Below, one piece after another: positions 1 through 51,777 of a stretch of DNA of 51,777 nucleotides (position 1 is its first letter; each line of letters opens with the position of its first letter). The DNA lies in the IMG/VR virus record IMGVR_UViG_3300020042_005180, positions 1 to 51,777 of that record; one strand, given 5' to 3'. The DNA comes from a virus. Taxonomy: Duplodnaviria > Caudoviricetes. Both the position numbers and the translations under genes were made by a program. The notes under the pieces are model-generated. The model ran no database searches. It saw only the letters and a list, made by a program, of their open reading frames with translations, and had not been told where the DNA came from.

Positions 1-111
1 GTACTGGTAGCGCATGTCCTTGTACTCGTCTCCGCTCATTATAAGACCACTCGAGGTGGTCTTTTTTTCTACTAACTTATCAACGATAATATATTTATTT
101 AATACCTTCAT
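1..111 (-). CDS. groES: Co-chaperonin GroES-like protein (5' part only, runs off the window)
   Basis: Manual translation from ATG 111: MKVLNKYIIVDKLVEKKTTSSGLIMSGDEYKDMRYQY, resembling the GroES N-terminus and mobile loop (KTxSGLI). Overlaps the end of groEL by 17 nt. Confidence 0.85.
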   Translation of the reverse strand, partial: MKVLNKYIIVDKLVEKKTTSSGLIMSGDEYKDMRYQY

Positions 112-1654
112 AGTCTCTTATGTTTGTTATAATTGCGTTTGTGCTCATAATTGTTGTCGCCACAGATACAGCGTTAAGTAGTGCGTTCTTGGTAACCTTA
201 GTTGGATCAATAATCCCCATCTTCATCATGTTACCGTACACCTCGTTCTTTACGTCATAACCCTCACCCATCCCCAACAACTCTAACTTAATAATTTGTG
301 GGTCCTTGCCTGCATTTATAAGTATCTGATCAAATGGTGCGCTCAAGGTATCGAACATTATGTTATGAGCTATACTGTCACCCATAACCAAGTCCAAGCA
401 GTTCAATAACGCAACACCGCCTCCAGGAAGTATCCCGTCCTCCATCGCAGCCATAACCGCACACACAGCGTCATCGATCCTGTCCCTCTTCTCCTTCTGC
501 TCGATGTCACTAAGTGCACCCACATATATAACGCCAACACCTCCAGATATATTTGCAATACGCTCCTTTAAGAACTCCCTGTCGTTTGCGTCTGTAGTCT
601 CCCATACCTGGTGCTTCAAGTCAGCAACCCTCATGTCGATAGACTCCTTCATCTCTGATGCATTCATAAACACTGTCATATTCTTCTTCACAACGACTTT
701 AGATGCCCTACCAAGGTCAGACATAGATATAAGCGACAAGTCGTCTCCTGTGTCCTCTGAGAGGTAAGTACCGCCAAGCGCAACAGCTAGGTCCTCTAGT
801 AGGTCCTTCTTCCTGTACCCAAACGATGGTGGTATAATGTTACAGGCCTTGATCTTGCCCTGAGCCACGTTCACGTTTAGTGTGTTAACTGCGTTCTGGC
901 CAAGTGTACCTATGATCAACAAAGATCTGCCCTGGCTAACGATTGGTGCAAGTATAGACTCTAGGTTTGATAGGTTGTTTATCTCGTGGTCTGTGATCAG
1001 TACGTATGGATTCTCTAACACACACTCCTGCTTCTTGTGGTCGTTGATGAAGTACTTAGACGTGTATCCACGGTCTATCTTCATACCACTAATAATCTCT
1101 ACGTGTGTGTCTGAGTTCATGCTGTTCTCCACGGTAACCATGTCAACCTCGTTGAATGCATCAGAGATCATCTTGCCGATCTGCTTGTCGTTGTTTGCAC
1201 TGATAGATGCCACGTCATACAACTTCTTACCGCTGACCTTCTTGCTGACCTTACTAAGCCTAGCCACAACAGCTGCCGTGATGTCGTTGATCTCACGTAT
1301 CACCTCTATCACATTGGTGTTTGAGTCAACGTGATCGTCTGCTGCATTGATTATGGCCTCTGCCAACACGATTGATGTGGTTGTACCGTCACCAGCTACT
1401 GTAGATGTCTTGTCAGCCGCCTGGCGCATCATCATTACAGCCAAGTTCTCGGTCGGGTCGTACAGGTTGATCGACTTTGCAACCGTCACACCGTCCTTTG
1501 TTACGGTGATGCCACCTACATGGTTCTCTGACTCTATTAATACCGTCCGACCTCTGGCACCTAAGGTGCTTTTTACCGCCCCAGCGATGATTTTAATGCC
1601 GTTTTTTAATTTTTTCTGGCCTTCATCGCCAAAATAGACTTGTTTTACTATCAT
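95..1654 (-). CDS. groEL: Phage-encoded chaperonin GroEL (Cpn60)
   Basis: TKDGVTVAKSI, AGDGTTT ATP-binding motif, KRDRIDDAV, GILPGGGVALL, GIIDPTKV. 519 aa, no GGM tail. Confidence 0.97.
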   Translation of the reverse strand: MIVKQVYFGDEGQKKLKNGIKIIAGAVKSTLGARGRTVLIESENHVGGITVTKDGVTVAKSINLYDPTENLAVMMMRQAADKTSTVAGDGTTTSIVLAEAIINAADDHVDSNTNVIEVIREINDITAAVVARLSKVSKKVSGKKLYDVASISANNDKQIGKMISDAFNEVDMVTVENSMNSDTHVEIISGMKIDRGYTSKYFINDHKKQECVLENPYVLITDHEINNLSNLESILAPIVSQGRSLLIIGTLGQNAVNTLNVNVAQGKIKACNIIPPSFGYRKKDLLEDLAVALGGTYLSEDTGDDLSLISMSDLGRASKVVVKKNMTVFMNASEMKESIDMRVADLKHQVWETTDANDREFLKERIANISGGVGVIYVGALSDIEQKEKRDRIDDAVCAVMAAMEDGILPGGGVALLNCLDLVMGDSIAHNIMFDTLSAPFDQILINAGKDPQIIKLELLGMGEGYDVKNEVYGNMMKMGIIDPTKVTKNALLNAVSVATTIMSTNAIITNIRDYEGIK

Positions 1655-1670
1655 TTGATTATATTTTGGT

Positions 1671-1678
1671 CAAATTTA
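1671..1678 (-). promoter_or_regulatory. Bacteroidota-type -7 promoter box (TAAATTTG) for groEL
   Basis: TAnnTTTG match 17 nt upstream of the groEL start. Confidence 0.6.
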
Positions 1679-1700
1679 GTAAAATTTTATCATATAAAAC

Positions 1701-1730
1701 AAAAAACCCACCGATTGGTGGGTAATTTTT
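1701..1730. terminator. Intrinsic terminator
   Basis: aaaaaa-cccacc-gatt-ggtggg-taattttt hairpin just after the 436-aa gene; U-tract on the minus strand. Confidence 0.7.
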
Positions 1731-1736
1731 GTTATT

Positions 1737-3047
1737 TTATTGTTTTTGACCAACTTTTTTCATTAATATTTCGTCAGCTGTCTGTAAATCTCTAGCTCCT
1801 CTTCGTATCTGTCCTGGAGTAGCATTTGGATTTGCTTCTGCAAACTTAGCTTTCTGTTGAGCTCTATTATTGGAGGCTGAATAAATATTAGATGTAGCTG
1901 TGGAACCTTCACTTGTACCCTGTAGCCTTCCAAATGTTTTGTTTCTATTGGTTGCATTGTCCATTGAAGATTTTCTGTCAGTATCATATGTAGAGCTCTC
2001 CATATATCTCTTTCCCATACCTTCAGAACTATTGAATCCCTTATGTGAGGACTCAAAAAATTCATTTTTTCCTTTTCTTTCAGCTTTTACAAATCCAATA
2101 GCACTCCTTAATTCACCTAGCGCTTCTTTAGATTCTCCCTTATCATATATACCTCTTCTGGAAGCACCTTTAACCGCCTTTTTATAATTTCTCATTTCAT
2201 CAATAGACATATCAGAAAATCCTTTATCTCCAATTGTCGCTCCACCACCATATAAACTTTTAAAACCTTTTTGTTCTTTATCGTATCGTCTATTTGGATT
2301 CGAAAAAGTATTCTTAATCTTACTACCAACAGCAGCAGCGACTTGTTTAACATAACGACCTTTAGCCCCTTCTGTTCTAGTTCCTCTAGCCCCTGGGTTC
2401 ATAGATACCTTCTTGTTTACTTGCATTACTTTTTCTGGACCTACGAATTCTTCTTTTTCTTTTGGAAGTATTAGTTTTGGATTGTTTTTAGTTGAAATTG
2501 ATGTTACCTTCATCGGAAGAATTTCTTCATCCCAATCCTGAACAGGTTCTGAAACAGGTGTTGTCTTTCTCTTTGTTGGTGCTACTGGTTGCGCATAATC
2601 TTGTAAATATGCCCCTACTACACTCCCAGCTTTTTGGTTTTCTGCTGACTTTATCCATTTTTCTGCATCTACTCCCTTTTGTATTCTAACTTTTGAAGAC
2701 TTTAATCCTCCTGGGTTATCGTTTTCATTGTTAGCATTCCATCTAGCTAACTGTTCTTTGTTTAAATAATTACCCCACATACTTGGAAACAATGGATCAC
2801 TTGACCCTGCTGCGTTCTCCTTGTACGTCTTCATGTTCTCGTTATACTTACCCATACTGGATGCGTATTCAGAATCAGCAGCAGACTGATCAGCCTTAGA
2901 CTTATTATACACGTCTAAATCAGCGTTATACTTAGCCTCTTTAGCAATACGCTCTGGAGACTTTTTAAGTGTTTTCTTTTCAGATTTAACAACAATCTCA
3001 GTCTTTCGTGTTGTTGTTGATGATGTTCTTACATTCCTTAGTGCCAT
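1737..3047 (-). CDS. Hypothetical Lys-rich low-complexity protein (possible internal virion protein)
   Basis: 436-aa ORF on the local coding strand, followed by a terminator; no recognised domain. Confidence 0.75.
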   Translation of the reverse strand: MALRNVRTSSTTTRKTEIVVKSEKKTLKKSPERIAKEAKYNADLDVYNKSKADQSAADSEYASSMGKYNENMKTYKENAAGSSDPLFPSMWGNYLNKEQLARWNANNENDNPGGLKSSKVRIQKGVDAEKWIKSAENQKAGSVVGAYLQDYAQPVAPTKRKTTPVSEPVQDWDEEILPMKVTSISTKNNPKLILPKEKEEFVGPEKVMQVNKKVSMNPGARGTRTEGAKGRYVKQVAAAVGSKIKNTFSNPNRRYDKEQKGFKSLYGGGATIGDKGFSDMSIDEMRNYKKAVKGASRRGIYDKGESKEALGELRSAIGFVKAERKGKNEFFESSHKGFNSSEGMGKRYMESSTYDTDRKSSMDNATNRNKTFGRLQGTSEGSTATSNIYSASNNRAQQKAKFAEANPNATPGQIRRGARDLQTADEILMKKVGQKQ

Positions 3048-3175
3048 ACTATTATTATTTTTATTATTAACAAATTAATCTCTAGCTCATAGTCGTCATA
3101 CAGTTCGTCTGGTCGGAATAACTCAAAACCTAAGTTTAAACCAAACGACATCCTGTTCTCTACGAATACTTCCAC
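3038..3175 (-). CDS. Small hypothetical protein (45 aa, GTG start)
   Basis: Manual translation MEVFVENRMSFGLNLGFELFRPDELYDDYELEINLLIIKIIIVWH; fills the gap and overlaps the next start. Confidence 0.6.
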   Translation of the reverse strand: MEVFVENRMSFGLNLGFELFRPDELYDDYELEINLLIIKIIIVWH

Positions 3176-3183
3176 TGTACTAT

Positions 3184-3594
3184 TTATTGATTTCTTTTCT
3201 TCTTGGCAGCAATAAACTGTTTTTCCATATTAGCGTTTGCCTTTTGAGCAGCCTCTTTCTCTGCTCTGGCAGCAGATATTGAAGTGTTATCTTTTCTGTC
3301 CATAAACGCATTAGATGCGTAGCCTGGAAGTAGATTAAATCTATTATTATCCATCATGGTCATTTTCTCATCACCTATAATATGCTTCATAGCACCTGTA
3401 TCACCCATAATGTAGTTTATTTCAGCATCTGTTTTTGTAGTATAGTCACTTACTTGTTTGGCGCTTGGCTTTACAGTCACCTCTTTAAATTTAGTGTCTG
3501 GTCGAACTATCATTGAATCTGGAATAATGGTTGTGTCCCTAGTTAAACGATCGATCGCTTTGTTTTTGAACGGGATAGAGTTGTAGTCTTTCAT
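3184..3594 (-). CDS. Hypothetical protein, paralog A (MKDYNSIPFKNKAIDRLTR N-terminus)
   Basis: 136-aa ORF; promoter box TACATTTG at 3621-3628. Confidence 0.8.
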   Translation of the reverse strand: MKDYNSIPFKNKAIDRLTRDTTIIPDSMIVRPDTKFKEVTVKPSAKQVSDYTTKTDAEINYIMGDTGAMKHIIGDEKMTMMDNNRFNLLPGYASNAFMDRKDNTSISAARAEKEAAQKANANMEKQFIAAKKKRNQ

Positions 3595-3642
3595 AATAAT
3601 TGTTTTTATAATTGTTTTTACAAATGTACTAATTATAATTGT

Positions 3643-4023
3643 TTATTCCTCAACCTTAGATAAAAAAAAACTTAAAAAGGATGCTCCCGTTAATCCAGCT
3701 CCAATATTGTTCATGTTATTTTTTATTTTTGATTTTATTTGCGATTTTTTTGCCGCCTTTAAATCTTTATACGCACCTGTTTCTTTGTATGGTCTGCTAT
3801 CTACAATCTTGTCGTTAGACTGATCTCTCTGAGAGATTCTTGCAACCTTCGGGCTCGCTAGTTTCATAGGGTTACCCGATTGATCGTAAGTTATATTAGC
3901 AGGAGTAACCTTAACCTCTTGAATCTGAGTGCCTTTGTTCTGAGTGCCTGGTACTATGGTTGTGTTCCTAGTTAATCGATCGATTGCCTTGTTTTTGAAT
4001 GGTATAGAGTTATAGTCCTTCAT
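3643..4023 (-). CDS. Hypothetical protein, paralog B (same N-terminus)
   Basis: 126-aa ORF; promoter box TATCTTTG at 4039-4046; hydrophobic C-terminal segment. Confidence 0.8.
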   Translation of the reverse strand: MKDYNSIPFKNKAIDRLTRNTTIVPGTQNKGTQIQEVKVTPANITYDQSGNPMKLASPKVARISQRDQSNDKIVDSRPYKETGAYKDLKAAKKSQIKSKIKNNMNNIGAGLTGASFLSFFLSKVEE

Positions 4024-4069
4024 GATAATTGTTTTTTACAAAGATATGAAAAATATTACATTAAATATG

Positions 4070-4600
4070 TGTAGGTTTTGGGCAATAGGGCCATCTGACG
4101 TTCGCCAGCCCGAAAGGAAAACGATTTCAAATTGAAGGGGGGGTCTCCATTTTGGCCTATTGAGTCGGAATTTTCTAGCTTTTCCTAGGGCTGAGCCGTG
4201 CACCTCACCTGTGCAGTTGATACCACTACCACCACCGCTACCACTACGCCTGTGCTACCTGTGATGGCCATCTATCAGCCGACCAATCGACCTGTCGTCC
4301 GACCTACCTACAAATATAGCTGTACTATAATTTGCATTATGTTAAATAGAAACGCCTTGAGACCAATCGATATGTCGACCAATCGAACGGCCAAAAGGTA
4401 TGCATCTGAGCCAATCGCACGGCTGTAATGGAGGGGTTACATCATCCGTTACAAAAATATAACAAACTTTTTTCAATTATTTTTACCTCTGTAACTCATT
4501 GTAATACAGCAACATACATCATATGTTTGTAATAATAACGTGTCAATTGAAAAAAAACTTTCAAACAAAGTGTAACATTTATAAACAAATAGCATTATAA
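4070..4600. other. Non-coding strand-switch region, candidate genome terminus or packaging region
   Basis: Divergent genes on either side; inverted repeat caatagggcca/tggcctattg around a G-run; GACCAATCGA x3 plus one variant; further imperfect inverted repeats. Confidence 0.45.
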
Positions 4601-4797
4601 GTATGTAAGGCAAACGAGCCGAGGTTGATTTTCTTAGAAAGGTACACGATGCAAAATGGTATATGTCGAGGGTATGAATGTCGGTAGGCTATGGTGATAC
4701 ATAGATAGATGTTTAAAGAGTGAGGCATAGAGAGTGATTGCAAGACAAAAACGATAGGGGAGAACGAGTGTTAACGCTCCCGCCAAAACAATACTAA

Positions 4798-4844
4798 GGT
4801 GTAGTTAGAACGACTAATCAATAGGAGCGATACCTACTGCACCA
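4798..4844 (+). ncRNA. Minimal tRNA-like structure lacking an anticodon arm
   Basis: 7-bp acceptor-like stem GGTGTAG/CTGCACC+A, hairpin TTAG-AACGA-CTAA, T-arm-like TAGG-AGCGATA-CCTA. Confidence 0.55.
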
Positions 4845-4866
4845 CTAACCAACAAAAACCTATACA

Positions 4867-4971
4867 ATGAAAACTGAGAAAGCCCCAATCGTTTTTTTAA
4901 GCGGTGTAATTCTATTAGCAGTAGTTATCATATACAATGTAATGACCATCGGTGTTCATTGCTCTATCTAA
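4867..4971 (+). CDS. Small membrane protein (34 aa)
   Basis: MKTEKAPIVFLSGVILLAVVIIYNVMTIGVHCSI, preceded by the leader motif. Confidence 0.7.
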   Translation: MKTEKAPIVFLSGVILLAVVIIYNVMTIGVHCSI

Positions 4972-4972
4972 A

Positions 4973-5024
4973 GGTTAACTGACGAGTCTTAACTAGACGA
5001 AACGGCCTACGGGCTGTCTTAACC
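4973..5024 (+). ncRNA. Type I hammerhead ribozyme 1
   Basis: GGTTAA-CTGACGA-GTCT(TAACT)AGAC-GAAA-CGGCC(TACG)GGCTG-TC-TTAACC: complete catalytic core and three stems; predicted cleavage after GUC (C5018). Confidence 0.93.
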
Positions 5025-5042
5025 AACAAATACCTAGAAATT

Positions 5043-5300
5043 ATGATGAACTACCAAAAATTAATGGCTCAAGAGCCTACAAGCTACGGCAAAATGGTAA
5101 ACGATAAAGGTCAAATAATTGAATTTTTCGAGCATCCATTCTATGGTGACGAGTCAGATGTGATAGCTGTATCTCACGACTTAAAGTTAGCTAGCTACAC
5201 CACGTTTTACGATACACATGACATGACGGCTAGCCATGGTGAGTATCAACCATCATTCAAAGATGGCAAGTTATTCATTGGTGATTACGAGGTTAACTGA
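5043..5300 (+). CDS. Hypothetical early protein flanked by two hammerheads
   Basis: 85-aa ORF with leader motif; its TGA stop lies inside the core of hammerhead 2. Confidence 0.85.
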   Translation: MMNYQKLMAQEPTSYGKMVNDKGQIIEFFEHPFYGDESDVIAVSHDLKLASYTTFYDTHDMTASHGEYQPSFKDGKLFIGDYEVN

Positions 5301-5340
5301 CGAGTCTTTATGAGACGAAATGCCGTGAGGCATCTTAACC
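5291..5340 (+). ncRNA. Type I hammerhead ribozyme 2
   Basis: GGTTAA-CTGACGA-GTCT(TTATG)AGAC-GAAA-TGCC(GTGA)GGCA-TC-TTAACC; predicted cleavage after AUC (C5334); stem III differs from copy 1 but stays paired. Confidence 0.93.
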
Positions 5341-5358
5341 AATAAAAACCTAGAAAAA

Positions 5359-5466
5359 ATGACAAGTAAAATCATTAGAATCGAGGGAGCATTCGAGATA
5401 TGGGGCTTCTTCAACAACGGAGTATTAGTACGAACAAACAAATTAAGAGTAAGAGCATGGAGGTAG
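5359..5466 (+). CDS. Small early protein (35 aa)
   Basis: MTSKIIRIEGAFEIWGFFNNGVLVRTNKLRVRAWR, directly after hammerhead 2 and the leader motif. Confidence 0.7.
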   Translation: MTSKIIRIEGAFEIWGFFNNGVLVRTNKLRVRAWR

Positions 5467-5606
5467 TACTGACATTCATAAACATCAGCGGTAAGCAGAT
5501 AGTTATGAGAAGAGAATTCACAGACGAGAATCATTTAACCAATTTTATTAACTATGCCACAAAACGTTATAACTATGTGTTTGACGAGGTGTGGTATAAA
5601 AACTAA
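5457..5606 (+). CDS. Small early protein (49 aa)
   Basis: MEVVLTFINISGKQ...; start overlaps the previous gene, more plausible than 5400. Confidence 0.65.
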   Translation: MEVVLTFINISGKQIVMRREFTDENHLTNFINYATKRYNYVFDEVWYKN

Positions 5607-5611
5607 AACTT

Positions 5612-5818
5612 ATGAAAGCAATAGCAATTTTAATCGCGACAATAATCCTAAGCGGATGCGCTATGGTCAAAGAAACCGAAACGTGCACGGGCTATTGGCC
5701 TGATAGCATATTGAACCCTGAGAACAGCGAATTCGTAAATGAGGTAGCATTCCACTTGAGAATCAAGAATAGTAAGGTGACTCAACAGATGTTTAACGAG
5801 AGATATATTAACCAATAA
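5612..5818 (+). CDS. Putative small lipoprotein
   Basis: MKAIAILIATIILSG-C lipobox-like signal peptide. Confidence 0.7.
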   Translation: MKAIAILIATIILSGCAMVKETETCTGYWPDSILNPENSEFVNEVAFHLRIKNSKVTQQMFNERYINQ

Positions 5819-5830
5819 ACCTTAGAACTT

Positions 5831-6052
5831 ATGAACCAACGAATGAACAATATCGGATTCCACAAGACAGATGGTATCACTAGAGAGATAACAATCAGAG
5901 AGCAATTAATCCGCAACATTAACTTTGTGGGCATCAACGACATCAAGCATCCAATACACAGGATAATTGACGTTAAAAGAGACAAGCTAGACGACCTGTT
6001 GAAGTTTACAGAGGAAGAACTTATCGCTATGTCACCCGAACAATTTATATAG
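5831..6052 (+). CDS. Hypothetical early protein
   Basis: 73 aa, leader motif. Confidence 0.8.
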   Translation: MNQRMNNIGFHKTDGITREITIREQLIRNINFVGINDIKHPIHRIIDVKRDKLDDLLKFTEEELIAMSPEQFI

Positions 6053-6077
6053 TATTAACCAATAAAAAATAGAACTT

Positions 6078-6251
6078 ATGAGCGAATTAAAAGTAGGTGA
6101 CACAGTCGGAGAATTTCGATATGGTCACGGGGTAGGAGAAGTAGTTAAGGTAGATGGTGACAACGTACTTGTCGCATGGTACGAGTGGTCAATAGCTGAC
6201 TCATGGATAACTTCAGAATCATTAACAATTGAGCCGTATGGCGGATTTTAA
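6078..6251 (+). CDS. Small SH3/KOW-like beta-barrel protein (57 aa)
   Basis: MSELKVGDTV...GVGEVVKVDGDNVLVAW pattern; leader motif. Confidence 0.7.
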   Translation: MSELKVGDTVGEFRYGHGVGEVVKVDGDNVLVAWYEWSIADSWITSESLTIEPYGGF

Positions 6252-6282
6252 TTAGTAACTAACCAAATAAAAAATAGAACCT

Positions 6283-6501
6283 ATGAAACCTAACCAAACA
6301 AGAAAAGTTTATTGTGTCTTAAACAACGGGACACATAAATTAGTTGATGACAAATCATTGGCAACAAGGCTATGTAAAAAAGATGCTGAACATATGTTAA
6401 CATCTTATGGTAGTGCAACTATAGAAGAGCTAAACAATTCAGACTTCGATAGATATATCGTTGTTGCAGAAACACAAAGCAAAGGAAGTTATACAATTTA
6501 A
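6283..6501 (+). CDS. Hypothetical early protein
   Basis: 72 aa, leader motif. Confidence 0.8.
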   Translation: MKPNQTRKVYCVLNNGTHKLVDDKSLATRLCKKDAEHMLTSYGSATIEELNNSDFDRYIVVAETQSKGSYTI

Positions 6502-6513
6502 AACCTAGAAAAC

Positions 6514-6720
6514 ATGACAAAGAACCAATTAATCATAAAGTACATTGACCTACGAGATGAGTTGATGGACTACACGATGGAGCATTTTGATGCTATGTCC
6601 TACGACATTGATGGATACCTTGAAGAGGATGAAATTGATATCGATGAATTAAAAAATCAAGTCAAGGCATTCAAGATATTGCTCAAGGCTTACAAGTTAA
6701 TATACTATACATACGGATAA
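6514..6720 (+). CDS. Hypothetical acidic early protein
   Basis: 68 aa, leader motif. Confidence 0.8.
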   Translation: MTKNQLIIKYIDLRDELMDYTMEHFDAMSYDIDGYLEEDEIDIDELKNQVKAFKILLKAYKLIYYTYG

Positions 6721-6741
6721 CCAATTTAAAACCTAGAACTT

Positions 6742-7062
6742 ATGAAAAAATATGCAAGAAGATGTGATGCTACGGGACGTGGTATGAACGAGGGATGGGT
6801 ATGGGGTGAGGGTACTTACTACACCTCAACACTTGAATTAACCATGAAAGAACTTAGAGATGACGTAAGAGATGGCGCCTATGATTTTGACGAATTAGGT
6901 GCAGAAAAAATGTTACAAATGTCAGACGATGAATTATTAACATATGCATACGACAATGATGTCTTATACTACACAGAGTGGGAAGAGATTGACGATGAGA
7001 TATACCCTCTAGACTCTGAAGATTGTTATTATGACGAGGATGGAAACGAATATGAACTTTAA
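6742..7062 (+). CDS. Highly acidic early protein
   Basis: 106 aa, ARRCDATGRGMNEGW N-terminus, D/E-rich C-terminus, leader motif. Confidence 0.85.
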   Translation: MKKYARRCDATGRGMNEGWVWGEGTYYTSTLELTMKELRDDVRDGAYDFDELGAEKMLQMSDDELLTYAYDNDVLYYTEWEEIDDEIYPLDSEDCYYDEDGNEYEL

Positions 7063-7074
7063 AACCTAGAAACT

Positions 7075-7272
7075 ATGACAATCTTAAAACTTCAATCAGC
7101 AGAGACGATTGACCAAAACGGAATCATCTACTACTTGACGGGCGAGTATGCCTATGTGGGCAAGATAGAAAGTGGTAACACAAGAATCATACTTGATAAG
7201 GATGACGGAATGTTATACATGATTGAAATGAATGATAGAAAAATAAATTCACTAACCAATAAAAACCTATAA
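7075..7272 (+). CDS. Hypothetical early protein
   Basis: 65 aa, leader motif. Confidence 0.75.
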   Translation: MTILKLQSAETIDQNGIIYYLTGEYAYVGKIESGNTRIILDKDDGMLYMIEMNDRKINSLTNKNL

Positions 7273-7275
7273 ACT

Positions 7276-7491
7276 ATGAACAGAATTGATCAAATCATAG
7301 CATACGAATGTGGTATGCTAGACGGGGCAGGTATGGTGTACCTGTTCGCTGAACTAATAAAAGATGGCTCAGCATGGAGTCTACAAGGCCACTACGGACG
7401 GACGGCCAAGCTATTAATCGACCGAGGCATCATCATGCCGAACGGGGACATAGACGAGATGGCTGCAATTGAATGTGGAATTGAAATGTAA
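7276..7491 (+). CDS. Conserved-looking phage early protein (AWSLQGxYGRTA motif)
   Basis: 71 aa; LIKDGSAWSLQGHYGRTA is a motif recalled from many phage early genes; leader motif. Confidence 0.85.
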   Translation: MNRIDQIIAYECGMLDGAGMVYLFAELIKDGSAWSLQGHYGRTAKLLIDRGIIMPNGDIDEMAAIECGIEM

Positions 7492-7514
7492 CTAACCTTT
7501 AAAACCTAGAACTT

Positions 7515-7799
7515 ATGACTGATAACAATTTTAAAATAGGAGACATCGTAACATTTTATGGTTGCACCAATGGTATACCTAATGGTGGAATTTCTTTTGG
7601 AGAAATCATAGAAATAAACGGAGAACGTGCACGTGTAGTTACAGGGGGCATTGACTTGAATCGAACAAATCATTTCAAACCAAACTATATGATACCTATA
7701 AGAGTTAGACCAATAATAGAAGATGACTCCATTTACAAGGTAACATTATCTACAGCAAAATCTATTGATAACACCAATTGGGGTGCATCACCATACTAA
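7515..7799 (+). CDS. Hypothetical early protein (FKIGDIV SH3-like start)
   Basis: 94 aa, leader motif. Confidence 0.8.
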   Translation: MTDNNFKIGDIVTFYGCTNGIPNGGISFGEIIEINGERARVVTGGIDLNRTNHFKPNYMIPIRVRPIIEDDSIYKVTLSTAKSIDNTNWGASPY

Positions 7800-7828
7800 A
7801 TAAATTACTAACCTATAAACCAAAAAAA

Positions 7829-8062
7829 ATGACAAGAGAACAAATAATGCAAACGGGAGGAAAGTTCTTCTCAGTATCATTCATCAAGAAGGATGGTACA
7901 ACAAGAAAGATGACGGCACGAATTGGAGTCAAGAAAGACATCAAGGGTGTAGGTCTAAGATTTAATCCATCTGAACGAGACCTCATCGTAGCGTTCGATA
8001 TCCACAAGAAAGCATATCGAATGATTAACCTAGCAACAATACTAACCTTTAAATTTAAGTAA
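7829..8062 (+). CDS. DUF2693/WYL_2-like SH3 barrel protein
   Basis: GKFFSVSFIKKDGTTRKM...FDIHKKAYRMIN pattern; start reassigned to ATG 7829. Confidence 0.7.
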   Translation: MTREQIMQTGGKFFSVSFIKKDGTTRKMTARIGVKKDIKGVGLRFNPSERDLIVAFDIHKKAYRMINLATILTFKFK

Positions 8063-8064
8063 CC

Positions 8065-8202
8065 ATGTACAGAACAATAAGCCAATTAACCCAAGACGAG
8101 CTATTTGAATTATCAGATAGAGAAGATATGACAATCGAACAATTAAACGAATATTTTATAGCGACATTATTTTCTGATGACGATTTTTTTTGTAACCTTT
8201 AA
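8065..8202 (+). CDS. Small acidic protein (45 aa)
   Basis: MYRTISQLTQDELFEL...FSDDDFFCNL; fills the gap exactly. Confidence 0.65.
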   Translation: MYRTISQLTQDELFELSDREDMTIEQLNEYFIATLFSDDDFFCNL

Positions 8203-8214
8203 AACTTAGAAACT

Positions 8215-8364
8215 ATGACACAAGAACAAGCCCACGAAATTTTGGTAAGGAATAATATTTTTTGCGGTGGAGATATTCCATTCGATAAAACAACCAATTA
8301 CATTGGTATGTTGTACGAAACAAATACCCATCGCAGAATTTGGAACGCTGAAGAATTAAAATAA
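8215..8364 (+). CDS. Small early protein (49 aa)
   Basis: MTQEQAHEILVRNN..., leader motif. Confidence 0.65.
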   Translation: MTQEQAHEILVRNNIFCGGDIPFDKTTNYIGMLYETNTHRRIWNAEELK

Positions 8365-8390
8365 TTAACTAACCTTTAAACCTTAGAACC

Positions 8391-8747
8391 ATGAAAAACC
8401 TACATGACTTCGTGGACTCCATCATCGAGAATGGTGGAGCTACATTCAACCTATCAACAGGTACATCCCCAACAACTGGCTATGCGGTCAGTCTGAAGGG
8501 AGGCTCGCAAGTACCAATAGATGACACAAGACAATCGATCGAGCATGCGCTATATAACTTCTGTGCTGTACACGGACTAGAACTATCTATACCCGAGAAC
8601 AACATAGGCGGATGGGTAGACGATGGATGGCTGTACCTTGACGTATCAATTGTTCTGCCCAACCTAGTTGACGCAATATTGATGGGCAAGATTAACAAGC
8701 AGAAGGCAATCTTCAACCTTGACAACGGCCACACAATAGACTTATGA
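8391..8747 (+). CDS. Phage protein of GGATF...QxAIF type; homologous to a domain of the 3702-aa protein
   Basis: 118 aa, leader motif; aligns by eye to 29203-29535. Confidence 0.85.
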   Translation: MKNLHDFVDSIIENGGATFNLSTGTSPTTGYAVSLKGGSQVPIDDTRQSIEHALYNFCAVHGLELSIPENNIGGWVDDGWLYLDVSIVLPNLVDAILMGKINKQKAIFNLDNGHTIDL

Positions 8748-8806
8748 TTGTGAGTGTCGAAATCAAATCAGCTAAAAACCTATCAATCAATCGCTTAACT
8801 ATTTTC

Positions 8807-9066
8807 AGTGTTGACTCGTGTTGATTTAGTGTTGATTTTTTTTTCTGAAAGCCTTGCTACCATTGACTTTGTGTTGAAATGTTGATTTTGAGACAAAAAC
8901 TAGCGTGAAATTAAAATACTATGGGTAGTACTATATTACTACTATATATATATATTTTATTTTTTTTTCTCTATAGAAGAGTAAAAATTAACATTCTAAC
9001 ACAAACTCAACAGTACCAAGGGTTACAGAATTTCAAATCAACACTAAACCGACACAAACCAACATT
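8807..9066. repeat. About 83-bp imperfect inverted repeat with GTGTTGA units around an AT-rich core; candidate replication origin
   Basis: Arm 8807-8889 matches the reverse complement of 8984-9066; spacer contains (TA)n and a T-run; no ORF. Confidence 0.75.
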
Positions 9067-9098
9067 TTTTAACACTAATCCTTAAAAACCAACACTAA

Positions 9099-9518
9099 AT
9101 GAAAGAACAGACAGCCGTAGAATGGCTATTCAGCCAATTAATGACAGAAGAACAGATGACTAAAAATGAGATAATGAATGTATACGGCTCCGCCTTAATA
9201 ATGGAGGAGGAGCAGATATCGGAATTTAATTTAACCTATAAACATAGAAACACTATGAAAGCAAAAATCAATCCTATCCTCCGATTTGTCGAGCTGACTT
9301 ACGGAGTTGAGACCAAGACCATCCAGTTTGATGACCTAGACGAGTGGTGTACCATTGAGTTTGCCGAGGGCAAGTTTGACGTACATTTTGACTACATGCA
9401 GAAGCACGAGTTTAAGAACGAGAAGGAGTGGCTAAACTACATCATACAGGCATACCCGTACAACAATGACGTTGACTACGAGTACCAAGTAATCGACCAC
9501 ATAGATTTAGAGCTATGA
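9099..9518 (+). CDS. QTAVEWL-type protein fused in frame to a second early gene (internal start 9255)
   Basis: MKEQTAVEWL start; internal leader TAACCTATAAACATAGAAACACTATG. Confidence 0.75.
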   Translation: MKEQTAVEWLFSQLMTEEQMTKNEIMNVYGSALIMEEEQISEFNLTYKHRNTMKAKINPILRFVELTYGVETKTIQFDDLDEWCTIEFAEGKFDVHFDYMQKHEFKNEKEWLNYIIQAYPYNNDVDYEYQVIDHIDLEL

Positions 9519-9649
9519 TAAGATACCACATCTGCTTTGAGATATCAAAGGGTCTATGCTCGGGAGTGAACATAGATGCGAGGAGTTATGCCGAAGCCTT
9601 AAAGAAGTTTGGCGATAGTAATAACATTATATATATTTGCAAGTTATGA
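9515..9649 (+). CDS. Small hypothetical protein (44 aa)
   Basis: MIRYHICFEISKGLCSGVNIDARSYAEALKKF...; ATGA overlaps at both ends. Confidence 0.65.
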   Translation: MIRYHICFEISKGLCSGVNIDARSYAEALKKFGDSNNIIYICKL

Positions 9650-9831
9650 TGGCATATAAAATAAACTACAGCGTATTCAACAGGGACGTCTTTGTTGACA
9701 GGGTATGGGCAAATAACGAGGAAGATGCCACGTTTTACTTCAACATGTTCTTCAGCGACATTGGTGCGGTAATCACATCGATCGAGCCATCGGTCGTTCA
9801 ATTTCTAATTGAGCAGGCTAGTGACAACTAA
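9646..9831 (+). CDS. Hypothetical protein
   Basis: Start coupled to the upstream stop. Confidence 0.65.
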   Translation: MMAYKINYSVFNRDVFVDRVWANNEEDATFYFNMFFSDIGAVITSIEPSVVQFLIEQASDN

Positions 9832-10018
9832 GTTCATCCGATTTACATTGGTATGGGTGAGCCAGAACTTATCCATACCATTTTGGATGGTAGGTCACGT
9901 ACACCTGTCGATGAATGTGTACGCTGACATCCACGAGATACTAATGTCATGTGGCATGAATATAATTGTGGCAATAGGATTTATTATTGACTATAAAAAA
10001 CAAAATACAAATGACTAA
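9821..10018 (+). CDS. Small membrane protein (SQNLSIPFW motif)
   Basis: Hydrophobic ORF; GTG start inferred. Confidence 0.7.
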   Translation: MTTKFIRFTLVWVSQNLSIPFWMVGHVHLSMNVYADIHEILMSCGMNIIVAIGFIIDYKKQNTND

Positions 10019-10181
10019 AGAAGAAATGACAGCAATTATCCTTGACTACATGTTAGAGCTAAAGGATGAGTACGAGGAGATGGTATCGGAATTTGGATAC
10101 AAAGACCCAAGCACTCAGAGACTACAGACCAAGTACACTACACTACTAATACTAATTGAGAAACTAAAACTAGAGCAATGA
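10011..10181 (+). CDS. Hypothetical protein
   Basis: MTKEEMTAII...; A-rich leader, coupled overlaps. Confidence 0.7.
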   Translation: MTKEEMTAIILDYMLELKDEYEEMVSEFGYKDPSTQRLQTKYTTLLILIEKLKLEQ

Positions 10182-10456
10182 GACAAAAAAATATAGACAT
10201 AGCTATCATGCACTGCTACCGACAGCTGTACGCACACTCCAATCCACCTGCATCGTTTGACGAGCTGTTTAATAACGCGGAGACAAACGAGAGGGGTCAG
10301 AAGGTCATACCATACATGGACTACGAGATAGAGGAGAGTGTGTTCGATGAGATAGTAGACGACACGATTAAGGTATACAAGATAAAAGAGAAGGGCTTCC
10401 GCCCGAGCATACTCCTTGGGTGCAGTCCGAGGTTCACTAAAACTAAACAGACATGA
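10178..10456 (+). CDS. Hypothetical protein
   Basis: 92 aa, ATGA overlap; CYRQLY...LGCSP. Confidence 0.8.
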   Translation: MRQKNIDIAIMHCYRQLYAHSNPPASFDELFNNAETNERGQKVIPYMDYEIEESVFDEIVDDTIKVYKIKEKGFRPSILLGCSPRFTKTKQT

Positions 10457-10620
10457 CAACTTTTTTAATATCATTGACGGTATTCATATTATCTTTCTTG
10501 CCTCCGATATGGCTTGTAAATTACAGGTTGATCACTTTATCGTGCATAATAACAATGATTGTATCGTCTCTATTCCTTGTGCATTCAATGATTATTGTAC
10601 TAGGAGAATTACTAATTTAA
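10453..10620 (+). CDS. Small membrane protein with two predicted TM segments (55 aa)
   Basis: MTTFLISLTVFILSFLPPIW...; ATGA overlap with the previous gene. Confidence 0.65.
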   Translation: MTTFLISLTVFILSFLPPIWLVNYRLITLSCIITMIVSSLFLVHSMIIVLGELLI

Positions 10621-10632
10621 ATTAAATATAAA

Positions 10633-11019
10633 ATGAGAAAACTTAAAACAACGATGTTATTCATAGGGATATCTATAACATCATTCGCACAAAACTTTCA
10701 AGGTATGGACTCTATTCGGTTAGATAACGGAGATGATGAATTTAACTTAAACTTAAAGACAAAAAGTGAAGCTATTCATTCAGTAATGCGAATACTAGAT
10801 TTAAATGATAGAGATACAAATACTGCTTATATAGATAAAAAGTCTAATATTTTGATAGGTACATACTGGGATGACGACAAAAATAAAAATCGTGTATACC
10901 TTCTATTTTGTTATAAAATAAAAAATGAAGGGTATATAGTATCTGTTATACACCAAGAGAATGTGTATTCTGAATTTTTTTACTTAGAAAAAAAAGTGTA
11001 TATATATGACCCAAAATAA
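10633..11019 (+). CDS. Putative secreted protein
   Basis: Signal peptide ending SFA-Q (Bacteroidota-style); AT-rich gene. Confidence 0.75.
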   Translation: MRKLKTTMLFIGISITSFAQNFQGMDSIRLDNGDDEFNLNLKTKSEAIHSVMRILDLNDRDTNTAYIDKKSNILIGTYWDDDKNKNRVYLLFCYKIKNEGYIVSVIHQENVYSEFFYLEKKVYIYDPK

Positions 11020-11395
11020 AGCATGGAACGACCTGACATTGGAAGATAGAATCTACCGAACGGGAAATAGCTCGTGGTACATAGACCACGGAGTTAAGAT
11101 AGAGCTGTTTGACTCTGACAATCGTATTGAGATTATGAACACGATGACCTCTAGCGACAAGTACGAAAAGATAACTGACTTTCAGATGCTCGTATTCGAG
11201 AACAACGGTTGGCTAGCAGGATGCTACAAGGTAAATATCGATGTGGCCGACCGAAAGATTGAGAAGATAGAGTCTTTGATACGTTACGCTGAAATAGAGC
11301 CAGATTTGTACAATATTGTCGAGCTCACAGACAGGAAACAGAAATTGTTGATAAAAAAAGAGAGATATTCATTGCTATTAAGCGAAATTTTATAA
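11006..11395 (+). CDS. Hypothetical protein
   Basis: 129 aa, overlaps the previous gene. Confidence 0.8.
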   Translation: MTQNKAWNDLTLEDRIYRTGNSSWYIDHGVKIELFDSDNRIEIMNTMTSSDKYEKITDFQMLVFENNGWLAGCYKVNIDVADRKIEKIESLIRYAEIEPDLYNIVELTDRKQKLLIKKERYSLLLSEIL

Positions 11396-11426
11396 TCTTT
11401 GTAACCCCCTAATTAAATAAATATAT

Positions 11427-11912
11427 ATGGCACACTGGAGAAATCTAATGAAAGACAACAAGTACCTAGGCTCGTGGGACTTGGAGGTAAATGGAAAATA
11501 CGAGCCAAAAGTAGTAACAATCGATCGGATATACCAAGACGTATTTGTCGGAGAGATGGGCAAGGAGGACAAGGTCTTCGTTAAGCTAAAAGAATTTGAC
11601 AAGCCAATGATATGCAACAGGTCAAACTTCAAGCGCTTAGAGACATTCTTTAACTCATTCAATGCAGAGGAGTACGTAGGCAAGCAGATCGTAATGATGA
11701 CAGAGAAGGTAAAGAGTCCACAGGGATTGGTTGATGCGCTACGATTTAGCGTCCGACCTTTACCAAAGAAGGAGCTACCTACACTAACACCTGACCAAAT
11801 GTCAAAAGCCGTTTTGGCTCTAGAGTCTGGCAGGACGACCATTGACAAGATCAAGAAGTCTTACAATATTACTAACGAACAGATGGAGATACTGAATGAA
11901 ATTAACAATTAG
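11427..11912 (+). CDS. Recombination-module protein (possible ssDNA binding/annealing)
   Basis: HWRNL..YLGSWDL...DALR pattern; coupled to exonuclease and SSB genes; function inferred from context. Confidence 0.6.
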   Translation: MAHWRNLMKDNKYLGSWDLEVNGKYEPKVVTIDRIYQDVFVGEMGKEDKVFVKLKEFDKPMICNRSNFKRLETFFNSFNAEEYVGKQIVMMTEKVKSPQGLVDALRFSVRPLPKKELPTLTPDQMSKAVLALESGRTTIDKIKKSYNITNEQMEILNEINN

Positions 11913-12666
11913 ATCATCGTCATGCGCACCATTATTCTTGGGCGATGACGGACTGACAGACATCCAATTAGCAAAGCTTACTGAACTCAAGTCTAAGATA
12001 AAGTTGACAGAGGCACAGGCAAGGGAGCGTGACAAGTTGGAGCTAAAGAAGGACTCTGTAGAGTTAAGTACAGGAGCCAAGGGACTGATCGAGGACATCA
12101 TCGATCGTCAGGTGTACAAGTACGAGGAGAACTTCTCTAACCCGAAGACACAGAAGGGATGGGACGTGGAGTCAGAGTCGTGCGAGATATACAACCGCAT
12201 CTTCTTTACGAGCTACCATAAGCAGGAGGGTTTCGATAGTTACTACGAGCTGAAGCATGGCATATCGGGTGGTCACCCAGACGTTGTTGATTGCGAGAGG
12301 AGGAAGGTGATCGACTTGAAGTCGTCATGGTCAAAGAAGACGTTCCCCAAGACGATAAAGAAGGCATACGATAGTGGCTATGAGTGGCAAGTAAAACACT
12401 ACCTGTACATGTTGACTAAAATGACTGGAGAAGACTGGTCTGATGGTGAGGTTGCATTTATTTTGACAACCACTCCAGAGGAGTTGAAGCCAGAGTACGA
12501 GGACGACAGCCTGCACTACATGGAGGACTTAAACGATGAATTGAGGGCTACGATAGTACCCGTGAAGCTTACGAGCGATGATATTGTCAAGATGGACAAA
12601 CGGCTAGCTGCTGCCGAGAAGTATGCAAATGAGTATTATAATTTATTAAAATCAAAGAACAAATGA
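11896..12666 (+). CDS. PD-(D/E)xK exonuclease (YqaJ/Cas4-like)
   Basis: GHPD...VIDLKSSW...YEWQVKHY motifs. Confidence 0.85.
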   Translation: MKLTIRSSSCAPLFLGDDGLTDIQLAKLTELKSKIKLTEAQARERDKLELKKDSVELSTGAKGLIEDIIDRQVYKYEENFSNPKTQKGWDVESESCEIYNRIFFTSYHKQEGFDSYYELKHGISGGHPDVVDCERRKVIDLKSSWSKKTFPKTIKKAYDSGYEWQVKHYLYMLTKMTGEDWSDGEVAFILTTTPEELKPEYEDDSLHYMEDLNDELRATIVPVKLTSDDIVKMDKRLAAAEKYANEYYNLLKSKNK

Positions 12667-13004
12667 GTGAATTTAAGATGAGGGGGGTGATTAAGGTGAT
12701 CAATGACACGGTTCAGATCACAGACAAGTTCCAAAAGCGAGAGTTCGTATTAAACGAGCCTGACGAGAAGTATCCACAGGACATTTCATTTCAGCTCACG
12801 CAGAACAACTGCGAAAAGTTAGATCAGATCGCTGAGGGTCAAGAGGTCGAGGTATATTTTCGAATCAGAGGACGTGAGTACCAAGGCAAGTACTTCAACA
12901 ACTTAGAGGCGTGGAGGGTAGATGCGATAGAGGGTGCTAAGATGCCAGAGCCAGCTATTGTTGTAGGTGACGCAAACGATACTGACGCAGACTTACCTTT
13001 TTAA
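12663..13004 (+). CDS. Single-stranded DNA-binding protein (DUF3127-like)
   Basis: FQKREFVL, YPQDISF, GREYQGKYFNNLEAWRV, acidic DLPF tail. Confidence 0.9.
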   Translation: MSEFKMRGVIKVINDTVQITDKFQKREFVLNEPDEKYPQDISFQLTQNNCEKLDQIAEGQEVEVYFRIRGREYQGKYFNNLEAWRVDAIEGAKMPEPAIVVGDANDTDADLPF

Positions 13005-13006
13005 TC

Positions 13007-13180
13007 ATGTTGTTGTTTTATTATTTATTTTCATCACTATTCATGTTTGGTGTACTGCATGATCGATTGGCAGATGGCATAGGACATTTCATCATCATAG
13101 TATGGTGTATTACCCTAGGCTGGATATCAATGCCGATCTTCATCGGCCACTGGATGGTGAGTATGATGAAAAAGAAATAG
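13007..13180 (+). CDS. Small membrane protein (57 aa)
   Basis: MLLFYYLFSSLFMFGVL...LGWISMPIFIG, manual translation. Confidence 0.6.
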   Translation: MLLFYYLFSSLFMFGVLHDRLADGIGHFIIIVWCITLGWISMPIFIGHWMVSMMKKK

Positions 13181-13187
13181 GTTGATA

Positions 13188-13258
13188 AGTCAGGTGGCTT
13201 AATGGTAAAGCCCGACCTTTTAAGTCGGAGTATACAGGTTCGATTCCTGTCCTGACTT
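13188..13258 (+). tRNA. tRNA-Lys (anticodon UUU)
   Basis: Acceptor AGTCAGG/CCTGACT, D-arm GCTT/AAGC, anticodon arm CCGAC-CTTTTAA-GTCGG, T-arm ACAGG-TTCGATT-CCTGT; CCA not encoded. Confidence 0.9.
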
Positions 13259-13315
13259 CACTTTATAGGTACAGTTAGGGTTCTGTGGTTAGCCAACCAT
13301 TTTTGGAAAAACTCT

Positions 13316-13350
13316 GGGTAGGCAGTTATGGATGGCCTACCCTCTTTTTT
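13316..13350 (+). terminator. Intrinsic terminator
   Basis: GGGTAGGC...GCCTACCC followed by TCTTTTTT. Confidence 0.6.
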
Positions 13351-13369
13351 AAGTAATCAATTTAATTTT

Positions 13370-13591
13370 ATGTATATGTGGTATTCAAACTCAACACAAG
13401 GTACGGTTGACACTATAGTCGACTCTGTAATTGTTCGATTTAAGGACAGGTCGATCAAGGGGATTAAGAAGTATAACAACACCATGGACAGAGACGATCT
13501 GTCTGTCACTGAGTGGATAGACCACGCCATAGAGGAGCAGATGGACAACATACTATACCTAACCAAGCTAAAGAAGGAACTAAGCAAATGA
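13370..13591 (+). CDS. Small all-alpha protein, possibly NTP-pyrophosphohydrolase/MazG-like
   Basis: RS..G..KY..TMDR.DL...EWIDHAIEEQMD..LYL pattern. Confidence 0.65.
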   Translation: MYMWYSNSTQGTVDTIVDSVIVRFKDRSIKGIKKYNNTMDRDDLSVTEWIDHAIEEQMDNILYLTKLKKELSK

Positions 13592-15939
13592 TAACATACT
13601 TCAAGACCATAAACGATACATCTGAGCCGTTCTACAAGGACGTATCAATGGCAATCGATAGGATAAGGAATGGTGCCTCGAAGGATAGGGTGATGGCTGT
13701 AAGGAACTCATCTAACAAGGACGAGAGGAACGAGAAGAAGAAGAAGCTACCTGCGATATGTTTCTCTGGGACATTCAGCAGGCGATCAGACAATGCGATT
13801 ATAGAGCACAGCGGATATATATGCATAGACTTTGACGGATTTAAAAATGAGCAGGACCTGTACAACAAGAGGGAGGAGTTGATGGCTGATAAGTACAGCT
13901 ACTGTGTGTTCACGTCACCATCTGGTGATGGATTAAAGGTATTGGTTAGCATACCAAAGGACCCGATGAACCACAAGAAGTACTTCTCTGCACTTAAAAA
14001 ATATTATGATTGTGACGAGTTTGACGTGAGCTGTAAAAATATTTCACGTGTTTGCTACGAGTCTTATGACGAGGACATATACGTAAATGAGCTGTCGTCT
14101 ACGTGGACAGAGATGGACTCTGACTCGTCTGACGTTGTATACGTAAGGCCAAAGATCGTTATAAACGACACAAACGAGATAACAAGGAGGCTCACCATAT
14201 GGTGGAACAAGAGCTACGGCATGGTAAAGGGACAGAGGAACAACAACCTGTTTATCCTAGCGTCAGCATTAAATGAGTTCGGCATACCACAAGAGGAGGC
14301 CAAGTCTGTTTTGATGTCTTATGACGATGGTGACATGGAGAAGGAGATAGGCACGATTGTTTGGTCGGCATACAGGAACATTGCATCACACGGAACTAAG
14401 TTCTACGAGGATATAGACAAGACTACCAACATAAAGAACGATCTTAAGAATGGTGTACCAAAGGAGGAGGTGAAGGCAAATCATAGCGTAGACGTTATCG
14501 ACTACCTGATCGAGACAGCCGACAGCAATACGTTCTGGACCAAGACAAGCAAGGGTAAGATTGATCTTGTGCCTCACCTGTTTAGGGAGTACCTGAGGAT
14601 CAATGGGTTCTATAAGTACTACCCAGCTGAGTCAAATAACTTTGTATTTGTTAGGGTTGTTGACAACACCATATCTGACGTAAACGAGGAGGTAATAAAG
14701 GACTTTGTACTTGAGTACCTGTTGGGTATTGACGACATGTCTGTGTACAACTTCTTTGCTGTCAACACCAAGTTCTTCCAAGAGACGTTCTTGAATTATG
14801 TGTCGAAGGTAGAGCCAATGTTTATGATAGACACGATAGATGACTCGTATATATACTACAACAACTGTGCCGTAAAGGTAACAAAGGACGATGTGGAGAT
14901 AATAGACTACAGGGACCTAAACGGGTACGTATGGGAAAAGCAGAAGATCGGTCGTAACTTCATAAAATCACCAAGCGACACCTGTGAGTTCAACACCTTC
15001 ATCAAAAACATATCTGGCGGTAGCACTGAGAGGATGAGGTCGATGGAGTCGACACTAGGTTACTTAATGCACAGCCACAAGCCAGCTAGCTATTGTCCTG
15101 CTGTCATACTTAATGACGAGGTGATTAGTGACAACCCAGAGGGTGGCACGGGCAAGGGGATATTTGTTAAGTCTATCAGCCACATGAAGAAGATGGTGAT
15201 AATAGACGGAAAGGGATTTAGTTTCCAGAAGTCTTTCCCATACCAACGTGTGCAGGTAGATACTCAGACCTTAGTGTTCGATGACGTAAGTAAGAACTTT
15301 GACTTTGAGAGGTTGTTCAGTATAATTACTGAGGGTATAACACTAGAGAAGAAGAACAAGGACGAGATACACATCCCGTTCGAGGACGCACCAAAGATTG
15401 TCATAACGACAAACTATGCGATCAAGGGTGCAGGCAACTCGTTCGAGAGGCGTAAGTGGGACCTAGAGTTCAAGCAGTACTACAACAAGTCATTTACTCC
15501 TGAGAGTGAGTTTGGTCACATGCTGTTCTCTGGATGGAATAAGTCTGAGTGGACTAAGTTTGACAACTACATGATACAGAACATACAGACGTATCTTTCT
15601 AGTGGGCTGATAAAGAGTCAGTTCATGAACCTGAAGACCCGTAAGTTTATCGCTGAGACAAGCACTGACTTTTGGGAGTGGGTAACGGCTGATGACAATG
15701 TAGACACAAGGCTTGGATCGATATCTATAGGCCAGACGATATACAACAACTTCATTGAGGAGTACCCAGACTACGGCAACTATGGGCGGTATAAGATATC
15801 TCACAACAAGTTCTACAAGTGGCTAGACGCATATGGTAACTTTAAGTTTGGAGATAAGCCTAGGATATTTAGAAATGCAATGGGTAAGATGGTAGAGTTC
15901 ATCGCCAAGAAGGATGAGAACACAGAACTAAACTTTTAA
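13588..15939 (+). CDS. Primase-helicase (BT4734/VirE-N primase-polymerase domain, PriCT, SF3-like helicase)
   Basis: KKKLPAICFSG, CIDFD, SPSGDGLK, RNNNLF, Walker A GGTGKG, FDDV, ITTN; start reassigned to ATG 13588. Confidence 0.92.
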   Translation: MITYFKTINDTSEPFYKDVSMAIDRIRNGASKDRVMAVRNSSNKDERNEKKKKLPAICFSGTFSRRSDNAIIEHSGYICIDFDGFKNEQDLYNKREELMADKYSYCVFTSPSGDGLKVLVSIPKDPMNHKKYFSALKKYYDCDEFDVSCKNISRVCYESYDEDIYVNELSSTWTEMDSDSSDVVYVRPKIVINDTNEITRRLTIWWNKSYGMVKGQRNNNLFILASALNEFGIPQEEAKSVLMSYDDGDMEKEIGTIVWSAYRNIASHGTKFYEDIDKTTNIKNDLKNGVPKEEVKANHSVDVIDYLIETADSNTFWTKTSKGKIDLVPHLFREYLRINGFYKYYPAESNNFVFVRVVDNTISDVNEEVIKDFVLEYLLGIDDMSVYNFFAVNTKFFQETFLNYVSKVEPMFMIDTIDDSYIYYNNCAVKVTKDDVEIIDYRDLNGYVWEKQKIGRNFIKSPSDTCEFNTFIKNISGGSTERMRSMESTLGYLMHSHKPASYCPAVILNDEVISDNPEGGTGKGIFVKSISHMKKMVIIDGKGFSFQKSFPYQRVQVDTQTLVFDDVSKNFDFERLFSIITEGITLEKKNKDEIHIPFEDAPKIVITTNYAIKGAGNSFERRKWDLEFKQYYNKSFTPESEFGHMLFSGWNKSEWTKFDNYMIQNIQTYLSSGLIKSQFMNLKTRKFIAETSTDFWEWVTADDNVDTRLGSISIGQTIYNNFIEEYPDYGNYGRYKISHNKFYKWLDAYGNFKFGDKPRIFRNAMGKMVEFIAKKDENTELNF

Positions 15940-15943
15940 GCAG

Positions 15944-17188
15944 ATGGAACTAAGACCTTATCAAGTTGACATATCAAGGAGGGGGGCAGACATCATAGGC
16001 AGGTACAACATACTCTGCCTATCGATGGAGGTTAGGCTTGGGAAGACCTACACATCCATGGAGGTGTGTAGGCTATCTGGAGCTAAGAACGTGTTGTTCT
16101 TGACAAAGAAGAAGGCTATATCATCTATACAGTCTGACTACGATACCATGCAACCACCATTTGACATTACCATTACCAACTACGAGAGCATACATAAGGT
16201 CAAGCAAACTCATTACGACTTTATAATATGCGATGAGTCACACACCATGTCAGCGTTCCCTAAGCCAAGCCTAAGGGCAAAACAAGTTAAGCAACTGATA
16301 AGTTTAAACAACGGTTGCAGGTTGATACTAATGACTGGCACACTTACCCCAGAGTCTTACTCTCAGATATACCATCAGTTCTACGTACACCCAATGAATC
16401 CATTTAGGCAGTACATTAACTTCTATCGATGGGCAGATGACTACGTGCATAAGTTTCAGCGGAAGATCAATGGGCTGATGATAAATGAGTACTCAAAGGG
16501 TAACGAGACAAAGATAATGGGAGCCATATCTAACTACGTTATATCGTACACACAAAAGGAGGCTGGATTCAGCACTGACATTGACGAGGAGGTATTGTAC
16601 GTGGAGATGAGCGACAAGACAAAGATGATTGTGAAGAGACTGGAGCGTGACTTGGTTGTCGATGGATCAGACGAGGTTATACTTGGAGACACGCCAGTTA
16701 AGTTGATGCAGAAGTTACACCAGCTGTGGAGTGGCACCGTAAAGTTTGAGAGTGAGAACAGGATGGTTATAGACTACTCCAAGGCTGAGTTCATAAGGGA
16801 TAGATTCTCAGGCACTAAGATCGGTATCTTCTACAAGTTTAAGGCTGAGTTAGATGCATTAATGGAAACGTTTGGTCCAGACAACCTTACTACAGACCTA
16901 GATGAATTTAATGCAACAGACAAGTCGATAGCACTACAGATCGTATCTGGTCGTGAGGGCATAAGCCTTAAGAATGCTAAGTACCTGGTGTTCTACAACA
17001 TAGACTTTAGCGCAGTGTCTTACTGGCAGGCTAGGGATCGGATGACAACAATTGATCGGATGTACAACAAGGTGTACTGGATCTTTTCGAGGGGTGGGAT
17101 AGAAGACAAGATATACGGTGCTGTAAAGAGCAAGAAGAACTATACCTTGAATATATTTAAGAAAGACTATACTAATATTAACCTTTAA
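15944..17188 (+). CDS. SF2 (SNF2-like) helicase
   Basis: LRPYQ, LGKT, DESH, MTGT, GREGISL, QARDR. Confidence 0.9.
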   Translation: MELRPYQVDISRRGADIIGRYNILCLSMEVRLGKTYTSMEVCRLSGAKNVLFLTKKKAISSIQSDYDTMQPPFDITITNYESIHKVKQTHYDFIICDESHTMSAFPKPSLRAKQVKQLISLNNGCRLILMTGTLTPESYSQIYHQFYVHPMNPFRQYINFYRWADDYVHKFQRKINGLMINEYSKGNETKIMGAISNYVISYTQKEAGFSTDIDEEVLYVEMSDKTKMIVKRLERDLVVDGSDEVILGDTPVKLMQKLHQLWSGTVKFESENRMVIDYSKAEFIRDRFSGTKIGIFYKFKAELDALMETFGPDNLTTDLDEFNATDKSIALQIVSGREGISLKNAKYLVFYNIDFSAVSYWQARDRMTTIDRMYNKVYWIFSRGGIEDKIYGAVKSKKNYTLNIFKKDYTNINL

Positions 17189-17198
17189 AAAAAACAAA

Positions 17199-17528
17199 AT
17201 GGATTTAGGAGATTTAATAATTGATAAACAAAAGGCAGAGCTGTACTATGAGATTGACAGTGTTGAGTTTCATCTTGAGATTGGATGGGAATTTGAATGT
17301 TTTAATGAAGACCCAGACGACAAGAGGATATATGTGTACTTAGAAAATGGATACCAGTGGGTTAATGGGTTCCAGCATCCTTACTACTCAAGTGTTGAGG
17401 AGATTAAAGAAATAAAAAAAGCTATCGAGGAGGTTGTGTTTGAAGACCCATCTAGATATGGGATCGATGAATGGCTTGAAATAGAAAAAGATTTTTATAG
17501 TGAACGAATAAATATGAACGAACAATAA
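17199..17528 (+). CDS. Hypothetical acidic protein
   Basis: 109 aa, A-rich leader. Confidence 0.75.
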   Translation: MDLGDLIIDKQKAELYYEIDSVEFHLEIGWEFECFNEDPDDKRIYVYLENGYQWVNGFQHPYYSSVEEIKEIKKAIEEVVFEDPSRYGIDEWLEIEKDFYSERINMNEQ

Positions 17529-17640
17529 TTAAGTATAACTAGCCAAAACTACAAATTTAAAAGATATTTGGCGAAGTATAGATAACAAATTGATAAAGGA
17601 TAAGGGGTAAAAGTTTCCCCATTAATTAAATATAAATGAT

Positions 17641-17913
17641 ATGAAAGAAACAACAATAGAATGGTGGAAATTATTAATAGTATTTTTTTCTGCAATAGTA
17701 CTAGAAGCAAATAGCATAGCAGGCTTTAAATTTTTAATGGATGAGCACTGGATGGGTATGGTTATGATGGCAGGTATTAGTCCATTTCTTTGTCTACCAA
17801 TGAATCACTATACGATTGAGTGTAAAACATTAAAGCAAAGAGTATACATAGCCGCATCTTTTAGTATTGGCTTTGTAGTAGGAATTTTAACAATTAGACC
17901 TTTTTTTATATGA
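17641..17913 (+). CDS. Membrane protein (about 3 TM segments)
   Basis: 90 aa, hydrophobic. Confidence 0.75.
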   Translation: MKETTIEWWKLLIVFFSAIVLEANSIAGFKFLMDEHWMGMVMMAGISPFLCLPMNHYTIECKTLKQRVYIAASFSIGFVVGILTIRPFFI

Positions 17914-18344
17914 AACCTTTAAATCAAAATAATATGAGACAGATAGTATACAACTCAGTAAAATGTCTTGAGTGTAATAAAGTAATAGTAAGCAGGTACA
18001 GACACGACTATGTAATATGTGGGTGCCCCAATAGTGCCATGGTAGATGGAGGTAATGATTATGAAAGGTATGGTGCAATGGACATGGATAAGATCAAACT
18101 AAACTACATATATGCAGATGATGACTTTGAAATTGTTAGACAACATGCAGCAAGAGGTAGCCGTGGCAAAGATGGTAAGCAACCACTAACATGGGTGCCA
18201 CTACGAGAAATGTCAGATGACTACCTACAGGCAGTGCTTGAATATGGTGGTGCAGATTGGCACCTTGACATTATTAGAAAAGAAATTAAATATAGAGAAG
18301 ATGATAAACGATCCGATGGTGCAGTTGTTGATAAAGACCTTTGA
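17910..18344 (+). CDS. Phage Zn-finger protein
   Basis: CxxC...RHDYVxCxC...VDGG motif; the true start may be 17934. Confidence 0.8.
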   Translation: MKPLNQNNMRQIVYNSVKCLECNKVIVSRYRHDYVICGCPNSAMVDGGNDYERYGAMDMDKIKLNYIYADDDFEIVRQHAARGSRGKDGKQPLTWVPLREMSDDYLQAVLEYGGADWHLDIIRKEIKYREDDKRSDGAVVDKDL

Positions 18345-18561
18345 CCTAGAGGTACCAACTAAGTTAGTAATACAGATATCAAGGTATGCATTCGAAGACG
18401 GGTGCATTAAAATAAAAGAGGCAAAGGTGTTGGATAGTGACATGAATTTTATTAGATTTGCTGACTTAAGTAAGCTTACTAAGCACTTAGACAAGCACTA
18501 TTGCATATTCAATGACCGAGCAACAGATACAGGCAAAGATAATAAAGAAGCTGGAGGCTGA
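18301..18561 (+). CDS. Hypothetical protein
   Basis: MINDPMVQLL...; overlaps neighbours. Confidence 0.6.
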   Translation: MINDPMVQLLIKTFDLEVPTKLVIQISRYAFEDGCIKIKEAKVLDSDMNFIRFADLSKLTKHLDKHYCIFNDRATDTGKDNKEAGG

Positions 18562-18775
18562 TGGATATTATGTTATTAAGTTATCAATGACAAACAAGCC
18601 AGGGATACCTGATCTAATAGCGATACCAAAGAACTCTGACGTTGAGTTCATAGAGGTAAAGCGTGACGGCAAGAAGCCAAGACCACTACAAATTTATCGA
18701 ATTAAAGAACTTCATAATCATGGAATCAAGGCGTATATACAAGATGGGAACGGTAAAAGAGAAGTTGATACTTGA
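18512..18775 (+). CDS. VRR-NUC domain nuclease
   Basis: MTEQQIQ...GIPDL...FIEVK...PLQ. Confidence 0.9.
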   Translation: MTEQQIQAKIIKKLEADGYYVIKLSMTNKPGIPDLIAIPKNSDVEFIEVKRDGKKPRPLQIYRIKELHNHGIKAYIQDGNGKREVDT

Positions 18776-19076
18776 CAGTTACTATGAAATAAAGGACCTG
18801 ATCATGTCAGGATACACCATACGTCAGGCATCAAAAGAGTTAGGTATAAGTGTCATGTCAATACATGCGTTCTTCTCTTTAAAGAAGGGAGAAGCTGTGT
18901 TTGGGCACAAAGATGAGGCGTACTTTACCGAAGAAGAAATGTTAACAGAAAAAGATTATTCATTTAAAAATTTAAGCGATGACGAAAAAGAAATCTATAA
19001 GCAACGAGAAAAAGCTGGCCTGCTTGGTAGCCATTTTACCAGTAATGATGGACTTCATGGAGGATGTCAGGGATGA
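18744..19076 (+). CDS. Putative HTH protein
   Basis: GYTIRQASKELGIS HTH-like segment. Confidence 0.55.
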   Translation: MGTVKEKLILDSYYEIKDLIMSGYTIRQASKELGISVMSIHAFFSLKKGEAVFGHKDEAYFTEEEMLTEKDYSFKNLSDDEKEIYKQREKAGLLGSHFTSNDGLHGGCQG

Positions 19077-19260
19077 GTATCCACACCTGTACAATAGGCA
19101 GGTAAAGAAGGCAGGCAATGACTTTATTACAGAGGTAGACAAGATGGGAGACTTCCTGAACAAAAGAATTGCAAACGAATCAGACGAGGAGTTGATGGAG
19201 TTCTACACACAGGTAGTTAGTATGGGCACTATATTTAGGGAATGGTTGTCAGGCCTTTAA
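18979..19260 (+). CDS. Hypothetical protein
   Basis: 93 aa. Confidence 0.7.
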   Translation: MTKKKSISNEKKLACLVAILPVMMDFMEDVRDEYPHLYNRQVKKAGNDFITEVDKMGDFLNKRIANESDEELMEFYTQVVSMGTIFREWLSGL

Positions 19261-19496
19261 GAGCTGTATACTGTGCAGATATTAGCGTTACATTGCTACC
19301 TATATCTAGGTCAAGCAAGCTATCTAAGGTACACAGAACTGTTGAGAAACAGCCAATTACATTAGACGAAAACTTAAATCCAGTATTTATTAATACCATA
19401 GAAGATGTAGCAATGGTAAAAGATATAAAGAAATACACCATGACATATGAAATAAAAAATATATTTTTTTTATCTAATGTATCTTATAAGTATTAA
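19242..19496 (+). CDS. Hypothetical protein
   Basis: 84 aa, fills the gap on the local coding strand. Confidence 0.5.
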   Translation: MVVRPLRAVYCADISVTLLPISRSSKLSKVHRTVEKQPITLDENLNPVFINTIEDVAMVKDIKKYTMTYEIKNIFFLSNVSYKY

Positions 19497-19539
19497 TTTA
19501 TCTTTATATTTGCTGATCTTTATATTAAATATATAAATA

Positions 19540-19710
19540 ATGAGTATAGTAAATTATGTGAACAGCACAATGTCAGAGATAAATGAACTCACTGATAATA
19601 TTTACGAGTCTCTTATAGACGAGGATAACGCGGAATTAAGATCAAATATTTTAAATTTAATTAAAGTCCTAAAGGACCTCCACAAGACACATGAAAACTA
19701 TCTATTATGA
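19540..19710 (+). CDS. Small hypothetical protein (56 aa)
   Basis: MSIVNYVNSTMSEINELTDNIYESLID...; TATATTTG box at 19505-19512. Confidence 0.7.
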   Translation: MSIVNYVNSTMSEINELTDNIYESLIDEDNAELRSNILNLIKVLKDLHKTHENYLL

Positions 19711-20794
19711 CAGGGCTATTGAAATATATAATAGCGGTCAAACAAACAAGACAGAGATATCTAGACTGATATCTAAAGAGTTCAATGTTGAATACAATGA
19801 CCTACTAAGAAGAAATGTTTCTCGTTGTGTAAGCAATAGGGCACTATATACTGAATGTGATGATGTTGGTATTGATCCAGGGTCAGTAAATTATTATTGG
19901 TACAAGGGTAAACAGTTCTCAATAAACGCATCAAATAAGATAGACCTCAATCAATTTCAAAGTGACTTAATCCAAGAGGTAAAGACTTGGGCTCCTAACT
20001 ATAAGAAGATAAAGAGGGAGAAGATCAAGGACGGTCACTGCCTAGTGTTTGACCCAGCTGACATACACATAGGAAAGCTGTGCTCATCTTTTGAGACTGG
20101 TGAGGAGTACAACTCTCAGATAGCAGTTCAGAGGGTTAAGGAGGGACTGGCTGGCATATTGAATAAGTCTAGTGGATTTAATATCGACAAGATAATATTC
20201 ATCACTGGCAACGACATACTCCACATTGACAACCCAAAGAGAGGGACCACATCAGGCACGCCACAGGACACTGACGGCATGTGGTACGAGAACTTTGTAA
20301 CAGCAAAGAAGTTACTTGTAGACATAATTGAGACACTGTCTGCTATTGCAGACGTTGAGGTCGTGTATAACCCAAGCAACCATGACTTCATGTCTGGTTT
20401 TATGTTGTTGCAGTGTGTTGAGGCTTGGTTCATTAAATCAAAAAATGTCACCTTTAATAATGACATGAGCCACAGGAAGTACTCTGTGTATGGTGAGAAC
20501 TTAATCGGATCTACACACATGGATGGAGCTAAGATTGCTAACCTTCCACTACTTATGGCACATGAGTCTGGTGCGTCATGGCACGAGTGCAGGCACAGAT
20601 ATATTTATGGGCACCATGTTCACCATAAGACATCGAAAGATTTCTTGTCTGTAAATGTTGAAACTTTGCGCAGCCCCTCTGGCACTGATAGCTGGCACCA
20701 CCGTAACGGGTATCAGCATTCACCACAGGCTGTTGAGGCATTCATACACCACAAGGAGCACGGCCAGGTGGCCAGACTCACGCACCTATTTTAA
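19691..20794 (+). CDS. Calcineurin-like metallophosphoesterase
   Basis: DIHIG, GNDILH, SNHD, HMD, GHHVHH motifs. Confidence 0.88.
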   Translation: MKTIYYDRAIEIYNSGQTNKTEISRLISKEFNVEYNDLLRRNVSRCVSNRALYTECDDVGIDPGSVNYYWYKGKQFSINASNKIDLNQFQSDLIQEVKTWAPNYKKIKREKIKDGHCLVFDPADIHIGKLCSSFETGEEYNSQIAVQRVKEGLAGILNKSSGFNIDKIIFITGNDILHIDNPKRGTTSGTPQDTDGMWYENFVTAKKLLVDIIETLSAIADVEVVYNPSNHDFMSGFMLLQCVEAWFIKSKNVTFNNDMSHRKYSVYGENLIGSTHMDGAKIANLPLLMAHESGASWHECRHRYIYGHHVHHKTSKDFLSVNVETLRSPSGTDSWHHRNGYQHSPQAVEAFIHHKEHGQVARLTHLF

Positions 20795-20820
20795 TCACAA
20801 TCATAGGAAATGCGCTTAAT

Positions 20821-21040
20821 TGTCGAGTAAAACGCTTAAAAAACTTGACATTTTGTCGCAAATATAGGAGATACTTGCGACACAATTATGCCAAGATTTG
20901 TGACAAAATTTGCATGAATTTTTCCAGAATAAGGTTGGTATAAGGGTTGGTAATAAAGTTGGTTATAGTCAACATAATAGCTAAAATCATGTCATAATGT
21001 ATAATATAACTAACATATTAGCTACTTTTTGTAAACTATA
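20821..21040. repeat. Cluster of different short palindromes and a triple direct repeat at the transcription convergence point
   Basis: TGTCGAGT-N14-ACTTGACA; TGTCGCAAATAT-N5-ATACTTGCGACA; GTTGGT x3; nested TATAGT..TAGCTAA/TTAGCTA..ACTATA. Confidence 0.75.
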
Positions 21041-21047
21041 TTTTGCC

Positions 21048-21320
21048 TTAACAGTTCCATTTTTTTAATGCAAGGGTCTTTCTTGTAGGTTCTCCGTTTG
21101 GTTTTTTAGCAGGGCCTGGCATACCAGACATTCTAGCGCAAAAGCTTTTTCTTCTTTTTTCGTCTTTGCTTCCTGGTTTAATTTTAGATGGAGCAGTAGT
21201 TACTGCCATCTTAAGTTTACTTCCAGGGTTATCTGCCCTATAACTTGCTACACCTTTAGCATTTAATCCACCTTTGGGATTCTTACCTTCTTTCCTAGTC
21301 CAAGCTGCTGTCTTTGCCAT
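21048..21320 (-). CDS. Small basic protein (DUF6321-like)
   Basis: AWTRKEGKNPKGGLNAKG...RRKSFCARM...LKKWNC. Confidence 0.85.
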   Translation of the reverse strand: MAKTAAWTRKEGKNPKGGLNAKGVASYRADNPGSKLKMAVTTAPSKIKPGSKDEKRRKSFCARMSGMPGPAKKPNGEPTRKTLALKKWNC

Positions 21321-21325
21321 ATATT

Positions 21326-21841
21326 TTATATCCAATGTTTATTTTCTTCTTCCCACCAAAATGTTAAATCTTGAGTTTCATTGTCGTAGTACTCACCAAC
21401 AAATTCAGACTTAAATATTGAACTTTTATTTTCAAACAAAGCTAAGAAAAATACATCATTTTCTATGCCTAAATACTCCTTTAAAAAATTCAATAAAAAT
21501 GTATAGTTAGATCCTCTTATAACTCCTGCTTCAACAAATAGTATCTTCTTGTTTTCAAGTTTATAAGAATAAAGGTTAAATATTTGTTCTAGCTCAGACT
21601 TATGCCTTTCATCCCAAGACTCATCAGGGTAAGGAACATCTACACCAAAACCATCACAAATCTCTCCACTATAACTAAGTGCGTGACGCAACAATTGACC
21701 AACATTAGATGAGTAATCGGTAGATACTGTTACTACTACAGTATTGCTTGCATTAAAATTTTCTTTTAATAAATTAGATGCTAAGTCTAATGTTAATACA
21801 GTTTCTTTTTCTTGAGAAACATTATGTTCAACTCTCTTCAT
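21326..21841 (-). CDS. Divergent type I phosphoribosyltransferase-fold protein
   Basis: KKILFVEAGVIRGSNY resembles the PRPP loop, C-terminal FWWE; start reassigned to 21841, downstream of the TATCTTTG box at 21868-21875. Confidence 0.65.
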   Translation of the reverse strand: MKRVEHNVSQEKETVLTLDLASNLLKENFNASNTVVVTVSTDYSSNVGQLLRHALSYSGEICDGFGVDVPYPDESWDERHKSELEQIFNLYSYKLENKKILFVEAGVIRGSNYTFLLNFLKEYLGIENDVFFLALFENKSSIFKSEFVGEYYDNETQDLTFWWEEENKHWI

Positions 21842-21921
21842 CTGGTGTTTATTTAACTTTATATATGCAAAGATACAGTATATTTTTTTGTTATTAACTC
21901 TAAAAAAAGGTACATTTGTGT

Positions 21922-22092
21922 ATGGAAAATATAACACTAGAGGCTATGTGTGCCGCAGTCGAGGACTACATATATAAAAAGAAGAACGTAAGGGTTCGTA
22001 TTGAAATTTCTTACCATCCATTCTTTATACAGCGTCAAGTTGATATGCTACACTGGTGCTACAACTTCGCCCTCATGGACTTGACTATCTGA
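21922..22092 (+). CDS. Small protein (56 aa) on the strand opposite the late module
   Basis: MENITLEAMCAAVEDYIYKKKNVRVRIEI...; TACATTTG box at 21911-21918; 34-nt convergent overlap with the giant gene. Confidence 0.65.
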   Translation: MENITLEAMCAAVEDYIYKKKNVRVRIEISYHPFFIQRQVDMLHWCYNFALMDLTI

Positions 22093-25000
22093 TCGGCTGT
22101 CTTACCTGCCTTTATTTCAAGCAATGTCCTACCAGTTACCTCCCCTAATGTATTTAATAACTTAACATACTCTCTACCTTGAGCTAAGTTTAATCCACCT
22201 CCCCTGTTTACCCAGTTAATATCTTTAGATATATACTCATACTCCTTGTCAGACTTAATCATTCCCATCTCAAATTGAGACGGCTCACGTTTAAACTCTT
22301 TCTTAAAATCTTCATATTTAGTATACTCTGACTCAGACATGGCATTCTTTTTAACCATGTTCACAACCTTTGTAACTATTTGGTCTGACTCTTTTGGAAG
22401 TATACCCATCGCAAATAACGTAGAGAAGTAAAGAGTGTTCTTCATTAAGTCTTGCTCTACTGGTCTTATCTTCTTTATGGTTATATTTCCCTTGTATTCA
22501 TCCTCAAATTCTCCAGTAATAGCTAAGCTATAGTCATTATATATTTTTTTGTATAGATCTGATGCAATAGATATCATCCCTAATCCATGATTATCATCAT
22601 ACTTGCTTCCGACTTGATATAAGCTTTTTTGCTTTTCTTCTTGTCTGAACTTATCTTCCTGTTTTTTATCCATTGGATCTTCGTCCTTTAATGACCTTAT
22701 TTCGTTTTCCTGTTTAACTAGTTCATCTAATTCAGATTCATTGTATCCAGTAGTAAAAGAAAGTAACAGGTCGGTAGACATTGTAACATATCTATCTGTC
22801 ATCTGAATAGGTGAAATTATATCATTTATCATTGACTTAACAGGAAACTTTGTTGCGCTTTCTAACATCTTCTTGTCGTCCTCATCATCGTCATCATCGT
22901 CACCCAAAATTCCAAGAACGATTGCTTTAGCAACCTTATACAAGCCAATACCGATACCGACAGATATAGCCCTATACGCAACCATCTCCGCTACTGTAGC
23001 AGCTGCTGACTTATATGCAATTTTTCGGTCTTCATTACTAGTTGTCTTAGAACCTATGTTTATTATATCTGAATTTAATCTAGCCTTTTGATTTAATCCA
23101 AAGGAAGCAAATGGAAATAATATCTTCTTAGCCATCCTCTTCATACCATCTTCAGCAGTTAAGAATTCTCCACCAAGCATTGGGTCTGATATGTTTTGTT
23201 GCCTGTCAACCATTGACTGGGCATAGTTTAATGCATCTTGGTTTGGTTTATGATCAGCCCAGTCTATAGAACTCTCTCCCATATACTGTAGGTAGTATGA
23301 CTGGAATCCAGACCTAGCAATAAATACATCTGGCCTTGACAAGAAAAACTTTACATATAATTGTTGAACCTCTTGAATAGTTTTTAATGAGTCCTTGAAC
23401 TTAGTGCCCTTAGCTTCCATCCTTCTATCTATAGACTCTATAGTAGATAATGACTCAATACCTCTATTCGATATTGGCATACCAGTATTATTTAGCCACT
23501 CATTAAATTCAAGTGTAGCTATATTAAACTTACCTGTCATCATAGCTGTACTTATTGCGATTGGTACAGTTTGTTTTACAGACTGTAGTACACCACCTAG
23601 CGCCTTTCCAACACCAAGGCTTGCAGCAAAGTTAAGTACAGCATCTGCATCCTTATACAAATCTGAAGGAATAAATATCTTACCCTTAGCTCTCCTTATA
23701 TATATATTTACTCTTGTTTCAAGTAGTTCTCTATCTTTAGCAGTAGGTATTAATTTATTTAATAGATTTGAGTTTAAGAATCCATCAACCTGTCTTATAC
23801 CTGCTGCTGTGTTTATATCAACTAGTGCACCCTTCAACGAGTTTGAGTTATTTGAATCAAAGTCAAGGCTTACATATCTACCTACTTCCATAGTAGTAGG
23901 TCTAGTTGACTCCATTAAAACACCTGTCTTAGTCTTATCTATTACTTTATCCATACTGATTAAGAATGATGAATTACGTTCTAATAATTCTTTATCAATT
24001 GATTTTGTCTTAAGTATTTTAAATTGATCTGGGGTATAGTTAACATCACTTCCTAAATCATAGTTATATATAGACAAACTAACATCGTGAAGGTCTTTAT
24101 AGTGTTTAGACCACTGGTCAACCCACCAGTCAACTGCATCTCTATTTTCCTTTGATGCATTTGAGTTAATAACATCCATGTCCCCAGTGCTTACACCTAG
24201 CTTATCAAATACTTTTTGATAAACTTCTGCCATAGTTTTTTGAGATTTATCTCCATAGTTATTTAAAACATCAATACTTTGTGTTATTAAATTAACTCTT
24301 CTATTTGTCTCTGCCTTCATTTCTTCCAATGATCCAGTTACATTTCTCTTTAAGAATGACAGCATGCCCCTCTCGTATACATTTTCAGGGTTATGGAACG
24401 TCTTGCTATTCTTTATGAACTTTTCGTAGTACTCATTTATTATCTTATTGTGTAGATAGTTCGCCTTATTAACACCGTTAATAACAATATCAAGTCCCAT
24501 AGACTTCATCACACTTATCCCACTTTTAACTCCACTAAACATCCTCTCTATCATCAGTGAAAGAGGTGTAAACTCTTTTCCAAAGATCCTGCCTAGTCTA
24601 GGACTAAAGTAAAGCTTTAATGCCCTAGCAACTTTACCAGACTTTATCTGTTCTTTAAGACCAAGTTGCCCCTTGTATGCAGACAAAGCCCCCTCTAGCT
24701 TGCTAGTGATTCCGTTGTTGATAAAGTTATCCATCGCCTCTACAGCAAATATAGCATCCCTGATAGACATCTCTGACAGGTCAACCTTCAACAAATCTGA
24801 TATTATAGCCCTATCCTTTACTGTTATAGCTACCTGCTCTCCAGTGAATGGATTTTGATTAGTTTTTATAATGTCTGTAACTATTGATGCCAATGACTCA
24901 AACCTTTTTAGTAGGTAAGATCTAACATACCTTTCCTTTTCTTTGCTGTCCATCTTATACTCTGGATCCTTGATCGCATTTAAGATCTCTTGTATCTCCT

Positions 25001-28000
25001 TTATTGTCATGTCACCAGATATCACTCCAGATTCTAATAGGTCATTATTAATAGCCAACAACTCAGCCTTTAATTTTTGATCTTGTTTTTCAAGTGCATC
25101 CTTTGAAAAGTTTGATACCGTCTCTATGTTTGCAGATTCTTTAAGTACCACGTCTAGTCCCTTCACTCTTGATGGGGCTACCGCGTTCTTAACTATCTCA
25201 GCCATATCTATATAGTCATCTATATTTTCAACCATAGATGGGTCTATCTTTGCAAACTCATTGGCCATGCCTACAACCTGTGCCTGATTGTCTGACTTTA
25301 ATAACCTCTTTATAGCTCTCCTGTACGAGAATGCATTGTTTAATCTTTCTTGATAGTCTGCCCTATCGAATACCTTAGCTGCGTAGTCAATAAGTCTTTC
25401 AACCATAACTGGGTTGTCAAGGTTTACTTGACTAACTCTCTTGATGATTGTGGACGCTTGGCTCACCTTCAATTTTCCAAGCTTGACCATCCCTTTGATG
25501 GCATCAGACAACGACTTTCTTTTTGAGTTAAGATCAGCCTTAGCCTCTCTAGCTGCCTTGGCCTCTAGTCTTAGTTGATCTTTAAATGCAGCCGCTTCGT
25601 TAACTGTAACCATCTTTGGTTTAGGCGTACCCATTACCTTAGCTACAGATGGTGCCTTCTTTAACTTTTGACTTTTAGATTGCTTGAAGTCTCTTATCTT
25701 CTGCTCTCTTTCTATGTCGGTTGCATCTTGATACCACTTTGACTTCTGTATGTAGTCTAGTGCATTCTGAGTAGCTTTGGGCCAAGTTGTTCCACGATCT
25801 AATGACTTCTTGAATACAGACTCAGACTCATTGTCCATCCTTGTTTCTTGTGGAGTCTTTTGGAATTTAATTTTTCCACCCTTAGCTGACTTAGTTTCAA
25901 ACATAGGATCAGATGGGGATATTTTTTTGGCGTTTTTAGCTAATACCAAGGCTCCTACTTGTATAACTTCCTCTGCCGAAGCTAGTGGCATACCGTCTGT
26001 CTTATCGTAGAACCAACTATGTCTGAATGGATTCATTCCTACCTGTGTCCAAGCAGGGTCATTCATTAATTCTTTTGCTCTAGCATATACAGCTTCTGGA
26101 TCTTCATTAACCCAATCACCAAACATTCTAGCTATAGTTGATTTATTCTGAGTGTCCATTGCTATTCTTATAGCAGGGCCAGGAAATGTTTTAAAATCTA
26201 CATTTTTTAGGACAGCTGTTTGACCATATGCAATTGATTTACCTTCTTTATTTCCATCATGAATTGAAACAACCCATGTATCATAATCTTCATAAGCAGG
26301 GATATCTAATCTAGATGCTACCTTTTCTCCATCTTCAAGATTTTTAGTAAGACCAATAATACCTGTGGCTACTTTTGAAGTATCTAATGAATTAGTTATA
26401 TCTTCTAAACTTGGTAAGGTAGGAACTTCTTTAAAAGACTTAATAGGTTGATTTTTAGAAACAATATTAAGGTATTCCTCTTGATTTATTAATTCATTAT
26501 AATAATCTTTTGCTGCTTGTTCTACTATTGGGTTTCTCTTTTGTTTTTGATTAACCTTATTATTTTTTCTCCAAGATTCTCTTTGCTCTTTAGTTTGACC
26601 AAGTGATTCTAAAGCTGCATCATAACCAGGCTTGGCTTCTTTATCTGTTGTTAGTTGAGTCTTCTGCTGTTTTATTTTACCTATCTCATCTTGTTCAATA
26701 AAATCTAATTGTTTAATATAGTTTAATGCCTCTTGGATTGGTAAATCTATTTTAGTTATATCAATAGGTAAATCATTAATTGAAGAATAATACCATCTAT
26801 GATGTCCGTCAATAATATAATTATCACTACTTACAATAACTTTTTTTGAATAAGGTGCATCGTTTTTAAATTTATCTGTATTATCTATATTTATTTCATT
26901 TTGACTTGGCTTTAACGTATTTGCCATGGCCCCATCTATATCCTCAAAACTTATTTTATCGTTCTTTAATTTATCAAATAGAATAGGTAAAAACCTTGTT
27001 CTTATTTGTGGCATTTCACTTCTCTTTAATCCTAAACTTTCTTTTGGATAAAATATATTTTTACCATCCTCTTGACTAATTTCTCCTTCAACTCCAGTCT
27101 TTTGTTGTTTTATTTTGGATGGTTGTTCAGTATCATCTATATCCTCATCCTCTACAGCTTGACCTTCTTCTTCAGCTTTAATTTCGTAATTAAATTTTTC
27201 GCCAGCTGATTTCCATTTATCATATGTATAATTTGCAGCATCTTCATAACTAATTCCTTCAATATTTGCTTGAACTCCAAGTGTTTTATAAAGATTTTTT
27301 TCAAAATACCAAAGTATTGCTTGAGTATCAGCAATACTTAAATCATATCCCTGCTTGTTTAATTTATTTACAGCATCAGATATAGTATCATACATGAATT
27401 GACGATCGCTACTATTAAATGGAGCGTCATTAATATTTTCAAAAGCGGCTTTATATATTGTATTTGCTGCTTTTTCTACTTCGGTTCCATTTTTATATCC
27501 TTTAGCAGCGTAAGAATCACGATAAGATCTAGAAGCTAGCAAAGCTTCCTCGTTATTCATCTCTGGATTTCCAAGCAACGCCTTAAATCTATCAAGGCCG
27601 ATAGCTTCACCCTTTGTATTAAAACCTTTATTAACTGTTGGTATTAGTGTACCTCTATATCTATTAAACGTCCTAGACCACCATCTATCAAGTGTTGGAT
27701 ATGCTTCATTTCCTGATAGATTAGAGAAGAACATTCCTAATTTTGCCCCAAATACAGAAGCAGCAAACGGAGCTTTAAAGCTAACAGGCCAACTAGTTTT
27801 TAATGGCGCAAGACCCTCTTTTTTTCTTTCTTTATTTATATCTTGAATAGATCTAACATCCATTAAGTCTTTTTTAATAGCAGCTATATCTCCATTATAT
27901 TCAACAAGTAAATCATTTATTCTTTTTAGATTGGCTTCGAAAGAAGCTACTCTATTGCCAGAAAGAGTGATTGGCATCACACCATTTTTTTTATAATAAT

Positions 28001-31000
28001 CGTATGCTTCAGAAGCCAATTTGAAATTACTCATAACCTTCTGACCATCAGATGTAATTGCTACAAGCATAGTAAACAAATCTCTTGCATTCTGATCTGT
28101 TTTCATTTCAGGGAAAATCTTAGACATTCTATCTAATGACTTTTGATACAATTTACCATACCAACCTTTACCACTTTTATCACCCATAACACCAATGAAG
28201 TACTTTACTTCATCAACCATCCAGTTAGATATTTTTTTACGAGCTTCTGGAGAGTTATCCTTTTGAGAAATTGTACCATATTTAGCACGTTGCCTAGCTT
28301 CAAGTGCTTCCCCAATTTTTCTAGTTATATTCTTTCCTTTTTTTAAACCAAACTTCTCTAGGGATTCATTTCCCTTCATAATTTCTGTAGCCTGCTTTTT
28401 AATTTTACCTTCACCTCTATAATCTCCCTCAATCGCCTTACCAGTCATAAGACTTTTAGACATATAATTAATAAAGTCAACAGCCTCTTGTGCAGTTGCA
28501 CTAGACTTTATTATTACAGGTAAACCTAAGCTTTTAGCTATTCTATTAATTAGATTTAAAAACTTTTGAAACTTTGTTGTTGTTAACTCAGTCTCTGCTT
28601 CGGACATAATAGCTCCAAGCTCAGACAGAAACTCCTCTGCCCTATCTGATTCCTTATACATAGAGATAAACTTGTCTAACTTAGCCTTAACCTCTTTATC
28701 TGATATAATATTTTTAAGACCATTAGCAAAGTCAGTTATAGTCTGAAAAGACTTTCCAGACCTTAGTATTGCCTCGTGGAATGCCTCGTGTAGTATTGTA
28801 GTTTCCTTAGCAGTCTCCATGTTTATATGAATCTCTTTCTTAATTTGAGCTCCTGCTGCATTTTCTACCTCATTAGATATATCATCTACATCTCTACCAG
28901 TTGTATCTGCTATGGCTTGGTGCATCTCTGACTTATTGTTGTGAAGGTATACCTTAACACCAGGCAAAGACCTCATTATCATAGCTGCTGACTTAACTAT
29001 TTTTTGTTTTAACGGTGTATCTTGTCTCGATACCATCTCTCTTGAGTTCTCAGTGGTAACTAAGTTTTGCTTGTACTCTGCTTTCTTAGTTTCTGTCTTA
29101 GCTGCAACTTCTTGAGTGCCAAAAACATTTGGCATTCTTCCCTCCTTCAACGCCTTAGCAATTTCCTTAAACTGCTGTGGTGTAAACTCCATTGGGTTTT
29201 CTCCCGTTGCACCAGTCTTTACATTTTCAAATGTGCTCATGTCAAACAGAGACTCTTGTCCTGACAATCGACCAAACTCAATAGCTTGACCTCTAGATGA
29301 TTCAGGTGCAAGTATGTTAAGGTCTATAGATACCTGATTGCTATTGGGGAACTTATAGATACCAACCTTTACCGTCTCAGAGTCTCCGATCTTATCAGAG
29401 TGCTCTTCAACAAAGTTAGATATCATATCTGGAGTAAGCTCATCCATTGTTGTGTTCATGCTAATTACAGGTACAACTAATCCAGGACCTTCGTACTTAA
29501 CTCCGTCAATATTAAATGTAGCACCATCCTCATCAACTTCGTTCAATGACTTTACTCGGCCCACCTCTGCTGTTGTGTTGGTAGCAATGGCAGGTTTGTC
29601 TATTGTTATTTCAGTTGTAGTTTCTAACAAAGGACTGATTAGCTTGTCGTACTTGTTGTAAATCTTATTGTACTTATCTAGTACAGTCTTTGGCATGAGA
29701 GTTTTATCTACCTCACCATTTACTTTGTAGCTTTCTATTTTAGGTATGGCCTTAAGAAGCTCCGCTTGTTCTTCAGATCTGTAGGTAGCTACTTCTTCTT
29801 GTACTTTGCTTGAGATAGTGCTATCGCCACTATCTGTTTCATTGACCGTGGCTTGCCGTTGTCCCCCTTCGCTGACCCCGACTTCTTGTTGTCCTTCACT
29901 AGTTCCTTGATATTCGCTGACACCGCCTTCTGTTGTGCCTGCTTGCTGTTGTTCTGTGGTTTCTTTAGTGGCATTTTTGCTTATTGTTTTTAGTTCGTCA
30001 TTAATCTTGTTTATTCTGTCAGTTTGAGCAGCAACGAGGGCAGGATCTTTTCCTTCTCTTTGTTTGGTTAACCTAATCTTTTCAGAAACTAAATTAATTG
30101 ATTTTATTTGATCTTCAGGGCTAATGTCGTCAGGAATACTCTCAAACATACCTGAGAATTCATTCATGTTCTGTAGCTCTGCCTCAGCCTCTGACTTAGT
30201 AAGTTTACCTGTTAATATATCGGACTTTAAGTTAGCAACAATTATTTTTTTAAATTCCTTATCGGTAGACATCTCCTTTAAAAACTTTAAATCTTTCTCA
30301 TTGTACAGTGAAATATTTCCTGTCATGATTCCAGTTGTAACGGTTCCAAATGTTGATATTGTCATACCACCTATCGCTTCCATTAAGCCATCTTCCCATA
30401 CCCTTGTTGCGCCCTCAGAAAACGAGGCTGGAGTTGTAAAATACTCATCCCCAGTTAAAGTTTCAAGTTCTCCATTACGCATTTTTTTACCTTTAACTGT
30501 ATTATACAGGGCCTTTAAGCCAATATCTAATACAAGTGATTGAGTAGCACCAGTTTCAAATTCAGCAAGTGTACCATTTGCTATCCTCATAACACCCTTA
30601 CCAATTAAACTTTTAACTTCTTTATTAATTATTTTTTCAAGAGCTATCTTTTCAAATCCATCTGGCATCTTTTTTAATGACCTAGATATGATGCCCTTAA
30701 ATAATCCACCTGAAAATGATTCGCCCTTTACTGCGTTCTTTAATCCATAATTTTCAAGGACACCCATAAGGACCGCGTATGGAACAGCTATGATAGCTCT
30801 ATCTGCCGCACTAGTTGTTTTAAAGTCTGGGTCGTCAAGCATCTCATCCTCAATAGAGCTGTATGCCTGAGACGCTAAAGCGCTAAAGCTTGCTGTTGAT
30901 CCAGCAAACCCAGCCAACATTGCAGGTGCTGACTCGGCAACTCCATATATTGCCTTCTCAAATAGACCAACATCTTTTGAAGACATATACTCCTTTGTTG

Positions 31001-33167
31001 TTTCACTTCCAAGCGCCCCTATAACTATACCTCTTAATCCTTTTTTCTGACGTTTTCGTATTTCGTTTAGAGATATATTTCTAATCTCTTTGTCTGTATA
31101 TCCCTGATCCTTATAATATTTTTCTTCTTCAACATCTGTATACACCCTAACATCATTTGCCACATTATATCCCTGCATCGAACCAGTTATTAATGGTTCA
31201 ACTATCTTAACTATACCTGTCAGAACTGAGTTAAGAACCCCACCTCCAAATGATCCTATCTGTGCCTTTGACTTAATATATTCTCCAGCTACAACATTTA
31301 TCTTTTTTTGTGATTTTTCTATGTTATTAAATGAAGTAGATATGTTGTCTCTTCTTATTTCAAGGGCTTCTGCCTTATCTTCTAATATCTTTTTTTGCGA
31401 TTCATAAACCTCCCTGGACATTGTCGCAGCTGACTTATTAAAGATTTCGACTAATACTTCGTATTGGTTTATGTCATCCTTTAATTTTTTACCTGAATTA
31501 GCTAAGTCATTTAAGTGGATGTTATAGTTCAGAACTTGACCTTGAACTATCTCTTCAGTCAGGTATGTATCTATCTTGCTTTTTACTTGTTTCTTTAGTT
31601 CCTTATTTCCAGAAGTTTCTGCTACACTAAGTTGTTCATATAATGACTTTATTTTTTGGTCATTTATATTATACTGTTCTTCTTTTTTCTTTTTGTATAT
31701 ATCATATAAAGGTCCATCGATCAATTTATATTTTGATCCATGTTCTGTAGTCCTACTATCTACCTCTATCCTCATTTCATCAAGTGATAGGGACTTGAAT
31801 AAGTTTTTATATTCTTCTGAGTTATAATATTTTTTTATTTCAGTTTGTGTCTTAACATTGTCAGTAGGTATAGCCCTTGAAATGTCGTATTCACTATCCT
31901 CAAATGACTTCCTTATATACCCTAATCTTTTGCTTATTTTAGATGATTGATCAGAAGTTCTTTTTGATGCGTTTTGCTCTAAAAAGTTTCTAAGCTTTAA
32001 TGCCTCGTCAGGATTTTTTTCATCAAACTCTACAGTTATTTCCTTACGATTTGATGCAGTAACTCTAACCCTGTCTATGTTAAACAATCCCTCTTGAGAG
32101 AACGAAAAGCCATAGTCTTTGTATTTCTTATCTAGATAAGCAACTGCACTTTCTTCTGTTTTTGCAGTTAGAGAAGAGTTAATATCTGCAAATTTTAATT
32201 TTTCTTCTTTTACTGTAGGAGATGCAACTTCTTTATATTCAACGTCTTTACCGTATCTTTCATTTAATGCAGATATAGCATTCTTATCAGAAACAGTACT
32301 GTATTCAGCAGCTCCTGGAATTAATCTCTTCCACTCACCGTTGTCTATTTTATATAAATTGTATTTTTTCTCTTCAGTATCATCGAAATTAGTAAACACC
32401 TCATCTATAGCATCTAAAGAGGCCTCCTTTTTAAAGTAATTATTAAGTGCTAATAGTCTGTCTTTTTCCTTTATAGGAACCCATTCCTGTTCTGTTGAGA
32501 ATGCATTAAGGTTAATCAAAGAATTTTGCCTAGTTATAGTTCCTCCTCCTGGCTGAACTATTGTTTCATATGTTGGCTTTGCGGCTTTTGCCTCAAACCA
32601 ATGATTGCCTACAAGTTTGTAAGCCTTACCCTCTTTCCCTGGATATCCTCTGTATATATCCTTGCTACTAAGATCACTTTCTATAGATTCCTCTGCTATC
32701 TTATCGTCATATTCCTTTTGAATCTGTGCTTGTAATACCTTCTCTTTAGCTGCTAAATCTTCCTCTTGTTCATATATATTGGGATTTTGGGCCTTAAATT
32801 GTGCTGGATAACTATTGTCACCTAACGGCTCTTTAGAAACTGGTTTGCCAGATGTAGTCAACGATGGCGGCGGTTTTTTTTCTGCTTGTGCACTACCTTC
32901 CTGCATTCGTTTTATAATGGCACCTTCATCCCATTCATCTACTTGGGGCTTGTCTTCAGCTCTTTTTGCATTTTTATTTAGCTCCTTTACTCTATTAGCT
33001 ATATTTCCTCCTTCGAGTGCTAAAAATTTACCGTTATACTCTCTAGACCAACTCCCGTTTGATTTCTTATATCTTACGCCACCGTATATATATATACCGT
33101 CATCCCCTCCATTTAAATATTCTGAGGAGCTTAGGAAATCATCTGGAGATAATTGTCTACCTAACAT
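22059..33167 (-). CDS. Giant (3702 aa) polyvalent virion/ejection protein
   Basis: Lies after smaller ejection-type genes; contains a zincin HEAFH motif, a ParB/Srx-like domain (IIDGHHRW), an HhH-glycosylase-like domain and coiled coils. Confidence 0.88.
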   Translation of the reverse strand: MLGRQLSPDDFLSSSEYLNGGDDGIYIYGGVRYKKSNGSWSREYNGKFLALEGGNIANRVKELNKNAKRAEDKPQVDEWDEGAIIKRMQEGSAQAEKKPPPSLTTSGKPVSKEPLGDNSYPAQFKAQNPNIYEQEEDLAAKEKVLQAQIQKEYDDKIAEESIESDLSSKDIYRGYPGKEGKAYKLVGNHWFEAKAAKPTYETIVQPGGGTITRQNSLINLNAFSTEQEWVPIKEKDRLLALNNYFKKEASLDAIDEVFTNFDDTEEKKYNLYKIDNGEWKRLIPGAAEYSTVSDKNAISALNERYGKDVEYKEVASPTVKEEKLKFADINSSLTAKTEESAVAYLDKKYKDYGFSFSQEGLFNIDRVRVTASNRKEITVEFDEKNPDEALKLRNFLEQNASKRTSDQSSKISKRLGYIRKSFEDSEYDISRAIPTDNVKTQTEIKKYYNSEEYKNLFKSLSLDEMRIEVDSRTTEHGSKYKLIDGPLYDIYKKKKEEQYNINDQKIKSLYEQLSVAETSGNKELKKQVKSKIDTYLTEEIVQGQVLNYNIHLNDLANSGKKLKDDINQYEVLVEIFNKSAATMSREVYESQKKILEDKAEALEIRRDNISTSFNNIEKSQKKINVVAGEYIKSKAQIGSFGGGVLNSVLTGIVKIVEPLITGSMQGYNVANDVRVYTDVEEEKYYKDQGYTDKEIRNISLNEIRKRQKKGLRGIVIGALGSETTKEYMSSKDVGLFEKAIYGVAESAPAMLAGFAGSTASFSALASQAYSSIEDEMLDDPDFKTTSAADRAIIAVPYAVLMGVLENYGLKNAVKGESFSGGLFKGIISRSLKKMPDGFEKIALEKIINKEVKSLIGKGVMRIANGTLAEFETGATQSLVLDIGLKALYNTVKGKKMRNGELETLTGDEYFTTPASFSEGATRVWEDGLMEAIGGMTISTFGTVTTGIMTGNISLYNEKDLKFLKEMSTDKEFKKIIVANLKSDILTGKLTKSEAEAELQNMNEFSGMFESIPDDISPEDQIKSINLVSEKIRLTKQREGKDPALVAAQTDRINKINDELKTISKNATKETTEQQQAGTTEGGVSEYQGTSEGQQEVGVSEGGQRQATVNETDSGDSTISSKVQEEVATYRSEEQAELLKAIPKIESYKVNGEVDKTLMPKTVLDKYNKIYNKYDKLISPLLETTTEITIDKPAIATNTTAEVGRVKSLNEVDEDGATFNIDGVKYEGPGLVVPVISMNTTMDELTPDMISNFVEEHSDKIGDSETVKVGIYKFPNSNQVSIDLNILAPESSRGQAIEFGRLSGQESLFDMSTFENVKTGATGENPMEFTPQQFKEIAKALKEGRMPNVFGTQEVAAKTETKKAEYKQNLVTTENSREMVSRQDTPLKQKIVKSAAMIMRSLPGVKVYLHNNKSEMHQAIADTTGRDVDDISNEVENAAGAQIKKEIHINMETAKETTILHEAFHEAILRSGKSFQTITDFANGLKNIISDKEVKAKLDKFISMYKESDRAEEFLSELGAIMSEAETELTTTKFQKFLNLINRIAKSLGLPVIIKSSATAQEAVDFINYMSKSLMTGKAIEGDYRGEGKIKKQATEIMKGNESLEKFGLKKGKNITRKIGEALEARQRAKYGTISQKDNSPEARKKISNWMVDEVKYFIGVMGDKSGKGWYGKLYQKSLDRMSKIFPEMKTDQNARDLFTMLVAITSDGQKVMSNFKLASEAYDYYKKNGVMPITLSGNRVASFEANLKRINDLLVEYNGDIAAIKKDLMDVRSIQDINKERKKEGLAPLKTSWPVSFKAPFAASVFGAKLGMFFSNLSGNEAYPTLDRWWSRTFNRYRGTLIPTVNKGFNTKGEAIGLDRFKALLGNPEMNNEEALLASRSYRDSYAAKGYKNGTEVEKAANTIYKAAFENINDAPFNSSDRQFMYDTISDAVNKLNKQGYDLSIADTQAILWYFEKNLYKTLGVQANIEGISYEDAANYTYDKWKSAGEKFNYEIKAEEEGQAVEDEDIDDTEQPSKIKQQKTGVEGEISQEDGKNIFYPKESLGLKRSEMPQIRTRFLPILFDKLKNDKISFEDIDGAMANTLKPSQNEINIDNTDKFKNDAPYSKKVIVSSDNYIIDGHHRWYYSSINDLPIDITKIDLPIQEALNYIKQLDFIEQDEIGKIKQQKTQLTTDKEAKPGYDAALESLGQTKEQRESWRKNNKVNQKQKRNPIVEQAAKDYYNELINQEEYLNIVSKNQPIKSFKEVPTLPSLEDITNSLDTSKVATGIIGLTKNLEDGEKVASRLDIPAYEDYDTWVVSIHDGNKEGKSIAYGQTAVLKNVDFKTFPGPAIRIAMDTQNKSTIARMFGDWVNEDPEAVYARAKELMNDPAWTQVGMNPFRHSWFYDKTDGMPLASAEEVIQVGALVLAKNAKKISPSDPMFETKSAKGGKIKFQKTPQETRMDNESESVFKKSLDRGTTWPKATQNALDYIQKSKWYQDATDIEREQKIRDFKQSKSQKLKKAPSVAKVMGTPKPKMVTVNEAAAFKDQLRLEAKAAREAKADLNSKRKSLSDAIKGMVKLGKLKVSQASTIIKRVSQVNLDNPVMVERLIDYAAKVFDRADYQERLNNAFSYRRAIKRLLKSDNQAQVVGMANEFAKIDPSMVENIDDYIDMAEIVKNAVAPSRVKGLDVVLKESANIETVSNFSKDALEKQDQKLKAELLAINNDLLESGVISGDMTIKEIQEILNAIKDPEYKMDSKEKERYVRSYLLKRFESLASIVTDIIKTNQNPFTGEQVAITVKDRAIISDLLKVDLSEMSIRDAIFAVEAMDNFINNGITSKLEGALSAYKGQLGLKEQIKSGKVARALKLYFSPRLGRIFGKEFTPLSLMIERMFSGVKSGISVMKSMGLDIVINGVNKANYLHNKIINEYYEKFIKNSKTFHNPENVYERGMLSFLKRNVTGSLEEMKAETNRRVNLITQSIDVLNNYGDKSQKTMAEVYQKVFDKLGVSTGDMDVINSNASKENRDAVDWWVDQWSKHYKDLHDVSLSIYNYDLGSDVNYTPDQFKILKTKSIDKELLERNSSFLISMDKVIDKTKTGVLMESTRPTTMEVGRYVSLDFDSNNSNSLKGALVDINTAAGIRQVDGFLNSNLLNKLIPTAKDRELLETRVNIYIRRAKGKIFIPSDLYKDADAVLNFAASLGVGKALGGVLQSVKQTVPIAISTAMMTGKFNIATLEFNEWLNNTGMPISNRGIESLSTIESIDRRMEAKGTKFKDSLKTIQEVQQLYVKFFLSRPDVFIARSGFQSYYLQYMGESSIDWADHKPNQDALNYAQSMVDRQQNISDPMLGGEFLTAEDGMKRMAKKILFPFASFGLNQKARLNSDIINIGSKTTSNEDRKIAYKSAAATVAEMVAYRAISVGIGIGLYKVAKAIVLGILGDDDDDDEDDKKMLESATKFPVKSMINDIISPIQMTDRYVTMSTDLLLSFTTGYNESELDELVKQENEIRSLKDEDPMDKKQEDKFRQEEKQKSLYQVGSKYDDNHGLGMISIASDLYKKIYNDYSLAITGEFEDEYKGNITIKKIRPVEQDLMKNTLYFSTLFAMGILPKESDQIVTKVVNMVKKNAMSESEYTKYEDFKKEFKREPSQFEMGMIKSDKEYEYISKDINWVNRGGGLNLAQGREYVKLLNTLGEVTGRTLLEIKAGKTADQIVKSMRAKL
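29789..29974 (-). CDS. Nested out-of-frame small basic protein (MPLKK...ANI.EL...KQ.VAIALS type)
   Basis: 61 aa; resembles a recalled family of stand-alone phage genes; A-rich leader aactaaaaacaataagcaaaaATG. Confidence 0.7.
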   Translation of the reverse strand: MPLKKPQNNSKQAQQKAVSANIKELVKDNKKSGSAKGDNGKPRSMKQIVAIALSQAKYKKK

Positions 33168-33172
33168 GTTTT

Positions 33173-34570
33173 TTATTTTTTATTTCTTTCTGAATAAATA
33201 GTGTTGATCCATTTTCTCCACTTCTCTTGTCCTGTTGCACTACCATATCCAAATAGATCGCCCATTTCTATAACACTTTTGAAATATCTAGATGGTAAAT
33301 CCTTTTCATTATCTGGCTTTAATCCTAGTCCTTTATTCTTATCATAAACAAATTGTTTACCACCACTTAAGCTTGATAACTTGCTGAAATTACCACCTGT
33401 AAATGCGTCATATGCTTCTTGTACAACTGATGGTATTTCATTGTCATCATCTTTATTGCCGCCGCCGCCGCCGCCGCTGCCGCCGCTATAGTTGGGTTCA
33501 TCTTCTGACTTTTGATATCCTATCTGAGACTTTATTTTATCCATTATTATATCCGCAGCTACCTTTCTTTGTTCTTTTGTTATCATAGGTTGATATACCC
33601 CACTGCCATCAGGAGCAACTAGTATCATTTGTTTTTCAAATGTGGAATATAATTTTTTAATTTCTTCTTCTGTATACGCTTCCCCCCCAAATTCAGATCT
33701 TGTCTGTTTTTCAACATCAATCATAGCCGATATCTTTGAATTTTTTTCTTCCTCAGTTCTATACCAGTCATAATTTTCAGTTGGATATTTAGCTAATACT
33801 TGATTTACCCACCTATCATTGTTTAGTACAAGGTTCTGTAGACTAATAACTGCTTTTTGTGTAGCTTCATTAGCTAGTGGATCTGTAATTGTTGATTTGC
33901 CATTTTCTGTTGTATATTCAGCCAACCCCTTTGTTCCATTTGATATAATAGTCTCAAAGTTTACTGTATTGTCATAGAAATTATTAGGCACTGCATATCT
34001 AAATGTGGGTGTCATACTAGTTGGATCTATATTACCGTCTTTGTCAAATTTTGCAATATAAGGCTCGCCTGTGTTTGCATCAAAGTATATCTTTTTATTT
34101 GCTAGTTCTCCTAATTCAGTATGAATCATAGATAGATATTGCTCATATTCAGATCCATCTGACAGACCAGTCGTTTGATCTGGAGTTTGCCTTTTCATAA
34201 ATTCTGCGTTAGCATTGTCATATGTCTTAGCTGAGTTAGCAAGAGTACTCCACTTGCTCTGCAAGTTGTTTACTCTTCTTTTAAAACCTTGAGGACTCAA
34301 TGTGCGAGCCTTTACCTCTGCGGTCCATTTTGCTATTTGTTCCCTTCCAGCATCGGATCCAGAAAACATTAAATTATTAAAAGTTTGCGAGCTATACAAT
34401 TGATCCTTACTCATTAAATCATTTGCCTTAGTCGTCAAAAGATCTATTGCTTCCTTATTTTCTTGTCTGTTAGTGCCTATCGTATTAACCTTATTGATCA
34501 GGTCAGTAGTTATTGTGCCCCAGTCTACGGCAGCTGTTGGTATATATGAACTATAATTTTCTTGGGCCAT
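33173..34570 (-). CDS. Putative internal virion/ejection protein
   Basis: 465 aa, VDWG N-terminal motif, poly-Gly linker; position in module. Confidence 0.7.
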   Translation of the reverse strand: MAQENYSSYIPTAAVDWGTITTDLINKVNTIGTNRQENKEAIDLLTTKANDLMSKDQLYSSQTFNNLMFSGSDAGREQIAKWTAEVKARTLSPQGFKRRVNNLQSKWSTLANSAKTYDNANAEFMKRQTPDQTTGLSDGSEYEQYLSMIHTELGELANKKIYFDANTGEPYIAKFDKDGNIDPTSMTPTFRYAVPNNFYDNTVNFETIISNGTKGLAEYTTENGKSTITDPLANEATQKAVISLQNLVLNNDRWVNQVLAKYPTENYDWYRTEEEKNSKISAMIDVEKQTRSEFGGEAYTEEEIKKLYSTFEKQMILVAPDGSGVYQPMITKEQRKVAADIIMDKIKSQIGYQKSEDEPNYSGGSGGGGGGNKDDDNEIPSVVQEAYDAFTGGNFSKLSSLSGGKQFVYDKNKGLGLKPDNEKDLPSRYFKSVIEMGDLFGYGSATGQEKWRKWINTIYSERNKK

Positions 34571-34591
34571 GTTATTATTTTATTATAAATA

Positions 34592-35221
34592 TTAAGTATA
34601 TTGTTCATATCCAAGTATATCTCCAGCCAAGTCCCCACTACCATCTTTATTATCCTTCATGCTTTTATAAGATCCTGGCTCTATTTCTTCAGCTACACCC
34701 ATCAATGCCGATCCAGCAGACGTAGCTATTCCTTTAATAGCAGCTGTTTTCCTAGCGGCTGCCTCAGATCTTCTTAGCTCAGCGTCTTGCTTTTCTCCCA
34801 TTCCTATTTTGAAATCCATTTCTGTTTGTCTTTGATTAATACCCTGCTGTGCATTTGCCTGTTCTAAGTCTCTATCGTATTGAGCCTTCTGTCCAGCAGC
34901 AGCTAACTGTAGATCTTGATCAGCTCCAGCCTTGGCAACCTGTCCAACAGCTCCAATTACACCAGCAGCTCCAGCTCCTTGTATAGCGTTAAGTGCTGAT
35001 ATATCTCTTTCTGATGCTGCTTGCTGTGCTAAGTCAAATCCTAGTGTAGGAACCTGAACATTTTTAAATGCATTCTGTTCTTTGTTGATAGCCTTAAGTT
35101 TCCTTGAGGCTGTTTCAGAGTCCTTAGCAAATGTTTTCATATCCTTGTTTGCCTTGCCTGCTTGAGCGGCACTAAGTCCTAAACCACCTAGTGCTATTAC
35201 TGCTGATGTTACTGCTGCCAT
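34592..35221 (-). CDS. Putative small ejection (pilot) protein
   Basis: Ala/Gly/Gln-rich with hydrophobic N-terminus; follows the acetyltransferase as in many podoviruses. Confidence 0.7.
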   Translation of the reverse strand: MAAVTSAVIALGGLGLSAAQAGKANKDMKTFAKDSETASRKLKAINKEQNAFKNVQVPTLGFDLAQQAASERDISALNAIQGAGAAGVIGAVGQVAKAGADQDLQLAAAGQKAQYDRDLEQANAQQGINQRQTEMDFKIGMGEKQDAELRRSEAAARKTAAIKGIATSAGSALMGVAEEIEPGSYKSMKDNKDGSGDLAGDILGYEQYT

Positions 35222-35694
35222 TTTTTTTTATTTAAAAATAAGACCTGTATAAGTCTTGATGATTTGTCAACACCAAAGTTACTAAAAATATTCCGACTAT
35301 GGTATAGGGATGAATCAAAAATAAACATTCTGTTAAACTTAGATCTTACGTCTACCATCTTGTCTTCACAATCATATATCGTTGTGCCATCATCACTTGG
35401 ATGGTCACGACTTAAATATAAGATACAGGTTATCTCTCCCATTATTTCATCGTTGTGTATGTTGTTTGGTTCTATCTGACCATAAGGAGACATCCTAGCG
35501 AAGTTATGAGCCACATCGTAATCAGGCAAAACGCCATGTATTAACTCTTGTACCTCATCATCTCTCACCTGTATATTTCTAAATATACCAGACTCTGATT
35601 GATAATCAATAAATTCATTTTTAAATATATCTTCTACATGGCCGTGTGGATCTTCTAAGAAGTCATCTATCACGATAAAATTATTTATCTTCAT
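35209..35694 (-). CDS. 2OG-Fe(II) oxygenase superfamily protein
   Basis: VIDDFL, HND, ILYL, GTT, FNRMFIFDS, YHS, RLIQV. Confidence 0.85.
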   Translation of the reverse strand: MKINNFIVIDDFLEDPHGHVEDIFKNEFIDYQSESGIFRNIQVRDDEVQELIHGVLPDYDVAHNFARMSPYGQIEPNNIHNDEIMGEITCILYLSRDHPSDDGTTIYDCEDKMVDVRSKFNRMFIFDSSLYHSRNIFSNFGVDKSSRLIQVLFLNKKKWQQ

Positions 35695-36092
35695 ATCACC
35701 ATGATCATTTCAGTGCAACTAGTACTGCCAGACTTAAATCCACAATTTTCATATCTCTTTATAAGACTCGGACTCTTTAATGACGTGTATATGTACTTGC
35801 ACTTGTTTACATCTCTTGTTACATCTACGAGCGAAGATATTAAGAACTCTAGAGCCTGCTTCCTATCTTTTTCTTTGTAGTTGAAGTTTGAGACTATGAA
35901 CTCTATCCATGCCGTCTTTGAGTTTGTGAAGTATATAAATCCAGCGCATATGTCTACGCCATCCTTAGAAACCATCAAACCACCTGTCCCATCTTGTGGG
36001 AGCATGTCCCTTGGAGGTGCATCCCATCTCCAATCTTTCCACCAGTCGACTAGTATTTCGTAGTCGCTCTCTATTAAGTACCTTACATCCAT
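35691..36092 (-). CDS. GNAT-like acetyltransferase
   Basis: LVDWW, ICAGFIY, AWIEFIVSN, RYENCGF; TAAATTTG box at 36096-36103. Confidence 0.7.
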   Translation of the reverse strand: MDVRYLIESDYEILVDWWKDWRWDAPPRDMLPQDGTGGLMVSKDGVDICAGFIYFTNSKTAWIEFIVSNFNYKEKDRKQALEFLISSLVDVTRDVNKCKYIYTSLKSPSLIKRYENCGFKSGSTSCTEMIMVI

Positions 36093-36100
36093 AAACAAAT

Positions 36101-36910
36101 TTACATATAACTTTTGAAAACTGACGTTCCAACAGCAAATAATTCTGTCTCTGTGGTTATTGTAACTGGAAGAGATAACGTAATGTCTAGGTAGTAACCC
36201 CTAACACCGTATGACTGTGCAAGCGGATCCGATATACATACTAGATATTGATTTACTAATGCACCAGGAACCGTAACAGTAGACTGTATTAGATATACCT
36301 CTCCTTGATTAGATGTAAACTGAAGTTCACCCAGATACACAAGTGTACTGCCAGTTAGCGTATATACACTTGATCCATATGGATATGTTGTGGTAAAGTT
36401 AGGTGTTGTGTTACTTAAAGATACAATATATGAAAATACAGGACCAAAAGGGTTTGGAATTACGGTTGATATTATACCCATACCTCGTACATAATTTGCC
36501 GATGCATCTATTTGACTAATATTATTAAGTAGTGATAAATTTACTGGATTGTATCGTATAAATGAATACCATTCATTCTCCTTTAGTTCAAACCAATCCC
36601 TTGATATATTACCGTCTTGAAGGTCTGTAATTAAGTCTACGTTCCAGCTATTATTTGAGTCAAGAGCTATAGACTTGAACATCTTTACGCTTGTTGGTTC
36701 GTTATTAAATATAGTCTGGACACTACACCCATAGGCAGTACTGTTATAGTACGTAGTCCTTGGAAATGTGTCGTCATTGTGTCTGTACAAGTTGCCCTGA
36801 TTAAACGTATAGAAATTACTATTAAGGCATACCATCCATTCAGGTATGTAAGACCAAAATGAAGTCCAGCCAGCAACATTCTCAGAATACGAAACAGTTA
36901 TAGGATCCAT
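36101..36910 (-). CDS. Tail protein; corresponds to the C-terminal part of a stabilisation/muzzle protein
   Basis: TVSYSE..GWTSFWSY.PE...FYTF..G.LYRHN...KENEWY...GVRGYY...ELFAV; TAAATTTG box at 36915-36922. Confidence 0.7.
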   Translation of the reverse strand: MDPITVSYSENVAGWTSFWSYIPEWMVCLNSNFYTFNQGNLYRHNDDTFPRTTYYNSTAYGCSVQTIFNNEPTSVKMFKSIALDSNNSWNVDLITDLQDGNISRDWFELKENEWYSFIRYNPVNLSLLNNISQIDASANYVRGMGIISTVIPNPFGPVFSYIVSLSNTTPNFTTTYPYGSSVYTLTGSTLVYLGELQFTSNQGEVYLIQSTVTVPGALVNQYLVCISDPLAQSYGVRGYYLDITLSLPVTITTETELFAVGTSVFKSYM

Positions 36911-36929
36911 AGTACAAATTTACAAAAAA

Positions 36930-37850
36930 TTACTCAAGGCAGCTATCGATAGATTTTAATAGCTTATAGTACATATAAGAACACCTGTCAGGCAAAACAT
37001 TTAGTTCTTCTTTAAATGGATACTTGTCCATGTATCCTGCCTTACAAAACATACCAGACTTACTATTCATTACCCCTGCGTTATGAAAGAAGTTAACATC
37101 TTCCCACCTTGATATAGGACATGTGGCCCAACAAAAATCAAACTCACTAGGTACAATAACGTTATGACCAAGCTTCCACCCAATCCAAAGCTCTGCCCAC
37201 ATGCTAGCTGTCCAAGCCTGTATTCCATATTGGTCTCCCTCCTTTCTTACGTGTTGCTTGTCCATTAAGACACTGTACAGCTTTAAGGAACACTCCTCTA
37301 CCTGCTCCCAGTACTCGTGGTCTATATTTTTAAATAACTTCTGTGCTCCTCCGCTATTCTTTTGGTTGTTTTTAACAACATCTTTATCTATACCAATTGT
37401 TTCACACATCGCATCTAATACCTCCTCCCCCTTGCTCATTATGTATTCGTATCCTATGTAGCTTATGGTATCAGAGAAGTACCAATTATCGTCACTTAAG
37501 AACTTAGAGAAGTCAAAGTACTTAGTAAACAAGAAGTCAGCATCATGAAAAAATATAGCGTCTCTCTTTAGGTATGGGTGAGCCTTAAAATGTTTCTTTA
37601 ATAGGTGACCCTGTATTGCTGGGAGGTAGTTACACTCTCCCATCGTGTCTTCATAAAAGAAAAACCTAGCCTTTGGAAACCTCTCCTTTAGCTTTATCCA
37701 CGAATCAGGTATATCTTCCTGATAACCTGCGACAACGTCTATATGGTTTTCCTTATATCCAAGGCTCAAGAAGTTGTGTATGTACACCTCTACCTGCCAA
37801 GAATAATAATCTATTGCTGGCTGTGCAGATAAAAATCTTAGTCTCTTCAT
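36930..37850 (-). CDS. GT-A fold glycosyltransferase-like protein
   Basis: FFHDADFLF (DxD), GGAQ, AWTASMW, FFHNAG; coupled to the upstream gene by TAATG overlap. Confidence 0.75.
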   Translation of the reverse strand: MKRLRFLSAQPAIDYYSWQVEVYIHNFLSLGYKENHIDVVAGYQEDIPDSWIKLKERFPKARFFFYEDTMGECNYLPAIQGHLLKKHFKAHPYLKRDAIFFHDADFLFTKYFDFSKFLSDDNWYFSDTISYIGYEYIMSKGEEVLDAMCETIGIDKDVVKNNQKNSGGAQKLFKNIDHEYWEQVEECSLKLYSVLMDKQHVRKEGDQYGIQAWTASMWAELWIGWKLGHNVIVPSEFDFCWATCPISRWEDVNFFHNAGVMNSKSGMFCKAGYMDKYPFKEELNVLPDRCSYMYYKLLKSIDSCLE

Positions 37851-40696
37851 TAACAAATCTTAGTATTTCCAGTCCACATAGATCCGTCCCACTCATACGC
37901 AACAGACCCATCAAACAGCATGTAGTAATTTGCTGGAGCTAAGAACAATCCAAGAGCGTCTGTGTATATATACACCCCAGTCAATCCGAATGGTCCGCTA
38001 ATATAGTACAATGATATTGTACCAGTACACACGCCACTATACACGTCAGCCCTACACATCACATCTGTCAGTGGTGGTGTAGTAGTTGTCGTTGTCGTTG
38101 TCGTTGTTGTAGTCGTAGTAGTTGTAGTTGTTGTAGTTGACGTAGTAATACCTATGCAGTCAGCGCAGTTGTTATACTGAAAGAATATAGTTCCGTCAAT
38201 AACACCTGGAACCGTAACAGACATTATCTGATAACACTCACCAGAAGTATCCTTTACTATATTTCCGATATCAAGACCAGTTAGATTCTGATAATCTAGC
38301 AAGTATGTAGGACCACCTAGGTCTGTACATTTCTCGCCATAATAATAAAAGAACGGCATTGTCGTTGTTGTCGTTGTTGTTGTAACACCTGAACATGCGT
38401 CACGCTGCAATACTTGACCCGTATTGGCTATGTTAAGTGCATACAATGTACCCCCATCATCTGCATAGTACCACAGGTACACACCATTAAATAAATTAGC
38501 ACCCAACGCATCCGAGTAAACAAAATCGTTTACTGATGGAATTGGGTTTGCTCCATTATGGTACATAGTTATAAGAGAAGGTGTTATGGTACACGCATTA
38601 AAGTTAGATGTCACACCAGTAATGTCCATACTAAATGGAGTAATCACTGGAGCTGTTGTAGTTGTAGTTGTAGTTGTAGTTGTAGTTGTGCCAGTGCATG
38701 TCGAACAGCCTGAATATAAAACAACTGGATTTTCTATCTCATAATATGGAAAGCCTCCAATAGATGTTGCCGTTATGCTCCAGCAGTTACCGTCTGTAGT
38801 CTTAACTACATCTAGAACTGATATACCAGACATAGTAGCATCTAATAATGTTACAGATAAAGTTGGATCTGAACAAGACGTTGCCTCAAAGTAATCACCA
38901 GCTGGTAGTGTAGTAGTGGTAGTAGTTGATGTAGTCGTAGTACTGCCAGGGCACACCGATATTTCGTTTACGTATCCATTTGAGTCAACCTTTATCACAT
39001 AGTCTGACTTGTCTATATAGTACCACTTATTACCACCAATAAGGAATTCTTCTCCGTTTCTATCTAAAAATATTTGATCTCCCTTTACTGGAACCAATCC
39101 TGTGCCATTAAAATAAGACAGTGTAAACGATGGCGTTATACTGCAACAGTCGGCAGATGTCTTTTTAAATTGTTCTATATCTATCAATAATGGATTGTAA
39201 TCACTTGACTGACCGATGTATACGTTTATTACCCTTGACTCACTATCTCCAAAGCAATTTGTAGCAATTAAATTTAATGGAAAGTTGGTAGCCTCATCTA
39301 CAGATCCATATAGTACCCCACCTTCAAATAAAATTCCAGAAGGTAAAACAGTAGAGTTACATGAACCATTATCGGATACTAATCCACTACCTCGTATAAT
39401 AGTTGGAGCTGATGGTGCACATATTGTCACATCAAATCCTTGTGAAACTGTTATATTCTTTGAATTTCCATCACAGTCAGTATACTCAAATAATGTAGAG
39501 TCAGTTCCTCCTGTTAAAATATACTGAAGACACGTAGTGTCAACGGTCCATGATGTTGGAGAATTAGTAACACTTATTGGTATATTTACGTTTGTATTTA
39601 TATTAAAGTATATGTCCTCTTGGTATATAAATGGTACCGCAAATTCAGGACAGTTACATGCATATATAGATGTCACTATTCCTGCACCACTTACTAGAAG
39701 ATACGTCTTATCTATAGGTGTTGGGACAACACATATAGAGGTATCAACCATGTGGAATGCATCGTTGCCATTAAATACTGATAGTCCATCAGACGTTGTG
39801 TATATGGTATCACCTGACACTGGAAGTAATTCTGAGCCATTATGATAGTACATGTCTAAAGGACACTGAGTACACACATCAGCATCTGTACCATCAGTTA
39901 TGTCTATCCAGAAGCTATTTAAATATGTTGGTATCTTATTTACAATCCATACTGAGCTAGTAGAAATTGGAGACGAAACTATGATTGTGGCATCGTCAAA
40001 TCCAGTTCCAGCAGCAAATTTTTTAAATAAAAGACTCCCATTACCATTATTTACTAGTCCATCATACGGTGCCTGAAGCACTATATTTGAAGGATCTACG
40101 CCATCAGATATTAAGGCATTGTAGTTTGCTAATGAATTTAGTCCTACGTACTGTGAGTCAGCAACAATAGCACCATTCCACATTATTTGAAATCTAGTAG
40201 GGTAATCTATTGCGTTATATTTTATTCCTGTTATTCCAATATCTCCTCCTAGTGGAAACGATATAGACCTATCTGATGTTTCACCCCTAAAAGACACGGT
40301 ACCTGTACCAATGTTGTCAGAATAGTCCCACAATAAATAAAGATATTCATAGTTATTTGGATTAACAAATGTAAATGTTCCCTCATATAATCCTGTTGTA
40401 TATATAACAGGTATCTCTGTTGCTAGAGATATTATTATGTCTTGACTTGACTGATCGTAAAGTTGGTCTGATACCAAATAATATAATTTATTATTTAGAG
40501 TAGGAACTAGCTGTGTAAATGACCCAGATGGATCACCAGATTTAACTGTTACAATTGATCCATTAGACGGCATATAATCAACCCCTCCAACTCCAGTCAA
40601 CGTATCAAATAGTGCAATGCTAGCATCACTAAGCACAACATTATTTATGTCGTACTGAGAACTTCCTGTATATTCAAATGATTGATTTGTATTCAT
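37850..40696 (-). CDS. Cys-rich virion surface/tail-associated protein with four poly-Thr tracts
   Basis: 948 aa; repeated YHNG..P..GD.IY.D modules, He_PIG/Ig-like segment (LPSGILF..GVLYG), Thr runs. Confidence 0.8.
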   Translation of the reverse strand: MNTNQSFEYTGSSQYDINNVVLSDASIALFDTLTGVGGVDYMPSNGSIVTVKSGDPSGSFTQLVPTLNNKLYYLVSDQLYDQSSQDIIISLATEIPVIYTTGLYEGTFTFVNPNNYEYLYLLWDYSDNIGTGTVSFRGETSDRSISFPLGGDIGITGIKYNAIDYPTRFQIMWNGAIVADSQYVGLNSLANYNALISDGVDPSNIVLQAPYDGLVNNGNGSLLFKKFAAGTGFDDATIIVSSPISTSSVWIVNKIPTYLNSFWIDITDGTDADVCTQCPLDMYYHNGSELLPVSGDTIYTTSDGLSVFNGNDAFHMVDTSICVVPTPIDKTYLLVSGAGIVTSIYACNCPEFAVPFIYQEDIYFNINTNVNIPISVTNSPTSWTVDTTCLQYILTGGTDSTLFEYTDCDGNSKNITVSQGFDVTICAPSAPTIIRGSGLVSDNGSCNSTVLPSGILFEGGVLYGSVDEATNFPLNLIATNCFGDSESRVINVYIGQSSDYNPLLIDIEQFKKTSADCCSITPSFTLSYFNGTGLVPVKGDQIFLDRNGEEFLIGGNKWYYIDKSDYVIKVDSNGYVNEISVCPGSTTTTSTTTTTTLPAGDYFEATSCSDPTLSVTLLDATMSGISVLDVVKTTDGNCWSITATSIGGFPYYEIENPVVLYSGCSTCTGTTTTTTTTTTTTAPVITPFSMDITGVTSNFNACTITPSLITMYHNGANPIPSVNDFVYSDALGANLFNGVYLWYYADDGGTLYALNIANTGQVLQRDACSGVTTTTTTTTMPFFYYYGEKCTDLGGPTYLLDYQNLTGLDIGNIVKDTSGECYQIMSVTVPGVIDGTIFFQYNNCADCIGITTSTTTTTTTTTTTTTTTTTTTTPPLTDVMCRADVYSGVCTGTISLYYISGPFGLTGVYIYTDALGLFLAPANYYMLFDGSVAYEWDGSMWTGNTKIC

Positions 40697-40700
40697 TTTA

Positions 40701-43700
40701 TTAAGAATTTGATGTTACAATATTTGTTATTCCAACAAGAGTACCACTACCCTGTGTCAATACAAACTGCTTAGATCCGCCACAATAATAGACTTCGAAT
40801 ATAACACTTCTTACTGCTCCAGTATTGTTTGGAGCTACATTACCCCATATAAGTTGATCATATCCTCCTGGAGGAAAAGAATAATTTACCCAATTTGTTC
40901 CAAATCCATTGTCAATTAATTGCATAGTCCACGTAGGCTGAGGTGTCGTTACAGCGAATAAAAATATAGCCGCACCTCCTATTGTAGCTCCAACTGATTT
41001 TTGATTTGGAAACAATGATAGCTGACAAGGTAATGATGTTTTTTGATTGGCAGAAAGTACATACGCCCTGTTGTATGGGTCATATCCACCGATCTTCTGT
41101 TTGTTTGTCATATCGATCATTAGGTCTCTGAAGTAGTCTGTCATCCCATCTGAAGATATGGTAGATATTTTATCACCTGTTAGACTTAATACAACACCTC
41201 TCTTTTCATCTGTAAAGTAAACATCAGTTCCATTACAAGCAAAACTTTCAGGGTTATTGCTTATACCGTACTCTCCTGGATATGCTATCTGATTACCAAG
41301 TACCTCTGGTATAGATGCTACCTGTCCTCCGCCTAGAGCATCAACTAGTAAGTTTTTACCATATAATACAGATGTAACTTTATCTTGATGCAATACCAAT
41401 AGATTTGAGTCTCTAGCATGTAGCTTTCTTACGGGTCCGTATTGCTTATCTAAATTCATAAAATTTGCAAGTGACAAGTTAAACTCATTTAGTCTATTTA
41501 CAGATGAGTCACCCCTAAATATTCCACTATACGTTAGTGATGCAAATTGATTTTGTTCAGAGTAGTCCTCTATTATTGTTGTAACCCTTGGGCTATATCC
41601 CATTTTTGCATTTGCATAGTCGTCTTTAATTCTATATGACTCTAGACCAGTGCCAAAACAAAATGCATTGTAGTCACTGTTAATATAGTTTGGATTATTT
41701 AATTGTATTGTAGCACCATTTGTTACACCCGTTTGATCTTTATCATTCGTATTCCATGACACACTTCCAGGTATTGTTGGTCCACCAGGGAACGGAAGGT
41801 TTATAATTATAGAGTATCTGCTAGGTATAGCAGTGATTGTGTATAATGTTGTTGGTGTTATTCCAACTGAATTTATATATATCTTGTCTCCAACAGTAAA
41901 ATAATGTGGTTGATTTTTAGCTGTCTGTGTTAACCTAGTACCACCAAAAGTGCTACCCTTCGTATTATATTGCCACCTAGATATATGCTTGTTGTTTATA
42001 ATTGGGTATGTCCTAGTCAATTCATGGAATATATCTACATCATTTTCAGATGGAACAGTTTCACACACAATAAAATCAGATGGTGCTGTTTGTGTTATTG
42101 TAAAATATGTTTCAATTACGTTTTGCTTATTATTTCCATCCCTCTTTCCTAGCCCCTTTAGAAACATTTTAACATTAGTTCCATCCCATCTATTGTATGT
42201 AAAATTAGTTGCTTCTTGATTTCCAGCAGTTGAATTATATATCTGAATATTTGCTATTGATGAATAAGGGGGATATACTTGTGTTTGTGCAGCACCAGTT
42301 GTGTTTCGAAACCATACACCACGGCTCCCAATATCATTTCCATTATTATTAACCTCTTTAAATAGAAGATACGCTCCTGACTCTATAAACCACTCCTCTA
42401 TATTATTATAGTTCTGTTGAGAAGGAGGGAATGTTTGCAACGTTGTGTATGCATTTGGATTATATTTATCTCTTTTTATTGTAATTGATATTACAGCTCC
42501 TGCATATACTGGTCCGTTACAGTTGCAGTTAACTATTGCAAAACCACCTGTTTTTTTATAGTGTGTTTCTAATAATCCAAGATCATTAGTATTTGAACTA
42601 TTAAAATAATTATTTCCATTTAAAGATCTACAATTAACAATAAATCTATCTCCAGGAGATGCAGAAAATGAAGTCCATTTAATAACAAATGCTAAGTTTG
42701 GTAAGTTAACAGCAACACCAGTTTGTCCAGAAGGTAGATTTATGTAATGTAATGTGTTTATAGTTATTGGAATATATGCTGACCAACCCGTAAAACCAGC
42801 AATATCAGAAGTATATCTGTACGTATTTCCAGGTCCTATCTGTATTGTATATCTTAAATCTATACCTCCGTAAAAACGATTTGAAAGCCCTATACCTGTA
42901 AAACCAGCAATAGCCTGAAGGCCTGGATCTTGAAAGCTAGTAATCATAGCTCCTGAACTTAATACACTGCTACCATAAAATATAGGAGATGTTGTGTACC
43001 TGTCTTGCATATTCATATATCCACCAGTACCAGCAGCATTAGAACTATTTACAAGTACGGGGACAGTATATCCTATAGCCAATGGACTACTATTTGGATT
43101 ATTCGTTCCTAGAGCTGTACCACCACAAGTTTGTGCTGTAGGAGCGATTAAAAATAAGTCGCCTGAATCAATTTTAATCTTAAAATATAAACCCTCTAAA
43201 GCGTTAGGTATAAATAATGCTGGCTTTTGTTCTAGCTCAAGTATCTTAAACTGTTTATTTGAATGAGTCGCACCACCAGTAGCTGTTTTAAAAATTAAAT
43301 ATCCGCCAACCTTAAATTTGTCTCTATCTGATTCGTTAATCAAAAAGTATCTAAATGATCCACTTGCATAAAATGACCTTGGGAATATATTATAGTATGT
43401 CTGTTTTGCCTGTTTTATTACAAGTCTATAGTTTGTGGCCCAGCAAGGAGGAAAGTTTTTTATTTCAACTAATAAACTATTTGCTGTGTCAGAGTTTAAT
43501 GGTGGAATATATACAGCATTGCTGCCATTATTTGTAACGTTACTATTTGTAGACGTTAGTGCCGTTGTCATGCGTCCATAGTCATCACCGTATATAATAC
43601 CTACCTCGTAATCCCTGTCACTTCTAAATGTAGGTCTTGGTATTATTGAACCAAAAGTAGGATCTATAGGAAGAATTGTAGGTATATAGTTGACAGTAAA

Positions 43701-44786
43701 GTTCATGTTTATACCAATATCATTACAGTCTGAAATATTTCTAAACTGTAAATAGTTACCATATATCAATCTATTTCCAATCATGTCTTGTGCCTGAGCC
43801 CTTAACGGTACATTGTCAAATAGTCTTGTTATCTGATCTGAAGATATTGGGGCATATATCTTGTTATTTCTAAATGTAAAGTTAAACGTACTATTGCTTT
43901 GTATTGACATGTTTGCCTTGTTCAGGTTCTCAATAATCATTACATTTAAGCTACGTGTATCTCTAACAAGTAGTTGTATCTCTGTTACAAATTCATTTCC
44001 AGTTTCAAATGTAATATCAGCCTTGTTCATGGTGTTAACCATCCCCTTGTTGTCACCAGTTTGAAAGTCTATGCTAATTAATCCAGGTATAAATGCAACT
44101 GAAGAGAACGGAGATATTGAGCTGTACTCGTTATCTATGTACTTATATCTGTATGCAAAGTATAAAAACTTCTCCTCTAGGTTATTTGTTTGTATAGTAG
44201 TATCATTACTTAATGATATGTAAGGAGCATTCATTGGTGGGTTGAGGATAACATTTATGTCTAATGGAATCCTTGGATCGTTTAGGCCATAAGATTTGCA
44301 CCTTGTTATGTTTATTCTTCTAGGTGGGTTATAGTTATCAGTCCAGAATAAGTACGAGTCACCGTCCTCTCCCTCTAAGTAATTTACACCTGTTATTATC
44401 CTGCTTGAGTCAAAATTTAAATAGTTACCACCAGCTACAGTGCACTCAAGTACCCTTGTCATTGTGTTGCTGGCTTCATTGTACTCTATAATAGCGTCTG
44501 AGTTTGCACACGTAATAAACCAATATATAAGATTTTTAGCCTCGTATGCAACGGCACCTATAGTAGTTGCTGTATTTCCTTGTCCAACAAAACTATTTGT
44601 TACCATGTTAACAAAAGGAAATACTAGCTTTGCACCCAATCCATTCTGTAGGGCACCTATATTAGATCCAGACGATGTGTCTATGGTAACATTTAGAGCA
44701 TGTCGATATTGTCCGTCAGGCAGTAACCTCTCGTCAATATCTTTGTTCATCTTTCCAGCAACAAATGTTCTTTGTAAGTTAGGCAT
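40701..44786 (-). CDS. Tail stabilisation/muzzle-like protein (N-terminal part)
   Basis: MNKDIDERLLPDGQYRHALNV, LFWTDNYNPPRRIN, FAYRYKY, YGISNNPESFA, YFTDEKRG, GGYDPY. Confidence 0.8.
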   Translation of the reverse strand: MPNLQRTFVAGKMNKDIDERLLPDGQYRHALNVTIDTSSGSNIGALQNGLGAKLVFPFVNMVTNSFVGQGNTATTIGAVAYEAKNLIYWFITCANSDAIIEYNEASNTMTRVLECTVAGGNYLNFDSSRIITGVNYLEGEDGDSYLFWTDNYNPPRRINITRCKSYGLNDPRIPLDINVILNPPMNAPYISLSNDTTIQTNNLEEKFLYFAYRYKYIDNEYSSISPFSSVAFIPGLISIDFQTGDNKGMVNTMNKADITFETGNEFVTEIQLLVRDTRSLNVMIIENLNKANMSIQSNSTFNFTFRNNKIYAPISSDQITRLFDNVPLRAQAQDMIGNRLIYGNYLQFRNISDCNDIGINMNFTVNYIPTILPIDPTFGSIIPRPTFRSDRDYEVGIIYGDDYGRMTTALTSTNSNVTNNGSNAVYIPPLNSDTANSLLVEIKNFPPCWATNYRLVIKQAKQTYYNIFPRSFYASGSFRYFLINESDRDKFKVGGYLIFKTATGGATHSNKQFKILELEQKPALFIPNALEGLYFKIKIDSGDLFLIAPTAQTCGGTALGTNNPNSSPLAIGYTVPVLVNSSNAAGTGGYMNMQDRYTTSPIFYGSSVLSSGAMITSFQDPGLQAIAGFTGIGLSNRFYGGIDLRYTIQIGPGNTYRYTSDIAGFTGWSAYIPITINTLHYINLPSGQTGVAVNLPNLAFVIKWTSFSASPGDRFIVNCRSLNGNNYFNSSNTNDLGLLETHYKKTGGFAIVNCNCNGPVYAGAVISITIKRDKYNPNAYTTLQTFPPSQQNYNNIEEWFIESGAYLLFKEVNNNGNDIGSRGVWFRNTTGAAQTQVYPPYSSIANIQIYNSTAGNQEATNFTYNRWDGTNVKMFLKGLGKRDGNNKQNVIETYFTITQTAPSDFIVCETVPSENDVDIFHELTRTYPIINNKHISRWQYNTKGSTFGGTRLTQTAKNQPHYFTVGDKIYINSVGITPTTLYTITAIPSRYSIIINLPFPGGPTIPGSVSWNTNDKDQTGVTNGATIQLNNPNYINSDYNAFCFGTGLESYRIKDDYANAKMGYSPRVTTIIEDYSEQNQFASLTYSGIFRGDSSVNRLNEFNLSLANFMNLDKQYGPVRKLHARDSNLLVLHQDKVTSVLYGKNLLVDALGGGQVASIPEVLGNQIAYPGEYGISNNPESFACNGTDVYFTDEKRGVVLSLTGDKISTISSDGMTDYFRDLMIDMTNKQKIGGYDPYNRAYVLSANQKTSLPCQLSLFPNQKSVGATIGGAAIFLFAVTTPQPTWTMQLIDNGFGTNWVNYSFPPGGYDQLIWGNVAPNNTGAVRSVIFEVYYCGGSKQFVLTQGSGTLVGITNIVTSNS

Positions 44787-44788
44787 AG

Positions 44789-45697
44789 TTATTTAATCCA
44801 TTTATCTTTACCCCTCAAGCTCATCAATAGTCTTGATGGGTGTAGGTTGCTTAGTCGTATCTTAGTATTTCTAAGTGCCGCTGTCTTGTCTTTCTTAACT
44901 CTAGAAATAGCGTACTCTTGTACACCAATTTTATTGTTAAGAACAGCCCACTTTAGGTACGAATATAGATACTCTTCCGCTAGTTTATTTATTGTAATCT
45001 TTGTCTCGTCACCGTTCTCCATTCCGTCTGATACGTACTCAAGTATGATAAATGAATTCTCAACACCAGTAGAAAAATCAATTATTCCTAAAGATTTATT
45101 GATTGAAAACTTAGGGTTAACGTTAGAATCTTCAGGACTTATACCGTACCGTTGTCCTAGGCTGTATCCAAAGAACCAGTCACCATTGCAGCACCATCCC
45201 ATAGATCCGTTATACGCACCTGGGCCAGTGTATAGCTCCTTGTTCTGTCTTAGTATGTCTATCTTTGAGTCAGCGATCACAACCTGACCGTTTGAGTCAA
45301 ACACAAGCTCTAAGTCATTGTCTTGCAGGTAGGCCGTTGCTGACATTACCGTCCTATTCTCAACCAATGGGATAAGTAAACCATTGCGGAGCATAGACAT
45401 CCTAACATAGTTTACGTAGTCTGGAGGAAGTACCAACTTTAGGTCGTCTCCCATCTCTATCTCTAGAACCTTAATGTTTCTAAGTGCGTCATAGTTTAAC
45501 TCCTGTACAGCCCTCTTTGCATGAAACAATAGCGTGTATCTATCAACATTGTTTACCAGCTTGTCGTTGCCTACATACATAAGCATAAAGTTGTTGACAA
45601 TATCAAAAAGACTTACGTACTGATAAGACCCCCAGTTTGTGTCCTGTGGGATAGTTCCATTGTTCGTGTAGTACTGATAGTTAGTTATGTATGACAT
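44789..45697 (-). CDS. Head-tail ring/adaptor structural protein
   Basis: LPPDYVNYVR, ILEYVSDG; position in module. Confidence 0.65.
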   Translation of the reverse strand: MSYITNYQYYTNNGTIPQDTNWGSYQYVSLFDIVNNFMLMYVGNDKLVNNVDRYTLLFHAKRAVQELNYDALRNIKVLEIEMGDDLKLVLPPDYVNYVRMSMLRNGLLIPLVENRTVMSATAYLQDNDLELVFDSNGQVVIADSKIDILRQNKELYTGPGAYNGSMGWCCNGDWFFGYSLGQRYGISPEDSNVNPKFSINKSLGIIDFSTGVENSFIILEYVSDGMENGDETKITINKLAEEYLYSYLKWAVLNNKIGVQEYAISRVKKDKTAALRNTKIRLSNLHPSRLLMSLRGKDKWIK

Positions 45698-45700
45698 CTA

Positions 45701-46429
45701 TTATTGTTTTTGTTGAGCGTCCTGTATTTCTTCTGATTTTGCTGCCGCTGACACCTCCTGTTCCCTTATCGAAATACCTGCATATTGTAATATCTTTACA
45801 ACTAAATTCACAAAGTCGCTCTGTGGTAACTCAAAGTCAATAGACAGTGCGGCATTAAATAAAGCCTCACCATTGGGTGTAGTGATAAATGTCCATTGAG
45901 GAATGTATGGATACCTTATGTATCTAATAAGTACATTACTAGTTATAGATGTTGGATACACTTTGATATCCTCAGATAGCATCTGAAAGTTGGATAAACT
46001 AAATGTCCCAGTTGACAATATGTATACTGGGTAGTTTACTGTTGGAGCAGTAAGGTTTGATGACAGTAGATTAAAGATCTTACTATGCTCAACCCTTTCT
46101 ACTTCAACGCTGTTGTTATATACTAACTTCTCTATATAATAATAGTCAGTAGGCGTGTTAAACTTTCCAGGTACGACATCATATATAAGTGGAGTATACA
46201 CCGAAAATCGGTCAAGCATTTCTGACACCTTTTGTGGAATGTTTGAATAGCCTTCACCATTTGCACGATTGTTTTGTTTTACTATCTCATTTGTATACGA
46301 GTACATGTACTGCTCAAATATTTCATTTTGAGCCATCCTAGCAAATGTATTAAATTCATCAGGAGTTATGTAACCTCTATTATCTTTGTTTACTATGTTT
46401 AGTACGGTACGTCTAACGTCATCTATCAT
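45701..46429 (-). CDS. Head-tail ring/adaptor structural protein
   Basis: NKDNRGYITPDEFN..A..AQ, YIRYP, DFELP, LVVKILQYAG; TATCTTTG box at 46444-46451. Confidence 0.7.
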   Translation of the reverse strand: MIDDVRRTVLNIVNKDNRGYITPDEFNTFARMAQNEIFEQYMYSYTNEIVKQNNRANGEGYSNIPQKVSEMLDRFSVYTPLIYDVVPGKFNTPTDYYYIEKLVYNNSVEVERVEHSKIFNLLSSNLTAPTVNYPVYILSTGTFSLSNFQMLSEDIKVYPTSITSNVLIRYIRYPYIPQWTFITTPNGEALFNAALSIDFELPQSDFVNLVVKILQYAGISIREQEVSAAAKSEEIQDAQQKQ

Positions 46430-46454
46430 TGGGATGCTTTTTACAAAGATAAAT

Positions 46455-46484
46455 AAAAAAAGGCACTTAAACTAAGTGCCCTTT
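46455..46484 (-). terminator. Intrinsic terminator
   Basis: GGCACTTA-GTT-TAAGTGCC then a T7 run on the minus strand. Confidence 0.75.
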
Positions 46485-46507
46485 AATTTTTAAATTACCT
46501 AATACTA

Positions 46508-46828
46508 TTATGCAATAGCTACAGAAGTAATCAATTGTTGTACTAACCCAACCATTGGTAAAGCTGGTACGATAATCGCATCAGGATTAGATGAAGAGCT
46601 ATTAGCACTTGCCAAAGCATTAACAACTGCATAGTGAGATGCATAAGTAGCATCAGCAGTAGTAAATGTAATAGTAAGCTCATCAGTTAGAGCAGAACCA
46701 CCAAACATAGTTAAAACTAAAGTTGATGTACTTGGCATTGTAATTAAATAATCTGAATTAGCTGAGATTAAAGCTTTTGGAAGTGCTGTAGCAGCTCCAA
46801 TTGTAAATTGTAAGAATTTTCTGTTCAT
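46508..46828 (-). CDS. Small Ala/Thr-rich putative virion protein
   Basis: 106 aa; TATATTTG box at 46859-46866 and downstream terminator. Confidence 0.7.
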   Translation of the reverse strand: MNRKFLQFTIGAATALPKALISANSDYLITMPSTSTLVLTMFGGSALTDELTITFTTADATYASHYAVVNALASANSSSSNPDAIIVPALPMVGLVQQLITSVAIA

Positions 46829-46866
46829 TTTAAAATGTTTTAATTGTTAATAACAGTACAAATATA

Positions 46867-47631
46867 CTAATTTTCTGAGAACTTATCGTCAAGGTATTTG
46901 TATAGATCTAATCCCTCGTCAGACTGTAGATAAGAAGACAGTACATACAATGGATCCTCTCCAAATGGAATTGTCATTAATTTTTTCTTATTGTCCTTAA
47001 GATTATAAAAAATCTCTTTCTTATTATTTCTATATGATAAGTATCCATCAGACATAGCTCTAGCAGCTATATTGTTTACCCTTAGTGATGGGTCATTAAT
47101 CGCCTCCATAAAGTCTTGAGGGTATCTTTTTGCAAACATCATCACGTCTCTCTTTAATTCAGAGGTCTTCATTGATTCTACATTTGATCCCATCAACAAC
47201 CTTGCTACTGACTCAAGTGTAGAAACATCTAAGTCTCTTGCTGCTAACTGTGCATCAAGTTGGTCATATAACATCATCATGTCTTCCTGAGCATCTTTTT
47301 CATTGTCAAACTCATAAAACTCATTACCGTTGTTTGGATGATAATGTAAAAACTCTTGTAGAACAGGATTGTTTTTTGGTACACTTAATACGCCATCCTC
47401 AAAAACAATAGGCTCCAAAATAACATTTGCATCTTGTTCTTCTTGAAATGGTGAATTAGAATTTCTAGCATACCTAAGTGCGTGATTAGAGTTTGTCTCT
47501 TCGTTATAGTAAAGTAACCTCTTTCTTGGTGTGTCTTTTGATGCTATAAAATAGCTTAGTGGAGATGCTTCTCCTCTTAATAAATAAATCCTATCCTTAG
47601 GATCTAGTTTTACTCTTTTGATTTTTTCCAT
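46867..47631 (-). CDS. Hypothetical protein downstream of the major capsid gene
   Basis: 254 aa; LRYARN..SPF..EQD, IVFEDG.L.VP, LQEFL..HP. Confidence 0.75.
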   Translation of the reverse strand: MEKIKRVKLDPKDRIYLLRGEASPLSYFIASKDTPRKRLLYYNEETNSNHALRYARNSNSPFQEEQDANVILEPIVFEDGVLSVPKNNPVLQEFLHYHPNNGNEFYEFDNEKDAQEDMMMLYDQLDAQLAARDLDVSTLESVARLLMGSNVESMKTSELKRDVMMFAKRYPQDFMEAINDPSLRVNNIAARAMSDGYLSYRNNKKEIFYNLKDNKKKLMTIPFGEDPLYVLSSYLQSDEGLDLYKYLDDKFSEN

Positions 47632-47655
47632 TATATATAATTTAAATTAAAATTT

Positions 47656-47690
47656 AAAATAAAGAGGGAGACACCGTGCCCCCCTCTATA
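47656..47690 (-). terminator. Intrinsic terminator after the major capsid gene
   Basis: GAGGGGGGCAC/GTGTCTCCCTC hairpin followed by TTTATTTT on the minus strand. Confidence 0.65.
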
Positions 47691-47700
47691 TCAATTATTC

Positions 47701-49143
47701 TTATCCCTTAAAGATGAAGAAGTTATTTGCACCTAATGTACATAAAGCTCTTTCAGACAAGAAGTTAACCTCCATTGCATCTAAGTCACTTGTTTGTGCA
47801 CCACCTGCTGAACCTGTAATCCAAGTCTTGTAACGTCTGTCTTCAGTTTCAGAAGCACGGTAACGAACGTGTAAGAATGGTCTACGAGCATTTTTACCTA
47901 ACACTTGATCGTATACAGTCATTGTTCCAGCTGGAACTAATACGCCATTGATTAGACCACCAACTAAACCACCTCGAAGGGTAGCATCGTTTAAGTATTT
48001 CCAATCAGTTTTGTAGAACTCATAACCTCTTCGGAATCCAGAGAAACCTAAGTTAAGCGCCATCTCTTCTGAGTTGTCGAACAATCCGTAAGAAGTTCCA
48101 CCAGCTCCGTAAGAGTTTTGAGCAGCTAACATATCATCAATATCAAAAGAGAACTGACGATTTAAGAACAATGCATTTTCAGCGATAGCTCCTTGCTTGT
48201 CAAGACGTTGTACGATTGTATCAAAGTCACCCAATGAAGATGGGGTACCACCAGACCAAACGTTACCACGAGTTTCAATAGCATTGAACATACCCTCTGT
48301 ACCAGCAGCTGTTGATCCAGGACCAGATCCAGGAGCAGAATTAGTAGACTTAGATAATTCAGCTAAAGCACCAGATGCAGCAGCAGCAGGAACACCCTCA
48401 ACCATAGCCATCTCTAAATAATCTTCAAAACGAAGACGAGTCTCATGCTCTGACTTAATGTACCATAAGTATCCAGTAGCTCCATTTTCAGTAGTTACTT
48501 CAACCCATCCAACTTGTGCCATATCTGAACCAGATACAATGTACTTGTCCTTAATGATGATTGGCTTATTGCTAAAGAATATATCTTCAGCTTCGTTAGA
48601 TCCATCCATACCAGCAGTTCCCTTAGAAAATTCAGAACCGTAAACAAATACAGTACATAAATTAGTAGAAGCTGTACCAGCGATGATAGCTTGAGAAGCC
48701 TCATAATAAGCTACTGTAAATGTAGTTCCAGCAAGAGAAACTGCGGTAATAACACCTTTATTTGATGCAGTACCAGCATTCTGAGAAATAAATACAGTTT
48801 GACCAACTCTAAAGTTACAGACAACACCTACTTGCATGTTATAAACAACAGGTGTACCAATAACCCCTGCTACCTGTGTAGTAAATACATCTGTATATTT
48901 TGTATGTAAACGACCTTGTTCTGCCCACTTAATCATGTCAGAGTTAGAAGGAAGTTCTGCACCTACCATACGTAAGAAAGATGCAATTGATCTATTACCG
49001 TAACGTTCGAATTCTTGCTCGTATGTATCAGGAAGATACTGATTCAAGAAAGCGAAGTTTGTAATGTAGTTTGTAGGCAATGTTGCCTTCACTGAGCTAG
49101 GTGTAATCGCTACACCTGGACTCGTTTGTAATGTACCAGCCAT
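47701..49143 (-). CDS. Major capsid protein
   Basis: 480 aa after the scaffold-like gene; QYLPDTYE.EFERYGNR, WAEQGRLH, GWVEV, FLSERALC; terminator follows. Confidence 0.85.
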   Translation of the reverse strand: MAGTLQTSPGVAITPSSVKATLPTNYITNFAFLNQYLPDTYEQEFERYGNRSIASFLRMVGAELPSNSDMIKWAEQGRLHTKYTDVFTTQVAGVIGTPVVYNMQVGVVCNFRVGQTVFISQNAGTASNKGVITAVSLAGTTFTVAYYEASQAIIAGTASTNLCTVFVYGSEFSKGTAGMDGSNEAEDIFFSNKPIIIKDKYIVSGSDMAQVGWVEVTTENGATGYLWYIKSEHETRLRFEDYLEMAMVEGVPAAAASGALAELSKSTNSAPGSGPGSTAAGTEGMFNAIETRGNVWSGGTPSSLGDFDTIVQRLDKQGAIAENALFLNRQFSFDIDDMLAAQNSYGAGGTSYGLFDNSEEMALNLGFSGFRRGYEFYKTDWKYLNDATLRGGLVGGLINGVLVPAGTMTVYDQVLGKNARRPFLHVRYRASETEDRRYKTWITGSAGGAQTSDLDAMEVNFLSERALCTLGANNFFIFKG

Positions 49144-49164
49144 TTTTTTTAGTTTTTAAATTGT

Positions 49165-50256
49165 TTAACGTTTTTTTATTACTAATCTGCCTCCACGATC
49201 TTGATCTAAAACTCTAACCTGCATTCCATTACTAGGAGCGTTTTGAGGTGTTTGTCTAGTCATGTCAATATTCTTTGATTCCCTAGATACACCATCAATT
49301 GCTTCTGACTTGCCTTGCTCATAAAAGAACTTAGCAAATTTTTCTGGATTTGAGGCTACAGAAATAGCACGGTGAAAGGCTTCAGCATCTGCAAGATATC
49401 CATCATTATTTAAGAACTTCGAAATGAAGCCACTTAAATCAACTTGTTCTTGCAATAAGGTTTTAGGTTCTGCTGGCTTATAAACTAACTTCTTATTATC
49501 AGAAATGTTAAACCCGAAACCTTCGAATTTATCTGAAAATAATTCATTTGTTTTGTCAGAGAAATACCTAGACCTCTTCTGTTGCTCTTCATCGTTAAGC
49601 GAGGAAGACTCTCTATTTTTCTTGTAAGCATCATAAGCATCTCTTTCTCCTTGTGGAACAAAAGACTCCCTTGACTCAAGTGGAACCTTGTACTGTTCTT
49701 TCATTTCGTTGAAATACTTTTTAGCTTTAGCAAGCTCTTTTTTCTTTGCTATTTGTTTTTTCTTGATATCTTTTTCATCATCATAATCTGAATCATATGA
49801 AAAATTACTTTCTATATCAAACTTAATATCTTCAGCGTCTAAATCTGCATTTTGACTCTTATAATATTCAAACAACAAAGAATTGGGTTCTTCGGCATCA
49901 TAGTCTTTACTCAATTGAATAAAGTCTTGGATGCTTCGTCCCGTTTCTTTTTTATACTTTAAAAAGGTAGACACATCTTCAGGTAACTCTTCGTTATCCC
50001 TACGTTGGTCTGCCAATTCATCTAACGATGTAATCTCTCGATTCCATCTTTTCCCAAGATATGAAAGAACTCTATTATCATCTAACTCTTCAGCAATATT
50101 TTCTTCTACTACTGGTTGTAAGTTTACACTATCTATATTCTCAGGTTCAGGTGCTCCATTTAATTTCTCATCATGCTGCTTTAGCAATTGATTTTCAATT
50201 TCTGACACACTTTTTTCTTCGAACTCTACAGCCCTTACTTTAAATTCTTCTTCCAT
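49165..50256 (-). CDS. Putative capsid scaffolding protein
   Basis: Acidic coiled coil between portal and capsid genes, FFYEQGK motif; TAACTTTG box at 50278-50285. Confidence 0.65.
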   Translation of the reverse strand: MEEEFKVRAVEFEEKSVSEIENQLLKQHDEKLNGAPEPENIDSVNLQPVVEENIAEELDDNRVLSYLGKRWNREITSLDELADQRRDNEELPEDVSTFLKYKKETGRSIQDFIQLSKDYDAEEPNSLLFEYYKSQNADLDAEDIKFDIESNFSYDSDYDDEKDIKKKQIAKKKELAKAKKYFNEMKEQYKVPLESRESFVPQGERDAYDAYKKNRESSSLNDEEQQKRSRYFSDKTNELFSDKFEGFGFNISDNKKLVYKPAEPKTLLQEQVDLSGFISKFLNNDGYLADAEAFHRAISVASNPEKFAKFFYEQGKSEAIDGVSRESKNIDMTRQTPQNAPSNGMQVRVLDQDRGGRLVIKKR

Positions 50257-50282
50257 TTTATTTAATTTAATTTATTACAAAG

Positions 50283-50621
50283 TTATAACTTTTTTTTATC
50301 TTTATTTTTATCTTTATTACTACCTATATTAACTATATACTTCGCTCCTATCTCAGTAGAAAATGGGTTTGATGACTCCTTACTAATAGATCCATACAAA
50401 TTTAAAGTATTATTCTCCATGGGAACCGAATATTCTGCACCAATACTTCCAAACTTATATCCTGGGGAAACACCTGCCTGAGACTTTAAAGTAAGGTTAT
50501 CTTTCTGTAGTGTTAATCCAGCAGATGAAGAGTAGTCATCAACATTACTGTAGTAACCATATAAATCTGGAATCAGCTTTAATGGGGGAGCGGTAGTAGT
50601 TTTAGTTGTTCGTTGTTTCAT
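50283..50621 (-). CDS. Hypothetical beta-strand-rich protein
   Basis: 112 aa between portal and scaffold genes. Confidence 0.65.
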   Translation of the reverse strand: MKQRTTKTTTAPPLKLIPDLYGYYSNVDDYSSSAGLTLQKDNLTLKSQAGVSPGYKFGSIGAEYSVPMENNTLNLYGSISKESSNPFSTEIGAKYIVNIGSNKDKNKDKKKL

Positions 50622-50623
50622 AA

Positions 50624-51777
50624 TTATATAGTATTAAATGATTCTAAGTCAAACCCATCTAGTGTATCCTCATTACTCTCAAAGTTTAAAGGTGGGAGAT
50701 TATTTTTTCTTTGGTTAATCAGATCTGATTGTCTGCTTGCCTGTAAGTCAACCCTGTTGTCCTTTGCCTTTTCTTTTTCTTTTTCTCTACTCATTAATTG
50801 ACTTGACTCCATACCCCTTAGTTGCATGTTATAGTCAAACTCTATAGCCATTAATTCTTTCTTTAGATCAGCCTCTGCTCTCAACTGCTGTATAGCATAC
50901 TCAGCCTCAGCCTGCTTGATCTGTATCTTAGATTGAGATTCCATTTGAAATAATTGAGCCTTTTGTTCAGCCGCTGCTTGTTGAGTCTGCATGTTTGTCT
51001 GCATCTGCATCTGGTATTCCATCTGCTTATCTTGCTGCTGCTTCTCCATTCTCTTGCGTCTCTTAACCTTTAGCAACTCATTGCCAAGCTTAATGTTCTT
51101 GATGTTTCGTATGTCAATGGCATCCTCTAAGTCAATTGTCTGTTGCTGTAATGCTATCTGTATGTTTACCTCTAGATTTGCTCTTTGCTCTTCGTCTGGA
51201 GACAGCTCTATAAATATTCCAAAATCGTGTAGATATAGTTCCTTTATATCGTTCAGTATAGATACATTGTACTTACCAATCTGCATAGCAAACTCTTCAG
51301 CAAAGTCAGAGTACTCTAATATATCTGCAACCCTAATCGATATACATGTAGCTAAACGCTTAGTGATGTTAAGTCCAGACTCTAGTATGTGTCTAGTAGC
51401 TACGTTAGAGTTCATAGCTGCCAACTTCTGTACACCAACCAGTGCATCTGGATGAGGTGAAGTACCATCTCTAGCCTCATTGATGCCAGTCACATCTCTA
51501 ATCATGTTTAGATAGTGGTTGTAGTTACTAATAAGCGCACCCATCTTTGCTTGACCGCTATTAGAGCTTAGTTCAGTAATCGGAACTCTAGCGTTATTGA
51601 AGTCACCATCTTGTGTATAACTTCTACCAATAACACTACCAGTCTGGAAGTATAATTTAAGTGCATCCTCTGGATTGTATGCAGCACCAGTACCCAAGTC
51701 AACCTCATTGATACCATCTGCATCAATAAATACCCCATCAGGAACGACTCTAGCCATAACCTGTTGAAGCTTAAGGT
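50624..51777 (-). CDS. Portal protein (3' part; 5' end outside the window)
   Basis: IRDVTGINEARDG, LVGVQKLAA, DFGIF, Gln-rich coiled-coil C-terminus; upstream of scaffold and capsid genes. Confidence 0.85.
   Translation of the reverse strand, partial: LKLQQVMARVVPDGVFIDADGINEVDLGTGAAYNPEDALKLYFQTGSVIGRSYTQDGDFNNARVPITELSSNSGQAKMGALISNYNHYLNMIRDVTGINEARDGTSPHPDALVGVQKLAAMNSNVATRHILESGLNITKRLATCISIRVADILEYSDFAEEFAMQIGKYNVSILNDIKELYLHDFGIFIELSPDEEQRANLEVNIQIALQQQTIDLEDAIDIRNIKNIKLGNELLKVKRRKRMEKQQQDKQMEYQMQMQTNMQTQQAAAEQKAQLFQMESQSKIQIKQAEAEYAIQQLRAEADLKKELMAIEFDYNMQLRGMESSQLMSREKEKEKAKDNRVDLQASRQSDLINQRKNNLPPLNFESNEDTLDGFDLESFNTI

Follow-up and report, generated by a model that had tools for sequence, protein, structure and literature searches.

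Immediately upstream of the first early gene of a phage genome lies a real, conserved RNA structure, a 47-nt three-way junction that can be read directly from the sequence (positions 4798-4844, plus strand). It belongs neither to the tRNA family nor to the hammerhead family, and it is placed as hammerheads are. It is apparently an undescribed, minimal mimic of the tRNA elbow from Bacteroidota-type phages, and by inference it works like a tRNA-like processing signal.

The window (the whole stretch of DNA that was analysed, 51,777 bases) is the record of a single virus, with portal, helicase, exonuclease, and GroEL genes and one tRNA-Lys. Minus-strand genes end at 4023, and an array of small plus-strand genes runs from 4867. 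The size and position of these genes suggest that they are early. The host is probably one of the Bacteroidota, to judge by the hammerhead cassette, which resembles that of Cellulophaga phage phi19:3, and by homologs on a contig labelled Saprospiraceae. The features of the region are as follows.

4637-4790, plus strand: separate upstream structured leader module, present in few relatives; two two-sided changes in four sequences, weak evidence
4798-4844, plus strand: tRNA-elbow-like three-way-junction RNA, with covariation; the sole strong covariance-model match in the window, by a model that includes the window copy itself
4798-4804, plus strand: 5' strand of P1, acceptor-like, paired with 4837-4843; two-sided changes in 6 of 7 pairs
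4805-4817, plus strand: P2 hairpin, D-arm-like; A4809 co-varies with U4831, and G4812 is invariant
4822-4836, plus strand: P3 hairpin, T-arm-like, 4 bp, with the 7-nt loop AGCGAUA
4844-4848, plus strand: unpaired R-C-N-A-A tail with discriminator-like A4844 and C4845, overlapping the TAACC leader
4845-4866, plus strand: A-rich leader of gene 1; most early genes have a leader of this kind
4867-4971, plus strand: first early ORF, encoding a hydrophobic product of 34 aa that has no PHROG match; homologs in relatives L015 and L044
4973-5024, plus strand: type I hammerhead motif 1, predicted cut at 5018/5019; RF00163 E 0.006
5043-5300, plus strand: second early ORF, 85 aa, phrog_11770, with its stop codon inside the core of hammerhead 2
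5291-5340, plus strand: type I hammerhead motif 2, predicted cut at 5334/5335; a 31-nt part matches motif 1 at 90% identity
5359-5466, plus strand: third early ORF, 35 aa, of a family that follows the element in other phages

The original prediction described a 47-nt fold with a 7-bp acceptor-like stem, a short hairpin, a stem bearing the loop AGCGATA, and a discriminator A, and all of these are present where it placed them. P1 (4798-4804/4837-4843) consists of 7 bp, one of them U-G. P2 (4805-4808/4814-4817) has 4 bp and the 5-nt loop AACGA, and the 4-nt linker UCAA connects it to P3 (4822-4825/4833-4836). That last stem, which bears the 7-nt loop, was likened to a T-arm; it has 4 bp, not the 5 of tRNA. 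P1 is followed by the unpaired A4844 and C4845, by TAACC (4846-4850), and by the start codon at 4867.

Taken singly, the window copy folds modestly (z -2.3). The nearest-neighbor model gives P1 a probability of about 100% and P2 and P3 only 2-5%, favoring another interior and putting the junction 1.1 kcal/mol above the minimum. The consensus fold comes within 0.5 kcal/mol of the minimum in only 4 of 31 homologs, partly because of the alignment register. The window copy also carries a rare U-to-C change in the linker, found in 1 of 31 copies.

The comparison with homologs is what carries the structure. One relative, located through the second gene, has before its first gene an element of the same shape, built from different stems. 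A scan for the loop and tail alone returned 48 viral loci, and both stems form in 36. When 20 distinct homologs are aligned with no regard to structure, 99% of cells pair, and 12 of the 15 pairs show two-sided changes. Among 500 shuffles of this alignment, none attained the percentage of paired cells or the score for covariation; the two count measures were attained by 4 and by 21 of them. RNAalifold, unprompted, returns the same fold. In an alignment of 31 sequences, two-sided changes rise to 13 of 15 pairs, a figure that leans towards the model because the alignment was fitted to it. Covariation across homologous leaders had been set as a test of the original prediction, and the compensatory changes are there. 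The secondary structure, judged by its pattern of substitution, is under selection. G-U cells favor the plus strand (11 G-U versus 3 A-C, 7 of the G-U in one ambiguous register). A terminator-like match on the minus strand, 4846-4826, was set aside, one having been found where 1.4 would be expected.

In all, 46 distinct copies were collected, with two (L020 and L202) re-registered by hand and rows L100, L268, L322, and L354 left out as chance matches, L268 from the set of 46. Many homologs are close kin, and many copies were located by patterns that forced the loop or part of the tail. Several controls bear on this bias. All 20 contigs reached through a neighboring module carry the element; four are new, with the loop intact. 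With the tail left free, 34 of 41 loci fold, and R-C follows the arm in all 34. With the loop left free, 19 of the 22 loci printed fold, all of them with AGCRAWA, and this added just one new contig. Two second copies found without the tail constraint keep R-C-N-A-A. A metagenome scan (11 of 64 parts) gave 120 loci, and the 100 that were scored included 16 strong matches and one distant match. An exact 16-nt scan of the small hairpin was abandoned, all five of its loci being unrelated chance matches.

In host chromosomes, the contig of only one of 18 genome-scan sites folded (two loci on that one contig), and within that contig's family 1 of 151 genomes has the element, the same genome. The annotated phage collection that was searched gave no match to the element; only the hammerhead was matched, in Cellulophaga phage phi19:3, and no element was found in that phage's record.

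The two hairpin loops change together as well. The first nucleotide of the P2 loop and T-loop position 59 (A4809 and U4831 in the window) share a mutual information of 0.71, the next best value among unpaired columns being 0.33. Over 47 rows (the 46 copies plus L204), the combination is A-U in 28, U-A in 14, G-U in 3, and U-U and A-A in one each, that is, 45 of 47 pair. On a tree that was built without the two positions, and that has few columns and is mostly unresolved, the U-A state calls for at least two changes on well-supported branches and for 5-7 in bootstrap trees. A pair between the D-loop and position 59 has been described for tRNA-Cys.

Other bases of the tRNA elbow are also in place. 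The P3 loop keeps the G53-C61, C56, and A58 of a T-loop, and position 57 is always a purine, the loop having been forced in most scans and left free in one. It is not the full T-loop of tRNA (U54 U55 C56 R57 A58), in that A and G replace U54 and U55. Eukaryotic initiator tRNA provides a known example of an A54-A58 pair (PMC7566577). The G of the P2 loop (G4812) is invariant in 31 of 31 copies. In tRNA, G19 pairs with C56 (PMC10424219), and the invariant G could pair in the same way with C56, likewise invariant. Covariation of this sort is what contact between the loops, in the manner of the D- and T-loops of tRNA, would produce, and it is likely that they dock into a tRNA-elbow-like corner, the three-dimensional geometry of which is a prediction. 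Thus far, and specifically at the elbow, the tRNA mimicry first suspected from the window is supported.

The element is nonetheless not a tRNA. Tested against RF00005 it shows no cloverleaf, ARAGORN and Rfam call only the tRNA-Lys in the window, and the consensus fold has no anticodon arm. It had been suggested that the element might be a tRNA decoy. Because there is no anticodon arm, this is unlikely for factors that read the anticodon. In tRNA, a 7-bp acceptor stem and a 5-bp T-stem make an arm of 12 bp. The stacked P3 and P1 of the element make 11 bp in 43 of 46 copies and 12 bp in the other 3, and the first pair of P1 is broken in 3 of 46. What it shares with tRNA-like processing signals is the stacking of acceptor-like and T-like stems, an unpaired discriminator, and the contact between loops that their covariation indicates.

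Position -1 is A in 41 of 46 copies. Position 73 is A in 43 and G in 3, C74 is found in every copy, and position 75 is U in 39, A in 6, and G in 1, with two more A's following. Since position 75 is never C in the 46 copies, CCA is never formed. Of 36 ordinary leaders, 8 have a C just before TAACC. The window's own tRNA-Lys(UUU), at 13188-13259, is likewise without an encoded CCA; its discriminator is followed by C-A-C (to 13261).

Close relatives have one copy of the element per record, before the first early gene. It was present in 4 of 5 records checked (phi19:3 being the one without) and in 3 of 3 in a further set. In these relatives it ends a noncoding leader pieced together from other structured modules, as in a mosaic. 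The module at 4637-4790 is common to L015, L033, L044, and L312, and other relatives have unrelated modules in its slot. Among 62 distinct upstream regions set against that of the window, only 3 have 40 nt or more in common with it, and the window is without the extra T-arm module that its closest relatives carry, so the element is independent of the modules upstream. Three distant (pro)phage contigs (G008, G183, and G184) have two copies each, the second in G184 being weak (21 bits). An upstream ORF precedes both copies in G008, both in G184, and one of the two in G183, and the copies in L086 and, more weakly, L090 also lie between genes. The gene after the L086 copy (564 onward) looks like one for an ArdC-type anti-restriction protein.

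Some further observations concern the leader and its surroundings. In 20 viral contigs (the relatives L015, L009, L011, and L013 among them), a second module lies about 15-75 nt upstream of the element. A closing stem surrounds a T-arm with the canonical loop UUCGAUU, and a stretch UAUAUAAG..GG is conserved. The module resembles a permuted mimic of the tRNA elbow and matched no Rfam family apart from one weak 17-nt tmRNA match (L054). A conserved motif, GCAAACGAGC, at 4598-4620 in the window, opens the leader of many relatives; it is preceded by a sequence like TAnnTTTG, the Bacteroidetes -7 consensus, and is a candidate early promoter. A 14-nt inverted repeat links 4747-4760, in the upstream module, to 4883-4896, in the first codons of gene 1. 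Long-range pairing of the two was set aside: L015 and L044, both with the same gene 1, retain part of it, L033 has none of it, and shuffled sequences fold as well as the region as a whole (z 0). Rejected was pairing of the T-like loop with 4775-4780, which needs an upstream module that most homologs lack. Farther away, the phage GroEL chaperonin (phrog_5725) occupies 95-1654 on the minus strand and is near the leader also in G001 and G005, and the adjacent minus-strand ORFs 3184-3594 and 3643-4023 have identical first 22 residues, a local duplication.

The original prediction held the element to be equivalent in position to the two hammerheads that follow it, and here the comparison with other phages agrees: the slots are the same, the register to the start codon is the same, and some downstream families are shared. 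The two hammerheads have type I cores that are intact by eye, and fall below Rfam gathering thresholds (E 0.006 and 4.5). The discriminator of the element is 19-24 nt from ATG in 27 of 27 close copies. The predicted hammerhead cut is 19-24 nt from ATG in 29 of 31 cases, the other two being without an ORF call. Genes of 25 families follow the element (one false match removed), and 3 of the 25 also follow a hammerhead. The largest of the swapped families is that of the window's third gene, in which the element precedes the genes of 13 distinct proteins, a hammerhead those of 14, and a plain leader those of 5. It could be that register and swapping merely reflect recombination at the shared TAACC leader. 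The original prediction noted the same TAACC leader one nucleotide after the element. It is indeed there, but TAACC stands before the majority of early genes whether or not they have an RNA device, so it is no mark of the element in particular and by itself proves nothing.

As to the hammerheads themselves, the 85-aa ORF lies between the two predicted cuts (5019-5334), its stop codon being the UGA of the second core. The piece 5019-5334 would have 5'-OH and cyclic-phosphate ends, in principle ligatable. In relatives L013, L016, and L032, long-stem hammerheads give weak RAGATH-1-hammerhead matches (E 0.2-0.9).

I propose that the element is a signal for cutting the early transcript by host RNase P, perhaps also by RNase Z. 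This is the best explanation I can offer, and I consider the case for it evenly poised. RNase P would bind the elbow and the stacked P3-P1 arm, the GGU loop of its RNA would pair with the R-C tail, and the cut would fall at G4798 or one base before it (predicted 4797/4798). The upstream RNA would be freed, and the downstream mRNA would keep a base-paired 5' end. A second cut, by RNase Z after A4844, has about an equal chance of occurring or not; it would excise a piece resembling mascRNA and leave a YUAACC 5' end like that left by a hammerhead. In this way the early transcript would be split at a gene boundary, as the neighboring hammerheads are predicted to do unaided, and the purpose may be to provide early mRNAs that are separately stable or translatable. 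A loose analogy as to purpose may be drawn with eukaryotic RNA viruses, where ribozyme cleavage upstream of ORFs aids translation (10.1101/2024.05.16.594327).

The element offers RNase P an elbow, a stacked arm, an A-rich leader unable to pair with the tail, and the R-C of RCCA. RNase P RNA was found in 23 of 25 Bacteroidia genomes, and the five of these RNAs that were inspected all have GGU in the L15 region; RNase Z scored over the cut-off in 16 of the same 25 genomes. Scored as RNase P substrates, the copies have R73 and C74 in 46 of 46, C75 in 0 of 46, and A at -1 in 41 of 46. Scored as RNase Z substrates, they always have one C after the discriminator and never CC or CCA, and the phage tRNA-Lys has the same single C.

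An ideal substrate would look different. RNase P acts as a ruler on stacked stems (PMC9433436), and the arm of 11 bp against the 12 of tRNA counts against cutting, as does the A at -1, where RNase P prefers U (PMC4919922). The broken first pair in 3 of 46 copies is a further mark against it. A C directly after the discriminator suppresses the RNase Z enzymes that have been characterised (PMC7479834), and in the element that C is invariant, an objection tempered by the phage's own CCA-less tRNA-Lys, which also has one C there. The replacement of U54 and U55, the lack in all copies of the C75 of RCCA, and the energy model's disfavor of the junction likewise count against a cut signal.

It is possible, if on the whole unlikely, that the element is not cut at all and that a mimic of the tRNA elbow acts by binding. 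It might be a knob that recruits ribosomes or enhances translation from a place some 22 nt before the start codon. It might also protect the upstream RNA as a stabilising 3' barrier, act in antitermination, or lure away a host protein that binds elbows. All of the evidence for an elbow fits such a role equally, and the 11-bp arm, the A at -1, and the lack of CCA make sense if cutting is avoided. The second T-arm module with its UUCGAUU loop, upstream in relatives, also suggests a cluster of elbow mimics. What binding leaves unexplained is the conservation of the bases that flank the open end of P1, the A at -1 and R-C-N-A-A, which keep their place at the end of the stem also where it is longer, in the three variants of 12 bp. 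And a decoy acting in trans need not abut the leader of a start codon, yet 27 of 27 close copies do.

The cut might instead be made by the RNA itself. The element would then be an undescribed self-cleaving ribozyme of about 50 nt built on an elbow-like fold and swapped with hammerheads at gene boundaries of Bacteroidota phages, a new class. Its cut would fall where P1 opens, and either the tail or the -1 base would dock on the loop-loop core. I think this improbable. The size fits, as do the many invariant single-stranded bases and the tertiary loop contact. Against it, the element matches no Rfam ribozyme, its single strands form no pseudoknot and no helix of 3 bp or more with one another or with the tail, the junction has just 4 unpaired bases, and the T-loop fold explains the conserved loop. 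Of the motifs discovered beside ribozyme-associated genes, the majority reportedly showed no self-cleavage. Resemblance to pistol, twister-sister, and HDV-like ribozymes has no support from Rfam or from the covarying topology. That the element is a chance cluster of hairpins, or an inert relic carried with the leader, would suit the weak folding of single sequences and the rare linker change in the window copy, and is hardly credible given the strong covariation of stems and of loops and the presence of the element in unrelated sequence contexts, the stem test having largely refuted it.

The element does not appear to belong to a known family. There is no hammerhead core (CUGANGA, GAAA) at 4798-4844 and no RF00163 match. 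Rfam covariance models, covering families that include twister, twister sister, pistol, hatchet, HDV-like, the RAGATH motifs, YrlA, and tmRNA, gave nothing at the element at E<=10 for the window stretch, E<=1 for 16 loci, or E<=5 for 7 distant loci. A description of the motif was not found in the literature searched; unnamed candidates in the supplements of PMC5737381 and PMC10690425 might include it, and six supplementary files of the latter gave no match.

The transcript-splitting idea is itself published, for hammerheads flanking phage genes, with ardA noted among the genes behind them (PMC3088659). What phages gain from self-cleaving ribozymes among their early genes is not settled (PMC3088659, PMC6765202), the second of these papers stating that the purpose of phage hammerheads near genes is open. 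The presence of another device, unrelated in structure, in those slots and before those genes makes the question testable. If a cut by a host enzyme can replace a cut by a ribozyme, then it is the cut that matters and not the chemistry of its ends. A transcript of 50 nt would suffice to tell a new ribozyme from an RNase P substrate of a new kind. The element is also among the smallest natural mimics of the tRNA elbow, with a tertiary pair that is visible by covariation.

Partial mimicry of tRNA centred on the elbow is seen as well in bacterial Y RNAs (YrlA) and in viral tRNA-like structures. Compared with YrlA, the element has no Ro-binding stem and no Rfam match, and compared with the viral structures it has no 3' CCA and no pseudoknot and does not stand at the 3' end of an RNA. 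The substrates of bacterial RNase P other than tRNA (pre-tmRNA, pre-4.5S RNA, mRNAs, and the C4 RNA of phages P1 and P7) provide precedent for the cutting of phage RNAs and mRNAs (PMC4919922). The element matches none of them in sequence or in Rfam and differs in being a repeated, mobile 47-nt cassette before protein genes. Similar in design are mascRNA, menRNA, and the organellar t-elements, in which, as in the element, a tRNA-like fold with acceptor-like and T-like stems lies within a longer transcript. There, cuts by RNase P and then RNase Z define the ends of neighboring RNAs, which is what is proposed for the element; those RNAs are eukaryotic or organellar and their cleavage has been shown, whereas the element is from phages and its cleavage is a prediction (PMC4919922). 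The element differs from them also in its 11-bp arm, the lack of a third (anticodon-side) hairpin, its AGCRAWA loop, and its position 5' of start codons. Similar in placement are the clustered hammerheads of phages and prophages (Perreault 2011, PMC3088659; RF00163), which fill the same genomic positions among small early genes, with the same spacing to the leader, and for which the same purpose has been proposed, the conversion of long transcripts to RNAs of gene length. The element shares neither their core nor their topology, and a cut by a host enzyme would leave a 5'-phosphate and a 3'-OH.

Follow-up and report, generated by a model that had tools for sequence, protein, structure and literature searches.

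The early mRNA of phage T7 is processed by RNase III, a host protein that acts at double-stranded stems, and mitochondrial transcripts are punctuated by real tRNAs. Hammerhead ribozymes cleave after H17 and leave 2',3'-cyclic phosphate and 5'-OH ends. Clustered hammerheads flank genes in prophages and phages, and Perreault et al. (2011), who reported them, proposed that they cut phage polycistrons into operon- or gene-length mRNAs; three triple arrays are described there as cleaving in vitro and one in E. coli (PMC3088659). The same paper describes a hammerhead of haloviruses HF1 and HF2 that lies 13 nt ahead of an early start codon; the 5' end of the HF2 mRNA maps at most 3 nt from the cut (PMC3088659). 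In the 5' UTRs of fungal and plant RNA viruses, type I hammerheads are reported shortly before the start codon, one of them cutting 7 nt before the ORF with its 5' end placed by RACE (PMC13725137). RiboJ is an engineered, sTRSV-derived hammerhead whose product carries a hairpin at its new 5' end. It is reported to raise mRNA by a factor of about two and protein by a factor of two to ten, an effect partly ascribed to that hairpin (PMC6206723). According to a 2019 review, the purpose of bacterial and phage self-cleaving ribozymes is still undefined (PMC6765202).

The DNA analysed here, a linear virus record of 51.8 kb that is called the window throughout, resembles the clusters of Perreault et al. 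in that at least two co-oriented hammerheads flank single genes in a phage. It differs from them in that its ribozymes form part of a uniform type I subfamily, whose stem I has 6 bp, whose loop II has five bases and which lacks a pseudoknot, in that the distance to the AUG is fixed and follows the initiation type of the host, and in that the ribozyme interchanges with a tRNA-shaped element. The subfamily shares the open stem I topology, the core and the NUH site of Rfam family RF00163, but lies under the gathering cut-off and mostly reverses the usual contact between U1.7 and an A of loop II. As in RiboJ, a hammerhead stands ahead of the ribosome binding site, where it would strip upstream RNA and standardise the 5' end; unlike in RiboJ, the predicted products are bare A-rich leaders within an operon. 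The cutting of a long transcript between genes at structured sites, as proposed here, is common to T7 RNase III processing and mitochondrial tRNA punctuation, but in the window ribozymes and an anticodon-less mimic alternate in one slot. The RNA virus hammerheads, in contrast, belong to eukaryotic viruses with other initiation machinery, and the study discarded its DNA phage hits (PMC13725137).

That the phage processes its own transcript, as a first-pass annotation of this DNA suggested, is a partly supported idea that has been in print since 2011 (PMC3088659). No report of the subfamily geometry, the spacing rule or a swap with a tRNA mimic was found in the open-licence literature; because Dataset S1 of PMC3088659 has entries for 860 environmental type I sequences, members of the subfamily may already be catalogued. 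The new content is the interchange of ribozyme and tRNA-shaped element together with a tertiary covariation; the ribozymes are real, and their arrangement is a variant of a known one.

The phage and its early gene block

The window, to which CheckV assigns a completeness of 84%, encodes groEL, portal, virion, exonuclease, SSB, primase and helicase functions. The closest relative of its primase is that of a spring-water podovirus (49.6%), and the match to Flavobacterium elemo phages is 40.4% over 38% of the length. These primase relatives, and the A-rich leaders without Shine-Dalgarno (SD) motifs found in the window, point to a host among the Bacteroidota.

The two hammerheads, HH1 and HH2, stand at the front of a + strand block of small genes without assigned function, which begins past a non-coding gap near 4600. 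The coding strand switches at 4572..4615, where a TGTNAC...TTA...GGCAA block on the + strand, conserved in alignment with four related loci (L018, L001, L066 and L064), is a candidate early promoter and transcript start. Scans of the window for sigma-70 promoters and for terminators both stayed at chance level (28 against 25.5 and 5 against 3.4, respectively), and by these scans an internal promoter is neither supported nor excluded. Three + strand genes concern us here. The first (4867..4971) is a 34-aa ORF of unknown function with homologues in L018, L304, L293 and L166, and its stop ends 2 nt upstream of HH1; the second (5043..5300) encodes 85 aa, belongs to phrog_11770, of unknown function, and terminates at a UGA that is also the UGA within the CUGA core of HH2; the third (5359..5466) is a 35-aa ORF, again of unknown function. 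A function search with the proteins encoded beside HH1 and HH2 gave none.

Structure of HH1 and HH2

HH1 (4973-5024) and HH2 (5291-5340), both on the + strand, were read from the sequence and with a motif script. In both, the CUGAnGA, GAAA and NUH core elements are present, helices II and III are closed and helix I is open, as is required of type I. The core of HH1 comprises CUGACGA (4979-4985), GAAA (4999-5002) and the triplet GUC with C17 at 5018; its stem I pairs GGUUAA (4973-4978) with UUAACC (5019-5024) and is flanked by A4972 (position 2.7) and A5025 (position 1.7), its stem II is GUCU/AGAC with loop UAACU, and its stem III is CGGCC/GGCUG with loop UACG. The corresponding elements of HH2 are CUGACGA (5297-5303), GAAA (5317-5320) and AUC with C17 at 5334, a stem I of GGUUAA (5291-5296) with UUAACC (5335-5340), a stem II of GUCU/AGAC with loop UUAUG, and a stem III of UGCC/GGCA with loop GUGA. 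Cleavage is predicted at C5018/U5019 and at C5334/U5335, 24 nt upstream of the AUGs at 5043 and 5359, so that the predicted + strand products begin with leaders at 5019..5042 and 5335..5358. The sequence and the motif script thereby confirm what the first-pass annotation had described: two complete hammerheads with an invariant core, an identical stem I and a differing yet paired stem III, each cutting 24 nt before the next AUG.

The minimum-energy and centroid folds of both RNAs are the hammerhead (z -2.9 for HH1, -2.2 for HH2), and a search for an alternative fold gave none for either. Neither strand of the window has a third full hammerhead, and 100 order-3 Markov simulations of the window produced none. 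The family model, whose training set included HH1 and not HH2, scores them at 71 and 54 bits; the next best hit in the window has 10 bits, and no further or decayed hammerhead exceeds that value. Judged by sequence, HH1 and HH2 are intact type I hammerheads. The Rfam models, proposed earlier as a check, find no hammerhead in the window at gathering thresholds, only its tRNA-Lys gene. With Hammerhead_1 (RF00163), whose cut-off is 34 bits, HH1 scores 25.4 bits and HH2 is absent from the hits up to an E value of 5.

A hammerhead subfamily in related phages

A first search pattern, modelled on the copies in the window, retrieved 111 IMG/VR loci with 172 distinct hammerheads, at up to nine copies per locus and with all copies of a locus on one strand in 111/111. 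The second pattern fixed only the core, the G10.1-C11.1 pair and a UNANU loop II, leaving stems I and III free; applied to 4 of 64 database parts it retrieved at least 132 IMG/VR loci, and the estimated number of stored stretches is about 1,900. Full type I hammerheads account for 131 of its 142 distinct matches, the remaining 11 falling short, and this is a fairer test than the two-sided changes seen at 13 of 16 pairs in 37 equal-length members, because those 37 rows were selected as full hammerheads. Loss of core conservation in homologous phages had been named beforehand as an outcome that would speak against the ribozymes; core conservation holds in the related phages, with covariation in each of the three stems.

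The geometry of stem I is rigid and its sequence is free. Fifty-two different hexamers occur among the 131 full hammerheads (GGUUAA in 20 of them); the stem is exactly 6 bp long in 132/135 and closed by G-C in 130/134, and an A flanks it on one side in 133/134 and on the other in 132/134. Stem III is G+C-rich and very variable in length. None of 20 member loci reaches the Rfam cut-off.

Beyond IMG/VR, 42 loci with 35 distinct full copies were found in GTDB, both in Bacteroidota and in numerous short MAG contigs labelled otherwise. A member is present in the cultured Cellulophaga phage phi19:3, and an equivalent stretch in phi18:3. Full-length searches of five related records yielded one to four matches each, clustered within 1.5 kb, and the 25.9 kb searched of MW202828.1, the phage with the closest primase, yielded no family match. 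The subfamily is large, invisible at the Rfam threshold and rigid, and since phages of Cellulophaga and Flavobacterium that carry it are in culture, the question of purpose is directly testable.

Several variants were seen in passing. In Flavobacterium phage elemoF_6-3D (L431, NC_055853.1) a type I copy of the family on the minus strand (16104-16043) has a broken stem II and a cut site 28 nt upstream of an AUG, and a further hammerhead core on the minus strand (~17925-17865), of type III topology by eye, directly precedes the first early gene (17851). Variants with an extra base (U or C) between A9 and stem II occur in L430 (2190-2240), L304, L293 and L064. Some copies in L003, L004, L021 and L270 carry a small GNRA hairpin of the GGCGAAAGCC type directly after stem I; there the leader measures 31-34 nt, and the product would receive a 5' hairpin as in RiboJ.

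The loop II-stem I contact

When loop II was left free to vary (n=162), its last base and N1.7 formed U-A in 139 cases, A-U in 16 and G-A in 7, the minority form to which HH2 belongs; its first base and N2.7 formed U-A in 159 and A-U in 3. An out-of-sample search used a pattern that forces A as the last base of loop II, and of its 113 distinct matches 41 proved to be full type I hammerheads and 72 were dropped. With loop II ending in A, N1.7 is U in 30/41 and A in 11/41, as compared with A in 131/131 when the loop ends in U, the sequences in neither set being independent; in the out-of-sample set a first loop base A goes with U2.7 in 6/6. A U at 1.7 could instead lengthen stem I, yet the swap recurs on many different stems. 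This covariation supports a tertiary contact between loop II and stem I in the subfamily, HH1 and HH2 included. Contact of U1.7 with an A of loop II is reported to speed hammerheads (PMC11875169, citing O'Rourke et al.); the subfamily mostly has the reverse, A1.7 with a loop II U. The covariation would therefore argue for selection on fast cleavage.

Distance to the start codon

For this comparison a start was counted when an ORF of at least 30 codons begins 17-30 nt past the cut. Copies with a TTAA stem have such a start in 155/175 cases (8.8% at random positions), at a median of 22 nt, and an SD-like motif in 4/170 leaders. In the stem-I-free set 69/129 do so (random 9.7%) and 15 copies have no ORF start within 60 nt; for stems other than TTAA the median from cut to start is 26 nt, and 47/90 leaders have an SD-like motif. 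The search of related phages for the same joining of ribozyme and leader, proposed with the first-pass annotation, thus found the distance from cut to AUG conserved.

Translation initiation in Flavobacterium johnsoniae is reported to be raised by adenines at -12, -13, -3 and -6 and by low structure (PMC6847099). The leaders of the family have these adenines, with A-12 in 152/167 and A-13 in 131/167, and the leader is an ordinary initiation region of the Bacteroidota type. It was also considered as a motif specific to ribozymes and ruled out as such: of the 14 early leaders examined in the window two carry a ribozyme, and a TAAC..TAGAA leader with its TAAC near -22 is present on 8 of the 11 that lack any device, which makes it a general early leader. 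The fusion of ribozyme and leader holds, then, for both copies but is not exclusive to them; likewise the proposal that the early transcript is processed into ribozyme-made units is favoured by the conserved core and spacing, but extends to few of the early genes.

Folding predictions suggest what a cut would do. The unpaired fraction at -16..+3 is predicted to rise from 0.61 to 0.87 for gene 5043 and from 0.69 to 0.81 for gene 5359, while the leader of gene 4867 is predicted to be open even uncut (0.94), so that cutting adds little. A device is missing upstream of 7/8 homologues of gene 5043 and of 12/12 homologues of gene 5831.

A tRNA-shaped element in the same slot

One gene upstream of HH1, positions 4798..4844 of the + strand form a 47-nt tRNA-shaped element whose pairing is conserved. 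It has an acceptor-like stem of 7 bp (4798-4804 paired with 4837-4843), a hairpin resembling a D arm, a T-like arm of 4 bp whose loop reads AGCGAUA, and an unpaired discriminator, A4844; the anticodon arm is absent and no CCA is encoded after A4844. Acceptor-like stem and T-like arm would stack to 11 bp, against the usual 12. In an alignment of 13 sequences 98.5% of the cells are paired and three pairs show two-sided changes, and the shape persists in divergent copies whose acceptor sequences differ. More divergent copies still were noted in L003, L019, L033, L110, L237 and L430. ARAGORN and Rfam do not call the element. Its reading as a tRNA gene was rejected, given the missing anticodon arm and a T-loop of AGCGAUA rather than TTCRA; in sequence it has the shape of a tRNA-like processing element, of the kind that is a substrate for RNase P or RNase Z.

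The element ends 19-24 nt upstream of an AUG in 24/24 matched copies, a set found with a search expression that required an AUG within about 45 nt. Its trailer begins CUAACY, in the register of the ribozyme product UUAACY (together YUAACY), and in the window the 22-nt A-rich leader at 4845..4866 (+ strand) begins CUAACC where the ribozyme products begin UUAACC. The slot before gene 4867 thus holds the tRNA-shaped element in the window and a hammerhead in relatives L018 and L001. Homologues of gene 4867 have a hammerhead upstream in 2/4 and the element in 2/4; for homologues of gene 5359 the counts are 12/24 and 9/24, with neither in 3/24, and all these shares are biased because the loci were fetched by the same motifs.

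The end of the element, after A4844, is presumably where RNase Z would cut. RNase Z scores above cut-off in four of the five Bacteroidota genomes checked, none of which is established as the host of the phage. Cleavage by RNase Z would leave a product with a 5' phosphate, and if that enzyme does cut an element sharing the slot and register of the hammerhead, conservation would concern the position of the end and not its chemistry. In the same event, two parts of the first-pass annotation, processing without a host enzyme and uniform 5'-OH leaders, would miss part of the arrangement, since a tRNA-shaped RNA replaces the relatives' hammerhead before gene 4867. The swap is a natural experiment in which the position of the end can be told apart from its chemistry.

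What the cuts may do

It is probable that HH1 and HH2 cut the first early transcript and, together with an RNase Z cut at 4798-4844, free 22-24-nt leaders that make genes 4867, 5043 and 5359 independent of upstream RNA. Transcription would start from a promoter near 4600, and the transcript would be cut after A4844 by host RNase Z and after C5018 and C5334 by self-cleavage, with 5'-OH and 2',3'-cyclic phosphate ends at the latter two. The predicted pieces are a non-coding head, single-gene messages of 174 and 316 nt, and the remainder. After the cut the weak 6-bp stem I would let go, each of the three genes would gain a bare, single-stranded, A-rich leader of 22-24 nt, and ribosome loading might become better or more uniform; the stem III hairpin, 2 nt from the 3' end, may shield each upstream piece. 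Such an arrangement would be a natural counterpart of the RiboJ insulator, and ribozymes of 50 nt in which stem I can vary freely would also serve Bacteroidota genetics as compact insulator parts. What matters is probably a 5' end set free some 22 nt ahead of the AUG, rather than 5'-OH chemistry or independence of a host enzyme.

A stronger version is put forward tentatively, at somewhat below even chances: that this is modular punctuation, in which the hammerhead and a tRNA mimic, unrelated to it and lacking an anticodon, serve interchangeably to free the same YUAACY-led 20-24-nt leader, and that the cut is needed for strong early translation. The sharing of the leader by most early genes without a device (8/11 keep TAAC) counts against such a need, as do the homologues of gene 5043 that lack a device, the negative search of 25.9 kb of MW202828.1 and the broken stem II of the elemoF_6-3D copy. 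The boldest form, which makes the tRNA-shaped element itself a new, self-cutting ribozyme, is very improbable.

Among other explanations, the one that survives best, unlikely as it is, holds that the cuts mainly set differing lifetimes of the pieces, the spacing merely sparing the initiation region. A 5' monophosphate is reported to stimulate RNases E, J and Y, and RNase E/G is present in 5/5 of the Bacteroidota genomes checked that carry family members. Ends with a 5'-OH resist decay stimulated in this way, and on this reading hairpin and cyclic phosphate together would protect the piece upstream. A G+C-rich stem III of very variable length would also suit pieces of differing stability, but the slot equally takes the tRNA-shaped element, whose RNase Z product would bear the 5' monophosphate.

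Less probable again is conditional cleavage, in which terminating upstream ribosomes cover stem I and the core and so couple neighbouring genes or time early expression. The stop of the upstream gene does lie between -16 and +11 of the core in 164/171 copies, and in HH2 the core's own UGA is that stop; but the ribozyme sequence itself often has stops in several frames, tight packing accounts for the overlap, and the fold search described above gave no alternative structure through which such control might work. About equally doubtful is that the ribozymes, although active, ride on shuffled early-gene cassettes and cut without much effect on the phage. Close relatives vary in gene order and in the presence of devices, copy number ranges from one to four per record and up to nine per locus, and neighbouring copies share stem I above chance, as expected from duplication. 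Set against this neutral carriage are the retention of core, helix lengths, tertiary pair and spacing across very different sequences, the convergence of an unrelated structure, the tRNA-shaped element, on the same register, and the fact that no nearby coding element could mobilise the ribozymes.

Circular mRNA, with HH1 and HH2 excising and re-ligating the 316-nt unit 5019-5334 as the UUAACC of HH1 completes stem I of HH2, fits their identical stems I and the full cross-compatibility of 15 of 25 neighbouring pairs (hand-grouped from second-pattern loci; 7.4% at random), but is highly improbable here and is rejected as a general purpose, because the other 10 pairs have incompatible stems I and 54/111 loci hold a single copy; Perreault et al., moreover, detected neither spliced nor circular products in their cases (PMC3088659).

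Other features of the window

The early transcript would be headed by about 190 nt of non-coding RNA (4610-4795), which contains a hairpin near 4757-4783 and is 79% identical to positions 1743-2000 of L066; its counterpart in L018, L001 and L064 is unrelated sequence, and it may be another exchangeable RNA module. Further downstream, at 5600-8390, a TAACC..AAAACCTAGAA leader is common to at least 11 more early genes, and the differing gene order at these leaders among close relatives suggests cassette shuffling by leader recombination. On the minus strand, two adjacent ORFs of 136 and 126 aa share a near-identical N-terminus, MKDYNSIPFKNKAIDRLTR (3550-3594 and 3979-4023), which is a local duplication. 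The tRNA-Lys gene (UUU; 13188-13259) lies between the SSB region and the primase. At 4137-4147, at the strand switch, a run of G followed by TC is conserved in L018, L001 and elemoF, and by resemblance we take it to be possibly a packaging or genome-end site.

Follow-up and report, generated by a model that had tools for sequence, protein, structure and literature searches.

The best-known cases of one gene nested within another in tailed phages are the spanins. Embedded spanin genes are mostly missed by gene callers, and stand-alone ("separated") architectures of the same function exist; in the available part of the spanin study, no family has both embedded and separated members (PMC6139136). 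Small genes inside larger ones can also arise by overprinting, and the portion of a review drawn on here names +1 internal overlaps as its commonest product and describes the de novo frame as varying more than the other (PMC8227390). Among giant phage genes, the closest described are those for polyvalent proteins, which are very large and modular, with an HEXXH motif and variable downstream domains; the sections of their description used here make no mention of a nested gene (PMC5512222). The locus described below differs from known nested phage genes in that its small gene occupies an exchangeable slot and belongs to a widespread stand-alone family. We found no description of a swappable nested gene in the literature searched, the scope of which left out most subscription papers.

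The window, the whole stretch of DNA analyzed, is a fragment of phage DNA, 51.8 kb long, whose minus strand carries portal, capsid, and muzzle-like genes. Its capsid protein is 48 to 49% identical to those of Flavobacterium elemo phages and 41% identical to that of Cellulophaga phi38:1, and because of these identities we infer a Bacteroidota host and a Flavobacterium-type podophage. At the end of the structural gene run lies a giant gene (22059..33167, minus strand) encoding a protein of 3,702 amino acids, which matched the profiles phrog_2859 and phrog_586 and, below the cut-off, PF25735. An HEAFH (HEXXH) motif at residues 1460 to 1464 (28776..28790, minus strand), a position with no family match, hints at a zincin-like metallopeptidase domain of the kind that polyvalent proteins have; family profile searches of the giant gave no LPD or MPTase match, and its putative membership in that group follows from motif and architecture. 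The giant is like polyvalent proteins in its size, modularity, and variable downstream domains (PMC5512222), and it is likely a virion-packaged protein of this type. A giant of the elemo phages that hosts a related cassette carries the annotation "structural protein," and searches with the flank of the window's giant found no match in cultured phages.

A preliminary description of this DNA had claimed a same-strand alternate-frame ORF within the giant gene. That ORF, which encodes 61 amino acids, lies at 29789..29974 (minus strand) and runs from ATG to TAG in the +1 frame of the giant, so that a complete start and stop are contained in a larger ORF on the same strand. Its ATG consists of bases 2 and 3 of host codon N1065 and base 1 of A1066, and the window holds one copy of the family. 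The peptide is strongly basic (pI 10.5; 16 K/R and 3 D/E). Read in the host frame, the same bases (29790..29975, minus strand; giant residues 1065 to 1126) give 62 residues of an acidic, polar linker, as had also been claimed (pI 4.05; 12 D/E and 3 K/R), which ties as the least hydrophobic 62-residue window of the giant. The slot marks the point where a conserved N-terminal module gives way to a variable array of domains. Lambda Rz1 likewise is a complete small gene in the +1 frame of a larger late gene, Rz, on the same strand (PMC6139136). Unlike Rz1, the nested product is a soluble basic peptide rather than a lipoprotein, and its host protein has about 3,700 residues. We considered and rejected a spanin identity: the peptide has no cysteine, hence no lipoprotein Cys, no hydrophobic leader or segment, and no spanin family match.

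The length of the ORF is not proof of a gene. A +1 ATG ORF of at least 61 codons arose in 97 of 300 synonymously resampled giants, and the nested stretch itself remained open in 4,418 of 20,000 synonymous resamplings; an open +1 frame this long is not significant alone, and we rejected length as an argument. What exceeds chance is the family match and the substitution pattern.

The preliminary description had assigned the peptide to a stand-alone phage family, and homology searches found that family. The window peptide matched phrog_2423 significantly (E, 1.4e-4), and two nested relatives (L099 and L062) did so at E values of 2.7e-9 and 4.7e-10. Against Pfam DUF6496 (PF20106), the window peptide scored 22.6 bits (E, 1.4e-4; profile positions 3 to 50 of 58), short of the gathering cut-off of 24 bits, which stand-alone relatives clear, reaching 29 bits. 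Its Atlas neighbors carry DUF6496 in 15% and 51% of members. NCBIfam gave no match, and no paper naming DUF6496 was found in the literature searched. A search with the peptide, here assigned to family A, found 27 proteins, and a profile built from these 27 gathered 743 clusters at 50% identity (E up to 1e-3). In viral contigs, 12 of 15 direct relatives were nested. The profile search confirmed 239 stretches there; among the best 80, a set that overlaps the contigs from the direct search, 30 were nested, all in the same frame, and 50 stood alone. Annotated stand-alone or fused members occur in cultured phages of Enterobacter, Caulobacter, Prochlorococcus, Clostridium, and Acinetobacter, which together cover several phyla. 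The window peptide differs from typical phrog_2423/DUF6496 members in being nested, and from short DUF6496-type members such as the phiEap-2 gene in its longer interhelix loop. The expectation that gene callers would miss such a gene does not always hold: near-identical peptides (92 to 95%) are already present in a predicted-protein collection, though the elemo GenBank record examined leaves out its own nested gene.

If the nested ORF encodes a protein, synonymous changes in the host frame should be suppressed, a check that the preliminary description had proposed. Across the family A overlap, differences by host codon position numbered 222/113/97, versus 354/287/443 upstream (P = 2.6e-13; 34 distinct nested copies in 17 disjoint pairs). 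A second type of nested gene, family B, gave 154/64/32 in the overlap versus 218/155/338 upstream (27 copies, 13 pairs); family C agreed, on 2 pairs, and family D was not significant in this test. Overlap-aware counts, limited to close pairs and clean contexts, gave dNN/dSN values for the small frame of 0.04 in A (13 pairs), 0.07 in B (41 pairs), and 0.10 in C (16 pairs), with a P value of 9e-33 for the value of 0.04. Changes synonymous in the small frame were tolerated about 24 times more than nonsynonymous ones (75 of 408 versus 7 of 921 sites). In relatives the frame is unbroken; stop codons there would have spoken against it. By these counts the nested frame is under strong purifying selection, and the ORF is almost certainly a selected protein-coding frame.

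Conservation could have a noncoding source, such as a recombination joint, a promoter, or an RNA structure, or the ORF could be a dead relic, with no peptide made. Partial copies of the cassette do flank inserted segments, the G+C content of the cassette is 0.49 against 0.34 upstream, and chance alone can account for the length of the ORF. The gap between synonymous and nonsynonymous changes in the small frame would not be expected of an element acting as DNA or RNA, indels keep both frames, and there is no excess of promoters. The overlap-aware counts largely refute this explanation, which we regard as extremely improbable.

The host frame is constrained in a different way. Its dNN/dNS values were 0.44 in A (P = 0.21), 0.58 in B (P = 0.033), and 0.83 in C (P = 0.69), significant in B alone, which amounts to weak constraint at the level of sequence. 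The host frame is nonetheless open throughout the nested loci, and indels in aligned copies preserve both frames. Codon choice in the nested genes follows the host reading. Counting all copies as independent, and so ignoring shared ancestry, lysine is encoded by AAG in 353 of 449 nested A codons (79%) versus 165 of 425 stand-alone codons (39%), the share being 35% in the host's own frame and 32% in stand-alone genes below 40% G+C. T occupies 1% of 4-fold sites in nested A versus 39% in stand-alone genes. The host-frame reading contains D/E at a frequency of 0.20 in nested versus 0.08 in stand-alone copies, and F/L/W/Y/C at 0.02 versus 0.16. Family C, which is unrelated to A, shifts in the same direction. 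Because the choice between A and G in lysine codons cannot avoid a stop, this preference suggests that selection favors a linker that is acidic and polar. The host frame thus appears to be kept only open, acidic, and polar, its character rather than its sequence being selected. The earlier claim of dual coding is supported insofar as both frames are selected, with this qualification for the linker. We do not read a host pN/pS above 1 in the overlap as positive selection; it is an artifact of constraint on the other frame, as treated in the overprinting review in the part used here (PMC8227390).

Stand-alone genes of the family average 6.5 stops in the host-equivalent frame, and only 1 of 36 has none, so nesting would have needed either recoding or a rare permissive copy. 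An alternative is that the gene arose de novo on acidic linkers, where Glu codons become Lys/Arg codons in the +1 frame, and that the stand-alone copies are escapees. The locus does share a +1 internal overlap and one disorder-prone frame with de novo overprinted viral genes, and such overlaps are the commonest outcome of that process in the text available (PMC8227390). By the genetic code alone, acidic residues become basic ones in this frame, nested copies group together on the peptide tree, and the best 80 B matches are all nested. De novo genes would be expected to have the narrower and more variable frame, and the nested gene does not: family A is far wider than its nested set, with 743 clusters and several host genera, and the nested frame is the more conserved one here, opposite to the pattern in the review (PMC8227390, as far as covered). 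Two unrelated families also alternate at one site, and the linker behaves as the derived, tolerant reading. We consider de novo origin unlikely and capture of a preexisting gene very probable; the capture proposed in the preliminary description is the more parsimonious direction, with the proviso that the peptide tree, lacking an established root, does not settle which way the gene moved.

The same description had noted an A-rich leader, and this was upheld. The leader (29975..29998, minus strand; host residues ELKTISK) is the likely site of internal translation start. In the 20 bases that precede the ATG, adenine is so frequent that only 0.55% of 15,631 other +1 ATGs reach the same level, placing the leader in the top 0.6%, and the leader is weakly folded (-1.2 kcal/mol, a value reached or exceeded by 7.5% of 252 ATGs). 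It contains no Shine-Dalgarno sequence. Ribosomes of Bacteroidota take no account of Shine-Dalgarno sequences and rely on adenines at positions -3, -6, -12, and -13, according to the part of the work consulted (PMC6847099). The window leader has two of these four adenines, and A is present at -13 and -12 in 88% of nested leaders outside the main upstream group. On a start matrix built from 32 window genes, the nested ATG ranks 73 of 253; for 72 relatives the median percentile was 0.20, with 13 of 72 in the top 5%. We therefore rejected a strong start signal: the start is moderate on the matrix and better by A content and folding.

Instead of being separately initiated, the basic sequence could be added as a tail to the N-terminal ~1,065 residues of the giant by a +1 ribosomal frameshift. 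The position of the slot, between the conserved N-terminal module and the variable array, would suit such an arrangement, and so would a leader of moderate strength. Several observations speak against it. Two +1-frame stops lie 3 and 6 codons before the nested ATG, leaving 2 open codons just upstream of it in the window, and a +1-frame stop occurs within 1 to 8 codons upstream of the ATG in all 30 nested loci of the best-80 family A set. All 170 distinct nested ORFs begin with ATG-CCN, 77 of 84 fusions have the family at their N terminus, and the cassette also occurs 36 to 58 codons into other host frames. A frameshift is in our judgment very unlikely, and the nested gene is most probably initiated independently of the giant.

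Transcription from an internal promoter was also considered and rejected. There were 3 sigma-70-like sites versus 3.3 expected. One TAnnTTTG, which we take to be the Bacteroidota promoter motif, lies 170 nt upstream of the nested gene; in the window this motif is about as common as chance predicts (69 versus 59 ± 8), and it shows no enrichment upstream in relatives (19 of 169). Separately, two RNA libraries contained small shares, and one 183-nt contig of depth 3 lies on 29814 to 29990; contigs of this kind cannot show strand, start, or DNA contamination, and this one was not used as evidence.

The slot could be studied independently of the peptide by using as a probe the 200-residue host segment directly upstream of it (residues 865 to 1064; 29976..30575, minus strand). 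This conserved segment fetched 70 loci. In 62 of them, the first ORF of at least 25 codons within 450 nt starts with Met-Pro in the +1 frame, two further loci (L133 and L101) were likewise nested, and a family member was detected by profiles in 64 of the 70. Restricted to the 59 loci that the peptide had not already found, 53 were occupied (11 A, 32 B, 6 C, and 4 D). The cassette was absent from the remaining 6 of 70 (L143, L158, L159, and L161 to L163), and the nested gene may be dispensable, given these cassette-less relatives. Four of their records were checked; they are 40 to 67% complete, and neither superfamily is present in them.

The four occupant types fall into two superfamilies: A and B are unrelated (HHalign, 0.3%), and C and D are related to B (96% and 97%). 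On a 72-row tree of the upstream flank, a quick search with long branches, the cassette type changes 17 times, compared with a minimum of 3 and a shuffled mean of 29.7. Two loci, L106 with an A-type and L102 with a B-type cassette, have flanks 93% identical upstream and 90% identical downstream over 300 nt each, and their sequences change over immediately after the start codons and again shortly ahead of the lysine run and stop. Each of five complete A carriers lacks B elsewhere, and each of five complete B/C carriers lacks A. From these comparisons, small basic genes of two unrelated superfamilies can replace one another in the slot. Because partial cassette copies flank an inserted host segment (L101, L127, L136, and L197), we suggest that the conserved cassette DNA doubles as a recombination joint. 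L136, which resembles a decayed cassette, is instead a 5' partial copy followed by the host sequence that lies ahead of the full cassettes in L101 and L137, the whole arrangement being at a contig end.

Nesting is not confined to this giant. By upstream host sequence, the 170 distinct nested copies form 36 single-linkage groups, the largest with 106 members; some singletons may be diverged homologues. The best 80 of 409 B matches confirmed in a quarter of the collection were all nested (80 of 80), a count biased toward nested loci by the nested query; among the best 80 of 292 confirmed C matches, 42 were nested and 38 were not. Families A and C thus include both nested and stand-alone members, in contrast to the spanin families in the part of that study considered (PMC6139136). 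A B-type cassette is nested in a host gene (in L215) whose product is 36% identical to that of the gene intervening between portal and capsid in the window, a likely scaffold gene. Elsewhere, cassettes lie just 36 to 58 codons inside other host frames.

This breadth bears on the possibility that the peptide serves its host protein as a dedicated partner or chaperone, as Rz1 does Rz, with the basic peptide binding the acidic linker. Coencoding would guarantee coexpression, the charges are complementary, and lambda provides a precedent in the text at hand (PMC6139136). Rz1 is an obligate partner of Rz, however, whereas here the peptides that replace one another in near-identical hosts are unrelated, and their families reappear in different host genes. 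The same families stand alone away from giant genes and are nested in the 36 upstream-context groups, the scaffold-like gene included. A dedicated partnership is thus distinctly doubtful.

What the peptide does can be approached through its structure and neighbors. AlphaFold places helices at residues 11 to 29 and 45 to 55 (mean pLDDT, 83), predicting a two-helix hairpin. Sequence and fold searches of solved structures returned nothing meaningful, and viral fold matches were to uncharacterized small proteins at E values above 0.2. A predicted complex of the peptide with the major capsid protein scored 0.00, a result that weighs neither way. Terminase, portal/adaptor, or major head genes were among the submitted neighbors in 17 of 34 stand-alone loci, a count that covers up to two or three genes per side, has no null expectation, and omits two near-duplicate loci and several short opposite-strand ORFs; the remaining half had no head gene among the neighbors tested. 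In 77 of 84 longer proteins the family A domain sits at the N terminus, and an A-type stretch forms the N terminus of AP22 ORF28, which RefSeq names a head maturation protease (prohead protease). We liken the peptide to what we take to be comparable small basic head proteins and tags, namely, phiX174 J, the T4 internal proteins with their capsid-targeting sequence, and the basic helix-loop-helix of the P22 scaffold. The common ground would be a small, basic, head-associated, portable N-terminal module; unlike these examples, the peptide has no sequence or fold match to solved structures. Judged from neighbors and fusions, the peptide is somewhat more probably than otherwise a head-interior protein that binds DNA, capsid, or scaffold.

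The product may also be real and act outside the head, as a late nucleic-acid- or ribosome-binding protein, in counterdefense, or as a lysis accessory. Very basic small proteins can bind any nucleic acid. Three Bacteroidota-like stand-alone copies (L037, L038, and L045) lie amid nonstructural genes for a kinase, a pyrophosphohydrolase, and a methyltransferase, another (L055) follows an amidase/endolysin gene, and a B-like gene, gene 48, stands alone directly before the holin gene of Streptomyces phage FlowerPower. Family swapping is moreover typical of conflict genes. Selection is strongly purifying rather than diversifying, though, and the frequent terminase and portal neighbors, the N-terminal fusion to a head protease, and nesting in a scaffold-like gene favor the head; the peptide also lacks the hydrophobic segment that a lysis protein needs. 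A role outside the head is a serious minority possibility.

Taking these lines together, we propose that the window carries a selected nested gene in a tolerant acidic linker, internally initiated and encoding a two-helix basic head-interior protein; we give this whole reading a probability of roughly 0.6. A preexisting stand-alone gene would have been accommodated in the linker, with about 6 host-frame stops lost by synonymous change. Ribosomes would start internally at the A-rich leader on the late mRNA, as Bacteroidota ribosomes do without Shine-Dalgarno sequences. Recombination through the ends that cassettes have in common, Met-Pro-Leu/Phe on the 5' side and a Lys run with the stop on the 3' side, would bring about their exchange, and this conserved DNA would also be the joint where host domains are inserted. 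The product might enter the prohead and bind DNA, the inner capsid, or the scaffold, each genome relying for this task on a single gene from one superfamily or the other. A broader proposal, for which we see even odds, is that the acidic, disordered linkers found in virion proteins are a general hidden niche in aquatic Bacteroidota-type phages, into which small basic genes of at least two unrelated superfamilies have moved in the +1 frame, within giant as well as scaffold-like proteins, swapping with each other in one head function while their DNA acts as a joint for domain gain by giant polyvalent proteins, and that many "low-complexity linkers" of phage proteomes shadow unannotated genes.

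The nesting recurs in at least 170 distinct copies and offers a natural example of writing a whole gene into another by synonymous recoding. It also makes a family of unknown function, phrog_2423/DUF6496-like, testable, as the elemo phages grow on Flavobacterium sp. BAL314 and a nested start can be knocked out with the host protein unchanged. C-type peptides gave nothing convincing in cultured phages, and the stretch of Cellulophaga phi38:1 searched (25000 to 72534, part of the genome) contained no family match. Annotation can miss a conserved gene even in cultured phages: 68 elemo records match a D-type peptide under the label "structural protein." The peptide of Flavobacterium vB_FspP_elemo (Elemovirus) differs from that of the window in belonging to the B superfamily (D type) rather than to family A. 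In MT497075.1, a complete, unannotated 42-aa +1 ORF lies at 3582 to 3710 within a gene encoding 3,667 aa.

Cassettes consisting of a small basic gene nested in the +1 frame of a larger gene are found in hosts other than the giant gene. B-type cassettes lie 36 to 58 codons into a scaffold-like gene at six phage loci (L215, positions 4889 to 6043; L216; L218 to L220; and L246, positions 4826 to 6118), where the host gene occupies the interval between portal and capsid genes and the nesting falls in its acidic N-terminal part. The scaffold-like homolog in the window (49165 to 50256) has no nested ORF of this kind. C-type cassettes occur in other large ORFs (L264, L268, L269, L313, L323, and L328), nested approximately 50 codons in rather than near codon 1,000.

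Some relatives are fused in frame instead of nested. A C-type peptide forms an N-terminal fusion in a 451-amino-acid protein (L329, positions 5001 to 6353), whose C-terminal end is a basic domain of the phrog_4689 type, and in a 311-amino-acid protein (L316, positions 5001 to 5933). Similarly, the head maturation protease of Acinetobacter phage AP22 (ORF28; L167, positions 4001 to 5326) has a family A (phrog_2423/DUF6496-like) stretch as its first ~40 residues; such matches recur in many Acinetobacter phage records, with weak E values.

Partial and duplicated copies were also observed. Three loci share a host segment of ~75 residues inserted at the 5' end of the cassette (L101, positions 6601 to 7024; L136, 6528 to 6806; L137, 6526 to 6916), preceded in L101 and L136 by a duplicate of the cassette start. 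At two others, a complete B cassette is followed 120 to 190 nucleotides on by a 3' remnant lacking a start, derived from an A cassette in L127 (6566 to 6952) and from a B cassette in L197 (5001 to 5351). The 74-amino-acid database protein P0015 opens in the host frame and finishes in the small one; the short contig that encodes it probably carries a frameshift error or a deletion.

The window encodes a second small basic gene of 89 amino acids (21051 to 21320, minus strand; phrog_4689, E value of 1.4e-28), a short way past the giant gene. In L047, L058, and L069, the stand-alone copy of family A has a member of phrog_4689 as a neighbor. The window also contains a phage-encoded GroEL-like chaperonin (95 to 1654, minus strand; phrog_5725, PF00118); in L048, such a chaperonin gene borders a family A gene that stands alone.

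Within the giant gene of an elemo Flavobacterium phage, a second, lysine-rich +1 ORF of 40 codons (L165, 2568 to 2687) matched none of the A, B, C, and D profiles. In the window, a 44-codon +1 ORF with a run of ten alanines (33370 to 33501, minus strand), inside the 465-amino-acid gene upstream of the giant gene, is probably the shadow of a low-complexity stretch in that host gene.
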